Source: an uncultured Spirochaetota bacterium (GTDB lineage: Bacteria > Spirochaetota > Brevinematia > Brevinematales > JAOACQ01). Taken from it: a stretch of DNA of 64,000 nucleotides. Shown here piece by piece: positions 1 through 64,000 of the stretch (position 1 is its first letter; the number at the start of each line of letters is the position of its first letter). The DNA is taken from NCBI GenBank assembly GCA_963835575.1, contig CAWIGG010000006.1, positions 368,857-432,856 of the forward strand, in the 5' to 3' direction. The position numbers and the translations under genes are program-made. The notes under the pieces were generated by a model. The model made no database searches, had not been told where the DNA came from, and worked only from the letters and a program-made list of their open reading frames with translations.

Positions 1-1
1 T

Positions 2-679
2 AAGGCGGGACAGCTCCTGGTAGAGCTGGACAGTGATGACCTGAAAGCCCAGGAGGTCCAGGCGGTCGCTTCGATGAAATATGCGAAGCAGAACCTCAAC
101 CTGGCCAGAGTGAGCCTTGACAGGGCAAGGGACGATTTCCAGCGGACGAAATCCCTTTTTGACAGCGGGGTTTCGACAAGGGAACAGTATACCCATGCTT
201 CCAAGACGCTGGAAACGGCCGAGGCGCAGTATTCCATCGCGCAGGCGCAGATAGAGACTTCCAAAGCTCAGCTCGGCATCATAGAAACCCAGCTCGGGAA
301 CACAAAGATCATGGCGCCGATTTCCGGTGTGATCGCGAAAAAGTTGTTCATGCCGGGGGACATCGTCCAGGCAGGCCAGTCCATCTACCTGATCAACGAT
401 CTGGACTTCCTCTGGGTCACGGCTAATTTCGAGGAAACCAAGGTTTCTCATATCCGCCTGGGCGCGGAGGCCGAGATTTATATCGATGCCTATCCGGGCA
501 GGCCTTTTAAGGGCAGGGTGACGCGAATCGCGGCCGGCATTGTCTCGCCGCCTTTTTCCATCGGGGAATTTACCAAAACCACCCAGCGTGTCCCTGTCAG
601 GATCGAGTTTGACAAAATCCCTGAGTCGCTGATCATACTTCCTGGAATGTCGGTTGAAGTCAAAATTAAGGTAAAATAG
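2..679 (+). CDS. HlyD/EmrA-family membrane fusion protein (5'-truncated by window edge)
   Basis: Frame is open from position 2. Coiled-coil hairpin, lipoyl-like 'TKIMAPISGVIAK..G' motif, 'FTKTTQRVPVRI' and 'PGMSVEVKI' typical of EmrA-type adaptors. Confidence 0.9.
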   Translation, partial: KAGQLLVELDSDDLKAQEVQAVASMKYAKQNLNLARVSLDRARDDFQRTKSLFDSGVSTREQYTHASKTLETAEAQYSIAQAQIETSKAQLGIIETQLGNTKIMAPISGVIAKKLFMPGDIVQAGQSIYLINDLDFLWVTANFEETKVSHIRLGAEAEIYIDAYPGRPFKGRVTRIAAGIVSPPFSIGEFTKTTQRVPVRIEFDKIPESLIILPGMSVEVKIKVK

Positions 680-761
680 TTTATACCCGGGATCCTGTTT
701 TTCAAAATGATCAGAAAAAAAATCGGATAACCGGGATAGAGAATAGATAAGAGGTGATAAA

Positions 762-2135
762 ATGAAACAGATATTAACGGCGTTCTTCGTAATACTGCTG
801 GCATTGAATGCCGCCCTGGCCGGAGAAGTCAGAACAATTACCGTCAGCAATGCCGTGGAGCTGGCACTCATGAATAATCTCCAGCTCAAGCAGTCCGGCG
901 ATGATGTCGCGATTGCGAAAGCCCAGCTGGGCCAGAGTTTTGCCGACTATGCCGTTCCGAAGATCAGCGCCAACGGCAGCCTGACCTTTCTGGACCCCCA
1001 GACGGTGAATAACGGAATCCTGGATTCCTTTACAGCGGGCCCGCCGGCCGGCGGTTTTCCTTTTACGCTCATTCCCGTTCAGTACACGAATGTGTTCGCT
1101 GATAATTATTCGGCGGGAATTTCCGTCAATAAGACGCTCTTCACAGGGTTCAGGCTCTGGAATTCCATGCGGGTCAAGCAGATCAGCCTGGACCTGGCGA
1201 ACAGAAAATACGAGGATAAAAAGAAAGAAATCACTTACAATACGCTTTACTCATTTTACAATCTGTTCCTCCTCAGGGAAAATATAAAGCTTTCGGAGGG
1301 ACAGGACGCATCGCTGTCAAACCAGGTGAGGAATATCGGGCTGAACTATGTCAACGGTTCCGCGTCCGAATATGACAAGATCAGGGTCAACGTGCTGTAT
1401 AAATACAACCAGCCCAGGCTTCTCACTGCCAGGAACGCTTATCAGACGGCCAGGATCTCGCTCTGCGATTCCATAGGGATCAAGGATTATGACGATGTTG
1501 AATTCATCGGGAATCTCATGGATTATACCAACCTGATCCTGACTGATTTAACGGAGTCCAATGTTCTGGAGAAAGCGTTCTCCAACGACATAGGTTTGAA
1601 AACGATGGACTATTCCATTGAGATCCTGAAGGTAACGAAAGACATTAATGACGGGGCGAAATACCCGACGCTCTCCGCGTTCTTCAATTATAAAACAGAT
1701 TATGAGAAATACAACATGACGAATGCCGGAAGGGACTGGGTGACGGGGTGGAACACGGGACTTCAGCTTTCCATTCCGATCGACGACTGGCTCCCTGTTT
1801 CCAGAACCGCAAACTCCGTTGAGGAAGTCAACGCCAATATCCGTAAAAGCTTGAACGCCCGGGAGCAAATGGCCGAAAACCTGTCTCTCCAGGTCAAGTC
1901 GCTTCTTATGCAGCTGGAGGTGGCGAAGATCAATGTCGGGAGCCAGCTGGAAGGGCTGAACCAGGCTCAGCTCGGGCTTGATGTCGCGAATAAGAGATAC
2001 GGAGCGGGAGCGGCGCTTGCTTCGGAAATCATCGATTCGGAATTTTCATTCACGCAGGCGCAGATGGGCTATCTCCAGGCGGTTTTTGACTATTACACCA
2101 GTATTTTGAAGCTCAAACGCCTGACGGGGGAATAA
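762..2135 (+). CDS. TolC-family outer membrane efflux protein
   Basis: Signal peptide, two OEP-like repeats, downstream of the MFP, SD-like gaggtg. Confidence 0.88.
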   Translation: MKQILTAFFVILLALNAALAGEVRTITVSNAVELALMNNLQLKQSGDDVAIAKAQLGQSFADYAVPKISANGSLTFLDPQTVNNGILDSFTAGPPAGGFPFTLIPVQYTNVFADNYSAGISVNKTLFTGFRLWNSMRVKQISLDLANRKYEDKKKEITYNTLYSFYNLFLLRENIKLSEGQDASLSNQVRNIGLNYVNGSASEYDKIRVNVLYKYNQPRLLTARNAYQTARISLCDSIGIKDYDDVEFIGNLMDYTNLILTDLTESNVLEKAFSNDIGLKTMDYSIEILKVTKDINDGAKYPTLSAFFNYKTDYEKYNMTNAGRDWVTGWNTGLQLSIPIDDWLPVSRTANSVEEVNANIRKSLNAREQMAENLSLQVKSLLMQLEVAKINVGSQLEGLNQAQLGLDVANKRYGAGAALASEIIDSEFSFTQAQMGYLQAVFDYYTSILKLKRLTGE

Positions 2136-2183
2136 AATACCGGTTCACCCCGGATAAAACGCATCTTATTTGAAAAGATATAA

Positions 2184-2476
2184 TTCACAGGAAGACGGGA
2201 AGGCACGAAGAGATGTGGAATTAGTTAAACTCTTATGATATTGTTAAAACTTATTACCAAGTATAGAATTGGGTAATATTTTTTAGAAAGGTTTATGAGA
2301 ATGCAGCGCTTCAGAAAATAAAAAAGTCACAGACTTTAAGACAGTCCCTTAAAAAACACTGAAGATTCTGTAAAATTTCTGAATTATAATATAGTTTGAA
2401 CAACATAGAAAATATTTTCATTTCACAATGGCTAAAGCTAAGTGCGGCTCTTCGTGTCTTCCTTTCTTCCTGTGAA
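2184..2476. repeat. AT-rich intergenic unit bounded by 29-bp imperfect inverted repeats (MITE/REP-like)
   Basis: 2184-2212 TTCACAGGAAGACGGGAAGGCACGAAGAG vs reverse complement of 2448-2476 TTCACAGGAAGAAAGGAAGACACGAAGAG. Confidence 0.6.
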
Positions 2477-2666
2477 ATGAACTTAGAGTAGTATTTATAA
2501 AATGAAATTCCAAAAAATATGCAAGGACCGAATGGAACAAAATATTTTCACAGGTTTGTCACTGTCAAAAGTTGTGGTCCTGGGGATTTTTTAAATTTTC
2601 CGGTTCTTTTGACATATAATCGGGCCTTCATTAAATTATTCTCTAATTCTGATTAAGAAGGTTTTT

Positions 2667-2945
2667 ATGAGCGTCTTTGAAATTATCATGCTTCTCTGTT
2701 TCGGGGCCGCGTGGCCCTTCTCGATTTATAAATCCTACCGCTCCGGGTCAAATAATGGTAAAAGTATTATTTTTCTTCTGATTGTATTGATTGGATATGC
2801 CGCGGGGGTTCTGCATAAGATTTATTATAATTTTAATATGGTCATCGTTTTTTACTGCGTCAATCTGGCAATGGTAGCGCTGGACTGCCTGATCTTTATC
2901 AGGAACAGCAGGCTCGGCGCGGTCAGAAAAATAAAAACTGATTAA
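2667..2945 (+). CDS. Small membrane protein (PQ-loop/SemiSWEET-like, 3 TM)
   Basis: 92 aa, three hydrophobic segments, 'CFGAAWPFSIYKSYRS..NGKS' motif. Confidence 0.7.
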   Translation: MSVFEIIMLLCFGAAWPFSIYKSYRSGSNNGKSIIFLLIVLIGYAAGVLHKIYYNFNMVIVFYCVNLAMVALDCLIFIRNSRLGAVRKIKTD

Positions 2946-3133
2946 AGCTGGAATGTGAAAAAAACCGGCTGGAAAAAAACCTCCTTACGGGGTCTGGTTT
3001 ATAACATTTTGTGAAACAATTAAAACACCGGTAATTCCGCGTAAAGGATTTCTTTATAAAAAGCTTTTTTTCTTGATTTATTTTGCGAGAAAGAATAATA
3101 TTTTAAAATTGAAAGGTATAAGAGGTAGATAAA

Positions 3134-3577
3134 ATGCCTGTTTCAAAGACTGATATTGAAAATTGCTTAAGTTATTTTGACAGAGGATACAGCTGCGCCG
3201 AATCCGTGGCTTTAACGGGCATGGAGCTGGCGGGAATACGGACGGAACTTGTCCCGAAGATCGCGACAGGTTTCTCGGGCGGTGTCTGCCGGACAAAGTC
3301 GCTCTGCGGGGCTGTGGCCGGGGCTGTTCTTGTCCTCGGCGCCAGGTACGGCCGGATGAAACCGGAGGATGACAGGACGCTCTTAAACGCAAAGGTCCAG
3401 GTTTTTATGGGCGAATTCAGGGAAAAATTCGGCAGCGACAACTGCTATGAACTGACGGGAATTGACTTCAACGCTCCCGGGGGACAGGAAGCGTATAAAA
3501 ACAAAACCCACAGGCAGATCTGTCATAAATTAGTGGAGTTTGCCATAACAAAACTCGGGGAATTGATCGAAGAGTAA
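3134..3577 (+). CDS. C-GCAxxG-C-C family putative redox protein
   Basis: 'YSCAESV', 'GFSGG', 'LCGAVAG', 'FGSDNC' and a C-terminal Cys. Confidence 0.9.
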   Translation: MPVSKTDIENCLSYFDRGYSCAESVALTGMELAGIRTELVPKIATGFSGGVCRTKSLCGAVAGAVLVLGARYGRMKPEDDRTLLNAKVQVFMGEFREKFGSDNCYELTGIDFNAPGGQEAYKNKTHRQICHKLVEFAITKLGELIEE

Positions 3578-3773
3578 AAACCCATTTTATGATTTAATTT
3601 ATGCTGCCGGCTTTTTTATTTGCCGCTAAAAAACACGGTTTTGTCTGAAATCCGGATCGTATTTTATCATGCTTATCCTGGAGCTGTTTTTTTATTTCAG
3701 CCGGCCAGGCACAGAAAATAATAACGGCTCTAATCAATGGATAGAGGCGCAATAGAAAAAGGAAGTATGCCTT

Positions 3774-4841
3774 ATGGTTAAAAAAAGTTTCTATTTTATT
3801 CTGAGTCTTATGATTTCAGCCGGAGTTTTTTCTATTATTTATTGCGAATCCGAAAAGCCTGCCATAATTAAAAGCGACGCTGAAAGCATGGGTTATAAGG
3901 GTAAAGTGAAAACCGTGAAGGAGGCGTCCTACTATTCATTGGGGGATTCCAAGCCGAAAATAGAGGAAATAAATATCTGGAAGTATGATGAAAAAGGGAA
4001 CAAGCTTTTTTACAGCAGGGAGGAATGGGGCCCCGATTATCTTAAACGCTTCCGTTTTGAATACGCCTATGCCGATGGCCGGAAAAAATCCCTGAAGCAT
4101 ATTGTGACTTATCTTAATAACAGCGAAAAGGAAGCGGGCCATACTGAATATTCCTATAGAACGGATGGCCTTCTTAATTCCGAAAAAACTTATTCCTGTG
4201 ATAATGAAAAAAATGACTGGGAATTGGAATCGCAGCATATCTATGATTATGACAATAAAGGCAATCTTTTGAAGGATACATACAATGAAATTAAAAAAGA
4301 TGCAAATTCCCGTGTTTCCATGCTGGGGTTGTCTTTTGATTCGGTTACTGAATTTGAGTATGATGGGAACGGAAAGGTCAAATCGGAGACCGAAACCAGA
4401 GCGGGCAGAGAACCTTTTCACAGGACAAGGACAGTTTATGAATATAACGATGCCGGTGATATTAAGAAAGAGACTTTCGATGTGGACGGCACCGTATCTG
4501 TTACTGAATATGAATATTTTAAGGGGTTATTAACTCGAACTGTGGAATTTTATACTGAGTATCAGAAAAAACACCAGACTGTAAAATTGTATGAGTATGA
4601 TAAAGCCGGTAATTTGAAGCGTGAGATTACGGTTTATTTGAATGATGAATATGTGGAAACCCGCAGCGTTACCGCGGAGGAATATAGTTATGACTCAAAG
4701 GGGAATATAACCAAAAAGCAGGATCAGTACTGGTTCACTGATACAACACATGATGTCCCCTATGAAGAATTCGATCCGGCGAAGTGCAAATTTTTATTAA
4801 ACTCAAGATATAAAATAATAAAGTTTGAATACTGGAAATGA
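3774..4841 (+). CDS. Secreted YD/RHS-repeat-like protein
   Basis: N-terminal signal; repeated 'YEYDxxGN' units; 'KGKVKTVKE' start motif. Confidence 0.7.
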   Translation: MVKKSFYFILSLMISAGVFSIIYCESEKPAIIKSDAESMGYKGKVKTVKEASYYSLGDSKPKIEEINIWKYDEKGNKLFYSREEWGPDYLKRFRFEYAYADGRKKSLKHIVTYLNNSEKEAGHTEYSYRTDGLLNSEKTYSCDNEKNDWELESQHIYDYDNKGNLLKDTYNEIKKDANSRVSMLGLSFDSVTEFEYDGNGKVKSETETRAGREPFHRTRTVYEYNDAGDIKKETFDVDGTVSVTEYEYFKGLLTRTVEFYTEYQKKHQTVKLYEYDKAGNLKREITVYLNDEYVETRSVTAEEYSYDSKGNITKKQDQYWFTDTTHDVPYEEFDPAKCKFLLNSRYKIIKFEYWK

Positions 4842-4858
4842 GTCGACCTTAGCCCATG

Positions 4859-4891
4859 CTATTTCGGTATGGCCTGCTCAAGGTCCGCGAT
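4859..4891 (-). pseudogene. Orphan copy of the last 11 codons of the trans-sulfuration gene
   Basis: Translates to IADLEQAIPK*, identical to 6039-6071 but with synonymous differences. Confidence 0.75.
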
Positions 4892-5229
4892 GAACGCTAA
4901 CAAAGGAAGAAAGTTTATCAAACTGATGAAATCCTGAATGGTATTAATCAATCAAGACCATTGCGCAGTAAACTTAAGATAATTCCCTGCAAAAGTCTTC
5001 AATCGTCAATAATTACATTTCATTTATTTTCATTCTTCATTAAATATTCGACAATCAATAACAGTCATTCCAGTTTTGGAAACATTTCACATCTATTCTT
5101 TTCTGCCTATCAGCGGAACAGGCCAGTCTGCGCTGTAGAATCCTGATGAGTTATTCAGATCTTATAAGCAGCAAAATATTTTTTATTATTTTATCAAAAT
5201 TCAGTAGTTTGAAACGTATTATTAATAAA

Positions 5230-5432
5230 GGGCAGTTCCAAAAACTCAAAATCAATCAGATATTTCCAACATAGGTTTTGGAACTGCCCCGGTTATATAA
5301 TCTCTTGTAAATTTAATTGGCGCTACCGTATAGAGTTCACTGGTTGATGATCTTTTCAGACAGAGAACTCGGGCGGTAGCATGAACTCATATAATAGCGG
5401 CAGTTCTAAATATTTGAGTTTTTAGAACTGCC
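5230..5432. repeat. Nested inverted-repeat element (GGCAGTTCYAAA arms)
   Basis: Hairpins at 5230-5289 and 5399-5432; outer 20-bp IR (5231-5250 / 5413-5432); internal GCTACCG...CGGTAGC stem. Confidence 0.6.
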
Positions 5433-5490
5433 ATAAAAAGAGTCCATTTAAATTGTGATATGTCTAAATTTATATATTAAGGAGGATGAA

Positions 5491-5973
5491 ATGATAATCA
5501 GGTTCTTTTCAGGTCTATTGGTAATGACAGCTCTCATGGCGTTTCTCGCCTGCTCTCAGCAGCCGGGAGACAATGGAAGCTCCGGTTCTTCTTCATCTAG
5601 TGCGGGCACCAGCAGTTCTTCAACCGGTGGCAGCTCATCAGCAGGGACTAGTTCTTCTGCCGGACAGAAAATAACGATATCCGGTACCATTACTCTTCCC
5701 GCTCCGCAGATCGGCAAGTTATATTTAATTGACTTCGATACAAACAGCGGCAGCGGCTCTGTGTCTAATATTGCCGGATTTACATCCGGAAGCACAATCT
5801 CCTATTCAGTCGGAAATCTTCCGGCAGGAGATTATATGTTCATGGGATGGGTGGATGTTGACGGCAGCACATCAGTGAATTCCGGGGATTATATGTCATT
5901 CTTCCCGGGATTAGCATCGACCACCAATCTGACAGCGGATTCAACAATCGATTTTACTCTTGCCACATACTAA
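5491..5973 (+). CDS. Lipoprotein with Ser-rich linker
   Basis: SD aaggagg, lipobox 'FLAC', poly-Ser linker, beta-rich C-terminal domain. Confidence 0.75.
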   Translation: MIIRFFSGLLVMTALMAFLACSQQPGDNGSSGSSSSSAGTSSSSTGGSSSAGTSSSAGQKITISGTITLPAPQIGKLYLIDFDTNSGSGSVSNIAGFTSGSTISYSVGNLPAGDYMFMGWVDVDGSTSVNSGDYMSFFPGLASTTNLTADSTIDFTLATY

Positions 5974-5986
5974 AAAAAAGAAAAAT

Positions 5987-6006
5987 AGCGGGGCGGAAGC
6001 CCCGCT
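5987..6006. terminator. Probable bidirectional intrinsic terminator
   Basis: AGCGGGGC-GGAA-GCCCCGCT between convergent genes, A-rich on the left and T-rich on the right. Confidence 0.65.
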
Positions 6007-6038
6007 TGTAATTATTTTATTTTGATCTGCATTTACTT

Positions 6039-7223
6039 TTATTTCGGTATCGCCTGCTCCAGATCGGCGATGATGTCCTCGGAATTTTCCACGCCCAGCG
6101 CCAGCCGGATTAGTCCGTCCTTGATGCCCAGTTTCAGCCGTTCCTCCCTTGTGTAATCGTAGTAGCTGATGGACGCAGGGTGCGTTATGAGGGACTCGAC
6201 GCCGCCCAGGCTCGGCCCGATATTAATGATCTTGAGGGCGCTCAGGAATTTATGGACATACTGGATGTCGTCCTTCATCTCGAACGTCACCACGCCGCCG
6301 AAGCCGCTCATCTGTTCCCGGGCCACAGTAAAATGAGGATGGCTGGGCAGGCCGGGATAGTAGACCCTTTTGATCATCGGGTGCGATTCCAGGAATTCCG
6401 CTATTTTCTGTCCGTTTTCGTTATGCCGCATCATGCGCAGTTCAAATGTCTTCAAACCGCGGATCAGTAAATAAGACGAAAACGGGTCGATAACGCCGCC
6501 GGTCGTTTTGAGAAAATCCCGGATGGGGTCCGTCAGGTTTTTTTTGCCGAGCACGACGCCTGCCAGGAGATCGTTATGGCCGCCGAAATATTTGGTGGCG
6601 CTGTGAATAACCAGGTGCACGCCGTATTCAAGCGGCTTCTGGTTGAACGGGGTCGCGAAAGTGCTGTCGGAAATAACAGTAATGCCGGGATGCTTATTGA
6701 AGATGTTCATCAACCGTTCAAGGTCCATAATGTTCAGGTAGGGGTTCGTAGGCGATTCGGAAATAAAGACCTTCGTGTTTTTCTTTATGGCGCTTTCGAT
6801 CGCGTCATAATCGCACATCTTGACGATGGTGCATTCTATATTAAACTTCGGCAGCCTTGTCTTGCAGAAATCAAGGGTCCGTTTGTAGGCGTCGTCGGTC
6901 AGGATAACATGGTCGCCGGCGTTCAGCAGGGCGAAAAGCGTTGTCGTCAAAGCGCTCATACCGGAGGAAAATAATATGGCGTCCTCGGTGCCTTCAAGGG
7001 CGGCCAGTTTTCCCTCTGCGGCAAGCTGGGTCGGATGTCCGTAGCGGCCGTACTCGAACCTGTTTTTCGCGCCCGTGGCAAGCTCGCTGATCTCTTTTGT
7101 ATTTTTAAAAATAAATGTCGAGCTCTGAACTATCGGCGTTGTGATGGAACCGTATTCATTATAGCGGATCTCGCCGGCGTGCACTGCCTTTGTTGAAAAG
7201 CCCTGGTTTTCCTTTTTCCCCAT
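6039..7223 (-). CDS. PLP-dependent trans-sulfuration enzyme (cystathionine gamma-synthase-like)
   Basis: 'YGRYGHPT', 'ESPTNP', 'HSATKYFGGHNDL' (PLP lysine), 'SLGGVESL'; SD AGGAGG before ATG 7223. Confidence 0.92.
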   Translation of the reverse strand: MGKKENQGFSTKAVHAGEIRYNEYGSITTPIVQSSTFIFKNTKEISELATGAKNRFEYGRYGHPTQLAAEGKLAALEGTEDAILFSSGMSALTTTLFALLNAGDHVILTDDAYKRTLDFCKTRLPKFNIECTIVKMCDYDAIESAIKKNTKVFISESPTNPYLNIMDLERLMNIFNKHPGITVISDSTFATPFNQKPLEYGVHLVIHSATKYFGGHNDLLAGVVLGKKNLTDPIRDFLKTTGGVIDPFSSYLLIRGLKTFELRMMRHNENGQKIAEFLESHPMIKRVYYPGLPSHPHFTVAREQMSGFGGVVTFEMKDDIQYVHKFLSALKIINIGPSLGGVESLITHPASISYYDYTREERLKLGIKDGLIRLALGVENSEDIIADLEQAIPK

Positions 7224-7634
7224 ATTAAGCCTCCTTTTCAAGGTCCATTAATAATATCAACAATTAGTTATCATACCATTAAGCCCAGTTTTTTGCAAAA
7301 ATCGGCTGGTAAAGTCTATTGACTTTTTACCTCCGATCCTCAAGACAGCGTCTGAGACAATGGAATGACGATTAAATCCTGTTAATATGGCGGCATGGCG
7401 GGATTTCGCATATCGCGGATCAACTTTACAATCGTAAAATAAATTTGTATTGACAAGAATTCTTCTTTCATATAGAATATCCCTCATGGGATTATAAAAA
7501 TTCAAGCCGGTAATTAAAAACCCGCGAAAGCTTTTTTTTACATAAAAAAAATAGTAATTTATTATATTAATTAGGGTTATTATCATTCAAAAATGAGATT
7601 TCTGATGATTTGATTTTGATCTGCCGGGGGTTTT

Positions 7635-8717
7635 ATGAATAGATTGGCAAACAACAATAAAAGTCATCTGAATGCCGAGCAAAAAAGGAAATATATTCTG
7701 CTCCGGATGATATTTATAATATGTATGCTGATCTTTGCCATATTGTTTGCCTTGTTTTTTTATCTTCAGATCCGGGTCTTATGGATTTTCAATATTTTTT
7801 GTTTCAGTATTTTAATATTAAATTTTTTCCTTATTAAAAAGGAAAAATTTCTTTTGTCCTTACAATTAACGGTTTTGGTAATTATTGCTCATTCAATGTT
7901 CGACTCCTACTGTCTGGGCTGGAAAAGTAATTTCTGGCTGTATTTGATCACTTCAGGAATGATAATTGTCAATTCGTTATCCCTAAAAATAAAATGGAAA
8001 ATCCTGGAAGTCGTTCTTTTTTCAGCTCTTTTAATTGCATTGTATATTTTGACTGGAAATGGTTCTCAAGTTTATACAATCCGGCCGGAGATACTGGAAG
8101 CGATCTCTATATATAATATCATAACTGCGGTCTTTACCCTTCTGTTTATATCGTTCTTTAATTTCATGGAAACCGACTCACTGCAGAAAAAGCTGAAGGA
8201 TCTGTCTGAAATTGACAGTTTGACAGGAGCATATAACAGGAGGTTTTTCAACCATTATCTGGACATAGAGATCCGGAGGATGGTCAGTCAACTTCAATAT
8301 AAACTGGATGGAAGAGTCAATTTCGGGATCGCAATGCTGGACGTTGACAACTTTAAAGAGATCAATGATCAATTCGGGCACTTGATCGGTGACAATGTCC
8401 TTATGGATATAGCACGGATCGTTAAGTCTGTATTATTTGAAAGGGATATCCTTTGCCGCTACGGAGGAGACGAGTTTGTAATTCTCTATACTTCAACCTC
8501 CCGGGAAGGGGCCATCCTGGCCAATGAAAAGATCCGCAAGATTGTGGATAACCATACTTTTTTTCTGAACCAGGATCATCCGATGAAACACATCACTATA
8601 AGCATTGGATTTGCGAATTTTGATGAGGAGCCCGATATTTACAAACTGCTGGACCTGGCCGATAAAAGGGTTTATAAAGCCAAGAAAAACGGCAGGAATC
8701 AGGTGATCAGTGATTAA
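7635..8717 (+). CDS. Membrane-bound diguanylate cyclase
   Basis: N-terminal TM helices; 'DSLTGAYNRR', 'DVDNFKEIND.FGH..GD', 'RYGGDEF'. Confidence 0.93.
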   Translation: MNRLANNNKSHLNAEQKRKYILLRMIFIICMLIFAILFALFFYLQIRVLWIFNIFCFSILILNFFLIKKEKFLLSLQLTVLVIIAHSMFDSYCLGWKSNFWLYLITSGMIIVNSLSLKIKWKILEVVLFSALLIALYILTGNGSQVYTIRPEILEAISIYNIITAVFTLLFISFFNFMETDSLQKKLKDLSEIDSLTGAYNRRFFNHYLDIEIRRMVSQLQYKLDGRVNFGIAMLDVDNFKEINDQFGHLIGDNVLMDIARIVKSVLFERDILCRYGGDEFVILYTSTSREGAILANEKIRKIVDNHTFFLNQDHPMKHITISIGFANFDEEPDIYKLLDLADKRVYKAKKNGRNQVISD

Positions 8718-8858
8718 GCAAAGAATTTATAATCTGCCATGCTGACTTAAACGGCTCTTTGAAAACTGAAGCAAAGGTAATTTCCTATAAAAGTAGATGA
8801 ATGCTTTTGAATGAAACAAGCGTTGAAATTGACGGCCTTCCAACAGGGGGAATAACGA

Positions 8859-9263
8859 CTAATCAAGATAAAATAATTCATATATATTTGTTTCTTCCGG
8901 GTCATAAAAAACAATAACATTACTGCCTTTTACCATGCGTTTTGTCATATTATCCCAATGTTCTTTTGAAGGCCAGTGCACGAAGAGGGAGCCTTCGCCG
9001 TTTATTGCCGTTCCTTTATAATCTTTATATTTAAATTTTATTTTATAGCCGGCGTCCTCGTCAACAACCAGTTTGGAGGATGTGATGACTCCAATGGTTT
9101 TAATGGATGTAAATATAAAATAGTGCAGGTATTCCTTATAGGCGATGGATCTGCTGTTTTCTTTGACGAACGATGAACCGCCGTACATTTTATTCTTCAT
9201 TTTTTCTATCCGGGATTTCAATCCCGGATCATTGAGCAGTTCATGTACGCTTTTCCCTTTCAT
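8859..9263 (-). CDS. Hypothetical protein (DUF3592-like C-terminus)
   Basis: 134-aa ORF ending 'KGSNVIVFYDPE'. Confidence 0.5.
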   Translation of the reverse strand: MKGKSVHELLNDPGLKSRIEKMKNKMYGGSSFVKENSRSIAYKEYLHYFIFTSIKTIGVITSSKLVVDEDAGYKIKFKYKDYKGTAINGEGSLFVHWPSKEHWDNMTKRMVKGSNVIVFYDPEETNIYELFYLD

Positions 9264-9373
9264 ACATTGATCCTTGAATTTACTATGTGATTCCGATTAA
9301 CTGCTGCCTGCTTAGTCTGCCGAAAAAAATGCAAAAAGACCGGCAAATCGGCAAAAAAATTAAACAGTGATTT

Positions 9374-10006
9374 TTATTTCACGGCAAAAATGATGTCGGA
9401 GAGCGTTATTTCCTTTTTATCAAAGCAGAAATGATAGAGCCTCTGCTTTTCGAAACCGGCTGTATATCCGTCAATGACCGTCTTCAGCCAGTCTATTTCG
9501 GCTTTGAGTTTCCAGTGCTGTCCGGCCCTCGAAAACAGAACGAGAAAGAGCCGGTTTTTATAGTGCATTCTCCTTTCCCGTGATTGATTTTCATAGAGCC
9601 ACAGGATGAGGCTGTAGGGGTCATTCCGCGCCTCGGCCAGTGTTTTTCCATAGCCAGCAGGGAATACAGATGTCTTCAGATCGAACTTGATGCCGCCGAT
9701 CTCAAAATCGGAGAAACGGTTTTTTCTGTCGGCTTCCGCCTTGACATGGGGCGAGGCGGCGAAGATATGCTCTAACGCCATGGCCGACCAGAAATTGTAC
9801 CACCGGTTCAGCGCGTAATCCTTCAGGGCTGTATAATCCTCACGGCCGCCGAAGTTTCTATCTGCTGTATCGATGAGTTTGTCATATTCAACGATGGAAT
9901 AGATAAAATCCGTCAATCTGTCATATCGGTTGTCCTGAATCTTTCCCCAGTCATAAGGGACAAACCACCGCTTTTTTAATTCGGTTTCGATTTTAATGAG
10001 ATCCAT
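9374..10006 (-). CDS. Hypothetical protein, possible PD-(D/E)xK nuclease fold
   Basis: 210 aa with SD; 'SDFEIGGIKFDLKTS' resembles a D...DxK motif. Confidence 0.55.
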   Translation of the reverse strand: MDLIKIETELKKRWFVPYDWGKIQDNRYDRLTDFIYSIVEYDKLIDTADRNFGGREDYTALKDYALNRWYNFWSAMALEHIFAASPHVKAEADRKNRFSDFEIGGIKFDLKTSVFPAGYGKTLAEARNDPYSLILWLYENQSRERRMHYKNRLFLVLFSRAGQHWKLKAEIDWLKTVIDGYTAGFEKQRLYHFCFDKKEITLSDIIFAVK

Positions 10007-10084
10007 ATTGTTTTTCCCCGATAAAATAAAAAATAATATCTTCTATAACAGGTAAGCCCGGATATTCGAAGGTCTCTCTATTAA

Positions 10085-10816
10085 TTATAATTTATCTATT
10101 AAATCATCCGCCATGGAATCCGGTTCGCTCTTCAGATCCGAGACAAAGGTGCCGAACTTTTGATAACCGATGAATATGCCGCCCCTGGGTTCGATCAACT
10201 GCTTCATCCGACTTTTCATGGCTTCCTTCATTTCAGGGCTTATATCGGTAAACCAGCCGCTCAGGATCACAAAGCACTTAACGCCTTTCAGATCGGCGCT
10301 GTTAATAAAATCAACAAAAGGCGGGCGGGGTTTGCTTCCATAGACCGGGGATGAGAGTATTATTGCCGATACTTCTTTCGGGTTTATCTTCAAATCGGGT
10401 CCGGCAGTATAGAGTGTGACTTTTATTCCTTTGCCGGAGAGTCTGCCGGCGATAAGCGTGTTTATCCTTTTCTGAAATCCCGATCCGCCGGGATGATAAA
10501 CAACGGCAACCGATTTGACGCTGTCTGCCTGTTCAAAAACTACCGGCTTATTGTTCCGGGCCCTGTCGGCGCCGATGAGAACAACGTAAGCATTGGGCAG
10601 AGCGATCAATCCGATTAAAATGATAAAAACCCAGAGAACAATTCCGAAGGCGTGAATACCGGTTTTATCATGGTATAACAGCCAGTGAATTCCGAGAAGG
10701 ATGAGCGAAATCAGGGCGGCAAAATTAAGCTGCAGCGGCATCCGGTAGATAAAAGGAAAAAGCAGAATGATGACCTGGCATGCTATCAGAATAACGGATA
10801 AAGTAATATAAAACAT
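10085..10816 (-). CDS. Membrane protein with flavodoxin-like C-terminal domain
   Basis: Three N-terminal TMs; 'VVYHPGGSG', 'IILSSPVYGS'. Confidence 0.65.
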   Translation of the reverse strand: MFYITLSVILIACQVIILLFPFIYRMPLQLNFAALISLILLGIHWLLYHDKTGIHAFGIVLWVFIILIGLIALPNAYVVLIGADRARNNKPVVFEQADSVKSVAVVYHPGGSGFQKRINTLIAGRLSGKGIKVTLYTAGPDLKINPKEVSAIILSSPVYGSKPRPPFVDFINSADLKGVKCFVILSGWFTDISPEMKEAMKSRMKQLIEPRGGIFIGYQKFGTFVSDLKSEPDSMADDLIDKL

Positions 10817-11003
10817 AATCCCTCCGTCCGGAATTCCTCAAAGATTGCTTTTTCTTTCAGCATGGAGCCAAACACTTTTTAACGCTATTGAATAAAAGAG
10901 GTAAAAACCGCCTGCCATCACAAACCGAGTGAACTATTTGTATTGACAGACGGATGCTATTTACCTTTTCAACGCTTGATTATAAGCTTTGAACTTATAG
11001 GTT

Positions 11004-11267
11004 TTAGAAGCGGCTGGGGCGTTCTTCTCTCGGCCTGGCGACATTCACTTTAATGTTCCTGCCGTCGACTTCCTTGCCGTCCAGCTGTTTGATGGCTTCT
11101 TCAGCTTCAGCCTGCTCGGGCATTTCAACGAACCCGAAGCCTTTCGATCTGCCTGATCCGCGGTCAATAACGACTGTTGCTTCACTAACGGTGCCGAAAG
11201 CTTTGAAAATATCACTCAAACTCGCATCAGTCGTATTAAACGAAAGATTTCCTACATAGATTTTCAT
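11004..11267 (-). CDS. RRM RNA-binding protein
   Basis: RNP2 'IYVGNL' and RNP1 'KGFGFVEM'. Confidence 0.95.
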   Translation of the reverse strand: MKIYVGNLSFNTTDASLSDIFKAFGTVSEATVVIDRGSGRSKGFGFVEMPEQAEAEEAIKQLDGKEVDGRNIKVNVARPREERPSRF

Positions 11268-11396
11268 TTATCATCTCCTTTAAGTAAAGTTAATACTCTT
11301 ATATAGTATAGTCAAGATAATTGTGGCTTATTTTTGGATAAAAATCAAACAATTCTTCAATAAGAAGAAAGGTTTCTTTATGGTTTTAAACCGCTT

Positions 11397-11891
11397 TTAT
11401 TTTTTTATTTGTTTTGCCGGCAATATGAATACCTCTTCCCAGAACATGAGATTCATGAGGGTATAGAGCCTGAACCGTCCGGCGCCGTATTTTTCTTTAA
11501 TTGTTGACCTGCTGATGGGAATGAACCCGATTTGTACTATCAGTTCTCTGGAAGGCCGGTTCTTCTTTTCAATGGCGGCATATATATCCGCCGGTCCTGT
11601 TTCCTTTTCAATAGAATGAATTGCCTGACGAATGAGGCTTTTTCCGATCCCTTTCCTTCTATAATCCGGATGAACCGCAAGGTAGTAAAGGTACCCGACT
11701 TTTTTACTTTCAAGATCAAAAATCCGGTAGTTAATAACCCCGGCTATTTTGCCCCCGTCTTCCGAGATAAAAGTATTTTGAAGGGAAGCGATGCTTCTTC
11801 TGGCAAAATAGGCATAAATCCGGCTGAAGGAAATTGTTAATATCCCGTTTATTGCTTCCAGGTCGTTTTGTTCCGGTACTCGGATATTCAT
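11397..11891 (-). CDS. GNAT acetyltransferase
   Basis: Motif A 'LAVHPDYRRKGIGKSL'. Confidence 0.9.
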   Translation of the reverse strand: MNIRVPEQNDLEAINGILTISFSRIYAYFARRSIASLQNTFISEDGGKIAGVINYRIFDLESKKVGYLYYLAVHPDYRRKGIGKSLIRQAIHSIEKETGPADIYAAIEKKNRPSRELIVQIGFIPISRSTIKEKYGAGRFRLYTLMNLMFWEEVFILPAKQIKK

Positions 11892-11984
11892 ATAATATAA
11901 TCCCTTTAAAATTCCTCAAGATATGTTCGGCGGCCGGTTTAATAAACATAAATGATAGCTAATAGGTATGCCGGGCCGGCCTTT

Positions 11985-12219
11985 TTATTTTACTCCGGCC
12001 TCTTTTAACAGGCTGATGATATTCTTGTGTCCATTTTCGGCCGCGTACATCAAAGCTGTCCTGCCTTCATTATCCATTGCATTGATATTTCCTTGATAAC
12101 TCTTAATAAATTTGATATCCCGTTTAATGGAGGCGTCGATCAAAGGCACTCTGGAACATGAGTTGGTCAGGATAAATGCGAAGTTTGTGAGCAAAATAAA
12201 AAATTAAACACTTTTTCAT
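11985..12219 (-). pseudogene. Ankyrin-repeat protein remnant (frameshifted, short)
   Basis: 'GRTALMYAAENGHKNIISLL' ankyrin repeat; ATG at 12219 is out of frame across a T-run. Confidence 0.6.
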
Positions 12220-12267
12220 ATGGATTAATTCTCCCGGTTTTGATATTATTTCTTTGTCTTCTCCGGC

Positions 12268-12720
12268 TCACCTGTTCTTTTTTACCGTCGGCGCTTTAAC
12301 CTGCCTTTTTATTCCTTTACTGTCTGTAATACGGGCCAGCTTAAGCGTATCGAATTCCCGGATGACGATTTCAGCCAGGTATAAAACACGGCATCCTTTT
12401 TCCAGGTGGCCGGCATAGGCCTTTTTATGGTCCGAGACCACGGCGTGCAGGTGTGGAACGCCGTCCGCGATGATCCCCTGGACGGAAGCGAGCTCCAGGG
12501 GTTTGTTTTTCCATCTTTTGAAATATTCCACCGGAGGATATCCTGTTGTCATGACCATATGCAGGACGCAGAAATCCAGCGTGCCGATCCCTGATAACAC
12601 CACGCCGTCCCTTATTTTTTCCTTTCGGATGGTTTCATTGACGCTGTCCAGCACATCATTTCCGGGGTCAAGCCGGAGGACGAAGGTCCTTCCAGCGTCT
12701 TTTCCTGAAAAAGAGTCCAT
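12268..12720 (-). CDS. PPC/DUF296 domain protein
   Basis: 'VLRLDPG.DV', 'GIGTL', 'ELASVQG', 'PHLHAVVSD', 'AGHL'. Confidence 0.88.
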   Translation of the reverse strand: MDSFSGKDAGRTFVLRLDPGNDVLDSVNETIRKEKIRDGVVLSGIGTLDFCVLHMVMTTGYPPVEYFKRWKNKPLELASVQGIIADGVPHLHAVVSDHKKAYAGHLEKGCRVLYLAEIVIREFDTLKLARITDSKGIKRQVKAPTVKKNR

Positions 12721-12730
12721 ATTTTCTCCT

Positions 12731-13434
12731 TTACCTGACGGTGTCATCCGGGGGTAATCCCATGTCTTCATAAAGCTTTTTACGGTTGACCTTGTCCTTT
12801 CGTAATTCCCGGAGCGCGTACATGGCGGCATCCGGCGCTATTTTCCGCGGCACCACGATAACCCCGTCGCCGTCGGCCGCCACCACGTCTCCCGGGTTGA
12901 CCGTAACGCCGCCCGCCTGGACCGGTATGTCCATGACGTCAAACTGCAGGCGGCCCTGGACCATCGACTGCGATATGAATTTTGACCAGAAAGGGATTTT
13001 CTGTATTATTAGCTCATCTGTATCGCGAACGCCGCCGTTCGATACAAAGCCCGCCGCGCCCCGCTTCAGGCATTCCAGGGTGTTGTGGGAGCCCATCAGC
13101 CCGGCGTCCACGCCGCTCCGGTCGATGACAATGAAATCGCCTTCGGTTATCCCGTCAACCCATGGATAGGTGCAGACATTCCCGTAGTACCAGTCCGACC
13201 AGGCCGTGTATTCATCGGGCGTCAGCTTCGGTATGGGGCCGCTGTACGGCAGGTAGCGGACCGTCCCGTCCTGGCAATACCGCAGGCCCGGACGCGGAAT
13301 ACCGGGCGGATATCATAATCCATGGAGCCGTAAGGATGCATCTGGAGCCAGTCCATCCCGTCCCTGATGTCGGCCACGCGGAGGTCCTTGAAAAGTTCGA
13401 GCAGTTTTTTGTTTTCCGGATCGGCAGGTTTCAT
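12731..13434 (-). pseudogene. RraA-family (HMG aldolase-like) protein, frameshifted
   Basis: 'GGVRDTDE', 'GGVTVNPGDVVAADGDGVIVVP'. A 5-bp tandem duplication CGTCC at 13262-13271 breaks 'ARTVRYLPY'. Confidence 0.82.
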
Positions 13435-13597
13435 AATGGATTCCTTATACCGGGACCGCTAATGTATCCCTTGATTTTTATTCAATATAAAACAGCGCCG
13501 GATAAAAGTCAAAAAGAGCATTATTTGCTTGACATATGGATCCATCCGATTTCTGGAGATTGCATAAATTATTTGTTATAATTCTGGAAACTGATAA

Positions 13598-13912
13598 TCC
13601 GCTAATTCACGCGAATATACGCGAATTTGGGAAAATATGCGATGATTTACAGGAAGACGGAAAGAAGGGAAGAGCTAAAAAATGATTATAATAATAGTTA
13701 TTACCTATGTAAAAGGATACCGTCATTCCGCTATTTAAGAAACCTGAAAAAGTATAAAATAAGGAAATGGATTAGGCATATAATAATTATAAAATCCCTA
13801 AGGCTTTTGATCAGTAAGGAAATAATAAGCAATAGCCTTATTGTCCTCCTGTTAATTTAAATATAGCTATAATTCAAGAATTTATTAGTGTGCATTCGCG
13901 TGACTTAGCGGA
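13598..13912. repeat. Intergenic unit with 29-bp imperfect terminal inverted repeats
   Basis: TCCGCTAATTCACGCGAATATACGCGAAT vs reverse complement TCCGCTAAGTCACGCGAATGCACACTAAT; also contains a copy of the ACAGGAAGACGG motif seen at ~2187. Confidence 0.6.
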
Positions 13913-13967
13913 ATACTAATTAGTATGAGTTGATTATTTTATAAATTATGATTTGGATTGTAATGTT

Positions 13968-15884
13968 ATGATTTATATTCTTATGGGTGTTTCCGGGTGC
14001 GGGAAAACAACCGTCGGTAAAATTTTCGCGGAAGCGCTGGGTCTGCCTTTTTATGACGGCGATGATTTTCATTCCGGACCCAATATTGCTAAAATGCGCC
14101 GGGGCATTCCTCTTGACGATAACGACCGCTTAGAGTGGCTTCAATTGCTGGCTGGTAAAATAATCGAATGGGACCGGCCGGCAGGGGCGGTGCTGGCATG
14201 TTCCGCTTTAAAGAAGAGCTACCGGTCGATACTTTCTTCCGGCGGCAGGGTCCCGGTAACTTTCATACTCCTGGATGGAAGCTATGAACTGGTATCAAAG
14301 TATTTAAAGAGGCGCAAAGGGCACTTTTTCCCCGTAAAGCTTTTAAAAAGCCAGTTTGAAATACTGGAAAGGCCGGAAGACGGAATTACGGTCAATATCG
14401 ATCAGACGCCCCGGGCCGTATGCGGAGAAATACTGGAAGGCTTAAAGCGGACGAAAGAGGGTAAAGAAGTGAAAAAGAGCGACATAGGTATTTACGGATT
14501 GGGAGTTATGGGACAAAACCTGGCCCTTAATTTTTCCGGCCATGGTTATGCAGTTTCAGTATACAACAGGCCTCTGAGAGAAGAAAAAAAAGCCGTATCG
14601 GAATTTATCGCGGATAGATGCCCGGGAAAAGACATTATCTGTTTCAACGGGATCGGTGAATTCACCGCTTCCCTCTCAAAGCCCAGAAAAATATTAATTA
14701 TGATAAAAGCGGGCAAGGCAGTTGATAAAGTCATCAAAGAGCTTCTGCCCTTCCTTTCCGAAGACGATATTATCATTGACGGCGGGAACTCGCATTACGC
14801 GGACACAGAAAGAAGGCTCTTAAAACTCGGATCATCCGGGATCGGTTATATCGGCTGCGGTATTTCAGGCGGCAGCGAGGGAGCCCTGAATGGGCCTTCT
14901 ATCATGCCGGGGGGATCGCGCAAAGCATGGTTAATGATCGAGAGCATGTTTAAATCAGTCGCCGCCAGATATGACGGATCTCCATGCTGCGAATGGATCG
15001 GCGAAGGCGGAGCGGGCCATTTTGTTAAAATGGTCCACAACGGCATCGAGTATTCCATCATGCAGCTGATCGCGGAAGTCTTTGACATCATGACAAGAAT
15101 GCTGAAAATGAAATTGCCGGACATCTATAAAGTTTTTTCATCCTGGAACAGCGGTGTTCTGCAGAGTTACCTGCTGAAAATCACCTGTGAACTGCTGAAA
15201 GCCGTTGATGATAAGGGCATTCCTGTCCTGGATAATATACTGGATTATTCCACCCAGAAGGGAACAGGGCAGGACATTTTGATAAGCGCGTTGGAACTCG
15301 GGATACCGTTTACTCTGACAGGGGAAGCGGTACAATCCAGATACCTTTCCGGTATGATTGAAGAAAGAAAAAAAACAGCCCTGCTGTTTGACAGTTCCCG
15401 CCCTTTTACAGGAAACCGCGGCGCGTTTCTGGCCGGTTTGCAGGACGCTTATTATTGTACGCAGTTAACCGCCTATGAACAGGGTTTCAGGCTTATCGAG
15501 GCCGCGTCACAAAAATACAACTGGAAAATTCAGCTCGAGAATGTCATGAAAATATGGCGGGGCGGCTGCATTATCCAGTCCCGGATGCTGAATAAAATAG
15601 CCTCGCAGGACGTAAAGAATAATGAACTGAAAATCTTTGAAAAATTCGCGCGGCATCTCAAGGAAAAAAACACAGGCTGGAGGGAGGCCGTCGCCGGAGC
15701 CGTGCGGCATGGAATACCCGTGCCTGTAATGTCCTCCTCAATATCCTATTTTGACGGCCTGCGTTCCGCGATACTGCCGGCAAATTTGACCCAGGCGCAG
15801 AGGGATTACTTCGGCTCGCATGGTTTTGCCCGGATTGACGCTCCGGCGGACAAAGTCTTCCATTTAAAGTTAAGAAAATTATGA
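13968..15884 (+). CDS. gnd: Gluconokinase fused to NADP-dependent 6-phosphogluconate dehydrogenase
   Basis: N-terminal P-loop 'GVSGCGKTT', 'DGDDFH', 'LACSALK'; then 'GLGVMGQNLALN', 'GHFVKMVHNGIEY', 'QAQRDYFGSH'. Confidence 0.93.
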   Translation: MIYILMGVSGCGKTTVGKIFAEALGLPFYDGDDFHSGPNIAKMRRGIPLDDNDRLEWLQLLAGKIIEWDRPAGAVLACSALKKSYRSILSSGGRVPVTFILLDGSYELVSKYLKRRKGHFFPVKLLKSQFEILERPEDGITVNIDQTPRAVCGEILEGLKRTKEGKEVKKSDIGIYGLGVMGQNLALNFSGHGYAVSVYNRPLREEKKAVSEFIADRCPGKDIICFNGIGEFTASLSKPRKILIMIKAGKAVDKVIKELLPFLSEDDIIIDGGNSHYADTERRLLKLGSSGIGYIGCGISGGSEGALNGPSIMPGGSRKAWLMIESMFKSVAARYDGSPCCEWIGEGGAGHFVKMVHNGIEYSIMQLIAEVFDIMTRMLKMKLPDIYKVFSSWNSGVLQSYLLKITCELLKAVDDKGIPVLDNILDYSTQKGTGQDILISALELGIPFTLTGEAVQSRYLSGMIEERKKTALLFDSSRPFTGNRGAFLAGLQDAYYCTQLTAYEQGFRLIEAASQKYNWKIQLENVMKIWRGGCIIQSRMLNKIASQDVKNNELKIFEKFARHLKEKNTGWREAVAGAVRHGIPVPVMSSSISYFDGLRSAILPANLTQAQRDYFGSHGFARIDAPADKVFHLKLRKL

Positions 15885-16101
15885 AAAATAACCGATGCTT
15901 CCCTGCCTAAGCGGGACACTTCTTTGGAGAGAGTGGGAAACGGATATTAAGTAATTCCTTATATGTAAAGAATAGCAAACTTCCAGAAATATTTTACTGG
16001 CACCTGACAAAAATAATTTTTATAAATTCGATTATAGCCGGGTAAATGGAAGCCTGTATCTCATAGTTATCAGAAGGCGGATATTCGGGTTATTGCCTTT
16101 G

Positions 16102-17314
16102 TTAAGGCAATATCGTCTTGTTCGTATCAGTCCAGTAACAGGCTTTATTGCTGGAATCCTGCCCGGCTGTGTAGACGGTGCCGTTATAGACAAAGATTGA
16201 GTATGCCTGTCCGCTTATGTCCAGGCTTGTCCTGGTCGTACCTGTCCAGTAGCAGGCGCCCCAACCGGCGGTATAAACAGTCCCGTTATAGACATAAATT
16301 GAATATGCCTGTCCGCTCCAAGCCTGTATGGTCTTGTTCGTGCCCGTCCAGTAACAGGTTTTATCATTATTATCACACCCGGCGGTATAGACGGTGCCGT
16401 TATACACAAAGATCGATCGTGCTTCAGGCAAGAGGGGCCCCCCCGTTGCTAAAATGGTCTTATTTCGTTCCCGTCCAGTAACAGGCTTCAAATTGGGTGT
16501 CCCAACCAATTCCAGCGGTATAGACGGTTCCGTTAGTGACAAAAATTGAGTATGCTTCGAGAAGGGTTGCGCCGGGCAGCATGGTCTCGGTTGTACCTGT
16601 CCAGAAACAGGCGCTGTAGTAAATGGTATTGTCCTGCCCGGCAGTATAGACAGTATCATTATAGACAAAAATTGAGTTTGCCTTTCCTCCGCTCGTTAAC
16701 TGTGTCTTTGCCGTACCCGTCCAGTAGCAGGCGTTAGAATTTGCGTCCAGCCCGGCAGTATAGACGGTCCCGTTAGTGACAAAAATTGAGTTTGCTGTTC
16801 CGCCGTCCGCTAATTGCGTCTTTGCAGTACCAATCCAATAGCAGGCGTTATTACTGGAGTCCCGCCCCGCGGTATAGATAGTGCCGTTATAGACATAAAT
16901 TGAGTTTGCCTGGCTGGGATAAAAGCCGGAAAAATTGAAAGGCGCGTTACTGATAATCCATTGCTTGGGATTATCTATGTAGGTTATATAAATTGTTTGA
17001 TCTGCCGGGACATTAAAATTATATGACCGCTGACCTGAAAATTGGAAAAAGTAAATACCGGGGTCGGTATTAAAAGCAGATGAACCGCAAGCCGAAATAG
17101 TAGAAGAAGAAATAGTTTTACCTACTGCAGGATCAGGGGAATAAAAGGAAGAATTGGAATTAGCACATAACGTAAAAGTACCGCTGCAATTAGCGGCTGC
17201 TATGATTCGACCGCTTGCGGGTCCGGATTGAGAAGAATCCGGAGAATTGGAACAAGCCGCTGTCAAAACCCCCAGAGCGATAAAAATACCGTAAAAATAG
17301 ATATTTCTTTTCAT
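16102..17314 (-). pseudogene. Lipoprotein with ~40-aa tandem repeats (probable beta-propeller), one +1 frameshift
   Basis: Lipobox 'TAAC'; repeats 'SIFVxNGTVYTAG...ACYWTGT' continue in a second frame after ~16463. Confidence 0.75.
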
Positions 17315-17547
17315 AAAACCCGCCTTTCTTTTATAGTACGCAATGAGCGATAACGCTCATTTAAGGAAAAGTATATTAGACTTTTTATTAATAATCAAAA
17401 AACGAAACAATCGAAAAATATAAAACACGAAAAATAATTTTATCAAGTAATATGAAAATAGTTTGTTTTTATTAGAGAATCAAAATGAGTCAAACCGGCC
17501 AAAAGGATTAGTTGCTTTTCATTGCCCGGATCGAAAATCCCTTTATG

Positions 17548-20500
17548 TCACTGTTCTTTCTCCAGTTCGTAACCGCTGTAGAGGATCCTTTCTCCGTCCG
17601 CGGTATTGACAGCTTGTATTGTATCGCCCATGTTCCTTCCCAGACCCATAACCACCGCTTCATTATCATTAATAGGCTGCAGCGGCGCTCCGTTCAGGAA
17701 GAAGAACCTGCTGTTCCGGTCATATTCCATAATAAAGCTGTCCGGAGAAAACCAGGGGTCTTTGTTCAGAACTTTATACTTCCCGGCGCGCTTCATCCAG
17801 GCCTCCGGGATTTCAACCGGCGTGACTTTTTCCGCCGAACCGTATTCCACCCCGGAAAGAATGAAGGACAGCATCTGCCTGCCCAGGACCTTCCTGGGCT
17901 TGATCTGGATGACTTTGTACCCGGTATCTATGTCAAACAGCCCGAAGAGCTTGAACTGAAGGGAATAAAGCCCGTTTTCGTGCGCCTGAAGGTCGAGCCA
18001 GGTACCGCCCCAGCTGTACTGCAGCCCGTCGCCGTTCTTTTTCAGCTCGCTAAAGCCGGATATGCTGCTTGCGTAATAACCGGGAAGGGCCTGCAGATCA
18101 GCCGCGCTTGTTTTAACAACCGGGGAAGGCTTTTGGTTGGTGAAAAGAACGCCGTACTTCGCTTCCAATATTGACTGCAGGGACTCGCAAGCGATCTTGT
18201 TCAGGCCAAGAGAACCCATTCCCTTCATCGAATTGACCAGAATAAAAACGCCGATATTTTTTTCCGGACTGAATAACAGCGATGCATGGAAGGGAGGAAG
18301 GTCACCGTCATGGCCCGCGAAAACCCGATTGTCCATTTCCGGTACCGGCATGAGCCAGTAAGTCAACCCAATCCGGAAACTGCCGTCCAGAACGACATTC
18401 GTATTCTGGGCGGTCAGCATTTCTTTCAGTGTGGCTGCCTTTAAAATATTGGTATTCCCCGTTTTTCCCTGGTTCAGAAGCATCTTCAGGAACGCCGACA
18501 TATCGTCCGCCGTCGTATTGAGGCCTCCGGCCGGTATGTCACGGACATAAGGGATAACTGTTTCCCCGGCGGCGGAATAGCCTTTGGAATAAAGGTCTTT
18601 CCACTCGGGCTTGATGAGAAAAGAAGAATGCCCCATTCCGAGAGGTTTGAGAATATTTTCCTGCAGATAGCTTTCGTAATCCTTTCCGCTGACCCGGCTG
18701 ACAATACACCCCAAGAGGCTGAAACCCAGGTTGCAGTAGGAGAAGATCGTATTGGGAGCGGCCGCGGTATAAACATTGCTGAAAAGCCCTGGAAGCTTGG
18801 TAAATTCATTGGTATAGCCCTCGGGAGCGTTGGTCCCGAAAAAGATGCCCTTCAAACGCTCGCTGGGGAGCCCGGAATGGTGCGTCAGCAGCTCGCGAAC
18901 GGTTATCGGCCCGCTGTTTGTGAAGCGGGAGAGAACGGTGAATTCAGGCAGGTATTCCTGAATAGGCCTGTCCAGGCCGATCTTTCCCTGTTCGGCGAGC
19001 TGCATAACCGCTGTCGCGGTAAAAAGCTTGGAAACGGAGCCTTCGTTCAGGATCGTGCCCGTGGTCATCTTTATTCTTTTACCGGTATCGGCATAACCGA
19101 AACCAGCCGAATAAACGGTATCCAGCCCCTCCACCACCGTGATCGAAAGCCCGGTAATGCCGTTCTTCCGCATTTCCGATTCTATTATATTACTGATATA
19201 TTCACCGGCGGGCGCCAGGTCGATACCGCTGAAAAATGCATTAACATACATTGCTGTAATTATATTAATGTGTCATAATATTTAACATAATTAATTGCAG
19301 GGTAATAAAATGAGTTTAAAAAGACATAGCCAGGATGAACTATATTCGGTAACTAATTTGATGTCGGATTTACTTGAAGAAACAAACCCATTAAAGATAT
19401 TTTCCAGGGAAATATATCCCATATTTCATGATGGGGATTTTAAACATTTATACTCCAGGAAAGGACGCAATGGAATATCACCGGCATTTCTATCAATGGT
19501 TACCATTCTGCAATATTTTGATTCTCTGTCAGACTCAGAAGCAGCGGAAGCTGTGTATTTGCGGCTGGATTGGAAATACGCATTACATTTGCCGATCGAG
19601 AAAGTTTTCATTTTTGACTCTAGCACACTCTGTAATTTCAGAAAGCGTTTTCGGAATAATGGAGAAGAAAATAACGCCTTTAAGAAAATGGTGGAGTTTT
19701 GCCGGGAAAAAGGTTTGATTAAAAGTAATTCACACCAGCGTATTGACGCGACTCATATTGTAAAACATTTAAACCGGATATCAACGACAGAACTACTCTT
19801 CAGAACTGTGCGAGTATTACTGGAAGTATTAGAAAGAAATAATCCCGTGTGGTATGAAGAAAATATTCCAGCGGATTTGATTGAACGCTACTCAAAGAAA
19901 TTCAGTTCATTCGGGATGTCAAAGGGGAAGAGATCGGACAAGCAGGCGGAGATTGTGGAAGATGGCTATCGAATAACGCGGATGATTGAGGGTTCTAAGA
20001 TAGAAAATGAAGAAGTCTTGAAACAGCTAAAAATAATGAAAACCGTATTTCAGGAAAATGTGATCATTCGAGAAAAAGAAGTAGGTGAAAAAGTGTTTAT
20101 AGAAGTGGATGAAATAGAAAAGCCGATGCAGAGCGTAATTGACCCGCGGGATACAACCATTCAATTAGGAAAGAAAGGAAAAACAAGCTGGTCAGGCGAG
20201 AAATGCCATATCGTTGAAACAGCAAACAAAGGCGAGGTGAATTTCATAGTTGATATGATACCACAATCAAACAAGGAAAATGACAATAAAATATTACCGG
20301 AATTGGATAGAAGGAATGAAAATTCAAAATTAAATCCGAAGAAAATCTTTGCGGATAGCAATTATATCAGCAGCAGCGCGATTAAAGAATATGAAGATAA
20401 AGACCAGGTACTGATGGGATATATACAAAAAACTTCAAACGAAGTTCCGGCAGAATTCAGATTGGATAAATTTTCAATAGATATTCAAAACCGGAAAGCT

Positions 20501-21147
20501 GTCTGTCCGGCAGGAAAGACGAATGATTCCTGGAATTTTAGTGAGAAAAGTAATTCGTATCAAGTGTCCTTTCACATGAAACATGCGGAAATTGTATAAA
20601 TTATGGGTTATGTGTCAGAAGAACAAGTAAAAAGTGCGGGGGGCGAAAATTATGTATCACAAAAGAATACACAACTTTGTGCAAGCGGAGAGAAGAACAA
20701 AAGACCGATAAATTTAAAGAAGAAATGAAAGTTCGGGCACAAGTTGAATCGACGATAAGCGCACTGGTTCGATTTCATGGTTTAAGAATGATGAAATATA
20801 AAGGAGAATCAGGCCGTTCTCAGCAATATTACATGGCAGCCTGTGCTTTAAATTTAAAGAGATTTGTCAAAAAGTTAGTTTTAGAGATGAATTAAGGGAA
20901 TTATGAAGTAGAATCATCTACTTTTATTTGGATTTGGCGTCATTTTTGTTTTTGTGTCTTCAAGTGTTCAATTTTTTAAATCTTGAAGTTATCTAAGGAA
21001 ATCGGTTTTTGTAAAGGTGCTATTTTTCAGCGGTATCAGGTCGCCCTTTTTCGCCGTAAAGTCCGGCTTTTGAATTTGTTTTGAGCCGCAAGCGGCGAGG
21101 AAAAGAATGAAACTGAGAATAAAGAGAATATTTATTTTATTCTGCAT
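17548..21147 (-). pseudogene. Beta-lactamase-family serine hydrolase lipoprotein interrupted by IS
   Basis: SxxK 'GSVSK', 'LLTHHSGL', 'YCN', 'GHDG'. The 5' part (MQNKINIL...LAAC...KKGD, 21038-21147) rejoins in frame with 'LAPAGEY' once the IS and one AGGTC copy are removed. Confidence 0.88.
19222..21037 (+). mobile_element. IS1182-family insertion sequence (transposase 19310-20895, frameshifted near 20570)
   Basis: TIR GATACCGCTGAAAAAT / ATTTTTCAGCGGTATC; 5-bp TSD AGGTC (19217-19221, 21038-21042); 'IDATH', 'CPAGK', 'RAQVESTIS' motifs. Confidence 0.88.
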
Positions 21148-21338
21148 CAAATCAATCCTCCCTGCATTCCTGAATTCATTTCCTTATCAGTATAAAGGGC
21201 CATCTCGCGAAACGAAAATATTTGCATGTTAAAACATGAAATCGACACTACCAATAGGTGTTCCGGGTTGTCCGCTCCTGAATACCGGCTTGCGAGCATG
21301 ACTGGAAGCGGTAGAATAATACCGGCAGAATTGCACAA

Positions 21339-23645
21339 TTATACTTTTCTTATAATCATATAGAGAACCGCGGTTAAAGAGTAAACGATTGCCGATAAAA
21401 TCAGCAGGGACGAAAATCCGTAAATCATTGAAATAATAATGGAAGAAACAACGGCAAGGGTCGAAAAGCTGCCATCCACCGCGAACATGATGCCGGCAGA
21501 CCTGTCGCTGAAGACCTCCTTGGCCTTTGCGATAATTCCCGGGAATGGGATCCCGAGGAGGAAAAATATAGGAAACAAAAAAATACCGGACAAAAGCAGC
21601 CTCAGCGCCAGCGGGAGGTTCAGCAGATTATACGCGAAGCCGTTTATGAGGAAATAATAGGCGACAAGAGCAAAAGGGATCAGTCCCACAAGGATCATTG
21701 AAATCTTTTTGTTTAACTTCGCGCTGAAATATCCGCCTATGCCGGCCGAAAGAAGGATCGCTCCGACATTAAAAGTCAGCGAGTAAATAGGGCTTCCGAG
21801 CACAAGATTGAATTTCTGGATAAGATATGTTTCGAACATCATAAAAGAGAGGCCGGTGCACGCGAAAAATAAGACAAAGAGCGGCGTTTTTATTCTCCGG
21901 AGGTTTCTGTCAATAAAAATGATAAGCACGACCGGAAGGCAGATGAGAAGAAGCATCAGCATAATAAAATCCTTTGCCACATTTCCCGCGAAGGTATGTT
22001 TTTTGTCGAATTCATTGAAGTAAGGCCTGTCGTCATAGGTGGGATGAATATCATTTTTAAACGCATTGATGACATCATTCCTGTTTTTTGAATCGATCAG
22101 ATACGAAAATGACTTGTTTTCAATGGATTCATTTTCAGGATAAAGCTCTGTATGCGTATTCCCGATGCACTCTTTTATTGCCGCGATCTCAGCGTCTGTG
22201 AACGGCGACTTCTTCATAAGGAGAAAGCCTCTTACCGCTCCGGGAAATACCAGGGATTTTTTCGGGTTCTCGGCCGCGATAAAAAGATGCTTCCCCGGCT
22301 CTTTAAATCCGGATTTTTCAAGGGCTTCCAGTGCGGTCGCCGTAAGCCTGAGGAGCTCGGGCTTCCTTCCCTTGCCGACCGACACCCATTTGTTGATATA
22401 AACAAGGCCGTTATCGGTCAGCGCGTTGAGATAATCGCGGAGCGCCTCCACCGTATAGAGATAATATTCCATGAAGACCTGTGAATTCGGGAACGCGATA
22501 TTAAGATCGGTGAAATTCATAAGGATAACGTCATAGGCGTTCCTGTAATTTTTAACGAAAGCCCGGCCGTCGATGACCCTGATATCCGCCTTGCCGTACA
22601 CGTCCGAGCTCGTTTTGCTGAGTTCCCGCCGCATGATATCCACAATGGCGGGATCGATCTCAACGCCGTCAGGCCGTTTGCAGTTGTTGCCGCGGGCTAT
22701 GGCGATATCGGCCCCGCCGCCGGTGCCCATGATCAATGTCCTGGGTTCCTTGTATAAAACATAGGCCGGATGCCTGAAATGCGCGATGTCCGAAATCGGG
22801 ACATAACTGAAGTACAAATCGTTTTGATAAAGATAAACCCTTTTACCTGTGTACGGACTGTCCCAGAGTTTTTTTGCGCTCTCGACGGCGTCTATGCGCG
22901 AAATAAGGCTCCATTTTTTATAAAGATGGACGCTGGTTTTATCCTTGAGGATGCCATGCGCCGTGAGGAGCGGGTCCTGATCGCCTTTGGCTGAAAGCGG
23001 CATCATCCTGATGATATCGATCTTATCTGTAGAGAGATTATACGCCAAGACCGACGCGATTGCCGCAAAGACCAGTATCTGAAATCCGGCCGCGATGACG
23101 CGGAATTTCGGAAAAGAGATTTTGTTCAAGCATGCTGTTACCCCGGCTAGTGATGCGATGACCGCGCTGAGGATGATGCTGTTCTCCCCGCCGATCATGG
23201 GAAAAATGAAAAACGATACCGCCACTCCGAGGCCCGCGCCGGCCAGGTTGTAAAAATAAATCCGGTTTGAGCGGCCGATGATGAAAAAATAAGTGATGAT
23301 GACGCTTGAAACAAAAAACACAAAGGCCGCTGATAAGATGATTATGATCTGCTGGGCGTAAAAGATTAAAACATAAAAGGAAAGAAAAACGGAAAAAGGA
23401 AACAGGAGAAGGAAAACAAAATGCGCGATCCTGCTTTTGCCCATGAGGTAGGAAAATACGGCGCCCGCCCCCATGCCGAGCATAGCCGCGGGAATAATGG
23501 TAATGGCGTTGTAATACCGGATAAAAAGCAGGATGCGGGGAAAGGTTATCTCGAAAAAAAGAGAAGCGAAAGACACAAGAAAAACGGAAACGCCGGTCAG
23601 TATGACATTAGCATTGCCGGATTGTGCCGGCGTGTTGTTTTCCAT
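21339..23645 (-). CDS. Membrane protein with spermidine-synthase-like SAM-dependent domain
   Basis: Multi-TM N- and C-termini; 'LIMGTGGGAD', 'GVEIDP', 'IDGRAFV', 'TYDDRPYF'. Confidence 0.85.
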   Translation of the reverse strand: MENNTPAQSGNANVILTGVSVFLVSFASLFFEITFPRILLFIRYYNAITIIPAAMLGMGAGAVFSYLMGKSRIAHFVFLLLFPFSVFLSFYVLIFYAQQIIIILSAAFVFFVSSVIITYFFIIGRSNRIYFYNLAGAGLGVAVSFFIFPMIGGENSIILSAVIASLAGVTACLNKISFPKFRVIAAGFQILVFAAIASVLAYNLSTDKIDIIRMMPLSAKGDQDPLLTAHGILKDKTSVHLYKKWSLISRIDAVESAKKLWDSPYTGKRVYLYQNDLYFSYVPISDIAHFRHPAYVLYKEPRTLIMGTGGGADIAIARGNNCKRPDGVEIDPAIVDIMRRELSKTSSDVYGKADIRVIDGRAFVKNYRNAYDVILMNFTDLNIAFPNSQVFMEYYLYTVEALRDYLNALTDNGLVYINKWVSVGKGRKPELLRLTATALEALEKSGFKEPGKHLFIAAENPKKSLVFPGAVRGFLLMKKSPFTDAEIAAIKECIGNTHTELYPENESIENKSFSYLIDSKNRNDVINAFKNDIHPTYDDRPYFNEFDKKHTFAGNVAKDFIMLMLLLICLPVVLIIFIDRNLRRIKTPLFVLFFACTGLSFMMFETYLIQKFNLVLGSPIYSLTFNVGAILLSAGIGGYFSAKLNKKISMILVGLIPFALVAYYFLINGFAYNLLNLPLALRLLLSGIFLFPIFFLLGIPFPGIIAKAKEVFSDRSAGIMFAVDGSFSTLAVVSSIIISMIYGFSSLLILSAIVYSLTAVLYMIIRKV

Positions 23646-24126
23646 TCAGCAAACCTCAAAGATTGAATCCTTGCTTTAGTACATGCTTTAAATATCACTA
23701 TAGAAGCGACCGGTATATTTTAAGTGGAACGGCGGGTTTCGTCCAGATTTGAGTTGTTTTTCTTTCACGGAGTTGTATTAAATATACGGGCTTGATTATC
23801 GTATGGTCACACGGACAGGAAGGTCAACAGGAAAAATAATAATGAAAAAAGTGCGAATTGAGTTTTGGGGCTGATAGTTCGAGTTTTACTATATATGGGA
23901 AAAGACGCCTAGGTTTGAATATACCTTACTAAAGATCATTTCAGCTGTCCGGGGCCACTCAGATTCCCCATTAAAAAGGCAAATTAGGGCCATGAGATTC
24001 CCAGGGTCAGGGCCACCACATTCCTCACTTTTTAGCATCCAGGACCATGTGATTCCCCGCCTATCTTTTCCTGTTCAGAAACTAAAAAATCAAACATACT
24101 CTCCGTAAAAAACCGGAGGGGAATGA

Positions 24127-25655
24127 ATGGGTTACAGATTTATGAACGATCAGGATTACTATGACATTTACAGGCGATGGAAAGTCGACCAAAGCATCAG
24201 TGAAATTTCCGAACAGGAAAGCAGGGATAGAAAGACAATCCGCCAGGCTATTCAGAAAATCATGGAGAATGGCTTTGAAAAGGATGGAGAAGCAATAAGC
24301 AGGGAAGAATTTCACCTGAAACACCCCTTTGTAGGGCCTCCAAAAAAAGCATACTTGAACGATATAAAGAGGAGCTGTACGGGCTTATAAACGATCCGAA
24401 AAATGGGATGAAACCCAAGACAGCTTTTGAAGTCGTCTGTATAAGGCATAATCTGGACATAAGCCATACAAGTTTCAAGAGATTCTCGATAAAGAGCGGC
24501 CTTACAGCAAAGGAATTAAAGGAAACCATCAGGATTGAAACGGAGCCTGGCCAGGAGATCCAACTTGATTATGGTAGGGCAGGAACACATGATCACCTGG
24601 GGCATAACAAGATTGTACAGTCTTTTATCGGAATAATGTCGAGTTCAAGGCTGACGTTTGTTCAATATGTCTTTTCACAAAATCAAGAATCATTTGTAGA
24701 AAGCAATATCGATATGCTGGAGTTTTATGGCGGTGTGCCTGTAAGAATATCCCTGGACAATCTGAAAACCGGCATCATATCACCGGACCTTTACGATCCT
24801 AAATATAATCAGGCTTATGCTGATTACACGGAGTATTACAATACATTTCTTGATCCATGCAGAGTAAGGAAACCAAAGGATAAAGCCAAGATAGAGAGAA
24901 TGGTCCCTGTAGCCAGGGAGCTGTTCAAAAAGCTTAAAGCACTTAATCCCGGAGCTTCATTAAAGGAATTAAACATAAAAACCCTTGAATGGTGCAGGCA
25001 TGAATACGGGATGAGAGACCACGGAACAACCGGCTTGAAACCAATGGAGGTATTTGAAACGATTGAGAAGCCCCTGCTTAAGAAGCTTCCTGAAGAAAGA
25101 TTTAAGACTCCCATATGGAAAAAGGCCAAGGTACACCCTGATCAGTTTGTCCAGTTCGAGAAAAAGAGGTATTCCCTGCCTCCCAGGTATCGGGGTGAGG
25201 AAGTCTTTGTCAGGAGAACCGGCAATTTAGTTAAGATTTTCTATCAGTACAAACTCATCCGGGAATTTGTTGTGCCAAGAGGACACGCGGCATATGAGAA
25301 GACAGATTTTCCGGAGAATACAAGGGAGATGCTATCCGGAGGGTATCCAAAGTATATTCCGGACCAATCAAGGAAATACGGAGAATCTGCGTACCAGTTG
25401 ATCTTTCAAATCCTTGCTGTTCATGCTAATCTGAATTGCCGGAGGGCACTGGGATTCTTAAGTGTTATGGAAAAATTCTCGAAAGAAGGATATTTCAATA
25501 AGGTCTGTGAAAGAGCAAAATCAGCAAAGATAACCGATCCCAAAATATTCAAATGCTGGATGGAAAATGAAGGCAAGGTTAAACAGGATAGCCTGTTTGA
25601 AATTTCAGAAGAAGGGTCTGAAATGACCAGGGACGGCAGCTATTACTTTCAATAA
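24127..25655 (+). pseudogene. istA: IS21 transposase IstA, frameshifted
   Basis: Split ORFs 24127-24390 and 24408-25655; 'PGQEIQLDYG', 'DNLKT', 'PKDKAKIER'. Confidence 0.85.
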
Positions 25656-26111
25656 AGAAAATGAGGAGGAAATATGGAACATCAGAATCAGCTTGAGGCA
25701 AACCTGAGGAGGTTAAAACTTTCGGGGATGCTATTCAACCTTCCTATGCGTATCAGGGAAGCGCAGGAATCAAACCTGGACTATGGAGAATTCTTCTACC
25801 TGTTAGTTCAGGAGAGATAATAACATGCTCAAAAAGAGGCTGAGAGAAGCGAAGTTCGGCCAGGAAAACACTTTCGAGGGGTTTGATTTTAATTTCAATG
25901 AGAGTGCTATCCCTTCAAGACTAATCCGGGAAATCGCGTCCTGCCATGAGACAGTTTGTCGTCATCGCCGGGCCTCCCGGCATAGGTAATTATCGAAAGT
26001 TTTTGTTTATGGAAAGAAATAGACGAATATATAGATTTTAAGCCATATTTACTTTTATTTCTTTCCATAACACCTCACAATAGATTATATAGAATAATCT
26101 TGGAGGTGCTT

Positions 26112-27359
26112 ATGAAAACAAAGATTTCCATTGGAGAACTGGTCGCTAAGGTATTAGCAGAACTTGAAAGGCTGCATTATGCTTATATCACGATTTGTGG
26201 TTTTCGTGCCTTTTACAAGCAAGTTATTATTTTTGCAAACGAAAGGAAAGAACCATATTTTTCAGAAGGACTTGGAAGAGAATTTCTGAAAGGAAAGTAC
26301 AATTGTTCAATCAACTATTATACTGAAGCTATGCCTAAAAAATTCAAGAACATTATTCGAAAAATAAGGGTGTTAGGCGATTTCCAGCTTCATGGCGTAG
26401 TGATTCGAAGAATTGTAAAGAAACCAGGATATGTAAAACCACCACAGTTCGAAAAAGCACTTAGAGACTATGAAAAAGAGTGCGAAGATAACGAATATTC
26501 AAGAAGAGGTCTGAGAACACGCACACAACGTCTTTTCTTTTTTATCGATTATCTTGATTCTCTTGGAATTCAAAACCTAAATGATATTACAGCAGAAATC
26601 ATTTCTGATTATGTCAAAACGATTTATGCCCATCATGAAAAGAGCATGGCCTCAATCCTAACAACACTGAGGGTATTTTTACGATTTCTTTACCTGAACC
26701 GGTATACTCAGGAGGACTTATTATTGAAAGTCCCCAAACAAAAGAAGTACTATTACCCTTCTATACCTTCTGTATGGAAACAGGAAGATGTGGTTCGTAT
26801 GTTGGAAAATATCGATAGAGGGAATCCAACCGGCAAGAGAGATTATGCCATCCTTCTTCTGGCTTCGCGTCTTGGAATTCGAGTAGGTGATATCAAATCC
26901 TTAAAATTGAATGAATTAAATTGGAAATCAAAAACCATAGTGATTAAACAGAATAAAACAAAAAACATTGTAGCATACCCAATTCTGAAAGACATCGGCT
27001 GGGCATTAATTGATTATCTGCGGAATGCACGCCCTGTAAGTGATTCGCCATTTGTATTTTTACGCATGAACGCACCTTATGAAGCATTTAGTAAGAATGC
27101 CAATCTGTATAATATCATAACAAAGCATACAAGAAACGCAGGAATTGCTATACCCAGAGGGAAACGGCATGGTTTGCATTCTCTGCGACATACATTAGCA
27201 AGCACTTTGCTTGAACAAGGGACTCCTTTGCCTGTAATATCAGAAGTTCTAGGGCATATCAACTCTAAGTCCACAGGAGTCTACTTACAGGTAGGAATTG
27301 AAGGCTTAAAGCAATGTGCACTTGATCCTGAGGAGGTATTTAAAGATGTCTCAAGATAA
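26112..27359 (+). CDS. RIT tyrosine recombinase A
   Basis: 'RDYAILLL..LGIR', 'HSLRH', 'LGH', catalytic Tyr in 'TGVY'. Confidence 0.9.
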   Translation: MKTKISIGELVAKVLAELERLHYAYITICGFRAFYKQVIIFANERKEPYFSEGLGREFLKGKYNCSINYYTEAMPKKFKNIIRKIRVLGDFQLHGVVIRRIVKKPGYVKPPQFEKALRDYEKECEDNEYSRRGLRTRTQRLFFFIDYLDSLGIQNLNDITAEIISDYVKTIYAHHEKSMASILTTLRVFLRFLYLNRYTQEDLLLKVPKQKKYYYPSIPSVWKQEDVVRMLENIDRGNPTGKRDYAILLLASRLGIRVGDIKSLKLNELNWKSKTIVIKQNKTKNIVAYPILKDIGWALIDYLRNARPVSDSPFVFLRMNAPYEAFSKNANLYNIITKHTRNAGIAIPRGKRHGLHSLRHTLASTLLEQGTPLPVISEVLGHINSKSTGVYLQVGIEGLKQCALDPEEVFKDVSR

Positions 27360-28329
27360 AATTATGTTCTCCAGCAATCTCAGAGAGCTTTTAGATGGAT
27401 ATGTAAAAGAGCAGCGCGCAGTTGGTTACAAATACATCAAAGGGGCTGCCCTTCTTAAGCAGCTTGATAGCTATCTTGAAAGGAATCATCTGGCAGAAAA
27501 AAAGCTTTCGAAAGAAATGGTGCTTTCATGGACGGGGAAAAACCCTAATGAAACAGATAGAACAAGAATTGGGAGGATCTCAATTGCGAGAGGATTTGCA
27601 AAATATATGGTTCGTCTCGGCTATGAAGCATATATCTATCCGGCTGCGGCCGTTACAATGGAAAGATATTATTATGTTCCATATATTTTCTCAGAAAGAG
27701 AAATGCGCAGTATCTTTATTGTGAGTGATAATTATCCTGTTTCCGATATTTCGCCTAATCGTCATCTCGTCTTGCAGCTCATTATACGAATGTTATATGG
27801 ATGCGGACTTAGAATCTCTGAAGCTTTAAACTTAAAACTGGATGATGTGGATCTGGGAAAGGGAATCCTTTATATACGAGATGCTAAGTTTGGAAAGGAA
27901 AGAATGGTCCCAATGGCAGAAACATTAATGGAAAGATGCCGCCATTATTCATATGAAGTACATAAGTACGATAAAGCTGATACTTATTTTTTCCCTTCTC
28001 CATTTGGAGGGCATTACAATGAAGCTACCATATACTGGCTTTTCAGAAATTTGCTTTGGAAAGCCGGCATTTCCCATAGTGGAAAAGGTCCAAGACTTCA
28101 TGATTTGAGACATACTTTTTCAGTTCATTGTTTAAAGAAGTGGGTATTAAAGGGAGCAGATCTTGCTCAACTTCTGCCATATCTCTCAACTTATTTAGGT
28201 CATGTTGATTTAAGAGGTACACAACACTATCTAAGACTTACTGCTGATTTATATCCAACAATCATAGCATCTGTGGAAGAAAACTTTTCATTTTTAATAC
28301 CGGAGGTTGAATCCCATGAAACAAACTGA
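27346..28329 (+). CDS. RIT tyrosine recombinase B
   Basis: 'GCGLRISEAL', 'RLHDLRHTF', 'LSTYLGH...TQHYL'. Confidence 0.9.
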   Translation: MSQDKIMFSSNLRELLDGYVKEQRAVGYKYIKGAALLKQLDSYLERNHLAEKKLSKEMVLSWTGKNPNETDRTRIGRISIARGFAKYMVRLGYEAYIYPAAAVTMERYYYVPYIFSEREMRSIFIVSDNYPVSDISPNRHLVLQLIIRMLYGCGLRISEALNLKLDDVDLGKGILYIRDAKFGKERMVPMAETLMERCRHYSYEVHKYDKADTYFFPSPFGGHYNEATIYWLFRNLLWKAGISHSGKGPRLHDLRHTFSVHCLKKWVLKGADLAQLLPYLSTYLGHVDLRGTQHYLRLTADLYPTIIASVEENFSFLIPEVESHETN

Positions 28330-29338
28330 TTTAGCGAAGACACTGACCCAATATTTATCACAATATCTCCCTGGGCAGAGAAATGTCAGCACAAATACAA
28401 TTATGTCATATCGGGATACATTCAAACAGTTACTGATATTCTGTGATACTGAAATGAATATCAGTCCGGAATACCTGACTCTTAGCAAGATTAAAGCAGA
28501 GACAATACAAAACTTCCTGTTTTGGCTTGAAAAATCAAAGAGGATCTGCATTAATACACGCAACCAACGTTTGGCGGCTATTCATAGTTTTTATCGGTAT
28601 GTGCAGACAGAAAATCCTGAATTCATATTTGAATGTCAGAAGATTTTAGGTATCCCATTTAAAAAGCGCGAAATCAAAACAATTGATTATCTGCACCAGG
28701 ATAGCCTAAAGGTTCTATTCGAGCAGCCAGATACAAACACACAAAAAGGACGGCGTGATTTAACAATGATGGTTCTTCTTTATGACACCGGAGCTCGTGT
28801 TCAAGAATTAATCGAATTAAAAGTAGGAGATATCCGCCTTGCGAAACCAGCTACTATACTATTAACAGGTAAAGGCAGAAAAATGAGAGCTGTTCCCATT
28901 ATGGGTAAAAGCTGTGACTTATTAAAGAATTATCTGGAAGAGAATCATTTATTGGATAACGGGAAACAGAATTATCCTCTATTCTATAATAGTAACAGGC
29001 AACCTTTCACACGGCCCGGGATAACTTATATTTTGGAGAAGAATCTTAAAAAAGCAAAAGACCTAAACCCCAATATTCTGTTTCCTGATAAATTGAAACC
29101 TCATATGATGAGACATACGAAGGCTATTCATTTGTTAGAAGCTGGAGTTAATCTGATTTATATAAGAGATTTGCTGGGTCATGTAAATGTAAGTACAACA
29201 GAACTTTATGCCAGAACAAACTCAGAACTTAAGAGAAAAGCATTGGAATCTGCTTATATGGAAGTTGTTACGCAAGATGTTCCTGTTTGGGATGAAGATA
29301 TAGATTTATTGAATTGGTTGCGGGAGTTCTGTAGATAA
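28316..29338 (+). CDS. RIT tyrosine recombinase C
   Basis: 'TGARVQEL', 'PHMMRHTKA', 'IRDLLGH..STTELYA'. Confidence 0.9.
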   Translation: MKQTDLAKTLTQYLSQYLPGQRNVSTNTIMSYRDTFKQLLIFCDTEMNISPEYLTLSKIKAETIQNFLFWLEKSKRICINTRNQRLAAIHSFYRYVQTENPEFIFECQKILGIPFKKREIKTIDYLHQDSLKVLFEQPDTNTQKGRRDLTMMVLLYDTGARVQELIELKVGDIRLAKPATILLTGKGRKMRAVPIMGKSCDLLKNYLEENHLLDNGKQNYPLFYNSNRQPFTRPGITYILEKNLKKAKDLNPNILFPDKLKPHMMRHTKAIHLLEAGVNLIYIRDLLGHVNVSTTELYARTNSELKRKALESAYMEVVTQDVPVWDEDIDLLNWLREFCR

Positions 29339-30108
29339 TTATTATGGAAAGATTTTTAGCTAATTTGATTTGATTTTATTGTTCTTAGTTTAAGATCTTT
29401 CCATAAACAAAAACTTTCGATAATTCCCCTTATGGAAAGCTTTCCATAAAGGTAAAACTCATATTTCAAAGGCAGTCGGCCATGAAGCCTGTAGGAGAGG
29501 CTATACTGTCATCTTTAAGAAAGACGCCGCTCTTTTTGAAAACTTGAAAAGTGAAAAGATTATGTTCAAAAATACTCTTTTCAGGAAGTGTATTAAAACA
29601 GACCTCCTGATCATAGACGATTTCGGATTCAAAAAACTCAACAATGAAGAAACGGAATGCCTATACCGGATTGTCGATGAAAGGCTTGGAAACAGGTCTA
29701 TTATTCTAACAAGTAACCGGCCTCTGAAGGACTGGCTGGCAATATTCCCTGATCCTGTGGTTGGAGGGGCTATGCTTAACCGGCTTGTTTCAGGTTCGAT
29801 TAAAATCCTGGTAAAATCCAAAGATGGAAAATCTTTCCGGAAAGAGGGTAAACTTATTTGAATGTTTTCGGATATTCATCTAAAATCATAAACGATGTTT
29901 TTTGGGAAAATTGACGTAATAGTTCGTAAAACAGGCTGAAATGAGTTTATAATATGAACAAGTTCGCCGTTGTAAGCAAGCCTGGCCGAAGTTGAATAAT
30001 GAAATATATCCAGCCGTCCTTGGTGGGCCGGATAATAGGATAATAAATAAAATTTACAGTTTTCTAAAATTCAATGTTATATTTTTAAAAAAAACTTGGA
30101 GTTTATAC

Positions 30109-30822
30109 ATGCTATCTCGAAATCTCATATTATTAATTTTAGTATCAGTAATTTGTCTTTCTATCCAAAAATTATACGGGCAAGAGAATAATTCATTTGT
30201 TACTAATAGTATTTCAACAAACTTTATTGAAACTAATGGTAATACTAAGATCGTTAGTAATGAACTACATCCAAAAGAATATAAATGGTATATAGGTTTA
30301 TGTCCTCTTGGATTGCTGTTCTCATTTATCCCATTTCCACCAGGTTCAAAAAATGCTGAAGTTCAGCCTGGGTATGGCTTTGAATCTGAATATCGGTTTG
30401 ATACTTTGAATTCAATTGCTATAATGCCGTCTATTTGTAAATTTACTGGGGTATTTTCAGATATGTTAGACCAGAGTCCATTCCCAGGTTATATATGGCA
30501 ATATTCAATTGGTATATGTTATCAAAGATATATTTGGGGAAATTTATATATATTGGCTGGGCTTTCTCCACAGCTTGTTACTTATTATAATAATGATAAT
30601 AAAATTCTTGCTAATGGTTTCCAATTGTATATATCTGTAAATTTGGGTTACCGGTTTGATTTTGACTTTTATAAGGTGCCTTTTTATATTAAGATATTTT
30701 TTGATGCTGAATACATGGCGTATAATAATAACGTTCCACAAAATTTTCAAGAAATTATGAATAAGTCAAGTCGGTTTACTATAATACCAATTCCTGGGAT
30801 AGAGTTAGGTTTAAGATTTTAA
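30109..30822 (+). CDS. AT-rich passenger gene, possible outer-membrane beta-barrel
   Basis: Signal peptide, alternating aromatic strands, C-terminal 'ELGLRF'. Confidence 0.6.
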   Translation: MLSRNLILLILVSVICLSIQKLYGQENNSFVTNSISTNFIETNGNTKIVSNELHPKEYKWYIGLCPLGLLFSFIPFPPGSKNAEVQPGYGFESEYRFDTLNSIAIMPSICKFTGVFSDMLDQSPFPGYIWQYSIGICYQRYIWGNLYILAGLSPQLVTYYNNDNKILANGFQLYISVNLGYRFDFDFYKVPFYIKIFFDAEYMAYNNNVPQNFQEIMNKSSRFTIIPIPGIELGLRF

Positions 30823-31329
30823 AAGGTCAGAGAATTATTTTCAGATATAATTCCAGACAAACTGGGGAATCAGAATCACGCAATCCGGATTACTGATACG
30901 TTTCCTTCTACAAGTTGATCCCCAATGATGCCATTTTCTTGAAATTTTAATTTTATTAATATTGGAAGGTAATACTATTTGACCGTTTTCTGATTTTCAT
31001 CTAAAATCAAGAACGGTATTTTTCAGGAAAAGGTGGGGAATCTCATGGCCCTGCCACTGGGGAATCTACCCGGTCCTCGACATTTCAACTAAAATCCAGA
31101 TTAAAATATATCGCAACTATCCAATCATTACCTAATGATATAGCTGTTTATAATAGGAAGCCGATAGTAATAATGCAATCTTGGATAGATGAAGGATTAC
31201 TGATTCATGATGAAGATGGCTTTCATAAACAATCAATAAAGATAACTTTAATATGAAATGACAAATATTGGTATGTCGCCAGCATTTATGACAAAACTAA
31301 CTCAAAGGGAATGGCCGGTGTAACACTAT

Positions 31330-31746
31330 TTATAACAAACTACCTGAAACAGTCGCCGTATCTGAATCACTAGAGCTTTGATATAATGAATAACTATCTG
31401 ATGGATTCTTTTTGTAATAAATGTTTACTTGTACTATTCCAGAATCATCTAGATTTTGCGCTGAAAGATAGACAGTTAAATCTAGGTCAGGGGACGGATC
31501 CGTACCGCAATAAACCTGGAATTCTGTTGACCATGGAGTAGAATCTCCGTCCTCTTCATAATAATTTCCATCGGAATCCTCAAAAACAATGTCTACATCG
31601 TATGTTGTCCCTACTACTTCATATTTAATGTAGTAATTTCCATCCCAATCATCAGAGCTTGTATCTGTAACAGGCTGCCAGCCAGGCTCCCTAAAAGAGC
31701 AGCTTGAAAATAGTAAGAAAAAGAAAATTAATAAAACTTGTTTCAT
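31330..31746 (-). CDS. Hypothetical lipoprotein
   Basis: Lipobox 'FSSC'; acidic, Ser-rich. Confidence 0.65.
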   Translation of the reverse strand: MKQVLLIFFFLLFSSCSFREPGWQPVTDTSSDDWDGNYYIKYEVVGTTYDVDIVFEDSDGNYYEEDGDSTPWSTEFQVYCGTDPSPDLDLTVYLSAQNLDDSGIVQVNIYYKKNPSDSYSLYQSSSDSDTATVSGSLL

Positions 31747-31826
31747 AAATCCTCTAAATCATTAATATTCTAAGCCCGTCTAATACAAAGTTTCAATCTA
31801 AAGGAGCGTCAACAAGTTTGGAATGC

Positions 31827-32303
31827 TTACTTCTTATGTTTGTCTTTTCCATTCGAAATTCGCACACTTTCACTCATTGAAATGATCTCTTGCGCCTGTT
31901 GTGAAGGCGTTAAAAGAGCATTAACCTTTTCCATCTCATTTATTCTGACATTCCTTATCTTTTGATTATCAATTTTCAATGCTTTCAGTATGTTCGTTAA
32001 ATCATTATCGGAAGCACCGGATTTAACTTTGTATTTAAGGATTTCAATATCTGCTTTATTTTGTTTCATCAATAATCTGATATTTGTTCTTGATTCAGCA
32101 TAAATAGCCTTGATTTTTGCAACCTGATCATCGCTCAAATTAAGCCGTTGTTTCATATCAGATATTCTGTCTCCTTCATGCAATACATTTTTTTCTTTAT
32201 GAGCGCAGGAAAATAAAGAAACACAAAAAACTGCACTCAGAACAATACCGGCCGCAATAAAACGATTTTTAATGATATTCATACAGATATTCCTCTTATT
32301 CAT
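31827..32303 (-). CDS. Spy/CpxP-like lipoprotein
   Basis: 'LNLSDDQ' and 'LLTPSQQ' LTxxQ motifs; lipobox 'LFSC'. Confidence 0.75.
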   Translation of the reverse strand: MNKRNICMNIIKNRFIAAGIVLSAVFCVSLFSCAHKEKNVLHEGDRISDMKQRLNLSDDQVAKIKAIYAESRTNIRLLMKQNKADIEILKYKVKSGASDNDLTNILKALKIDNQKIRNVRINEMEKVNALLTPSQQAQEIISMSESVRISNGKDKHKK

Positions 32304-32340
32304 ATTATAACATAATAAGGATCTTATTCTAAATAAAGAT

Positions 32341-33267
32341 TCAATAATATTTAATTTTTACAACATGGGTATTCTTGCTTATCTGCGATAGAAAAGCCCA
32401 TTGATCCGGTAAAGTTTCAAAGGATTCATTTATAAAAACACTGTTTCCTTCCATTCTTGGCTTATATTGAAGGGGTAACGCAATCAGGTTCCCGAAACCG
32501 CCTTTCGGCATTGTGTCCTGATTTGGAAAGAAACGGTCATAAGAAGATAATCCTATCTGATGGCGGCTGTCCATCGTTTTGGTGAGAATAATGAATCCGA
32601 GTTTTCTCGCCTGGAAAGCGGGGATTTTAGCTTCAAAAAATATCCAGATATGCCCGCCATTACCGGAACGGGAACGTTCAAGGTACGCGGGAATATTCAG
32701 TTCCCGGCATGTCTTAATAAAGGCGTAAGCGTCATCCTGCCATTTACTTTCATCAAAATCACATGCCAGAAAGTTACATTTTTCATCCAGAAGCATAGGA
32801 TAGACACCGGCGGTAATTTTGCCGGAAAGATGGTCAGAAATGACTTTGGCCGTAAGAGGGGAATACTTCTTGTTTTCGCATTCACTGCATTTTAAAACAG
32901 GTTTCCTGCAAAACTTTCTATCCCATTCATTGGCGCAAACAGGCGAATACCCCGATTTTCCATTCCGGGTTTCCCACCGGACAGGATAAACATCCTCTCT
33001 GCCTTTAAACAGAGTTCGAAAGAGCAGAATTTTAGATTCGTTGGGGGATTGCTGGTTAATGTTTTCTTTATAGATCGGCGGGTTTTCTAAATCGGGTTTT
33101 ACCGGCATCTTTCTTAATATTTCTGTATCATCCGGCTTATGAATGGGAATTTGAGGGTATGATCCTTTGATTGCGGAAGTCCTGAGCCTGATATTTTCTT
33201 CTTTTAATGATTGATTTTCCAGCTTCAAAGTATTAATCTGATTTTTTAACTCGTCCAATTCAGACAT
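32341..33267 (-). pseudogene. Truncated primase-like N-terminus of a helicase (TOTE-type AEP domain)
   Basis: 'LFKGREDVY', 'GVYPML', 'DFD', 'ERSRSGNGGHIWIFF', 'DRFFPNQD', 'GNLIALPL'; ends before any helicase motif. Confidence 0.7.
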
Positions 33268-33285
33268 CTAAGAATCCAATAATCA

Positions 33286-33678
33286 TTATTCGGCCTTAAA
33301 GGGGTTAAATATATTCAAGCCGGGAATATTCTTAAAATCATTTTCGTTACGCGTTACCAGCGTCATTTTATTTATAATGGCAGTGGACGCAATGACCGCG
33401 TCGCCTAATTTTATTAAATATTTTCTTTTCAAATCGATAGTAAGCCGTAATATGGGATCTGTCATTAAAACAACGTTTGCCGGTTCAAGAAACTTTTCCG
33501 ATAATGAATAACCCTCTTCTGTATGTTTCTTCCAGCCTAGGAATTCAATCTTTGTTATAAAGGACATATTAAAAGAATTATTAAAAATTGTTTCGATTTC
33601 TTTTAACGATCCGGAAGGAATTTGATCTCCGAAATAGTAAATTAAAATGTTTGTGTCGATTAAGTATTTCTTTCCCAT
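33286..33678 (-). CDS. PIN-domain (VapC-like) toxin
   Basis: 'YLIDTNILIY', 'DAVIASTA', 'LVTRNENDF'. Confidence 0.9.
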   Translation of the reverse strand: MGKKYLIDTNILIYYFGDQIPSGSLKEIETIFNNSFNMSFITKIEFLGWKKHTEEGYSLSEKFLEPANVVLMTDPILRLTIDLKRKYLIKLGDAVIASTAIINKMTLVTRNENDFKNIPGLNIFNPFKAE

Positions 33679-33923
33679 TCATTCCTCATATCATTGCTTT
33701 CTTTTGTTAAATTGAGGTCCCGTCCTTTGTAAATCCCGCGGTAACGGGAAAGATCGGGTTTTTGACCTATGTTTATCTTTGATTTATTCTGTAAAATTTT
33801 GATGCGGTCCTGTAATCCGGAAGATTTTAATTGGATGACAATATTCTCCAGCAAGTCGAGTTTATCATTTATAGTTAATTCTTCAACTTCTTTTTCGATT
33901 TTTTCTATTGCGGTTAAAGGCAT
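33660..33923 (-). CDS. Putative antitoxin
   Basis: Small gene overlapping the PIN gene start; ends 'MRNEWER'. Confidence 0.7.
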   Translation of the reverse strand: MPLTAIEKIEKEVEELTINDKLDLLENIVIQLKSSGLQDRIKILQNKSKINIGQKPDLSRYRGIYKGRDLNLTKESNDMRNEWERNT

Positions 33924-34116
33924 AAATACCTCCTATTATTCATTTAATATATTATATACCACATATTATTAATCTGACAAGAAAAGAATAAAAAACAAAA
34001 CTTTGTTTTAATACGAGTTAAATTATCAAAATGAACCAAACTAACCAAAGAATTAAATGTAAAATCAATAAAAATGCTGTTCAAAAACTTGGGCCACAAG
34101 TGTAAACACTTGATGC

Positions 34117-34250
34117 ATATAGAATTAGATATGTTCGGAGAGAGGGGGTTGCGGATGATGCATAATTCCTTATATACCATAGAATAACAAAACTTCCAAA
34201 AAATTTTACTGACACCTGGCTGACAAAATAAAACACTTATTTTTTATAAA
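34117..34250. repeat. att-like junction copy 1 (core CGGAGAGAGGGGG at 34136-34148)
   Basis: ~130-bp near-identical direct repeat with 37818-37950; core resembles the reverse complement of a tRNA-Ser 3' end. Confidence 0.75.
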
Positions 34251-34403
34251 AATCACCAAATATTTGGGGAAATATTTTATTTATTTAATTATTTAAAAAT
34301 TGGCTTCATGGTATAGCCAGGATATATGAATATTTTATTTACTCGTTTATCTTGGCCAAGGCAGCGGGAGGTGAAGGAAATAAGCAGAATAAAGCGTATT
34401 TTG

Positions 34404-37400
34404 TTATCCCCGTTTCAATGATCCCTTTAATTTTGCTTGACTGCTCTCCGGCCGGCGCTTCTCGAACCGGCAGAGTACACTATATACGCAGGGCACAACA
34501 AAAATTGTCAATAAAGTGGAAACTATTATACCTCCGATCAGCGCGATCGCCATCGGGATGCGGCTTTCCGCCGACGGGCCGATTGAAAGTGCAGGAGGTA
34601 TAGCCCCTGCTATTGTTGCCAGTGAGGTCATCAAGATCGGACGCAGACGGATCGGGCATGCTTCCAGCAGGGCGTCCTTGACTGATTTTGCACCGCCGAC
34701 GCGTACTCGTTTTGTGAAATCGATCAAGAGAATTGAATTTTTCTTCACGATCCCCATAAGAAGGATGAGACCGATCATGCTGTAAATATTGATGGAACGG
34801 CCGGAGACGAACAGGGCAATGAGCGCTCCTGAGGCGCTGAATGGAAGGGCCATTAACACTGTGATGGGGTCGATGAAGCTGTTGAACTGGACCGCGAGCA
34901 CCATATATGCGATGAATATTCCCAGAACCAGGGCAAATATCAGGCTTTGGTAAGATTCATCGAATGTTTTTGAACTTCCGCTCATGGTGATATAATATCC
35001 GGCAGGCAGGATGCGTTTGGATATAGCCTCAACCGCTTGAAGCGCATTCTGTTGAAACTTTCCTGTTTTCACATTTGCATATATTGTGACGGAGCGTTCG
35101 CGGTTATAACGATTGACTGTGATCTTAGTATTTTTTTCCTCTATATCTACCAGCTTATAGAGAGGGATCCTCTCTCCATGGCTGTTCCACACATAGAGAC
35201 TTTTTATCTTTTCTTTGGGATCCTGCCCGGTATCTTCAAGTTTTATATTGATGTCATAGCGGTGGCTGCCTTCAAGGTAAGTCCCGACTATGATCCCGCC
35301 GATCATTGCATTTACAGTTTGGTCGATGCTGGATATGCTGACGGCATACGCAATCGCTTTTTTCCTGTTCGGAATGATATGAAGTTCAGGAGCACCTTCC
35401 TGAAAATCCGAGTCCAGGTCGGTAATGAGACCGGTTTTATCCAGTTCAGCCATGATTTGACTCGAATACTTTGCCAACGCATCCCAATCAGGCCCCTGTA
35501 CTGTGAATTCGACAGGGAAACCCCGGGACGCGACAAAATTGCGCATCGAAAGGTCTTGAATGACTGCGCGGACATCCTGAATCTTGTTGAAGCGGCTCCG
35601 GCAAAGCGCCATGAATTCCTGCTGGCTTAGCTCGTGCCCGGCGTCCTTGTCGATGCCTCTGTGACCGCGGTCTTTCATCGTTACCAGAACCTGCCCGCTG
35701 TTGGCATCGCCCGGAGAACCTCCTCCAACTTGAAGGACATAGCGGTCGATCTCCTTTCTGGTTGCGAGGAATTTTTCAACCTCGGAAAACCTGGAATCGG
35801 AATAGGCAAGTGATGACCCGATTGGCGTCTTCAGACGGATATTAAAGCGGCTCTGGTCTTCAGCCGGCAGGAACTCTTTATTGATGAAGCGTAATGTCAT
35901 GAAGCTCAGGAAGAAAAAAGTGAACGCCAATGTAATGACGATCAGACGGTGTTCCAAAACCCATGACAGGGTGTGCTTGTAGATATTTGTCAATCCGGAA
36001 AGCAGCCAGTCAATAAGACTGCCAATTCTTGTCTTTCTGCTTCCGGCATCGACAAACTGGGAACAGAACATGGGGGTCAGGGTCAGAGCGTTTACCAATG
36101 ACAGCGATACTGCAACCGTGATTGTTACACCGAACTGGAAAAAATACTTTCCAATCACTCCGCTCATAAATGCAACCGGTAGAAAAATGGCTACAATGGA
36201 GATGGTTGCCGCAGTTGCCGCGAAACTGATCTCTCTGGAACCTTCCATGGCTGCAGTCATCCGGTTTTTACCCCTTTCCTGGTGCCGGACAATATTTTCC
36301 AGCACTATGATCGCATCATCGACAACTATTCCAACGGAAAGACTCAGTCCCATTAATGTAAAAGTATTTAAAGTAAATCCTGAAAAATAAAGAACGATAA
36401 AGGTTCCGATCACCGAAGTCGGCATGGAAAGAAGAACATTCAAAGTTGAGGACCATGATCCGAGAAAGATCCAGCAGACGAACGCGGTCAGTAATATAGA
36501 AAGGATGAGTATGAAATTCAGTTCCTTGACGGACTGTTCAATATATCGGGTGCTGTCGAAATTAATAGCCAGATGCATACCTTCAGGAAGACTTTTCTGT
36601 ATCTCATCGACCTTGGCGCGGATATCTTTGGCCACATTTACTGAATTTGCACCGCGCTGTTTTCTGATGCTGAGCCCGACGCCGGGAACGCCATTCCCAC
36701 GGCTCAGTCTTGTGACATCCGCCAGACCTTCATCGACTTTTGCGACATCTTTAAGTGAAAGCATTGCATAATTAGGCTGACCGTTACGCTGATCGATACT
36801 GAGATTCTCAAATTGTGTAACTGTTGTTGCTTCACCCATTGTCCGTACAAAAAGTTGTTTATTATCTTTATTTATAGTACCAGCTGGAGATTCCGAATGT
36901 CCCTTCTGAATGGCATCGACGATGTCGGAAACTGTTAAATCATAATAATTGAGGCTTTTTGCTGACAGCCAGATCCGAAGGTTTGGATCAACATATCCGC
37001 CCAGAGTGATATCACCCACTCCCGCGACCATGGCGAACTGATTTTTCAAACGGTCGTTGACAAATTCCATGAGGTACCTGAGAGGATACCGGTCACTGTC
37101 TAAAGTCAGTAAAAGGATAGGCTGATCCTCAGGATTGACTTTTGAAATAGTCGGAGGTTTGGCGTCTTTTGGAAGGCGTTGCTGGATTTGCGCTACCTTG
37201 GCCTGGACGTCCTGGACCGCAATGTCGATATTACGGCTCAAGTCGAATTCAATGGTAACGGTTCCTTCGCTGTTTTCCGATTGAGATGTGACGTGGCGGA
37301 CACCCTGAATGCTCATCACTGCGTCTTCAACAGTATCGACGATCTCAGTCTCAATGACTTCTGGGGCAGCGCCTTCAAACCTGATATTAACCGAGACTAC

Positions 37401-37529
37401 CGGAAAATCGACATCCGGAAGCTGGCTGATCCCTATCCTCATGAGTGAAATCCCGCCCAATACGATGAGCCCGGTCATCAGCATCCAGGCGAATAATGGG
37501 CGTTTAATCGAAAGTTCAGATAAAGTCAT
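34404..37529 (-). CDS. AcrB/AcrD/AcrF-family RND permease
   Basis: 1041 aa; 'PDVDFPVV', 'GIVVDDAIIVLENI', 'RLRPILMTS'. Confidence 0.95.
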   Translation of the reverse strand: MTLSELSIKRPLFAWMLMTGLIVLGGISLMRIGISQLPDVDFPVVSVNIRFEGAAPEVIETEIVDTVEDAVMSIQGVRHVTSQSENSEGTVTIEFDLSRNIDIAVQDVQAKVAQIQQRLPKDAKPPTISKVNPEDQPILLLTLDSDRYPLRYLMEFVNDRLKNQFAMVAGVGDITLGGYVDPNLRIWLSAKSLNYYDLTVSDIVDAIQKGHSESPAGTINKDNKQLFVRTMGEATTVTQFENLSIDQRNGQPNYAMLSLKDVAKVDEGLADVTRLSRGNGVPGVGLSIRKQRGANSVNVAKDIRAKVDEIQKSLPEGMHLAINFDSTRYIEQSVKELNFILILSILLTAFVCWIFLGSWSSTLNVLLSMPTSVIGTFIVLYFSGFTLNTFTLMGLSLSVGIVVDDAIIVLENIVRHQERGKNRMTAAMEGSREISFAATAATISIVAIFLPVAFMSGVIGKYFFQFGVTITVAVSLSLVNALTLTPMFCSQFVDAGSRKTRIGSLIDWLLSGLTNIYKHTLSWVLEHRLIVITLAFTFFFLSFMTLRFINKEFLPAEDQSRFNIRLKTPIGSSLAYSDSRFSEVEKFLATRKEIDRYVLQVGGGSPGDANSGQVLVTMKDRGHRGIDKDAGHELSQQEFMALCRSRFNKIQDVRAVIQDLSMRNFVASRGFPVEFTVQGPDWDALAKYSSQIMAELDKTGLITDLDSDFQEGAPELHIIPNRKKAIAYAVSISSIDQTVNAMIGGIIVGTYLEGSHRYDINIKLEDTGQDPKEKIKSLYVWNSHGERIPLYKLVDIEEKNTKITVNRYNRERSVTIYANVKTGKFQQNALQAVEAISKRILPAGYYITMSGSSKTFDESYQSLIFALVLGIFIAYMVLAVQFNSFIDPITVLMALPFSASGALIALFVSGRSINIYSMIGLILLMGIVKKNSILLIDFTKRVRVGGAKSVKDALLEACPIRLRPILMTSLATIAGAIPPALSIGPSAESRIPMAIALIGGIIVSTLLTIFVVPCVYSVLCRFEKRRPESSQAKLKGSLKRG

Positions 37530-37817
37530 AATTTAAAATCCGCCGGAATAAATAATCTGGGACCACCAAAAAAATGTTATATTTGTATAGAATCATTTAT
37601 CCTCCACAATTATTATCTGTTACTCGCAATGAAATACTTAACAATCAGATAATTGCTTGTGCATGTGAAAAACCTAATTCATTATATTTTAATAGTATTA
37701 AGTTGGCAAATTTCTACCAAAACTAACCAAACCAGCCAAAAGATTTCATCAAATAACCAACAATTATGTTAAATGATTAGTTAAATAAAGATGTGAATAT
37801 TTTTAATTGATTGTAAT

Positions 37818-37950
37818 ATATAGACTTAGATATGCTCGGAGAGAGGGGGTTACGGATAATGCGTAATTCCTTATATACCATAGAATAACAAAACTTCCAA
37901 AAAATTTTACTGACACCTGGCTGACAAAATAAAAACATCTATTTTTTAAA
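37818..37950. repeat. att-like junction copy 2 (core at 37837-37849)
   Basis: Direct repeat of 34117-34250, offset 3701 bp. Confidence 0.75.
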
Positions 37951-38036
37951 AATCCAGATACTTTATTTAATAATTGGTAATAAATTTATAATCCTTTTCT
38001 TATTTTAATCTTAATCACACACTTGAGGCGTTACAA

Positions 38037-39553
38037 AGTTAAAATCCGGACTGAATGATCATATTACCCGAGAAAGTTATAAAATTATTAAATAAGCCAT
38101 TTTCAATATGACATCGAGTTTTTGTCAAATGTTGTGTATGACATACCCTCTCATTTTTTTATGCTGCCTTTTTTACAAGCTCTCCGTTCTCAAAAACAGC
38201 GCCTTCCAATACAAGGCTAATCTTTTCATAACCTCTTAATTTTCTCCATCGCCTGGATGCCTTATCCAGTAATTTATAGACCATTATTAGAATCGTTTCC
38301 CTGGTTCCGCAGCCTCTCATCTTTTTAGTTCTTAATCGAACTGTAGAGAAGGTAGATTCTATTACGTTTGTCGTACGGATATGTACCCAATGTTCCGCCG
38401 GACAGTTATAAAATTCGATCATAAGCTCCCAATCCTTTTCTAAACATTCGACAGCTGCTGGATATTTAGGATTAAAAACCGCCTGGAATAATTCAAAAGC
38501 TTTGATAGCATTATCCTTATCAGGAGCATTGCATATCTCATGAAGCATCTCTTTTGCCTTTGACTGTAATACTTTGGGCAGCTTGTTTAGAATGTTCTTT
38601 ATCTTATGAACCCAGCATCTCTGCCATCTGGATTCAGGATATACTTCTTTGGCTGCTTTCCAGAATCCAAGGCTTCCGTCTCCGATAAAAAGAATAGGAC
38701 CTTTCAAACCTTTTTCTTTTAGGTTTCTTAATATCCCTAACCAAGTCTCGGAATTCTCTCTGTAACCTTCTTCAACAAGAATAATCTCCTTTTCACCATT
38801 CTCATTGGCTCCGATCATTACAAGAGTGCATAAACGGTCTTCGCTGCCCTGTACATTGAAGTAAATGCCGTCAACCCATATATAGCAATACTTTTTATCG
38901 CTTAAATCGGATGTCCGCCACTCATCATATTCTTTACCCCATCCTTGTTTCATTCTGCTTATACTTGAGGCTGATAATCCTTTCGCTTCTTCACCAAGCA
39001 ATCCTCTCAAGGCATTCTCCATATCCATCTCTGAGACTCCATAGAGATACAACAATGGAATGGCTTCCTCAATTCTCAGGCTTTTTCTCATATACGGCGG
39101 TACTATTAGGCTTTGAAAATTGTCGCCTCCGAGTCGGTTCCTTGTTCTCGGAATACATACATCAATAGCCCCTCCACCAATGAGAATCTGACGGGCTTTA
39201 TGATACCCATTTCTTACTATTGCCTTTCTCCCGTCTTCGATAGTTAAATGCTCTCTCTCCTGAAGAAACCCATTAATTTCATCTTCCAGAGCCTTCTTGA
39301 TTATTTCCCTGGCCCCGATCCTTGCCAATTCTTCAAGACATAAAAATTCTACTGTTTCATCTTGATTAAAAGCCTGTAAGAGCTTAAAATCTTCGTTGTG
39401 CTTCGGCATATGGCGTATTCCTCCTTTTGTTTATTGTCGTAAATAAATTATAGAGGGTACGCCATCTTTTTTATAATATTTATTCCTATACACAACTTTC
39501 TATTATAACTCTATGACATCGCTGATTCATTCGGCAGCTTTTGCGACAGACTC
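38037..39553 (+). mobile_element. Right-end remnant of an IS1182 relative of 48394-52671, itself split by IS256
   Basis: 38037-38115 plus 39521-39553 match ~52560-52671, including TIR GCTTTTGCGACAGACTC followed by the same CCGT target. Confidence 0.85.
38116..39511 (-). mobile_element. IS256-family insertion sequence (transposase 38159-39409)
   Basis: 'YIWVDGIY', 'GDGSLG', 'QRCWVHK', 'IRTTNVIES'; GAGTT...AACTC ends; 9-bp TSD TATGACATC. Confidence 0.93.
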
Positions 39554-39648
39554 CCGTGTTAAACGCTGGCCCGGTCGAAATCGGAACAAATAGCAAAGCC
39601 ACGGATGGCGATGTATGTCAGTAGTTCAACTAATTTAAATAGGAGTTA

Positions 39649-40407
39649 TTATTTTGACATTAATAATCTTTTTCTTTCTTCAATTATACTTTTATATTCT
39701 TTCTCATTTGTTCCGCAAACGAAATTATCTACAAATTCCCAATATGCACTTAGCATTTCGTTTTCATTCCCATACTTATTCTTTTTACTTATTTTATATT
39801 TACTTATATTATCAAAATCAGCAATTTTTATATCGATTGAAGTTTTTACTTCAGGTATTAATCCAAAGAAAAAAGCATCGGCACACATACATAAGTTTTT
39901 GGATGTTGCAATTTCCATTTCATTTTGGATTGTAACAAATAAATCATTAAAATTAGTAATCTCATTTATTTTATTATTCATTAGTAACTTTTCTGTTTCA
40001 GGAACATCTTCTAATCCATCAGATATTGTTTTGTTATTCAGTGCTGCGGTTATCATTTCACTTATATTGTTTTTCCTTCTTGCACTATTTGGAGAAACAT
40101 ATATTCTTTTGTTTTGATTTAAATCTTCTGCTATAATTATATCATCGAAATCGATTTTTCCAGGATCATAATACTTCAATGTTTGCAAACCAGCATTTTT
40201 TACGTCTATAAATATTTCTAAATTCTTTTTCTGAAAATATTCATCATTATTTCTATTCTTTTTATATATCATAGTATTAACTATTGTATTTTCGATTAAT
40301 TTTTCATTTACAAGGTTAATCTTATAAACATCCCATTGAGATCCGGAACCAAGATATTTTTCTGATTCAACATTTAACCTATTATCTTTGTGATAATATG
40401 TTTTCAC
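39649..40407 (-). CDS. Cassette 10 gene, possible protein-kinase-like fold
   Basis: GTG start after AAGGGG; 'YLGSGSQWDVYK' Gly loop and 'IKIADFD' DFG-like motif. Confidence 0.55.
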   Translation of the reverse strand: MKTYYHKDNRLNVESEKYLGSGSQWDVYKINLVNEKLIENTIVNTMIYKKNRNNDEYFQKKNLEIFIDVKNAGLQTLKYYDPGKIDFDDIIIAEDLNQNKRIYVSPNSARRKNNISEMITAALNNKTISDGLEDVPETEKLLMNNKINEITNFNDLFVTIQNEMEIATSKNLCMCADAFFFGLIPEVKTSIDIKIADFDNISKYKISKKNKYGNENEMLSAYWEFVDNFVCGTNEKEYKSIIEERKRLLMSK

Positions 40408-40426
40408 TTATTCCCCTTATTCCCGG

Positions 40427-42451
<2,025 letters not shown>

Positions 42452-42473
42452 CAAGGATGCCGCATATAATTCT

Positions 42474-42692
42474 CTATTTCAACTTTTTATGAAATCTATT
42501 ATTATCAATGTCTTTTTTTATTAAATCTAGAAAAAACGATTCTTCATCTTTATTTGCACCATATTTATAAATATTTCCTTTTTTATCTTTATAAAAATAT
42601 TTTATATAACCTTCACCAATCTCAATATTAATTTCATACTCTTCACCATCCTTATCTGTATAACGAAAGACTTTCATTTCATTCATAATCAT
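42474..42692 (-). CDS. Cassette 10 small hypothetical protein
   Basis: 72-aa ORF overlapping the upstream gene, AT-rich. Confidence 0.55.
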   Translation of the reverse strand: MIMNEMKVFRYTDKDGEEYEINIEIGEGYIKYFYKDKKGNIYKYGANKDEESFFLDLIKKDIDNNRFHKKLK

Positions 42693-42972
42693 CCTCTTTC
42701 ATAGTAACTGAATATAAATCAATATAAGTAACTAAAGATTCAACTAATTCGTCATTTGACATATCATCAACTGATTTCAAGAATTTTTCTTTTGCTTTAT
42801 CAAAGCATTTAATAAATAAGCTATCATTTGGTAGTTCTTTTGAATGTTTAAGTTTTTCAAAATATTCTTTTGCTAATTTTGTTCGCTCTTTTAAAGGTCG
42901 ATCACCTAATAGTAAAATTAAACCTTCTGTAAGTTTTTGAATAGGATAATGATCAGACATAAAACCTCCCAA
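42679..42972 (-). CDS. Cassette 10 small hypothetical protein (likely start ATG 42960)
   Basis: GGAGG SD before 'MSDHYP'. Confidence 0.6.
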   Translation of the reverse strand: MGGFMSDHYPIQKLTEGLILLLGDRPLKERTKLAKEYFEKLKHSKELPNDSLFIKCFDKAKEKFLKSVDDMSNDELVESLVTYIDLYSVTMKEDDYE

Positions 42973-43031
42973 AATATTTTTGTTTTTTCGCCAAGGATGG
43001 CGAATAATTTATAAAAAACTCCGCAACTTTC

Positions 43032-44968
43032 AGCTAACGGTGCGGCTAGGCGACGTTTTGCGGCCCGCAGGGTTGGCGCAGTTTTTGCATTTTCAAAGTT
43101 TCCCCTGGAATTTACAAACACCGTTTTTTCAAAACTTTCCTAAATTTATTATATTGCAAAAAACGTGACAAAGCAAAATGTGGCGAAGCCCGAGGAGCGC
43201 AGGTTCGCAAACCGAGCACCGCAGCGCCCAGCCGCTGTTGAGTCTGTCGAAAAAGTGATATTTAATGTAAATTATTATCGATATAGCTTAAAATAATGAA
43301 TGAAATAAATCAATAGCGGAAGGTTATATGGCAAGATACAAGACAGTTAATTATGAGCAGATGGAAATGATACCGCTCAATTTTTCAGATCAGCTGATCG
43401 AAGGAACATATGAACACACACTCAATTTCCTAATCGAGGAAAAGGCTGACCTTTCCTGTTTTGATATAAATTATAAAAATGATAAAACAGGCTCGAAAGC
43501 GATTTCTCCGGCAATTCTTCTGAAAATAATCCTTTTTGCCTATTCGAAAGGTATTACTACATCACGCAGGATTGAGGAAGCTTGCCGGGTGAATGTCATC
43601 TTCAAAGCCCTGTCCGGGAATACCGTTCCAGACCATTCCACTATAGCCGCTTTTGTTACCGGTATGAAAGACCGGATTAAAATAGTATTTCAGTTTGTGC
43701 TGATGGTCTGTTCTTCTGCGGGATTGATCGGCGGGGACATGTTCGCCGTTGACGGCTGTAAATTGCCTTCAAACGCTTCTAAAGAATGGAGCGGTACATT
43801 CAAAGACCTGAAAAAGAAACAGGAAAAGTTTGAAAAGCTGGCGGCATTTCTACTGGAAAAACACGCGCAAGCTGACTGCTCCGGCGAAAATGAAAAGTCT
43901 AAAGCGCTTCAAAAAAGATCGGAAAAAATACGGAAGAAAGCGGAGAAAATCGATGCCTTTCTCAAATCCCAGAATCCCAAATACGGCAAGCGGGGACGTG
44001 AAAACCAATCGAATATTACCGATAACGAAAGCGCGAAAATCAAGAGTTCCCACGGTGTGATACAAGGTTATAATGGACTTGCGGTAGTGGATTCAAAGCA
44101 TCAGGTGATTACCGCGGCGGAAGCTTTTGGTTTAGGCCAGGAAGGGGAAGTATTGAAGCCGATGGTTGAAATAACGGAGGAAAATTTAAGCGTGATAAAA
44201 GGAGAAACAAATCCGCTGGAAGGAAAAACAATACTGGGGGACACGAATTATTTCAGCGAAGAAAATCTAAAATATCTGGCGGAAGAAAAGAAGATGGAAG
44301 CTGTGATACCGGACAATCAATTTCGAGGGAGGGATGAACGGTTTACCGATCGGGGAAGGTTCAAGCCGAAACCGATGAAATACCGGGAACACGATTTTGA
44401 AAAAAATGAAGCTGATAATACTTATATATGCCCGAATGGAAAAATATTAAGCTATAAGGGATACCAGAGGCAATTGAGTAATTTCGGCCATAAATATCAG
44501 GCCAGGCAGGCGGATTGTTCAAAATGCGGGAAAAGGGGACAATGCTTAAAACATCCCGATAAGACAAGGCAAAGAACATTATATCTGGTGGACAAAAGAG
44601 GGGATAAAAACTATTCAAAAGAAATGGTAAATAAAATTGATCTGCCGGAAATCAGGGATTTGTACAGCCGGAGGATGGGAATAATTGAGCCGGTATTCGG
44701 TAACATCCGTTCTTGTAAAGGTATGGACCGTTTTACGCTCAGGGGTAAGAGTAAGGTTAATATCCAGTGGCTTTTGTTCTGTATAGTGCATAATATTGGT
44801 AAAATCCAGATATTTGGTAAGATTTAAGGGGGTGTTCATAGCCATAATACCGGCTTGAAATTGGAAAAATGGAAAATCCGGATAGAGAAATGAAAAATGA
44901 TACTCTATCCGGCTTTCAGAAGACAGTTTTTATTCTCGTTTTTGGCTTTTTCGACAGGGTCGTTGTAC
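43032..44968 (-). other. attC-like site 9 (about 212 bp once the IS is removed)
   Basis: AGCTAAC-GGT-GCGGCTAGGCG ... CGCCCAGCCGC-T-GTT[IS]GTAC. Confidence 0.8.
43240..44961 (+). mobile_element. IS1182-family insertion sequence (transposase 43328-44827)
   Basis: TIR GAGTCTGTCGAAAAAG / GACCCTGTCGAAAAAG; 3-bp TSD GTT; 'PDHSTIA', 'VDG', 'IEPVFGNI'. Confidence 0.92.
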
Positions 44969-44983
44969 GAAGGTCGGGCCATT

Positions 44984-45514
44984 TTAAAAATTATTATTGT
45001 TATTTGTACTATTTATAGAGTCATAAATATTTCTTGATTGTAATATTAATAATTTTTGAACTTCATAAATTGAATTTTTTTCAAAATTTAAATCAAATTC
45101 TCTTCTTATCTTACCATCTCCAAGATAAATATAATTTATATATTGAACTCTATACTTTTTATCTTTTACATCAATAATTATTGTATATTCACACATTGGA
45201 GTTATAAATAGAAATGGGAAATGGACAACTCCTTTCCCAATTATTTTGCCTGTATTTATGTCCTTATTTTGAATAACAGATTTAGAGTCATTATAATTAA
45301 TGGCAATCCAATCTGCTAATTTATTATATATTTCTTCTTTTGTCTGGGAAACTTCATATACCAAAGATAAGTTTGATTCATCTAATAATACAATATGAGT
45401 ATCATTTGTTATTAGGTCGATAAATGATTTTGAACCATTGGTTAAAGTATTTGTTTCACCAAACGAGAAAATATTAACCATAAACAATAAAAATACCATT
45501 AAAGTAATCTTCAT
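44984..45514 (-). CDS. Cassette 9 secreted protein (DUF4468-like)
   Basis: Signal peptide; 'KEEIYNK..DWI...SKSVIQ..D..GKIIGKG', 'IDVKDKKYR'. Confidence 0.65.
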   Translation of the reverse strand: MKITLMVFLLFMVNIFSFGETNTLTNGSKSFIDLITNDTHIVLLDESNLSLVYEVSQTKEEIYNKLADWIAINYNDSKSVIQNKDINTGKIIGKGVVHFPFLFITPMCEYTIIIDVKDKKYRVQYINYIYLGDGKIRREFDLNFEKNSIYEVQKLLILQSRNIYDSINSTNNNNNF

Positions 45515-45557
45515 AAATAAACCTCCATAAAATTCTTTAAAACAATACGCTGGCCGG

Positions 45558-46892
45558 TCCGACTTCAAGACATAGGTTACACTTTAGCTTCAGGACATCG
45601 GTAACCCTTTTTGAGTACAAAATGCCCTTGAATTACTATTTCAGTATAGACCTAAATATAAAAGTATTCAAGTCCATACTACCTATCAGATTATTTTCAA
45701 ACCACACATCCATAAAAGCTTTGCTTTTACTTTTTAAACCAATATGATAACCATCCAACGCATTTGTAATAAATACACGCCGACCTTTATAATAAATGTA
45801 ACCTCTGTTATTAACCTTTCTGCTGATGTATCCCTTGGGATATACAACCCAATCGGCTATCCCATCATAACTCCTAACCGATTTTATATAGACCATTGCT
45901 GGTGTTTTCATTCCAAGGCTTTCATGCGGTCTTTCCTCGTTGAACTCTTTTCTCCATTCGTTGAATACTGCCTGGTGCAGCTTCAGGCTACCGCTGATTT
46001 TGTTTTCCAGTTCCTTTTTCATATCCAGGTGCATCCTTTCATGTGCTCCGTTCTGATAGGGAGAGCCGGGATCAATTCTGTCCAGCTTTATGCCCAGAGA
46101 CAACCACCATGCTGATAGTCTGGTTAAACCAAGTAAACCCTGTGTACTGGCAAACGGCGGCCCATTATCGGATTTTATCATACTCGGTAATCCATATTGC
46201 TTGAAGAGTCTGTCAAATTCAAATTTGACGGAACTAATATCACCTTTTTGCAGTATGGCTATGGATAAAATATATTTGGAATAATCATCACGTACTGTAA
46301 GTGGTTCGCATCTTTCCTGCTCGGAGGTATACCACCAGCCTTTGAAATCCACTGTCCAGATATCATTTGGTTTTTTCGGTGCTACCCTGTTCTGTATTCT
46401 TTCCGGATGTATGTGTCGTCTTCTTTTCCTTAATTCTACAAATCCGGCCTTTTTCAATATCCTTTCGACAGTGCTTAATGAAGGAATTTTATTATCCGGG
46501 TGGTTCCTGACATAAACCGACCTGATTTTCTTAGGTCCCCAATTCTGCTTCGTTTGCTTGATACGGATGATCTCGCAGATTATTTCTTCAGAAAGTTGAT
46601 TAGGGCTTGAAAGCGGTTTCCTAGATTTTTCTTGAAGACCGGACAACCCTTCTTCATAAAACCTTTCTTTCCACTTATAACCGGTTTTTGTGCTGATCCC
46701 ATATTCAGTACAAAGCTCGGTAAAGTTCACACCTTTTTGGAATGACTTTTCAATAAAAGCTAATTTCAGCTTCATGATATTAACCTCCTTCCAGGGCATT
46801 GTCAGCCTCCTTAATGAGATCTGACCTAATTATACCTGGAAAGTGTTACCTATGTCCTGAAGCTTTTCCGTTACCTATGTCCTGATTTCACA
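45558..46892 (-). mobile_element. IS481-family insertion sequence (transposase 45636-46799)
   Basis: 'MPWKE', 'WTVDFKG', 'SDNGPPF', 'NGAHERMH'; TGT start and repeated CAGGACATAGGTAAC motifs; left end degenerate. Confidence 0.88.
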
Positions 46893-46904
46893 AGCCCGAC
46901 TTTC

Positions 46905-47081
46905 GTACAACGGTGGGTATACCTGACGTTTGCGAGCCTTAGAGCCAGGCTTGCCGCTCTTAGGCTCGCAAATGTGCCGAACTTTTTGTCTTTCTCCTCC
47001 GACCTACTTTTCAAAAAGTGAGGCTGAGCACCGCCCGGAACGCCAGTGAGGACGGAGCGGAACAGGTATACTGTGTTATCT
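46905..47081 (-). other. attC-like site 8 (177 bp)
   Basis: GTACAAC-GGT-GGGTATACCTG ... CAGGTATACTG-T-GTTATCT. Confidence 0.85.
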
Positions 47082-47099
47082 GCCGTTGCGAGAATATTT

Positions 47100-48176
47100 C
47101 TAAATAGGTTCAAACTCAATAAATTCAGCTTTATTTGTTTTGAATCTTTGTTTTCTAAAAAGACCAACTTTATTAATATTGATAATTAAACGAAATACAG
47201 AATTCTTTTTATTATATAATTCTCTTACAGCATCACCATTTTCCATATCAATTTGTCTTTTATTTGTTATAAAACCAATTTCAATAAGTTCTCCATATTT
47301 TATAATAATTGGGGAAATAGCATCATCAAATTTTCCTTTTTTATTAATCTTTAATAAATAGCATTCTTCAATTATAGGTTTGTATATTTTCCCATAAATA
47401 TACAATAAAGCTTTTTTTTGAATTAAAATAGGCTTATTACTTAAATTAGTAATAGATATTTTAAAAATCCATCTTGAATTTTTATTGATTATTTTTTCTG
47501 CAATAGGAAAAAATTGATTTGCTTTCTGATAATGTAATTCAATAAATTCTTTTAAATTACTTAAATAATGTTTTAATCCATTAATGTCCCAATATTTTAT
47601 TGTATCAATAAAGTTTGAAAATTTATCAAATAATGGTTTAGTATTTAATTTTCTACCAATTGTTGTTGTATTTTTTGGAAAAGCAATCCAATATGTCCCT
47701 TCATATTCTTTTTCGTCAAAAAATATTTTTATCTTTTCACCATTTGTTTTATCAATAGCTTCATATGGTAGAATCCTATCACCAGCAATTACTTTTGTAA
47801 TCAAGTCGTCAAAATTTTCAATTGAACATAATTTTGAAAAAATTTTTAGTATTGTATTTGAATCATCAGATTCTAATATTTCAAGTAATATATCGTTTAA
47901 ATCTTTACGAACATCTTTAATATACATACATTGCTTTAGAATTTCACCTACTTCGTTTATAGTCATATTTTTTTCAAATGAATCAATATAAACGCAATCT
48001 TTTCCAAGTTCAAAGACAGCTTCATCTTCAATAATTATCTTGTCAGATCCTTTTGTAACAGTTCCATTGACATATAAAATCTCAATGAATGGTTTTACTC
48101 TATTTTGAAATTCACGGAATAGATAACCAATTATTCCAGTTAAAGCAGATAAACCAGCTATTAAATATTCATTCAT
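47100..48176 (-). CDS. Cassette 8 hypothetical protein with N-terminal TM
   Basis: 358 aa, SD AGGAGG, fills the cassette. Confidence 0.75.
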   Translation of the reverse strand: MNEYLIAGLSALTGIIGYLFREFQNRVKPFIEILYVNGTVTKGSDKIIIEDEAVFELGKDCVYIDSFEKNMTINEVGEILKQCMYIKDVRKDLNDILLEILESDDSNTILKIFSKLCSIENFDDLITKVIAGDRILPYEAIDKTNGEKIKIFFDEKEYEGTYWIAFPKNTTTIGRKLNTKPLFDKFSNFIDTIKYWDINGLKHYLSNLKEFIELHYQKANQFFPIAEKIINKNSRWIFKISITNLSNKPILIQKKALLYIYGKIYKPIIEECYLLKINKKGKFDDAISPIIIKYGELIEIGFITNKRQIDMENGDAVRELYNKKNSVFRLIININKVGLFRKQRFKTNKAEFIEFEPI

Positions 48177-49627
48177 TTAATACCTCCTTTCATTTCTCGC
48201 AATGGCAGATAACGGTCGGCACAGGCGAAGTTTGCGAGCCTTAGAACTGCTCCGCAGTTCTTGGCGAGCAAATTTGGTGAGCCCCGCGTTTTTCTCCTGC
48301 GGCCTGCTGACGGCGGGGCGAACCCGAGGAGCGCACCCTGATTTTGCTACCCCGTTTTGCTTTTGAAGGGGAGCACCGCAGCGCATGTGCCGTGAGTCTG
48401 TCGCAAAAGCTCTTCATGTACATTTTTCATAACTTACGATAGAATATAATAAAACCATATTTAAGAGGTGTCAAATGCTGGGGAAATTCAAAAAATATAT
48501 TCGCGATCAAATCTACTGGCTGACCGTCGATCCCGACAAAATCAGGGAAAACAATCCGCTGGTCAAAGTCATTGACGATTATGTTGAGAGCTATATTTCC
48601 CCCGCTGAATTTGCCGTTAAACTGCGGAATCAAACAACGGGAGCAAAAGCGGTCAACCCTACAATGATGCTGAAAGTCCTTTTTTACAGCTTCGCGTCCG
48701 GTATTTACACTTCACGTAAAATAGAAAAAAGGATGAAAAACGACCTGAACACGATTTATCTCGCGGGAAATACCACCGTTGACCACAGTAATATCTGTAG
48801 ATTTATCAATAAATACCTGGATGAAATCGTTAGTATTTTCGGGAAAATGGTATACATTCTGGCGAAATCGGGTTTTATCAGTTATGAACTGGAAGCTATA
48901 GACGGTACAAAGATAAAGGCATCGGCCAACAGGAATTTCACGGGGAATGCGAAGGAATTCCGGGATAAAAAGGATAAAATCGAGGAAAAGATCTTAAAAA
49001 TCCTCCAGGAAACGGTGAACAGCAATACCGATGATAAATATTCCAAAAGGATGGCAAATAAACTCAAGAAGTTTGAACAGCAGAAATCCGGGATAGATAA
49101 ATTTCTGAAAACAGTTGAGGACAGGAATTTAGACGAAACGGAAAGCGTAAACCTGACAGACAAAGACGCCAGGTTAATGAAAATGAATAACGGATCAATC
49201 GGCCCCGGGTATAATTGCCAGGCCGCCGTTGACAGTAAAAATGAATTTCTCACGGGCGCGATGGTATCAGACTGCGCAAGCGACCGTAACCTTGCTGTCC
49301 CGATGATAGAGGAAGTAATGGATCACCAGGAAGAGCCGAAGGAAGACACAAAGTTCACGCTGGACGCCGGATATTTCACATCGGATAATATCCAATACGG
49401 TGAAGATAAAAAGATCGACCTTTATATCCCCGAAGGAAAAGAAGATGGAAAATCCGGACGAAACATGCCGGGGTTCCGGGTGAAACATGCCACCCAATCC
49501 GTGTGAAACATGCCGGGTAATCCGGATGAAATGTTACCACCTACCATAAGAAAAAGCGAATCAAACACGAAGAATTCCTCCGAGAATGTTAAGCTAATCC
49601 TTCTTGAAAAAATAAGAAGGAGTTGGT

Positions 49628-51184
49628 ATGCCGAACAGGAGGAAGCCTATGAAGAAAATCCGGGAAGTGATCCGGATGATCAAAGAAAACGGCCTGAGCT
49701 GCCGTGTGACATCAAAGGCCCTGGATATTTCCAGGCCAACCGTGCAAAGATATATATCCAGGTTTGAAAAAAGCGGCCTAACCATCGCGGAAATTTATGA
49801 AATGAGCGATTCTGCTTTAATTGAAATTTTCGAATCGATGGCAGAAGGTGACAGTCAGGAAGAAACCGAAAAGGATAATCTGTACAATGAATTCCCCGAA
49901 TACAGTAAGGAACTACTGCGTACAGGCGTCAATCTGAGATTGCTTTGGGAAGAATACCTGAGAAAATATCCAGGAGGCTATCGCTATTCTCAATTCTGCT
50001 ATCACTACGGCATCTGGAAAGGTTCTCTTGAAATATCCATGCACCAGGAATACAAGGCCGGAGACAAGCTTTTTGTTGATTTTACCGGCGCGAAATTTCC
50101 GATTGTAGACCGTTCCACAGGAGAAGTTATAGAGAAAGAGGTATTCGTAGCCATTCTTGGAGCAAGCCAGTATACATATGTGGAAGCGACGGATAGCCAG
50201 AAGAAAGAAGACTTAATCAGGGCTATCGAGAACGCGTTGTATTACTTCGGAGGATCACCAAGAGCCATAATACCCGATTGTTTAAAAAGCGCTGTAACGT
50301 TGGGCAATAAATATGAACCTGCAATTAATTCTGAATTTCAGAATTTTTGCAGACATTATTCTATGTGTCCCCTCCCTGCAAGACCATATAAACCGCGAGA
50401 TAAAGCACACGTTGAAAACGCCGTAAAAATCACCTACAGCTGGATATTTGCCGTTCTCAGGAATAGAGTTTTTTATACTCTGGGAGAATTGAATATTGCT
50501 ATACGGGAACAATTGGGAATCTATAATTCAAAGAAGATGCAGAAGCTCAAAGTCAGCAGGCGGGAATTTTTCGAGGAAACAGAACGGAAAGAGTTAAAAC
50601 CGCTTCCGAAGGAAAGATACAGTTTTAAAAGCTTCTCAAAAGCTAAGATCCAATTCAACTATCATGTCTGTCTCAAAGAAGATTCTCATTACTACAGCGT
50701 TCCATATCGATATAGAGGCAAAATGGCAGATATTGTTACTTCCGATCGGACAGTGGAAATATTTGTTGATAATATCCGCATTGCAGCCTATCCACGGGAC
50801 CGTAGAAAGCAAGTTTATACAACCACACATGAACATATGCCGCCCCATCACAGGTGGGTCGGAGACTGGAATCCGGAGAAGTTAACACATTGGGGTAAGT
50901 CGCTTGGTCCGGATGTTGAAGAAATGATAAAGAGAGTCCTGCAAAGCAGGGATTATCCAGAACAGGCATATAAGGTCTGTCTGGGCATCTTAAGCCTGGC
51001 CAAAAAACTCGGAAAAGAAAGGCTCGATAAAGCCTGTAAACGGGCGCTTGATTTTCAGTATTATTCATATCAGGGAATAAAGCGGATTCTGGAGAAAGGC
51101 CTGGATAATTTTGAGGAAGAATCGGTACTGTTTCCGGCCGTTAAGATGCATGAAAATATCCGCGGAAGAGAATATTTTGAATAG
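49628..51184 (+). CDS. istA: IS21 transposase
   Basis: 'GDKLFVDF', 'PDCLKSAV', 'PRDKAHVE'. Confidence 0.93.
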   Translation: MPNRRKPMKKIREVIRMIKENGLSCRVTSKALDISRPTVQRYISRFEKSGLTIAEIYEMSDSALIEIFESMAEGDSQEETEKDNLYNEFPEYSKELLRTGVNLRLLWEEYLRKYPGGYRYSQFCYHYGIWKGSLEISMHQEYKAGDKLFVDFTGAKFPIVDRSTGEVIEKEVFVAILGASQYTYVEATDSQKKEDLIRAIENALYYFGGSPRAIIPDCLKSAVTLGNKYEPAINSEFQNFCRHYSMCPLPARPYKPRDKAHVENAVKITYSWIFAVLRNRVFYTLGELNIAIREQLGIYNSKKMQKLKVSRREFFEETERKELKPLPKERYSFKSFSKAKIQFNYHVCLKEDSHYYSVPYRYRGKMADIVTSDRTVEIFVDNIRIAAYPRDRRKQVYTTTHEHMPPHHRWVGDWNPEKLTHWGKSLGPDVEEMIKRVLQSRDYPEQAYKVCLGILSLAKKLGKERLDKACKRALDFQYYSYQGIKRILEKGLDNFEEESVLFPAVKMHENIRGREYFE

Positions 51185-51196
51185 GAGGAACTGAAT

Positions 51197-51940
51197 ATGA
51201 CCAATGAAGCAACTATTGAAAAAATGCAGAAGATGAAACTGCATGGGATGTCCAGGGCGTTTGAGGATATCATTGCCGGTAAAACGCCTGACGGCCTGAC
51301 TGCCGATGAAACAATTGCGCATCTTGTGGATTCGGAATGGGACGAAAGGTATAATCGGAAACTGTCATCTTTAATCAAAAGAGGGCGTTTCAGATATCAG
51401 GCTGGTCTGGAGAATCTTTCTTACCGTGCGGATAGAGAACTGGATAAAAATCTGATATTGAGGCTTTCGAATTGTGATTGGATACGAAAGAAAGAAAATA
51501 TGATTATTACAGGCGCTACCGGCAGCGGGAAAAGCTATCTTGCATCAGCTTTCGGTAATCAGGCTTGCCGGCAGGGCTACAGGACCCTTTATTTCAACTG
51601 TTTGAAGATTTTTACCCGGTTAAAATTCGCAAAAGCGGAAGGTAGTTACTCAAAAGAAATGAATTTTATCCAGAAGCAGGATTTATTGATACTGGATGAT
51701 TTTGGTCTTGAAATTCTTGATACACCCTCAAGATTGTCTCTTCTGGAAATGCTTGAGGACCGGCATGGTAAAAACTCTACTTTGATAACTTCTCAGCTGC
51801 CGGTAAAAGATTGGTTTGAAAAAATCGGTGATCCTACGATAGCTGACGCAATCTGTGACAGGATAAATCATTCTGCTATTAAAATCGAATTGAAGGGGGT
51901 TGATTCTATGCGTAAAATTTATGCTAAAGATTCTGGATGA
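51197..51940 (+). CDS. istB: IS21 helper ATPase
   Basis: 'GATGSGKS', 'LLILDDFG', 'ADAICDR'. Confidence 0.93.
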   Translation: MTNEATIEKMQKMKLHGMSRAFEDIIAGKTPDGLTADETIAHLVDSEWDERYNRKLSSLIKRGRFRYQAGLENLSYRADRELDKNLILRLSNCDWIRKKENMIITGATGSGKSYLASAFGNQACRQGYRTLYFNCLKIFTRLKFAKAEGSYSKEMNFIQKQDLLILDDFGLEILDTPSRLSLLEMLEDRHGKNSTLITSQLPVKDWFEKIGDPTIADAICDRINHSAIKIELKGVDSMRKIYAKDSG

Positions 51941-52745
51941 AACATGCCACCTGCCTTAAAATGTTTTGGGAATTTTAGTGTTTTGAAAAGTGGTAACATT
52001 TCGCCCGGAACCCCGGCACATTTCACCGGAATACGCAAAGAAGAAGACGGAAGTCCGAAAAAGAGAAAGAACAAGGATAAAATAACATCCAAAGACTGTG
52101 AATTAATAATTGACGGTAATATCAGGAAAATCAAATGCCCCGGAGGCCAGATTATGTGCGCGGAAAGAGCTTATAATGATCGGGGAGTCAAGAATTACCG
52201 TTTCTATCCAAAGCGCGAGTTGTGCAGGAAATGCAAGCTGCTTTCAAATTGCGCCGGTAAGCTGGAAGCATTAAAAAACAAACGGTTTAATGTAAAATAT
52301 GAATATTTTGAAACGGTTGAATTAAGGCGCAAGATGAAGGAAAAGCTTAGGAGTATTGAAGGTAAAAGAACTTATAATGAACGTGCCTGCCTGATCGAGC
52401 ACATTTTCGGGACGATAAAAGAATACTTCAACTTCGGAAGGTTTTACTACCGCGGTCTGGATAGTGTAAACACTATCTGGCATATGGTCTGCATTGCGTA
52501 CAATTTCAGGAAAATGGCGGCTTTGGGGATTAAATTGTAGGATTAGGGGCAGGAGATACAGTTAAAATCCGGACTGAATGATCATATTACCCGGGATGGT
52601 TTGTAAAATTATTAAATAAGCCATTTCAATATGACATCGCTGATTCATTTTATTGCTTTTGCGACAGACTCCCGTGTTGTGCGATGGCCGGGCCAATAAT
52701 TATATAATTATGATAAGCCACGGATGGCGTTTTGTGATAATATAT

Positions 52746-53210
52746 TTAATCGGCAATTGTTGTTAAATATTTTTTAGAAAGACGTTCTAAACCACTACCG
52801 ATTGTGCTAATTTTATCAGGATATCCTTCATGTGCGTATTTAATATATTCTTTAACACCTTTATTTTTTGTTAAAATATATAGAATGTCTAAAAAAGAAT
52901 CCGAATCTTCCTTTTTAATAAGTTTCAGGGAATCGTAATAATATAAAATATCAATGTTATTTAAAAGAATGTTTAAAGGATATGAAAAATTCTTCGAATC
53001 ATTTAAATTATTTAGACTTTCGTTTTCTAACTTCTCATATAAATCTGATAACTCATGATTATTCAGTTCATTATAGAGATTTTTTATTAACTCAATTCTT
53101 TTCAACTGAAAATCTTTTCTGTACCTAAAAAAGGCCAGGAATAATCCTAAAATTCCAAGAATGGTGATAAAATTAGCAATCACTTTGATAATTTCAGCTA
53201 CTTCTTTCAT
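52746..53210 (-). CDS. Cassette 7 hypothetical protein with N-terminal TM
   Basis: 154 aa, AAGGGG SD, flanked by GCCATCCNTGGC hairpins. Confidence 0.72.
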   Translation of the reverse strand: MKEVAEIIKVIANFITILGILGLFLAFFRYRKDFQLKRIELIKNLYNELNNHELSDLYEKLENESLNNLNDSKNFSYPLNILLNNIDILYYYDSLKLIKKEDSDSFLDILYILTKNKGVKEYIKYAHEGYPDKISTIGSGLERLSKKYLTTIAD

Positions 53211-53278
53211 AAATTTCCCCCTTATTTTCCCGCCAAGGATGGCGGGTATCTTTTATAAAAAGCCTTGGCCCGGCTTTC

Positions 53279-53501
53279 GCACAACGGCAGGCATACACGA
53301 CGTTTCGCGGCCCGTCAGGGTTGGCACGTGTTTTTGCCATCTTGCTGTAAAGCTTTACTATAAATACTATCATTTTTGAACATAAGATTCCCTCTTTAAA
53401 GAAATTACAGGCAAAAATCCGTGCCAAAGCGAAATGTGGCGAAGCCTGAGCACCGCGCGCAGTTTACGAGCACGGAGCGGAACGTGTATGCCGTGTTAAA
53501 C
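53279..53501 (-). other. attC-like site 6 (223 bp)
   Basis: GCACAAC-GGC-AGGCATACACG ... CGTGTATGCCG-T-GTTAAAC. Confidence 0.85.
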
Positions 53502-53519
53502 GCAGTTTCGCCAGCAGTT

Positions 53520-54416
53520 TTATAGAACTAGCCAATTGTTATTCGAAAATATAATTGTATAGTTAATCGGACTTTTAGTTTCACTCGATAATTTAGTAAT
53601 GATAATCTTTTCATTATTAATCCATTTTACTTCTCTTATTTCAGAATCATCTCTTGAGTCTTGTAATAATTCACATTCTTTTTCAAAATTGGTTTTGTTA
53701 ATTTTCCAAATTTCAGTATGATTTATTGAATATACACCATAAGAAGCAATTAAAAATCTATTAGTATTTGGAGAAAATAATGGTATGTTATTAATCTTCT
53801 TTGAAAATCCATTTCTAAAATTAATTAACAAAAAATCACCACCTTCATAATAAATATCTTCTACTAGATAATAGCCTATATCATTAAGAAAATCATAATA
53901 ACAATAGTGATCTCCTTTTTCATCATCATTATTTGGATAATAAAGCTTCTTTTCATTAATTAAATTGATAGCTAACCCATTATTATTTCGATTAAAAAAA
54001 TCTGATTGGTTTGATAATTGATATTTTTCAATAGCTTTTGCTGCCTCATAACCATTATCATATTTTGATATAATTGATTTTAAAATTATCTCTCTATTAT
54101 TAATAAAATTAGAATTAAATTGAACTGGTTCTAAAAATCCACCGAAAATATAACCAGTGGAACTATCATCAAGAGTAATCTTATACCAATAGTTTTGGTG
54201 ATTTTTAATTTTAGAAATAATATTAGTTAAAAACAAATCAGTTAACAAGCTTCCATGATTTAATTGTAAAAGTATTTTGGACTTTATATTAGGTTTTTCT
54301 CTTACGAATGATGAAGAAGCTGTTACTTTGCATATTTGATCAGGATAAAATCGAACAATTTTTGTAGAACAACTTGTGAAAATAATAATAATAAAAAGTA
54401 TTAATATTCTATTCAT
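53520..54416 (-). CDS. Cassette 6 lipoprotein with SH3b-like domain
   Basis: Lipobox 'FTSC'; 'VREKPN..SKI..L..G...WYKI...GYIFGGFL'. Confidence 0.75.
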   Translation of the reverse strand: MNRILILFIIIIFTSCSTKIVRFYPDQICKVTASSSFVREKPNIKSKILLQLNHGSLLTDLFLTNIISKIKNHQNYWYKITLDDSSTGYIFGGFLEPVQFNSNFINNREIILKSIISKYDNGYEAAKAIEKYQLSNQSDFFNRNNNGLAINLINEKKLYYPNNDDEKGDHYCYYDFLNDIGYYLVEDIYYEGGDFLLINFRNGFSKKINNIPLFSPNTNRFLIASYGVYSINHTEIWKINKTNFEKECELLQDSRDDSEIREVKWINNEKIIITKLSSETKSPINYTIIFSNNNWLVL

Positions 54417-54442
54417 ATCATAACTCCTGCTGGTGAAATTGC

Positions 54443-54580
54443 GTTTAACGGTCGGCATAGCTGACGTTTCTGAGCCTTAGAAAACGTTAGTTTTCTTGGC
54501 GAAGAAATGTGTCCGAAGGACCGAGGAGCGCCCGGAGCCCGCAGGCGAGGACGCACCGGAGCAGCTATGCCGTGTTATGC
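54443..54580 (-). other. attC-like site 5 (138 bp)
   Basis: GTTTAAC-GGT-CGGCATAGCTG ... CAGCTATGCCG-T-GTTATGC. Confidence 0.85.
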
Positions 54581-54867
54581 GATGCCGGCTCTCGACTTCC
54601 ACCTCGCACGGCAAACCTAATTGTAATATTTTCAACTAAATATATCAACTATGAAAATGGATTTCCCGTTCTTTTATTCCGTTTCATTTTTTTTAATTTC
54701 AAGATTTAAAAATCAACAAAGTATGAAAATTAAAAATCCAGTTTTCCCTTTTTCCAAAATTTTAAACCTTAAAGTTCAAACATCAACCGGTTTGCCGTGC
54801 CCTTCCAGAAACAGACCCTTCAGCTTTTTGTTTTTCAGAACTGAATCCAGCAGCCGGTTTCGCATAA
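54581..54867. other. ORF-less cassette 5 body
   Basis: No convincing ORF; internal IR GCACGGCAAACC ... GGTTTGCCGTGC. Confidence 0.7.
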
Positions 54868-55038
54868 CGGTCGGCGTTTGCGAAGCCGGCGAGGCTTAGA
54901 GCTTCGCTCTTGCCGAGCCGGTTTGGTGAGCCTTGCGTTGCGCTTCTCCGGCCTACCTATGGCAAGGCGAACCCGAGCACCGCAGCCCGTAGCGACTGAG
55001 CGGAGGGCGAGGAGCACAGCGCAAACGCCGTGTTGGGC
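54862..55038 (-). other. attC-like site 4 (177 bp)
   Basis: GCATAAC-GGT-CGGCGTTTGCG ... CGCAAACGCCG-T-GTTGGGC. Confidence 0.85.
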
Positions 55039-55056
55039 GAATGTAGCGTGCGACTT

Positions 55057-55551
55057 TTATAATTTAAGCATTTCTGCATGTGCTTTTTTCGTTGCAGCAT
55101 TGAAAGTATCATTCATTTCTATCATTTTATCGAAACTTCCGCCTTTTTTTAACATATCAGAAATATATGATAATATTTCAGTTGCTTTTTCTATCACATC
55201 TTTTCGATTAATTGGTGACAATGATGTAAGTCTTTTTATTCTCATTTCAAGTTCTGGTAATTTTGAATTAAGCTCAGTGCATTCTTTTTGATATTTTATT
55301 CCAATTTCGTTATTTACATCTTTTAATGATTTTAATTGATGTAATAATGTCATATATCGTTCAACACATTCCATAAATTCTTTACAGGATAGAAAAAACT
55401 CATCCGCCCATTTTCTATTAAAATCATATTTTTTTGATACTTCATTTTTAATACTTTCAATACGGCGTAATATAATTATTCCAAAGATGCTTGCAATTAT
55501 AGGTGTTAGAAGAGATACAACAACTTTTGTATATTCAATGTTCCAATTCAT
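55057..55551 (-). CDS. Cassette 4 hypothetical protein with N-terminal TM
   Basis: 164 aa, SD AAGGAGG. Confidence 0.75.
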   Translation of the reverse strand: MNWNIEYTKVVVSLLTPIIASIFGIIILRRIESIKNEVSKKYDFNRKWADEFFLSCKEFMECVERYMTLLHQLKSLKDVNNEIGIKYQKECTELNSKLPELEMRIKRLTSLSPINRKDVIEKATEILSYISDMLKKGGSFDKMIEMNDTFNAATKKAHAEMLKL

Positions 55552-55591
55552 ATTTTATGTCCTCCTTAATAATATATCCGCACGCTATTTC

Positions 55592-55761
55592 GCCCAACGT
55601 TTTGCGGCTAAACGAAGCCGCTGAGCCGTACAGCTCCGCTGTAGGCGAAGCGGTTTGGTGAGCCCTGCGTCCTTCTTCACCGTCCTACCCACGGCAGGGC
55701 GAGCCCGAGGAACGGAGCCGTCGCAACGGCGAGTACCGCAGCGTTTTAGCCGCTGTTAAGC
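55592..55761 (-). other. attC-like site 3 (170 bp)
   Basis: GCCCAAC ... GCGGCTAAACG ... CGTTTTAGCCGC-T-GTTAAGC. Confidence 0.85.
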
Positions 55762-56765
55762 GATGGCCGGCATTCTGTTACAAACCAATTTAATCCGCAC
55801 GATATTTTAACAAAAAAGGAATTCTATAACAAGATTCTTTAAGATTATTAGAAAGCTTATAATAAAGTCGGAATTAACAAAAGCGGTATTACACTTATAA
55901 TAACAAATAATCAATATCGGTATAATAAACTTTTGTAGATTTAAAACCTTAATTGAATATTTCATCAGGATTAATCAAAAAGAGTGTCGGTAGAACCCCG
56001 GGAATCAAAGAAATATTCTCCTATAATCCGCTTTTGACTTATACTATAAAACTTCGCTTTTATTCAAACAACCCAACATTACAAAATTTTTAAAAACAAA
56101 AGGCCGTGCGGATTCGGTTGTATCCAGGGAGTATTTTAAAACAAGCTTTAATCGCATTAAAATCTGCCGGCTTTCGCTTAACGTTTCGCGGCTAAACGAA
56201 GCCGCTGAGCCGTACAGCTCCGCTGTAGGCGAAGCGGTTTGGTGAGCCCTGCGTCCTTCTTCACCGTCCTACCCACGGCAGGGCGAACCCGAGGAACGGA
56301 GCCGTCGCAACGGCGAGTACCGCAGCGTTTTAGCCGCTGTTAAGCGATGGCCGGCATTCTGTTACAAACCATTTTAATCCGCACGATATTTTAACAAAAA
56401 AGGAAATCTATAACAAGATTCTTTAAGATTATCAGAAAGCTTATAATAAAGTCGGAATTAACAGGAGCGGTATTACACTTATAATAACAAATAATCAATA
56501 TCGGTATAATAAACTTTTGTAGATTTAAAACCTTAATTGAATATTTCATCAGGATTAATCAAAAAGAGTGTCGGTAGAACCCCGGAAATCAAAGAAATAT
56601 TCTCCTATAACCCGCTTTTGACTTATACTTTAAAACTTCGCTTTTATTCAAACAACCCAACATTACAAAATTTTTAAAAACAAAAGGCCGTGCGGATTCG
56701 GTTGTATCCAAGGAGTATTTTAGCATAAGCTTTAATCGCTTTTAAATCTGCCGGCTTTCGCTTAA
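55598..56765. repeat. Tandem near-identical ORF-less cassettes 2 and 3 (584 bp each)
   Basis: 55598-56181 and 56182-56765 differ only by scattered substitutions. Confidence 0.9.
56176..56345 (-). other. attC-like site 2 (170 bp)
   Basis: Near-identical to attC 3. Confidence 0.85.
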
Positions 56766-56934
56766 CGGTGCGGCGTTTGCGAAGTCGCTGAGGCTTAGAA
56801 AATGTTCACAATTTCAAGCCGAAGCGATTTGTCGAACATTTTGTCCTTCTTCTCCGTCCTACCCGACAAAAGGTGAGACCGAGGAGCGCGCGCAGTTTAC
56901 GAGCACGCACCGCAGCGCAAACGCCGTGTTGTAC
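56760..56934 (-). other. attC-like site 1 (175 bp)
   Basis: GCTTAAC-GGTG-CGGCGTTTGCG ... CGCAAACGCCG-T-GTTGTAC. Confidence 0.85.
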
Positions 56935-56965
56935 GCAAGCCAACCGCAAAATGGTGTTTTATATC

Positions 56966-58153
56966 TTAATCTAAAGTAAAATTAGTAGAGTAAAATATAT
57001 TAGTCATAATGATAATATTGCTAAGATTCCACCCTGTATTTTCAAAAGACAAATGCTTTTTTATTGTGTTAATATCATCACTAATTCGATCAGGATGATT
57101 GATAACTTGTGTTTTACTTTTATAACCAAGCGTACTTCGCGAGTCATTGATAAAATCATAAGAACCTAAGAAGTAAATCCCTTGTTTGTTAATCGAAAAA
57201 TCTATGCTGGCATTTGGGTAGACAAAATGATTGCCAGGGCTACCAAGTTCTAAAACGAAACTTCCATCTAAAATTTTAGTTCCATCTGGAATAGATTCTT
57301 CAGTAAAACTGACAGTTTCATCAGAACCTTCTTTTGATAATTCTAATTTCTTAATTTTATATTTTCCTGCGGGTAAACCGTTGAAAAAGCAAAGTTTAGT
57401 AAAAGGATATTTAACACTATAACTGTATAATTTCTTTGAATCCTTGTTGATTAAATAGATGGAAGAGATTTCAGAGAAATTGGTCCTTTCATCATCAATA
57501 AGAGTTATATTTGATATATATATGACAGCAATTGAAAGATTGTTTGACAATTTTGCCAAGTTATAATTATACACTTTTGTTTCTGGAATAATAGAAATTG
57601 AATTTTTAGTAATATTTGGGAATTTAAGAGACGTTTCATTGTCTGTGTTATTTTTATTAGTATATATTATTGGTTCGTTATAGCGAGGTTTATATGACCA
57701 ATCACCGATATACACATATTGATTTGCTGGAATTTCTATTTCAGTATGTTTTAATGGTTTAAAAATCTTATCACTTGGATAATTTGTAATTGAATAAACT
57801 TCTGTGATGTCGTTGAACCAATAATAAGTATTAATATTTCTCCCATAAGATTCTGTAAAGCTAAACAATTCATATTTTCCAGCGGGTATTTCATATGCGA
57901 ATATTATATTAGAACCTTTATCATCATAAGTTTTTAAAGTATAGTCATAAAATTTGTCTTTTTTTCTATTATAAAAAGAGAAACTTACTAAAGATTCTGA
58001 ATAAGGTAAATCAATAAATTTTCCATAAATAACAGAACTGTCTTTACCAGATAAAACGGAATCTTTTTTGATCATATTATTAGTGGTTGCACAAGAAGTA
58101 ACTAGAAGTGCAAAAGCAAAAAACCATAAACACTTTGTTTTCTTACAATACAT
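56966..58153 (-). CDS. Cassette 1 lipoprotein (two related domains)
   Basis: Lipobox 'VTSC'; repeated 'PAGKY' ... 'Y(I/L)G.(W/Y)' pattern. Confidence 0.75.
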   Translation of the reverse strand: MYCKKTKCLWFFAFALLVTSCATTNNMIKKDSVLSGKDSSVIYGKFIDLPYSESLVSFSFYNRKKDKFYDYTLKTYDDKGSNIIFAYEIPAGKYELFSFTESYGRNINTYYWFNDITEVYSITNYPSDKIFKPLKHTEIEIPANQYVYIGDWSYKPRYNEPIIYTNKNNTDNETSLKFPNITKNSISIIPETKVYNYNLAKLSNNLSIAVIYISNITLIDDERTNFSEISSIYLINKDSKKLYSYSVKYPFTKLCFFNGLPAGKYKIKKLELSKEGSDETVSFTEESIPDGTKILDGSFVLELGSPGNHFVYPNASIDFSINKQGIYFLGSYDFINDSRSTLGYKSKTQVINHPDRISDDINTIKKHLSFENTGWNLSNIIIMTNIFYSTNFTLD

Positions 58154-58195
58154 ACAAATACTCCTTTAATAAAATTTATTTTGCGGTCGGCTTGC

Positions 58196-58265
58196 GTACA
58201 ACTCTTTATATACGCAATGCGTATAACTACCCAAATTCAGAGGGATATCCGCACTGCGTATATCC
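58196..58265 (-). other. attI-like primary recombination site
   Basis: GTTGTAC core (58202-58196) with no attC arm upstream; two related palindromes at 58209-58225 and 58243-58265. Confidence 0.75.
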
Positions 58266-58290
58266 TTCCGATTCGGGACAAAACACGCAG

Positions 58291-59346
58291 TCATATCGTT
58301 CCCATTCTATCTAACGGGCTGATGATCTTTCTCAAGTCTTTCTCCGCGACATGGGTATAAATCTCAGTGGTTTTACTGGATTCATGTCCAAGAATTTCTT
58401 GTATATATCGAATATCCGTTCCATTTTCAAGAAGATGCGTTGCAAAAGAATGCCTCAAAGAGTGAACGCTCGCATTTTTCTTAATACCGGTTTTAATAAT
58501 TCCCTGTTGAAAAATTGCTTGAACTGTCCGGCCGCTGATTTTTAATCCTTTTCCCTGACCCTCAAAAAGCCAATTCTGAGGCTGATAGTTCTGGATATAC
58601 ATTTTCAATAATGGCATGATATTATCGGACAGTAAGGTATAACGGTCTTTCTTGTTTTTAGAAGCCCGGATGTGGATCAGTTTCCGCTCTTTATCAATAT
58701 CAGCTATCTGCATATTAACCGCTTCGGATAACCGGAGTCCTGCGGAATAAATCAGGGTTATGATCAGCCTGTGTTTAATATTTTTGTAACTGTCAATAAG
58801 GGCCTTTACTTCCTCTTTGCTCAGTATCGCCGGCAGCTTTTTATCTTTCTTTGCCCGCTTTACCCGGTAAACAAAATCTTTCCCTAATATTACTCCGTAA
58901 TAAAACCTCAGGGCATTGACGGCGCAGTTGAGCGTGGAAGCTGCGGCTTTCTTTTCATCGGCCAGGTAATCCAAGTAATTTTTAATGTCCTGCGAATTGA
59001 CCTCTTCCGGCGCCTTATTCAAATATTCCAGCATGGAAATATTATACCTGGAATACGATTCTTTTGTTTTCCTGCTGTACCCGCGGATGCGGGTTTCCCG
59101 CCCGATCGCGGCCTGAACGGGATTTTCATCCGCGTTCTTTATGGAAACGTCGAAATACTGCTCAATTAAAAGCCGCGCCTGCGGAGTATCGGGGATCAGC
59201 CAGGTTTTTTTACCGGCGTCCCATTTCCGGCCGGGGATAATGCGTACTTTCTGCAGAAGACTCTGGGCACGGGGTATGGACAATTCAATCAGGCAGTCGC
59301 CGTTGAGAGCCGCGGAAACTTTTTTTATTTCAAATCTGTCAGCCAT
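58291..59346 (-). CDS. Tyrosine recombinase (integron-like integrase without the IntI insertion, extra N-terminal domain)
   Basis: 'YSAGLRLSE', 'KNKKDR', 'HSLRHSFATHLLENGTDIRYIQEILGH.SSKTTEIYTHV...SPLD'. Confidence 0.92.
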   Translation of the reverse strand: MADRFEIKKVSAALNGDCLIELSIPRAQSLLQKVRIIPGRKWDAGKKTWLIPDTPQARLLIEQYFDVSIKNADENPVQAAIGRETRIRGYSRKTKESYSRYNISMLEYLNKAPEEVNSQDIKNYLDYLADEKKAAASTLNCAVNALRFYYGVILGKDFVYRVKRAKKDKKLPAILSKEEVKALIDSYKNIKHRLIITLIYSAGLRLSEAVNMQIADIDKERKLIHIRASKNKKDRYTLLSDNIMPLLKMYIQNYQPQNWLFEGQGKGLKISGRTVQAIFQQGIIKTGIKKNASVHSLRHSFATHLLENGTDIRYIQEILGHESSKTTEIYTHVAEKDLRKIISPLDRMGTI

Positions 59347-59354
59347 CGCCGTTT

Positions 59355-59383
59355 ATTTTAATGATGTACGGTACAAAAGTCAA
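59355..59383 (-). promoter_or_regulatory. Sigma70-type promoter of the recombinase
   Basis: TTGACT-17 bp-TAAAAT with palindrome TGTACCGTACA in the spacer; -10 box is 8 nt before the ATG. Confidence 0.65.
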
Positions 59384-59393
59384 CGTGTGAGGA

Positions 59394-60626
59394 TTAACTT
59401 TTATGATGTTCATTGTTACATCCAAAGGACTGGGCCGGTATCTGCGTATTCAGGAAGAGTTTTGCCGGCAGGTTGACGATGCAGTCCAGAAGGCCGGCTT
59501 CTATAATATTCTTGCGGATTTCCCCCTCGCCGCTTGTTTTTGATGTAAGCGAGCCTTTGGCCAGAACAAAACCGGCTATGCCGGATGGTGAAGTGTGATA
59601 AATAAAATGCTGTATCCAGGCGTAGTTCGCGTTATTGAAAGGGGACTTTCCGAACTGCCAGCGGGCGTCGTCCTTCAAGAGAGCGCCGCTCCAGTCGGAA
59701 TCGTTAAAAGGAGGGTTGGCCAGGATAAAATCGGCCTTCACGTCTTTATGGGCATCATTCAGGAAAGAGCCTTCATTGTTCCATTTGATGTTTGTACTGT
59801 CGATGCCCCGGATGACGAGGTTCATCTTGCATAGCCGCCAAGTCGTCTGATTCGATTCCTGGCCGAAAATTGAAATCCGGTCGGATGGATTAAGCTCAAA
59901 GCCATTCGAACCGTTTTTTTTATAATGATCGCGGTGAAAGTTTACAAACTTTTCACTCTGGACGAACATGCCGCCCGACCCGCAGCAGGGGTCGAATACC
60001 CTGCCTTCATAAGGCTCAAGCATTTCGACGAGAATTTTGACAACGCTTCTGGGGGTATAAAACTGGCCGCCTTTAGGGCGAACTGGCCGAGGAAATATTC
60101 ATATACCTGGCCTAGAATGTCACGCTCCTGTGCCTGTTTTGTACCGAGTTCTATCGAGCCGATCAGATCGATCAATCCGCCCAGGCTCTGCCTGTCCAGG
60201 TTGGGCAGGGCGTAGGATTTCGGGAGAACGCCTTTTAACGACGGGTTCAGTTTCTCAATGGCTTCCATCGCCTCATCGAGATAGCCGCCGATATCCGTTT
60301 TCTTCCTTTTTTCCAGAATTATCTCAGTTTTTTTAGCGTTATTTGAAATGTTTTTCCATCTGGCGATGGAAGGAACAAAGAAGACTTTTTCAGCCATGTA
60401 TTCATTAGGGTCTTCTGGATCAGCGCCTTCGAAATCGCCTTTACCTTCCTTAAGCTTTATATAAAGGGTTTCAAAAGCGTCGGATATGTATTTTAAAAAT
60501 ATCGAAACCTAGAACAATATGCTTGTATTCGGCGGCGTCCATATTTTTCCGGAGCTTGTCAGCGGCTTGCCAGAGCTTACTTTCAAGTGATCCATTGTTT
60601 TTAGTTTCGGAAATTCCTTTTGCCAC
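59394..60626 (-). pseudogene. hsdM: Type I RM methyltransferase subunit, frameshifted and 3'-truncated
   Basis: 'LWQAADKLR', '[10 protein letters not shown]', '[10 protein letters not shown]', 'NPPFN'; frameshifts near 60505 and 60070; homology appears to stop at 'NTQIPA'. Confidence 0.9.
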
Positions 60627-60726
60627 GAAAACCCCCCGCAATAATGGAATCAGAAATAATCAGCGTTAATCTTAAGTTGTAAAATTCCCCCGAATAGTAT
60701 TATTGTATCGTACGAAACAAAGGATG

Positions 60727-61398
60727 TTATTTTTTTTCTTCAACAATGTACTCTTTTATAAGAATTTCCTTAAAGTATTTGATTATTGATTGCCAATCAT
60801 CCTGATTGCTTATAAATGAAAATAGAGGTACAGCATTCTTTTTAACTTCAGGCCATAAAATTTGACCGGACTCAAAGTCGGAAATCATTTTTTGTGATAA
60901 AGTCCATTTACCTAATGATATATTATTTTTTTTCAATTTTGATAATAAAATGAGAAGATTATTATAACCTCCTCCAGTTCCTTGTATTGAAATTCTACCA
61001 CGTTCAAAAACATACCATTCACCTGAGTCAATTGATTCTAAAACTATACAGGGAAGGTTATAATTAGAAGAAGGTGTGGATTCAACAATCAAATGGGCAA
61101 CTGGATTTGCAATAAACGGTAATAATTTATCAAAATCATTAAAAAAATCATATGTATGGAATAAAGGTGTTTTTGTTGATATACTTTCATTTTTCATTCT
61201 ACCCATACCAGTAATCAACCAATTCAAATTAATATCAAATAATGAAGCAATCTTTTCTAATATTATATTAGGAATATCTCTTTTTCCGTATTCATAATTT
61301 GTATAAGTTTGTTGGTTCAATTCTAGTTTTTCAGCCAATTCTTTTTGAGTTAGTTTCAATTCTTTTCTTAAGTATTTCAATCTTTCCTGAATCATCAT
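60727..61398 (-). CDS. XRE-family HTH regulator with C-terminal extension
   Basis: 'LKYLRKELKLTQKELAEKL..NQQTYTNYEYGKR', 'NLNWLITG'. Confidence 0.85.
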   Translation of the reverse strand: MMIQERLKYLRKELKLTQKELAEKLELNQQTYTNYEYGKRDIPNIILEKIASLFDINLNWLITGMGRMKNESISTKTPLFHTYDFFNDFDKLLPFIANPVAHLIVESTPSSNYNLPCIVLESIDSGEWYVFERGRISIQGTGGGYNNLLILLSKLKKNNISLGKWTLSQKMISDFESGQILWPEVKKNAVPLFSFISNQDDWQSIIKYFKEILIKEYIVEEKK

Positions 61399-61418
61399 TA
61401 TACCTCATGAAAAAAATA

Positions 61419-61447
61419 TTGACAATATTTATTTTTGAATATATAAT
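61419..61447 (+). promoter_or_regulatory. Consensus sigma70 promoter divergent from the XRE gene
   Basis: TTGACA-17 bp-TATAAT. Confidence 0.75.
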
Positions 61448-61725
61448 TGGTCATTATGAATGGCCTTTATTATCATATTGTAATATTTATTTTCTTATTG
61501 AAGTATTTGTTAGCTAAATACTTCTATTACTTTATTCTAATTTTACCAAAAGATTATTGACGAATTAAAAGTATATAATATTGATTTTTTTATATCAAAT
61601 ATTTACTAATAAACTATTGATAAAATAAGGGTTGTCGACCTTATCAGAAAAAATTTGGTGTAGGTAATTTTAGAATATTTTATGTTATTATTATGGTATC
61701 TTTTTGATTTATCTACACCGAAACA

Positions 61726-61760
61726 GCCCGATAAGCGCGACAACGCTATCGGGCATTTTT
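61726..61760 (+). terminator. Terminator-like hairpin (or oriT-type IR) upstream of the rep/mob operon
   Basis: GCCCGATAAGCG-CGACAA-CGCTATCGGGC followed by ATTTTT. Confidence 0.5.
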
Positions 61761-61774
61761 ATTAGGGGATAATT

Positions 61775-62029
61775 ATGACCGCGAAAGAAAGGAGAGAATT
61801 CAAACAAAAAAGGATTGAGAATTACCATAAAAATAATGATATGCTCCGTCCTGCTGAAGCCGCCGAGATGTTTCCTTCTTTTTCAGTTGACTATTTCTAT
61901 GATCATTGGCAGGAACTGGGGGAAAGATTCTCAAAACCGGCAGCAGGGCAACTTATTTTCCGGTTCCTCGATTCAAAATTGAAAAATACCTGGGTATTGA
62001 AGAAAAAGCGACAATTGAATATTTTCTAA
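61775..62029 (+). CDS. Small DNA-binding protein, excisionase-like
   Basis: 'MLRPAEAAEMF' resembles HTH_17/Xis; first gene of the mobility operon. Confidence 0.5.
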   Translation: MTAKERREFKQKRIENYHKNNDMLRPAEAAEMFPSFSVDYFYDHWQELGERFSKPAAGQLIFRFLDSKLKNTWVLKKKRQLNIF

Positions 62030-62127
62030 ACCTCTCATAAGAGGAGAAAGAGCGGGTAGTGTTGGAATTAATGCCTTTCATCGGAGTAATTTATTTAATC
62101 AATAGTTTTGTAATCCTGGGGAAAGTA

Positions 62128-62799
62128 ATGAGTTTGCAGCATTCCTTTGATATAAATGTGGCGGCAGAATATGGAATCATTGAAGCGATAATGATAAAAA
62201 ATTTCCAGTTTTGGATTGTAAAAAATAAGGCAAACGGACAGAATTTTTTTAATGGACATTATTGGACTTACAACTCAGTGAAAGCTTATGAAAGACTCTA
62301 TCCGTATCTGACTCGAAATCAAATTGAATATACCCTGAAGAAACTGGAAGAAAAAGGCATCCTGCTAAGCGGGAATTATAACGAAATAAAATTTGACCGG
62401 ACAAAATGGTATGCTTTTGCGGATGAAGACAAATGGTTATGCATTTCGGAAATTTCCGAAATGGATTCCGGGAAATTCAGAAATCGAGTTTCAAATTTTC
62501 CGAAATCACTACCAGATATTAAACCTGATGATAAACCAGATACTAAAAATCTCTCTCCTTCAGAAATCCGCAAAATTGTGAAAAAATATGTCGAGGCAAT
62601 GGATAACATTAAGAATGTTGATGCCATAGTCAATCATATAATCAAAAATGAACCGCTTCAAGTCAAGGAAATTATTGAGAGGTATGAGAGAGAAAAAGAA
62701 AAAAAGCGTTTGGAACTGGAGCATAAGGAAAGGGAAAAATCAACTGAATATAGCGCTATTCCAGAAGATCAATGGAAAGAATTGTATAAAGAAATTTAA
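62128..62799 (+). CDS. Putative phage/ICE-type replication initiator (winged HTH)
   Basis: 'HSFDINVAAEYG..EA...FQFWI..N..NG.N..NGHYWTYNS...YPYL...I..L.KL.EKG...GNYN...DRTKWY'. Confidence 0.65.
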   Translation: MSLQHSFDINVAAEYGIIEAIMIKNFQFWIVKNKANGQNFFNGHYWTYNSVKAYERLYPYLTRNQIEYTLKKLEEKGILLSGNYNEIKFDRTKWYAFADEDKWLCISEISEMDSGKFRNRVSNFPKSLPDIKPDDKPDTKNLSPSEIRKIVKKYVEAMDNIKNVDAIVNHIIKNEPLQVKEIIERYEREKEKKRLELEHKEREKSTEYSAIPEDQWKELYKEI

Positions 62800-62834
62800 T
62801 ATAAGCATTGAGCTGATAAAGCAAAGGAGTCGGC

Positions 62835-64000
62835 ATGGTTACAATTTCAAAAATGTATAATTCTATGGAAAAATATGAAAAGGACAATTACTATCTGAAA
62901 GACAAAAATGATAAAATTGAATTCCATGGCAAACTGGCTGATGATTTGAAATTGTCTGTCCTCGATGATAAGACTTATCAGGGCTTGATCAATGGTAAGA
63001 ATGCTTATGGAAAAAGGATAATCACTCTGGCCGGTAACGGCGAACACGATCCCGGCAGGGATCTGACTTTATCGCCTGATAAAAGTATCGGTGTAACATA
63101 TTACCTCTCTAAAAATCCCGGCGACGCGGAAAAAATTATGACGGCTCATAAACATGTGTCTCGATCACCCTGAAATACATTGAAGATAATCTCGTCCAAT
63201 CGACTTACAATCATGGAAAAAACGGTTATGAGCATATTAACACCGAGAAAATGCTCTATGTTTTATTCGACCATCACACCACCGTGACCTCGATCCTCAG
63301 CCGCATACTCATGCTGTTATATTTAATATTACAAAAACCTCTGACAACAAGTTTAAAGCGATTAATAACAGTGCTATTTACGACAACAGGAAGTTGATCA
63401 TGATGATATATGAAAACCAGCTTTGCCGGGGCTTGCGAGAACAGAAATTCGATGCGTCCATTGATAATGATGGATATACAAAATTAAATGGGTTTGACCA
63501 GGAAGTCAGGGGAAACTTCGAAAAGAACCAAAGTAATGAAGGAGAAACTGACGGAGATAGCAGAAGAAAAAGAGCTGGGTGAAAATACAAAATCCCTTGA
63601 AAAAGCATTGATTCTTTCCACCCGGAAGGAAAAGCAATCGGTTGATCTGGAAGCTGTGAAAAAGGTCTGGCAGAATGAAATGAAAGAGTTGGGGAAAAGT
63701 GTCGGAGGATTGCCGAAGTCTTTTGAAAATCTTCCGGAAAATTCCATCAAAATATTCCCACCGGAATATTATATAAAACAATCTCTTCAAATTATAACGG
63801 AAGAAAAGGCTGTGTTTGCTAAAAAGGATATCTTGGAAAAAGCGTTGAATATATCTAAAGGCAATGCGGATTTTAATAGCCTGATAAAAGCGTTTCAAAA
63901 GAATGGGGAAATTGAACATCTTAAAGATTATGAAAAAGTCAGGAATAGTTATCAGACAGTATATACGACCAGAGAGATAAAAAACCTTGAATTGGAAAAC
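62835..64000 (+). pseudogene. MOBF (TrwC/TraI-like) relaxase, multiple frameshifts, runs off the window
   Basis: N-terminal 'Y...DNYY', 'PGRDLTLSPDKS', and in a shifted frame 'LDPQPHTHAVIFN' (HUH). Confidence 0.82.

Follow-up and report, generated by a model that had tools for sequence, protein, structure and literature searches.

Comparison of cassette ends and internal hairpins supports cassette 10, on the minus strand of a 64,000-nucleotide stretch of an uncultured Spirochaetota genome (the window), as a chimera of two gene cassettes, whose seam lies very probably in the core of a hairpin where an intact group II intron sits. The ends of the cassette are discordant, the two arms of the hairpin are hybrid, and the intron occupies its centre and base-pairs with this target. 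The fusion may have arisen by a crossover in the hairpin or by recombination of two intron copies, and the intron may be a later arrival. Tentatively, and at just short of an even chance, we favour a crossover in the hairpin itself and a single homing of the intron.

Organization of cassette 10

Cassette 10 extends from 43038 to 39558 and is the sole cassette among the ten of the window with discordant ends. Its start and its right end differ from each other in the core as well as in the distal arm, whereas the ends of the remaining nine agree at 8/8 core bases; this discordance, quoted in the first-pass annotation, is confirmed. The same annotation placed three genes and an intron inside the cassette, and the ORFs (97, 72 and 252 aa), the Rfam matches and the RT/maturase bear this out, the intron lying within the hybrid hairpin (Table 1). 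No match to the attC-end profile was found between 43038 and 39558. Thus, cassette 10 shows what defines a fused gene cassette, namely genes of two cassettes, no attC between them and non-complementary ends. The hairpin motif, overlooked so far at these places, is also present in the leader and the trailer of cassette 10 itself. A tyrosine recombinase candidate of the window (58291-59346) matched Phage_integrase and Phage_int_SAM_4.

Table 1. Features of cassette 10 and its surroundings (window coordinates)
Feature	Coordinates	Strand	Remark
attC-like site upstream of cassette 10	43039..43239	-	directly after IS1182-family element (43240 onward)
Cassette 10 start (GTT core and arm), putative parent A	43021..43038	-	
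Leader hairpin of putative parent A	42987..43004	-	perfect 7-bp stem, TCCT loop
Gene 1, orphan	42679..42972	-	97 aa (93 from ATG); 14-nt overlap with gene 2
Gene 2, orphan	42474..42692	-	72 aa
5' exon end	42452..42462	-	left arm and loop of hybrid hairpin; IBS2 (-11 to -8), IBS1 (-6 to -1)
Group II intron	40427..42451	-	2,025 nt; 5' GUACG, 3' AC; same orientation as cassette genes
EBS2	42282..42285	-	4 nt, complementary to IBS2; position covaries with target in related introns
EBS1	42253..42258	-	6 nt, terminal loop; 6/6 complementary to IBS1
Intron-encoded RT/maturase	40613..41980	-	455 aa; YADD at residue 284
Domain V	40545..40578	-	AGC triad, 5-nt loop (predicted fold)
Domain VI		-	long, after domain V; A at 40433, 7 nt from intron 3' end
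3' exon start, putative parent B	40408..40426	-	right arm of leader-type hairpin, purine-rich ribosome-binding site
Gene 3	39649..40407	-	252 aa, cassette-borne family; kinase-like lead, weak
Trailer hairpin of putative parent B	39598..39609	-	4-bp stem, TCCG loop
Cassette 10 right end	39558..39574	-	arm and inverse core ending AAC
IS1182-type end	39533..39553	-	cuts attC 4 nt after inverse core

The attC following cassette 10 is cut by an IS1182-type end, which the first reading of the sequence had missed. This end is itself split by an IS256-family element (transposase 38159-39409), and the remainder of the cut attC was not seen at 37480-38160. On the opposite side, the transposase of the IS1182-family element (43328-44827) matched DUF772 and DDE_Tnp_1_6. 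A fused cassette is mobile via the attC of its second cassette; since most of this site has been lost to the IS, the fused unit is probably not a mobile new cassette at present.

A class F-like intron and its hairpin target

The intron matched RF02005 (71.4 bits) and RF00029 (49.8 bits), and it has the elements of a group II intron: domain I, domains V and VI, a branch A and an RT with the YADD motif. Its boundaries were set by comparing four near-identical copies in the genome, three of them overlooked previously; the cassette 10 copy shows 0-2 differences to the others. EBS1 pairs with IBS1 at the 5' splice site, and the EBS1 position changes with the target among relatives, as judged by eye for the EBS positions in 37 aligned rows (the window plus the 36 of 83 loci whose 5' end was found). 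Within the 455 aa of the RT/maturase only RVT_1 and GIIM were matched, and no endonuclease domain.

Read from its RNA features rather than from a tree, the intron would be class F-like. Its predicted fold has the 5-nt domain V loop and the long structured domain VI that the accessible text of PMC3753933 gives as features of class F (IIF), and the RT/maturase is without endonuclease, a trait also present in classes A, C, D and E. According to the accessible parts of PMC3753933 and PMC3552965, class F introns (g1-g4) likewise combine an IIB-like RNA, an RT/maturase without endonuclease, a 5-nt domain V loop, a long domain VI and an EBS2, but the 5' end here is GUACG and the 5-nt loop also occurs in class E.

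A parallel with the IIC-attC introns had been drawn in the first-pass annotation. They share with the present intron the absence of an endonuclease and a location inside a cassette array, but the parallel fails at the four features tested. The catalytic triad is AGC and not CGC (definition from the accessible text of PMC7923331). EBS1 has 6 bp and is accompanied by a covarying 4-nt EBS2, versus an EBS1 of 3-4 bp and an upstream hairpin instead of EBS2. The insertion site is an internal hairpin, 586 nt from one cassette end and 852 nt from the other, and not TTGT/T on the attC bottom strand. Finally, the intron and the cassette genes are all on the minus strand, whereas opposite orientations were expected.

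The hairpin targeted by the intron is a motif common to cassette leaders, cassette trailers and a dispersed repeat, to which the intron would home by EBS1/EBS2 pairing. At the other three copies, both flanks belong to the repeat family. Sixteen genome sites carry IBS2, IBS1 and a C at +1; those with TG at -13/-12 are occupied in 4 of 7 cases and the rest in 0 of 9 (Fisher p 0.019), though one repeat family accounts for six of the seven TG sites, and p is 0.2 against the three exact leader-type sites alone. All three leader-type target sites of the genome are empty. The idea that the entire intron lineage targets hairpins was rejected, the relatives having other 5' exons, mostly short word repeats.

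Position of the seam

When the exons are rejoined, the hairpin forms five Watson-Crick pairs followed by a G.G mismatch, which agrees with the original remark that the site pairs in its core and not at the next pair. A 4-bp A/T pairing past the mismatch does not exceed chance, an equally good fold arising in 471 of 2000 flank shuffles. The sixth base pair absent here is present in 12/12 intron-free hairpins of the core type located at a cassette leader or trailer; 36 distinct matches were examined, and of the 24 outside such positions 13 also lack the pair.

In a comparison with 14 cassette hairpins of the genome, the 3' exon scores highest against the leader of cassette 7 (score 9; the next, both leaders, score 5 and 4), part of the likeness being the ribosome-binding site. 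The match formerly announced is the best likeness of the 14, similar and not identical. The 5' exon had been placed about 10 nt after a stop codon; this is where the hairpin begins past gene 2, while the splice site is 22 nt past the stop and 19 nt before the start of gene 3. Left-flank similarity did not assign the 5' exon to a leader or a trailer (best scores 3), and the relative G007 has an identical left arm in both positions.

The right-end type of cassette 10 recurs in the relatives G004, G006 and G009. In G004, one cassette of this right-end type combines a complementary start with a perfect 8-bp leader hairpin, the right arm of which matches the 3' exon. Since this cassette carries the predicted matching start and leader hairpin, the seam lies very probably in the hairpin core. 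Together with the discordant ends and the hybrid hairpin, this parental frame supports the chimeric nature of cassette 10 proposed at the outset.

Alternatively, the middle hairpin could be native to a multi-gene cassette B in which the intron homed, with the true break between the start arm and gene 2. For want of relatives, genes 1 and 2 do not point to either parent. G006 carries this imperfect hairpin between two genes as well, preceded by a 9-nt A/T-rich word that also occurs in the 5' exon. Furthermore, one relative of gene 3 (L024) is located in an apparent two-gene cassette. On the other hand, another relative (L023) forms a single-gene cassette whose ends match, words of the shared type are common in these A/T-rich leaders (by eye, not counted), and cassette 10 already has a perfect leader hairpin of its own. 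The cassettes of G004 and G006 with the same right end, moreover, show this right arm in a hairpin that follows their start by about 45 nt. We consider such a displaced break improbable.

Search for parents and for other discordant cassettes

The check for parental cassettes suggested with the first-pass annotation was run by tblastn and end patterns and found none in the own genome, where no end matches the cassette 10 start either; by DNA, none was found in 12 family genomes. Searches with genes 1 and 2 retrieved only themselves, the Atlas gave no usable gene 1 match, and 400 other genomes yielded four weak gene 1 matches only (E 0.001-0.006), inside longer frames. Gene 3 has three relatives at 42-50% and two metagenome loci, and was not found in 60 relatives save for one weak partial match. 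Two junction patterns gave 0 matches in viral contigs, and the assembly contains no second cassette-borne intron copy and no reciprocal product.

Three of the 43 resolvable cassette copies of the own genome are discordant, each with a multicopy element at the break. Besides cassette 10, both others break at a multicopy IS: an IS21-type copy that is the only one of eight without target duplication, and an IS481-type copy lying between the start and a flank that fits the end arm; target duplications of IS481 gave no consistent reading. In G006, 2 of 19 resolvable cassettes are discordant, with one gene each and no mobile-element ORF. These counts omit starts without a resolvable end (8/51 in the own genome, 8/27 in G006), ends missed by the script were assigned by eye, and the borderline cassette C2 3628 of the own genome was counted as matching.

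Origin of the fusion

The reading that we tentatively favour would join the left part of a cassette A (start, leader hairpin, genes 1 and 2) to the right part of a cassette B (gene 3, trailer hairpin, right end), all DNA between the two parts, the attC of A included, being gone. The crossover would fall in the 14-bp core of the palindromic hairpin repeated among the cassette leaders and trailers of the family, the cores presumably having recombined directly, by slippage or microhomology at the stem-loop. EBS1/EBS2 pairing would have guided one intron copy to the site. Homing after the fusion is the simplest order, since the preferred 5' exon of the intron comes from the left half, and on this view the intron would mark the seam and not make it. 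Splicing should remove the intron from any transcript; only an intergenic hairpin would remain, and no new protein would result. A promoter scan gave 16 hits versus 13.0 +/- 3.5 in shuffles, no excess. The first-pass annotation regarded the fusion as seamless at the RNA level; this is trivially true but, as the intron is intergenic, splicing restores no reading frame.

A crossover in the hairpin is consistent with the sixth pair, missing at the rejoined site alone among the core-type hairpins compared at leaders and trailers, and with the G004 frame. It is also in line with the occupancy of the TG sites, the leader of B being predicted of the empty kind, although the weight of one repeat family makes this test weak. 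Two intron-free look-alikes in G006 point the same way. One is a hairpin between two genes that is identical over the 16 bases spanning the seam and has the same G.G mismatch; the other is an IS-free cassette with the same right end, a discordant start and an imperfect leader hairpin. However, the ends around the 16-base look-alike are scrambled by IS481 remnants, and its chimera status is not demonstrable. Other observations tell against a hairpin crossover: the intron lies precisely on the seam, an identical stretch of 2 kb recombines far more readily than one of 14 bp, and none of the 43 resolvable copies of the own genome is an intron-free hairpin hybrid, its discordant cassettes all having a multicopy element.

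The first-pass annotation had instead proposed that two intron copies recombined, which remains a serious prospect somewhat below even. One copy in a hairpin of A and one in the leader hairpin of B would have recombined (RecA-type), deleting the intervening DNA; in a variant, a fresh retrohoming intermediate would serve as the second copy and recombine at once with the donor. The near-identity of the four copies, the location of the intron at the hybrid hairpin and the breaks of the other two discordant cassettes at IS copies all fit, and the predicted leader of B would still pair with EBS1 and the 4-nt EBS2. Besides, the C2 and C5 intron copies agree at a 3' SNP and over 108 nt of 3' flank (the right halves of the repeat family have a median identity of 78/100), while their 5' halves match at 71/100, which suggests exchange through intron copies but could be a consensus-polishing artefact. 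This origin is nevertheless not borne out by a parent, a second cassette-borne copy or a reciprocal product in the assembly; it requires two insertions, one of them at a site type empty three times out of three here, and the intron-free look-alikes of G006 speak against it.

An assembly artefact, in which flanks of two different intron copies were joined, could be suspected of a 2-kb, four-copy, near-identical repeat. Of nine sequencing runs listed for the locus, none contained half of the query words and none was listed as an RNA match; of these nine, the four compared in detail (all contigs) do not bridge either junction, which is no evidence either way. Since the other three copies are flanked by the repeat family on both sides, no swapped partner exists; a search of the genome did not reveal the partner ends that are missing, 0/14 contig ends contain intron sequence, and contigs of up to 2 Mb run through other copies. 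An artefact is therefore very improbable.

Comparison with known systems

In the model of Leon and Roy (2009), cited in the accessible texts of PMC7923331 and PMC3001079, recombining intron copies join DNA pieces into cassettes. The four features that separate the present intron from IIC-attC introns separate it from this model too. Moreover, the model joins the terminator of a non-cassette gene to an isolated attC, which is not what cassette 10 shows: its left half begins with a cassette start, and the gene family and frame of its right half are cassette-borne elsewhere. Both halves thus look cassette-derived, which would reshuffle cassettes and capture no new gene.

The group IIB introns UHB.I2 and H.ha.F1/F2 of integrons and CALINs (Sonbol and Siam 2021, accessible text of PMC7923331) are likewise non-IIC introns without endonuclease in cassette arrays, UHB.I2 being cassette-oriented too. 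They are CL1 and class E introns located behind an attC or attC-like structure, whereas the cassette 10 intron is intact, multicopy and class F-like, and the hairpin that it interrupts lies at a cassette seam; that text, as far as accessible, reports no cassette fusion. Fused integron cassettes such as blaOXA-10/aadA1 and blaGES-1/aacA4, for which the accessible part of PMC8876359 lists stem-loop slippage as one proposed cause, also keep the genes of two cassettes in one unit after loss of the attC between. The known deletions, however, lie within or at the attC stem-loop, while the present seam falls in a leader/trailer hairpin distinct from the attC and is occupied by an intron, an IS having cut the second attC. 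Deletion by ectopic recombination between IS copies is similar in that a multicopy element joins two unrelated flanks, as in two more cases in the arrays of this genome, but the intron leaves no target duplication, the hairpin asymmetry and the cassette-end mismatch being the sole markers.

Discussion

Cassette 10 combines known kinds in a new variant, a non-IIC intron at the seam of a fused cassette, in one case. No report of such an intron at such a seam was found in the literature covered, largely abstracts and main texts of freely available papers. As a single, parentless event in a unit that appears immobilised, it carries limited weight, and if the intron is only a passenger, the locus amounts to two things of known kinds, a cassette fusion in an array riddled with IS elements and an intron that homes to a hairpin. 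Still, the making and remodelling of integron cassettes is listed as an open question in the accessible text of PMC8618304, and the locus offers a test case for intron-mediated assembly with an intron class and a target other than those of IIC-attC introns.

The internal hairpin, common to cassettes of several genera of one family, is likely an exchange point. It is conceivable, though unlikely, that this leader/trailer hairpin constitutes a second, integrase-independent exchange point which the class F-like intron widens from 14 bp to 2 kb, cassette 10 being an intermediate of intron-driven assembly. If so, cassette heads, genes and tails would be swapped at a fixed intergenic position, the intron being later spliced or lost, and the intron-free hybrids of G006 would be end products of intron-driven cassette assembly.

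The intron-bearing cassette joins parts of two cassettes

In the window, which spans C6:368857-432856 of the host genome, the array headed by the tyrosine recombinase comprises ten cassettes, spaced by long attC-like sites and interrupted by elements of the IS1182, IS21, IS481 and IS256 families. Each cassette starts with GTT and an arm and closes with the complementary arm and AAC. Start and end agree at 8/8 core bases in cassettes 1-9, and conflict in both core and arm in cassette 10. Since only three of the 43 pairable cassette copies of the host genome are mismatched (an end could be assigned to 43 of 51 starts, some checks being made by eye), this disagreement is rare and meaningful. An attC-end profile found no match inside cassette 10, and the partner ends predicted from its start and end were absent from the host genome, one or two mismatches being permitted. 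In the attC after cassette 10, the sequence breaks off 4 nt beyond the inverse core at an IS1182-type end, into which an IS256-type element has in turn inserted, and no remainder of the site was seen behind the cassette; thus, the fused unit is probably unable to excise at present.

Features of the cassette array and its surroundings (window positions)
Feature	Position	Strand	Size	Remarks
Tyrosine recombinase	58291-59346	minus		heads array of ten cassettes, all same strand
Cassette 10	43038-39558	minus
Group II intron	42451-40427	minus, gene strand	2,025 nt	boundaries set by four copies with 0-2 differences
EBS1	42258-42253
EBS2	42285-42282
Gene 1			97 aa	in cassette 10
Gene 2			72 aa	in cassette 10; overlaps gene 1
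Gene 3	39649-40407		252 aa	in cassette 10
Promoter-like site	42443-42470	plus		11/12 consensus matches, 16-nt spacer
Three tyrosine recombinase genes	26100-29338			side by side

Several further features accompany these arrays. Three attC sites of this array have an IS1182-type element on or directly behind their inverse core (window 39553, 43240-44960, 48395-52672). Every one of the five IS481-type copies is located in a start arm, about 20 nt past a cassette GTT (window 46890-45560; contig C2 at 2040417, 1248064 and 3609; C6 at 168837), one of them joining the start and end of different cassettes. Seven copies of a 428-nt cassette that lacks a long ORF are spread over three arrays, often in tandem (window 55588-56766; C2:2031347-2034100; C7:1977-3145). 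In the relative G006, two single-gene cassettes (L113:2878-4077 and L124:3770-4731) have mismatched ends and carry no IS or intron ORF. The product of gene 3 has an N-terminal loop rich in glycine, as well as an ADFD motif that is conserved; among named Atlas clusters, those closest to it are kinase-like (score 0.93), which is a lead only. The three adjacent recombinase genes have what we take to be the layout of a recombinase-in-trio element.

The junction probably lies in a hairpin

A 12-nt palindromic hairpin occurs at fixed distances inside many cassettes from several genera of the family (window 53246-53229, 52728-52717, 43004-42987 and 39609-39598; C2 arrays; loci L110, L114, L115, L117 and L150). 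It recurs about 40-45 nt past cassette starts and about 50 nt ahead of cassette ends in the host and in four relatives (G004-G007). Cassette 10 contains it three times, as leader, as trailer and in the middle, where the intron splits it. The rejoined exons form five pairs followed by G.G. Among 36 distinct intron-free core matches, the sixth position is paired in all 12 standing in leader or trailer position and unpaired in 13 of the 24 found elsewhere.

The 3' exon most resembles leader hairpins, that of cassette 7 foremost. The right-end type of cassette 10 is present in 4 of 401 genomes, all within the family. One of these is G004, where a cassette with this end has the complementary start and a perfect leader hairpin that agrees with the 3' exon in its right arm. 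Apart from its different gene, this cassette has the layout expected of parent B, the presumed source of the right part. One relative of gene 3 is the sole gene of a cassette whose ends match (L023), and another lies in what seems to be a two-gene cassette (L024). In one G007 cassette, perfect hairpins in both leader and trailer position contain the left arm of the junction, and the start of this cassette shares its first 11 bases with that of cassette 10. The simplest reading is that the left part of parent A would have been joined to the right part of B within the 14-bp hairpin core. As orphans, genes 1 and 2 cannot be traced to a parent, and some room is left for a break further upstream; we regard a break elsewhere than in the core as unlikely. 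Misassembly is more improbable still, since no other intron copy has cassette flanks and intron sequence is present at 0/14 contig ends. The chimera with the intron at its seam, proposed by the first-pass annotation, is real and well mapped, and its rejoined hairpin is a hybrid.

The intron is not of the attC-targeting class

The intron matches RF02005 and RF00029. Its 455-aa RT/maturase is intact and has a YADD motif; no endonuclease was matched in it. Its domain V has an AGC triad and a 5-nt loop, and its long domain VI carries an A seven bases from the intron end. EBS1 is complementary to the last six exon bases (6/6) and EBS2 pairs with exon positions -11 to -8; both vary with the target among related introns (37 rows, judged by eye). 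The intron lies outside attC, on the strand of the cassette genes. The parallel drawn earlier with IIC-attC introns does not hold, as the intron fails on four tested features of that class, following its definition in PMC7923331. It shares RNA features with class E/F as described in PMC3753933, where a long domain VI is a class F trait. On RNA features it is a candidate for class E or F, with a domain VI of the class F kind.

The intron is predicted to be splicing-competent. Since the splice sites fall 22 nt past the stop codon of gene 2 and 19 nt ahead of the start of gene 3, splicing would restore a spacer and not a reading frame; the description as seamless at the RNA level does not hold. 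The intron 5' end and the 5' exon jointly make a promoter-like site, antisense into genes 2 and 1; the region overall has no excess of such sites.

Two possible routes to the seam

Two histories predict the same sequence and are indistinguishable from this assembly. In the first, a direct hairpin-to-hairpin deletion, with crossover in the hairpin core, would have fused the cassettes, and a single intron homing event would have followed at the seam; we give this nearly an even chance. In the second, put forward by the first-pass annotation, two intron copies in different cassettes would have recombined, for which we see a somewhat less than even chance, so that this part of the proposal survives as one of two about equally likely accounts. 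These weights, like those for the break position and misassembly, are our judgement from small counts.

Recombination between copies is favoured by the location of the intron exactly at the seam. Moreover, in both other mismatched cassettes of the host the break coincides with a multicopy element. In one it is an IS21-type copy, the sole one of eight without target duplication; in the other it is an IS481-type copy, of which the right flank but not the left is compatible with the end arm. Two intron copies, on C2 (94364-96496) and C5 (88364-90496), have a SNP in common and are followed by 108 nt of identical 3' flank, which ends where the host repeat ends, whereas their 5' repeat halves agree at only 71/100. 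Since retrohoming in bacteria reportedly leaves the flanks unconverted (PMC2504315), this points to recombination (gene conversion) through intron copies, or to an assembly polishing artefact.

On the other hand, one of 43 genomes of the class, G006, has the 16-base sequence that spans the rejoined seam, intron-free and between two genes, with the same G.G mismatch, in a cassette whose ends are scrambled by IS481 remnants. Another G006 cassette, free of intron and IS, combines the cassette 10 right end with a start of a different type, its leader hairpin being imperfect, and 2 of 19 resolvable cassettes there are mismatched without a mobile-element ORF. Related introns of G006 (69% identical) carry different 5' exons. 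Among 16 host sites with IBS2, IBS1 and C at +1, those with TG at -13/-12 are occupied in 4/7 cases and the others in 0/9 (p 0.019, the sites not being independent); the junction 5' exon is of the occupied kind, and the leader of B would, by symmetry, be of the empty kind. A parent cassette, whose search had been advised, was found neither in the host nor in the relatives' genomes; a reciprocal product and a bridging read were likewise not found.

Relation to known systems and intron targets

According to the accessible texts, cassette fusion through attC loss is documented, with stem-loop slippage as one cause (PMC8876359), as are non-IIC introns in cassette arrays, one in cassette orientation (PMC7923331); for IIC-attC introns, a part in the formation of cassettes has been proposed (cited in PMC7923331, PMC3001079). 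Those introns target attC, whereas the cassette 10 intron targets the leader/trailer hairpin. New here are the hairpin as target, the class of the intron and its location where two cassettes meet; the accessible literature yielded no non-IIC intron at the seam of a fused cassette.

The three other intron copies each lie within a perfect 8-bp hairpin of a dispersed repeat of about 250 nt, and this hairpin has the motif found in the cassettes. This repeat, with inverted ends and a central hairpin, occupies some 30 places in the host (e.g. C6:286000-286234), several copies being struck by another multicopy element. In related introns from many phyla (L025-L104), EBS1 and EBS2 change along with the 7-nt word of the 5' exon. 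Since the 5' exons of related introns are of other kinds, for the most part repeats of a 7-nt word, dispersed repeats rather than cassettes seem to be the speciality of the lineage. The hairpin motif of the cassettes, in turn, may be a trace of how such cassettes are built.

Follow-up and report, generated by a model that had tools for sequence, protein, structure and literature searches.

The window analysed here, a 64,000-nucleotide stretch of the genome of an uncultured Spirochaetota bacterium of the Brevinematales (contig CAWIGG010000006.1, positions 368,857–432,856), carries a tyrosine recombinase gene (58291–59346, minus strand; 351 aa) beside, and co-oriented with, an array of cassettes bearing long repeats. 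The recombinase has the catalytic residues R205, K230, H295, R298, H321 and Y330, and scores 238 bits against profile NF040815 (cut-off 220) and 212 bits, below the cut-off of 265, against TIGR02249. It lacks the ~40-aa I2 insertion of IntI: 24 residues separate aligned blocks that are 66 residues apart in VchIntIA, and the R-to-H spacing is 90 aa compared to 130–131 in IntI. The genome, 94% complete, yielded no canonical IntI. An N-terminal alpha/beta domain of ~70 aa (59125–59346, minus strand) is HARP-like in homologues, with Pfam HARP matching at E≤0.1 in 40 of 57 of them (best E 2.4e-6) and not in the recombinase itself; a fold search with this domain returned, all within the noise range, the T4 MotA C-domain (Z 5.5, rmsd 2.2, 62 aligned), UvsW (Z 4.4) and the SMARCAL1 HARP domain (Z 4.1, rmsd 1.9, 46 aligned). 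The array begins at an attI-like insertion site (58196–58265, minus strand) with its core GTT at 58200–58202 and imperfect palindromes upstream (58209–58225 and 58243–58265); similar inverted repeats occur in relatives.

Nine repeats, each reading AAC...T-GTT on the plus strand, are present with the lengths given in a first-pass annotation of this DNA, two of them split by IS1182 elements: site 1 (43032–43243; 212 bp in that count, the last 4 nt of which belong to an IS), site 2 (46905–47081; 177 bp), site 3 (body 48208–48393, completed by 52676–52682 across an IS; 193 bp when joined, previously ~194), site 4 (53279–53501; 223 bp), site 5 (54443–54580; the shortest at 138 bp, folding z −5.05), site 6 (54862–55038; 177 bp), site 7 (55592–55761; 170 bp), site 8 (56176–56345; 170 bp) and site 9 (56760–56934; 175 bp). 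The 3′ end of a tenth (39551–39565, plus strand) lies behind an IS1182 end, and the array extends this far. Run as a rule, the pattern first proposed matched the eight uninterrupted sites on the plus strand and nothing on the minus strand, and in 300 shuffles of the region it matched once in three and never in 297. Site 3, absent from the training set, scored 127.7 bits in a covariance model of the sites. Judged by sequence and arrangement, the nine repeats are cassette recombination sites (attC-like) of an integron-like gene-cassette array.

The cassettes, all on the minus strand, are, from the attI-like site, H (56928–58202; ORF 56966–58153, 395 aa, assigned to no family), whose ends are 25-nt inverted repeats; G (56339–56766; 428 bp, no ORF >53 aa) and its second, 96.7% identical copy (55755–56182); F (55032–55598; ORF 55057–55551); E (54574–54868; 295 bp, no minus-strand ORF ≥70 aa); D (53495–54449; called ORF 53520–54458, with a weak SH3_3 match); C (52676–53285; ORF 52746–53210), its own site split by an IS; B (47075–48214; ORF 47100–48176); and A (44962–46911; ORF 44984–45568, DUF4468), with an IS481 (about 45565–46885) ahead of the gene. 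Two IS1182-family elements interrupt the array on the plus strand: one (43240–44961) inserted at the GTT of site 1, which it duplicated, and the other, with a nested IS21 (48394–52671), just before the GTT of site 3, where CCGT is duplicated. Among nine cassette ORFs, PADLOC gave one weak partial match and no immunity families were found.

Genome comparison showed that these co-directional cassettes are mobile and reorderable. Their order from attI is H-G-G-F-E-D in this array (contig C6), G-I-G-G-(E) on C7 and R-W-G-G-D-G at the C2 end. Cassette G is present in eight copies across three arrays, D recurs in the array at the C2 end with other neighbours, F is precisely missing from the C7 array, and one site body is followed by five different flanks. 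The same recombinase and attI occur on C6 and C7 (two paralogues) with a different first cassette, joined at GTT. These junctions show that a cassette spans GTT to AAC with its own site body, and that GTT is the precise point at which cassettes enter, leave and change order. The differing arrays on C1 and C7 may come from separate strains pooled in one assembly. A search for the cassette excision joint in one public DNA run, in which 5% of words were represented, mostly IS sequence, found none.

We parsed 63 site records, setting aside 26 before the core parse (nine without an anchor, seven with a weak P1 and ten duplicates) and three after it (two degenerate, one without P4). The plus (bottom) strand parsed as a gap-free four-way junction in all 33 distinct cores, site 9 included, although this count, like those of the structure-blind alignment below, is biased towards the fold because best pairing decided where the parser placed P2′ and P4, and the same sequences had yielded the structure. 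The fold opens with the AAC/GTT core, followed by a G opposite T, a 2–4-nt bulge on the 5′ arm, the 11-bp helix P1, and then a junction joining P1, P2, P3 and P4 without unpaired bases, with an invariant G·T at pair 14. P1 has no bulge in 24 of the 33 cores and one extra base, variable in position, in the other nine; the arms contain GA/GA, GA/GNA and A·A mismatches; short P3 hairpins are closed by C-GNA-G in 13 of 13; and the P2 arm of site 4 is branched. All four helices show compensatory changes, also at the junction pair P4.1 (C-G in 25, T-A in 8). When 14 sites were aligned blind to structure, pairing held in 94.2% of cells and both sides changed in 23 of 37 pairs; slid controls gave 34–41%, and none of 500 shuffles reached the observed level, a count that is not a probability since the sites share kinship. 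Five new full-length sites from four unused genomes, judged by eye, comprised two full fits, one with A-T at pair 14 and two degenerate sites. Covariation shows that the bottom strand keeps a fixed fold, and the core alignment bears out the earlier observation that arm sequence varies between sites while pairing is retained.

Strand preference points the same way. When both strands were folded, the bottom strand was better in 32 of 37, with minimum-energy folds that often put P3 and P4 in the wrong place; energy gaps between the strands are small (about 2 kcal/mol in a further folding run). The motifs YGAR (182 versus 32) and CGNAG (122 versus 35) are biased towards the bottom strand, and canonical sites show a weaker bias in the same direction (102 versus 57). 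Three places, the core, pair 14 and outer position 11 (16/19), carry mismatches that on one strand are G·T and not A·C. The ends of a cassette match each other to position ~22 (10–17 of 19 per position, compared to 22–33% for non-cognate ends; of five modelled circles the first, three bases out of register, was left out), whereas in 56 canonical cassettes the match extends to position 8.

Not all of the first-pass geometry survived this analysis. The asymmetry of the two spacers, put at 3 versus 1, is real and family-wide, opening with G opposite T; the 5′ spacer range of 3–4 nt was too narrow, being 3–5 nt, with GTTT(T/C) in the two 170-bp sites, whose 3′ arm has an additional T as well. The A(A/C)G read as a bulge code is instead paired with T(T/G)T, opening helix P2 of the junction (A-T in 33/33 distinct cores, A-T or C-G in 33/33 and G·T in 33/33). 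Hence the idea of structure-based recognition holds in so far as pairing rather than sequence is conserved, but its bulge code does not. Nor is length a distinguishing mark, as canonical sites in IntI integrons of the same phylum reach 143–173 nt.

The sites share with canonical attC the AAC and GTT triplets in inverted R boxes (9/9), with outer four bases fitting RYYY/RRRY only loosely. By the L-box rule (L″/L′ at 5 and 5–6 nt from the R boxes, extrahelical G), none of 34 sites reached 6 of 7 pairs with an extrahelical base in either orientation; the best had 4, like shuffles, of which 22 of 3400 reached 6. Controls for the rule had been selected with it. A second extrahelical T, 6–8 nt from the G on the R″–L″ arm, was not found, the conserved pair-14 T facing a G. 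That pair-14 T was itself considered as the second extrahelical T, a position that fits if the first is removed, and was rejected, the shared ACAT motif setting them two bases apart. In place of an unpaired central spacer of about 5 × 5–6 nt, the sites have 3–5 nt versus 1. Our own model R2, built on 26 canonical sites, recovered held-out canonical sites at 20–65 bits, including two of 173 nt, and matched none of the nine sites at E≤10 with filters off. The first-pass view of these sites as non-canonical stands, because they fall outside the canonical R/L/extrahelical-base code; the outcome named in advance as its refutation, a good score against the canonical model with standard R/L boxes and extrahelical bases, did not occur.

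Beyond the window, 57 sites beside related recombinases, mostly in Flavobacteriales, were detected from their first 11 pairs alone. In 48 of them the helix carries the G·T at pair 14 without a junction; pair 14 is never Watson-Crick and has T on the 3′ side in all 57. Pairs 12, 13 and 15–20 are paired in 45–53 of the 57, and the spacer is 5 versus 1 in 52. The recombinase family was present in 30 of 101 genomes sampled from a Flavobacteriales-centred order and in 13 of 60 relatives of the source genome; no recombinase match was found in two site-bearing relatives, G004 (94% complete) and G009 (57%). Some recombinase relatives adjoin IS91 transposases, and solitary sites occur apart from arrays. 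The HARP-like domain was considered as a feature specific to junction sites and discarded; 4 of 13 canonical IntI also have it, and several recombinases beside junction-free sites lack it. We claim no order of events, because the quick tree has many open forks.

The closest published systems are integrons and the Bacteroidales rAID-1 arrays. Like canonical integrons, especially those of Treponema (Wu et al. 2013, PMC3607928), the locus has a recombinase, an attI and a co-directional cassette array, with the recombinase co-oriented with the array as in the Treponema chromosomal integrons. It also shares the GTT...AAC cassette layout, the GTT crossover, a G after the bottom-strand AAC, a favoured folded bottom strand, the occurrence of long, branched sites and, with 6 of 10 long canonical sites, a branch module. 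It lacks the I2 insertion and any L box bearing an extrahelical G or T, and differs further in having extra bases on the opposite arm adjoining the cut site, a continuous 11-bp P1, a gap-free four-way junction at a fixed place, the invariant G·T at pair 14, and cassette-end complementarity of ~22 rather than 8 bp. In rAID-1 (Ross et al., bioRxiv 10.1101/471110), a XerD-like recombinase precedes low-GC genes that share one direction and are separated by repetitive sequences 'reminiscent of integrons'; the criteria are a recombinase sharing >44% identity with B. fragilis BF9343_RS08045, a Bacteroidales host and orphan immunity genes. At least two co-directional low-GC genes with repetitive intergenic motifs also lie downstream here, but the cargo lacks immunity genes and the host is not of the Bacteroidales. 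The available text of that report goes no further than motifs, mentioning neither a fold nor a crossover point nor a missing insertion, and calls the system Bacteroidales-restricted. A rAID-like locus on a Bacteroides ovatus plasmid has an insertion-less recombinase 44% identical to ours over residues 90–344, not its sister in the quick tree, and short (~45-nt) hairpin repeats ending in ATT, whereas the sites here end in GTT. In the 'Integron-like' tyrosine recombinase subgroup (Smyshlyaev et al. 2021, PMC8138268) the insertion is stated to be essential for integron function, and its insertion-less members have, in the available text, no described cassette arrays or sites. The DUF1874 motif (Weinberg et al. 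2017, PMC5737381), a multistem structure in consecutive intergenic regions first taken for an RNA candidate, was suggested to be perhaps an atypical attC with a structure beyond a simple hairpin. It may be distantly related to our sites; no integrase was reported adjacent in the text available, whereas our sites adjoin a recombinase. An Rfam scan of 37–60 kb matched only a group II intron and no family for the sites, and a literature search, mostly without subscription papers and without supplements, found no published description of this site architecture.

Altogether, the neighbouring tyrosine recombinase, which lacks the insertion, probably runs an integron-like system in which these sites serve for cassette recombination; catalysis and single-strand use by this system we infer from sequence. 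As in integrons, the folded bottom strand of a circular cassette, its outer stem extending to ~22 bp, is likely to be cleaved at AAC and to undergo exchange with the attI-like site. P1 would stack on P2 to form a helix of ~20 bp with its G·T at pair 14, just as the related sites form without a junction. G·T pairs and purine mismatches, which on the other strand would become A·C and pyrimidine mismatches, might, with about even chances, replace extrahelical bases as strand markers. Rather doubtfully, the junction could be a lineage-specific handle, perhaps for a HARP-like domain or for blocking second strand exchange.

It is unlikely that the same cassettes move instead by classical two-exchange Xer/Cre recombination of duplex DNA, the fold being selected for cassette genesis, a single-stranded transfer step or regulation. 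The recombinase does lack I2, which in integrons prevents second cleavage (PMC4792948), and is equally close to archaeal XerA and IntI; the inverted repeats of the attI-like site show little strand preference, and the 22-bp end repeats could act in duplex DNA as a symmetric pair of binding arms. Yet P1, adjoining the crossover, keeps its pairing despite sequence change, G·T is kept on one strand at three positions, and in a duplex circle the 140–250-bp site body would separate the two repeats. Very improbably, non-autonomous elements mobilized by a single-strand (HUH, IS91- or REP-type) transposase have these sites as their ends, with the recombinase a bystander or helper. GNA-loop hairpins are typical of HUH-type (IS91, REP) element ends, and IS91 transposases beside some recombinase relatives and the solitary sites also fit such a route, but there is no HUH transposase gene within the array, the cassette layout GTT...AAC is integron-like, and arrays start directly behind the recombinase at a fixed GTT, both here (two paralogues) and in many unrelated genomes.

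That the sites are divergent canonical attC served by an IntI that was lost or left unassembled is the least credible account: the AAC/GTT core and the G after AAC are common to attC (PMC2727003), the branch module is common to long canonical sites of same-phylum integrons, and the genome is 94% complete, but the L-box rule and the canonical model matched none of the sites, no IntI was found in the genome, and the geometry follows insertion-less recombinases across phyla. An RNA function of the fold, as terminator, processing site or antisense RNA, is likewise highly unlikely. Covariation is blind to RNA versus DNA, and the DUF1874 motif too began as an RNA candidate, but a C-GNA-G loop is a motif of DNA type, the strand that folds better runs antisense to the genes, breakpoints of rearrangement lie at the foot of the stem, and Rfam gave no match.

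Integron chemistry is thought to need a matched pair, the extrahelical bases of attC and the I2 domain gripping them. The origin of this pair has been called a chicken-egg paradox (Escudero et al. 2016, PMC4792948), and a recently shuffled array without extrahelical bases or I2 therefore makes it testable by a standard assay. The site grammar (3–5 versus 1 spacer, G·T at pair 14, extended end repeats) provides a means to detect arrays missed by canonical models. If confirmed, single-stranded DNA whose gap-free four-way junction is preserved by covariation would count as an unusual DNA structure in nature, and the junction site as a new structure-specific recombination tool. We consider it an evenly balanced proposition that these systems form a second, widespread integron class, in which a recombinase without I2, acting on sites without extrahelical bases, would read a single-strand helix of 20 bp that G·T wobbles mark out. 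Within this spirochaete family, such a site would be a pre-formed, immobile Holliday-like four-way junction, a natural junction of single-stranded DNA that itself serves as the substrate of recombination, and the class would offer a living model of the stage that preceded the co-evolution of I2 and extrahelical bases.

The nine AAC...T-GTT repeats on the plus strand were confirmed at the lengths that the first-pass annotation had proposed (212, 177, 193, 223, 138, 177, 170, 170 and 175 bp), the 193-bp site being two parts joined across an IS. Its sequence pattern, written as a rule, matched the eight uninterrupted sites on the plus strand and none on the minus strand, and 297 of 300 shuffled versions of the region gave no match. 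When a covariance model was trained on 14 of the genome's sites, including five window sites, the four window sites kept out of training scored 59.6-157.9 bits. Each site is flanked by minus-strand ORFs, and the plus strand is hence the 'bottom' strand in integron terms. The nine-site array is real, and site and protein are both far from the canonical integron form.

We analysed the fold of the bottom strand starting from 63 records (52 matches in this genome and 11 from two relatives), leaving out nine without an anchor, seven with a weak P1 and ten duplicates, then two degenerate sites and one without P4, for a final set of 34 sites with 33 distinct cores. All 33 cores could be parsed without gaps as a four-way junction with arms P1 to P4 (AAC, bulge, P1, P2, P3, P4, return to P1) and no unpaired base at the junction. 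After AAC, a G lies opposite T in 27 of the 33 and is followed by a 2-4-nt bulge and an 11-bp P1. The junction pairs are G-C, A-T and G-C in every core and, in the remaining position, C-G (25) or T-A (8); pair 14 from the foot, the third pair of P2, is G·T in 33/33. P4 starts with GA opposite GNA, and in 32/33 cores covarying pairs flank an A·A at its centre, while GA/GA follows three pairs in 18 of 20 long P3 arms and C-GNA-G closes all 13 short ones. In DNA, sheared G·A tandems and loops of the C-GNA-G type are unusually stable. The 'A(A/C)G' stretch, previously taken for a bulge, turned out to pair with T(T/G)T further along. Since the parser chose partners by pairing, we recounted on a MAFFT alignment of 14 sites made blind to structure: pairing holds in 94.2% of cells, both sides change in 23 of 37 pairs, none of 500 shuffles attained this pairing and slid controls gave 34-41%, all of these being counts rather than probabilities, as the structure derives from the same sequences and the sites are related to each other. 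Five full-length sites drawn from four additional genomes were inspected by eye: two match the fold throughout, one carries A-T at pair 14, and the other two are degenerate. At the level of sequence, these comparisons establish a conserved predicted fold of the bottom strand.

The proposal that the sites lie outside the canonical attC code was upheld. A model of 26 canonical sites (from class 1 and 2 plasmid integrons and from same-phylum IntI arrays) detected none of the nine, and the same model recovered held-out canonical sites, including two of 173 nt; the junction-site model had no match in 18 canonical loci. With canonical criteria from the part of Bouvier et al. (2009; PMC2727003) available to us, six of seven L-box pairs plus an extrahelical base were reached by 0/34 sites, the best having four. 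Length, by contrast, fell as a distinguishing trait: the classes are not separable by it, with canonical sites of up to 173 nt. Five control genomes are probably Treponema-like, given that their sites measure 62-69 nt and their IntI are co-oriented. A bottom-strand branch module, GTTGGC...GTGACAAA...AAAT, was present in six of ten long canonical sites of same-phylum IntI arrays (loci L252, L255 and L256) and in 4/34 junction sites (among them the one at 43032-43243), with 0 matches in 10,000 shuffles. This sharing suggests a common source from which both systems take terminal parts.

The recombinase (58291-59346, minus strand) scores 212 bits with TIGR02249 (cut-off 265) and 238 bits with NF040815 (cut-off 220). 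It has 24 residues where VchIntIA has 66 in the aligned gap and an R-to-H spacing of 90, compared to 130-131 in intact IntI, and the catalytic residues are invariant across 57 homologues. No canonical IntI was found among the 10 of 43 candidates scored in the genome. The N-terminal domain of ~70 aa has a weak Pfam HARP match in 40 of the 57 homologues, and its best structural matches stay within the noise; a HARP-like N-terminal domain is present in 4 of 13 IntI and lacking in several relatives, and the canonical IntI of four same-phylum loci (L234, L238, L240, L245) carry the same domain (E 1e-6 to 1e-12). In a quick tree IntI form one clade and the junction-type recombinases do not. The attI-like site (58209-58265) has long inverted repeats beginning ~10-13 nt from GTT, often around CCC-AAAT-GGG, as do L205, L207, L209, L211, L063, L068 and L070; their folding z reaches -12 with little strand preference, and across genomes the sequence differs while the pairing holds.

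A nucleotide HMM of the sites gave 52 matches genome-wide, most within six arrays. Near-identical copies of the recombinase gene lie on contigs C7 and C1, which may be strain variants within one assembly, with junction precision unaffected either way; the C2 recombinase is a 47% paralogue. Behind an identical attI-like sequence the first cassette differs between C6, the contig of the window, and C7, with the changeover exactly at GTT, and five different flanks, from GTT onward, follow one and the same site body. Read from attI, the cassettes of C6 run H-G-G-F-E-D-C-B-A, those of C7 G-I-G-G followed by E, and those at the C2 end R-W-G-G-D-G-V-U-T-S; F is cleanly absent on C7, and D has different neighbours on C2. 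The crossover is resolved to the GTT triplet and no finer. As read from these arrays, cassette boundaries and reordering at GTT identify the sites as cassette recombination sites. Cassette G (55755-56182 and 56339-56766), ORF-less and of 428 bp, has eight copies over three arrays in two versions 96.7% alike, and could hold a promoter, small RNA or binding site. Another array (C2:2028355) begins at an attI-like site without an adjacent recombinase, with an IS upstream, and shares an identical first cassette with the array of the paralogue at C2:46 kb. In hybrid sites (C2:3622, C2:249325, C3:551, C3:3540 and L032:15823) the 5' and 3' arms come from different site types and P1 is broken; they look like deletions through recombination within the conserved site body.

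Cassette ends agree with each other to position ~22 from GTT, with 10-17 of 19 cassettes agreeing per position from 12 to 22, against 22-33% for non-cognate ends. Agreement breaks at position 11 (1/19), where T·G stands on the bottom strand in 16/19; in the canonical comparison (56 cassettes, same-phylum IntI arrays) it ceases at position 8. Formation of the long outer stem requires an excised circle or a tandem duplicate; in four of the modelled cassette circles the gain was 12-16 kcal/mol. Folding favours the bottom over the top strand in 32 of 37 sites, by small margins. The bottom strand carries 182 YGAR and 122 CGNAG occurrences versus 32 and 35 on the top. The main rival, classical duplex recombination with the fold used in another step, seems unlikely to us, and we consider it quite probable that this is, overall, an integron-like cassette system run by an insertion-less recombinase on folded sites. 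In such a system, the folded bottom strand of a cassette circle would be cut at AAC and exchanged with attI, G·T and purine mismatches would pick the strand, and P1 would stack on P2; candidates for avoiding a second exchange without the I2 insertion of IntI are the junction, the spacer bulge and the N-terminal domain.

IS1182-family elements sit at site feet (43240-44961, 48394-52671 and 39530-39555, and elsewhere on C2, C3, C5 and C6): one type duplicates GTT, several copies coming after a site's GTT, and another inserts just before GTT, duplicates four bases and also uses non-site targets. A group II intron (40427-42451; RT 40613-41980) lies inside the array on the cassette strand, outside any site, with nearly identical copies on C2, C4 and C5; it is preceded by a short GGCATCCTTG motif resembling GCCATCC(T/G)TGGC, of which this array has four copies, with two more elsewhere. 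Upstream of the recombinase (59394-64000) are broken type I methyltransferase pieces, an HTH regulator and a TrwC-like relaxase fragment. Because ~5.8 kb of this stretch recurs on C1 and C7, the recombinase platform may be carried by a mobile element.

Recombinase family matches were found in 13 of 60 relatives of this genome and in 30 of 101 genomes within the order of a Flavobacteriaceae genome, and the junction model had matches in 7 of 61 genomes, each a member of the window's family. Scanning 41 loci on the first 11 pairs only gave 81 raw matches, or 57 distinct sites in 17 loci, in which the helix continues without a break up to pair 20. Pair 14 is G·T in 48 of these sites and Watson-Crick in none, and every one of the 57 has T there on the 3' side. 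This pattern points to a helix of ~20 bp with a wobble pair at position 14 as the shared core, and the window's lineage inserts two hairpins into the 3' strand of that helix, between pairs 11 and 12. Weaker four-armed sites adjoin recombinases in one further genome of the phylum and in a record titled Bacillota. A minimal 46-nt site (L031, genome G007), ~6300 nt downstream of the recombinase, consists of P1 and a short hairpin, keeps G·T at pair 14 and is a putative natural minimal substrate. On an IMG/VR viral contig (L121), an insertion-less recombinase without the N-terminal domain lies beside several related multibranched sites. Plasmids of Acinetobacter and Klebsiella carry shortened relatives annotated as TnpF or tyrosine recombinase (matches H27-H40), and in the accessible text of PMC11194056 an 'XerD' gene of Chryseobacterium has tetX and catB11 nearby. 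Since some relatives, fused in an operon with IS91 transposases (L285, L123), have no array, the protein family alone is no proof of a cassette system.

In the portions of the sources at hand, rAID-1 arrays of Bacteroidales combine an XerD-like recombinase with integron-like repeats (Ross et al., 10.1101/471110), the insertion is not fully conserved in an integron-like recombinase group (Smyshlyaev et al., PMC8138268) and a multistem motif is suggested as a possible complex attC (Weinberg et al., PMC5737381). A locus of rAID-1 layout has an insertion-less recombinase 44% identical to that of the window. The available parts of Cury 2016, Ghaly 2021, the Darracq 2024 preprint and PMC11194056 hold no description of such sites, nor did the accessible literature searched give an account of this site architecture. 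The system is of the integron kind, with a site architecture for which we found no published account: it works like integrons, yet failed two defining tests, I2 and an L box with extrahelical bases.
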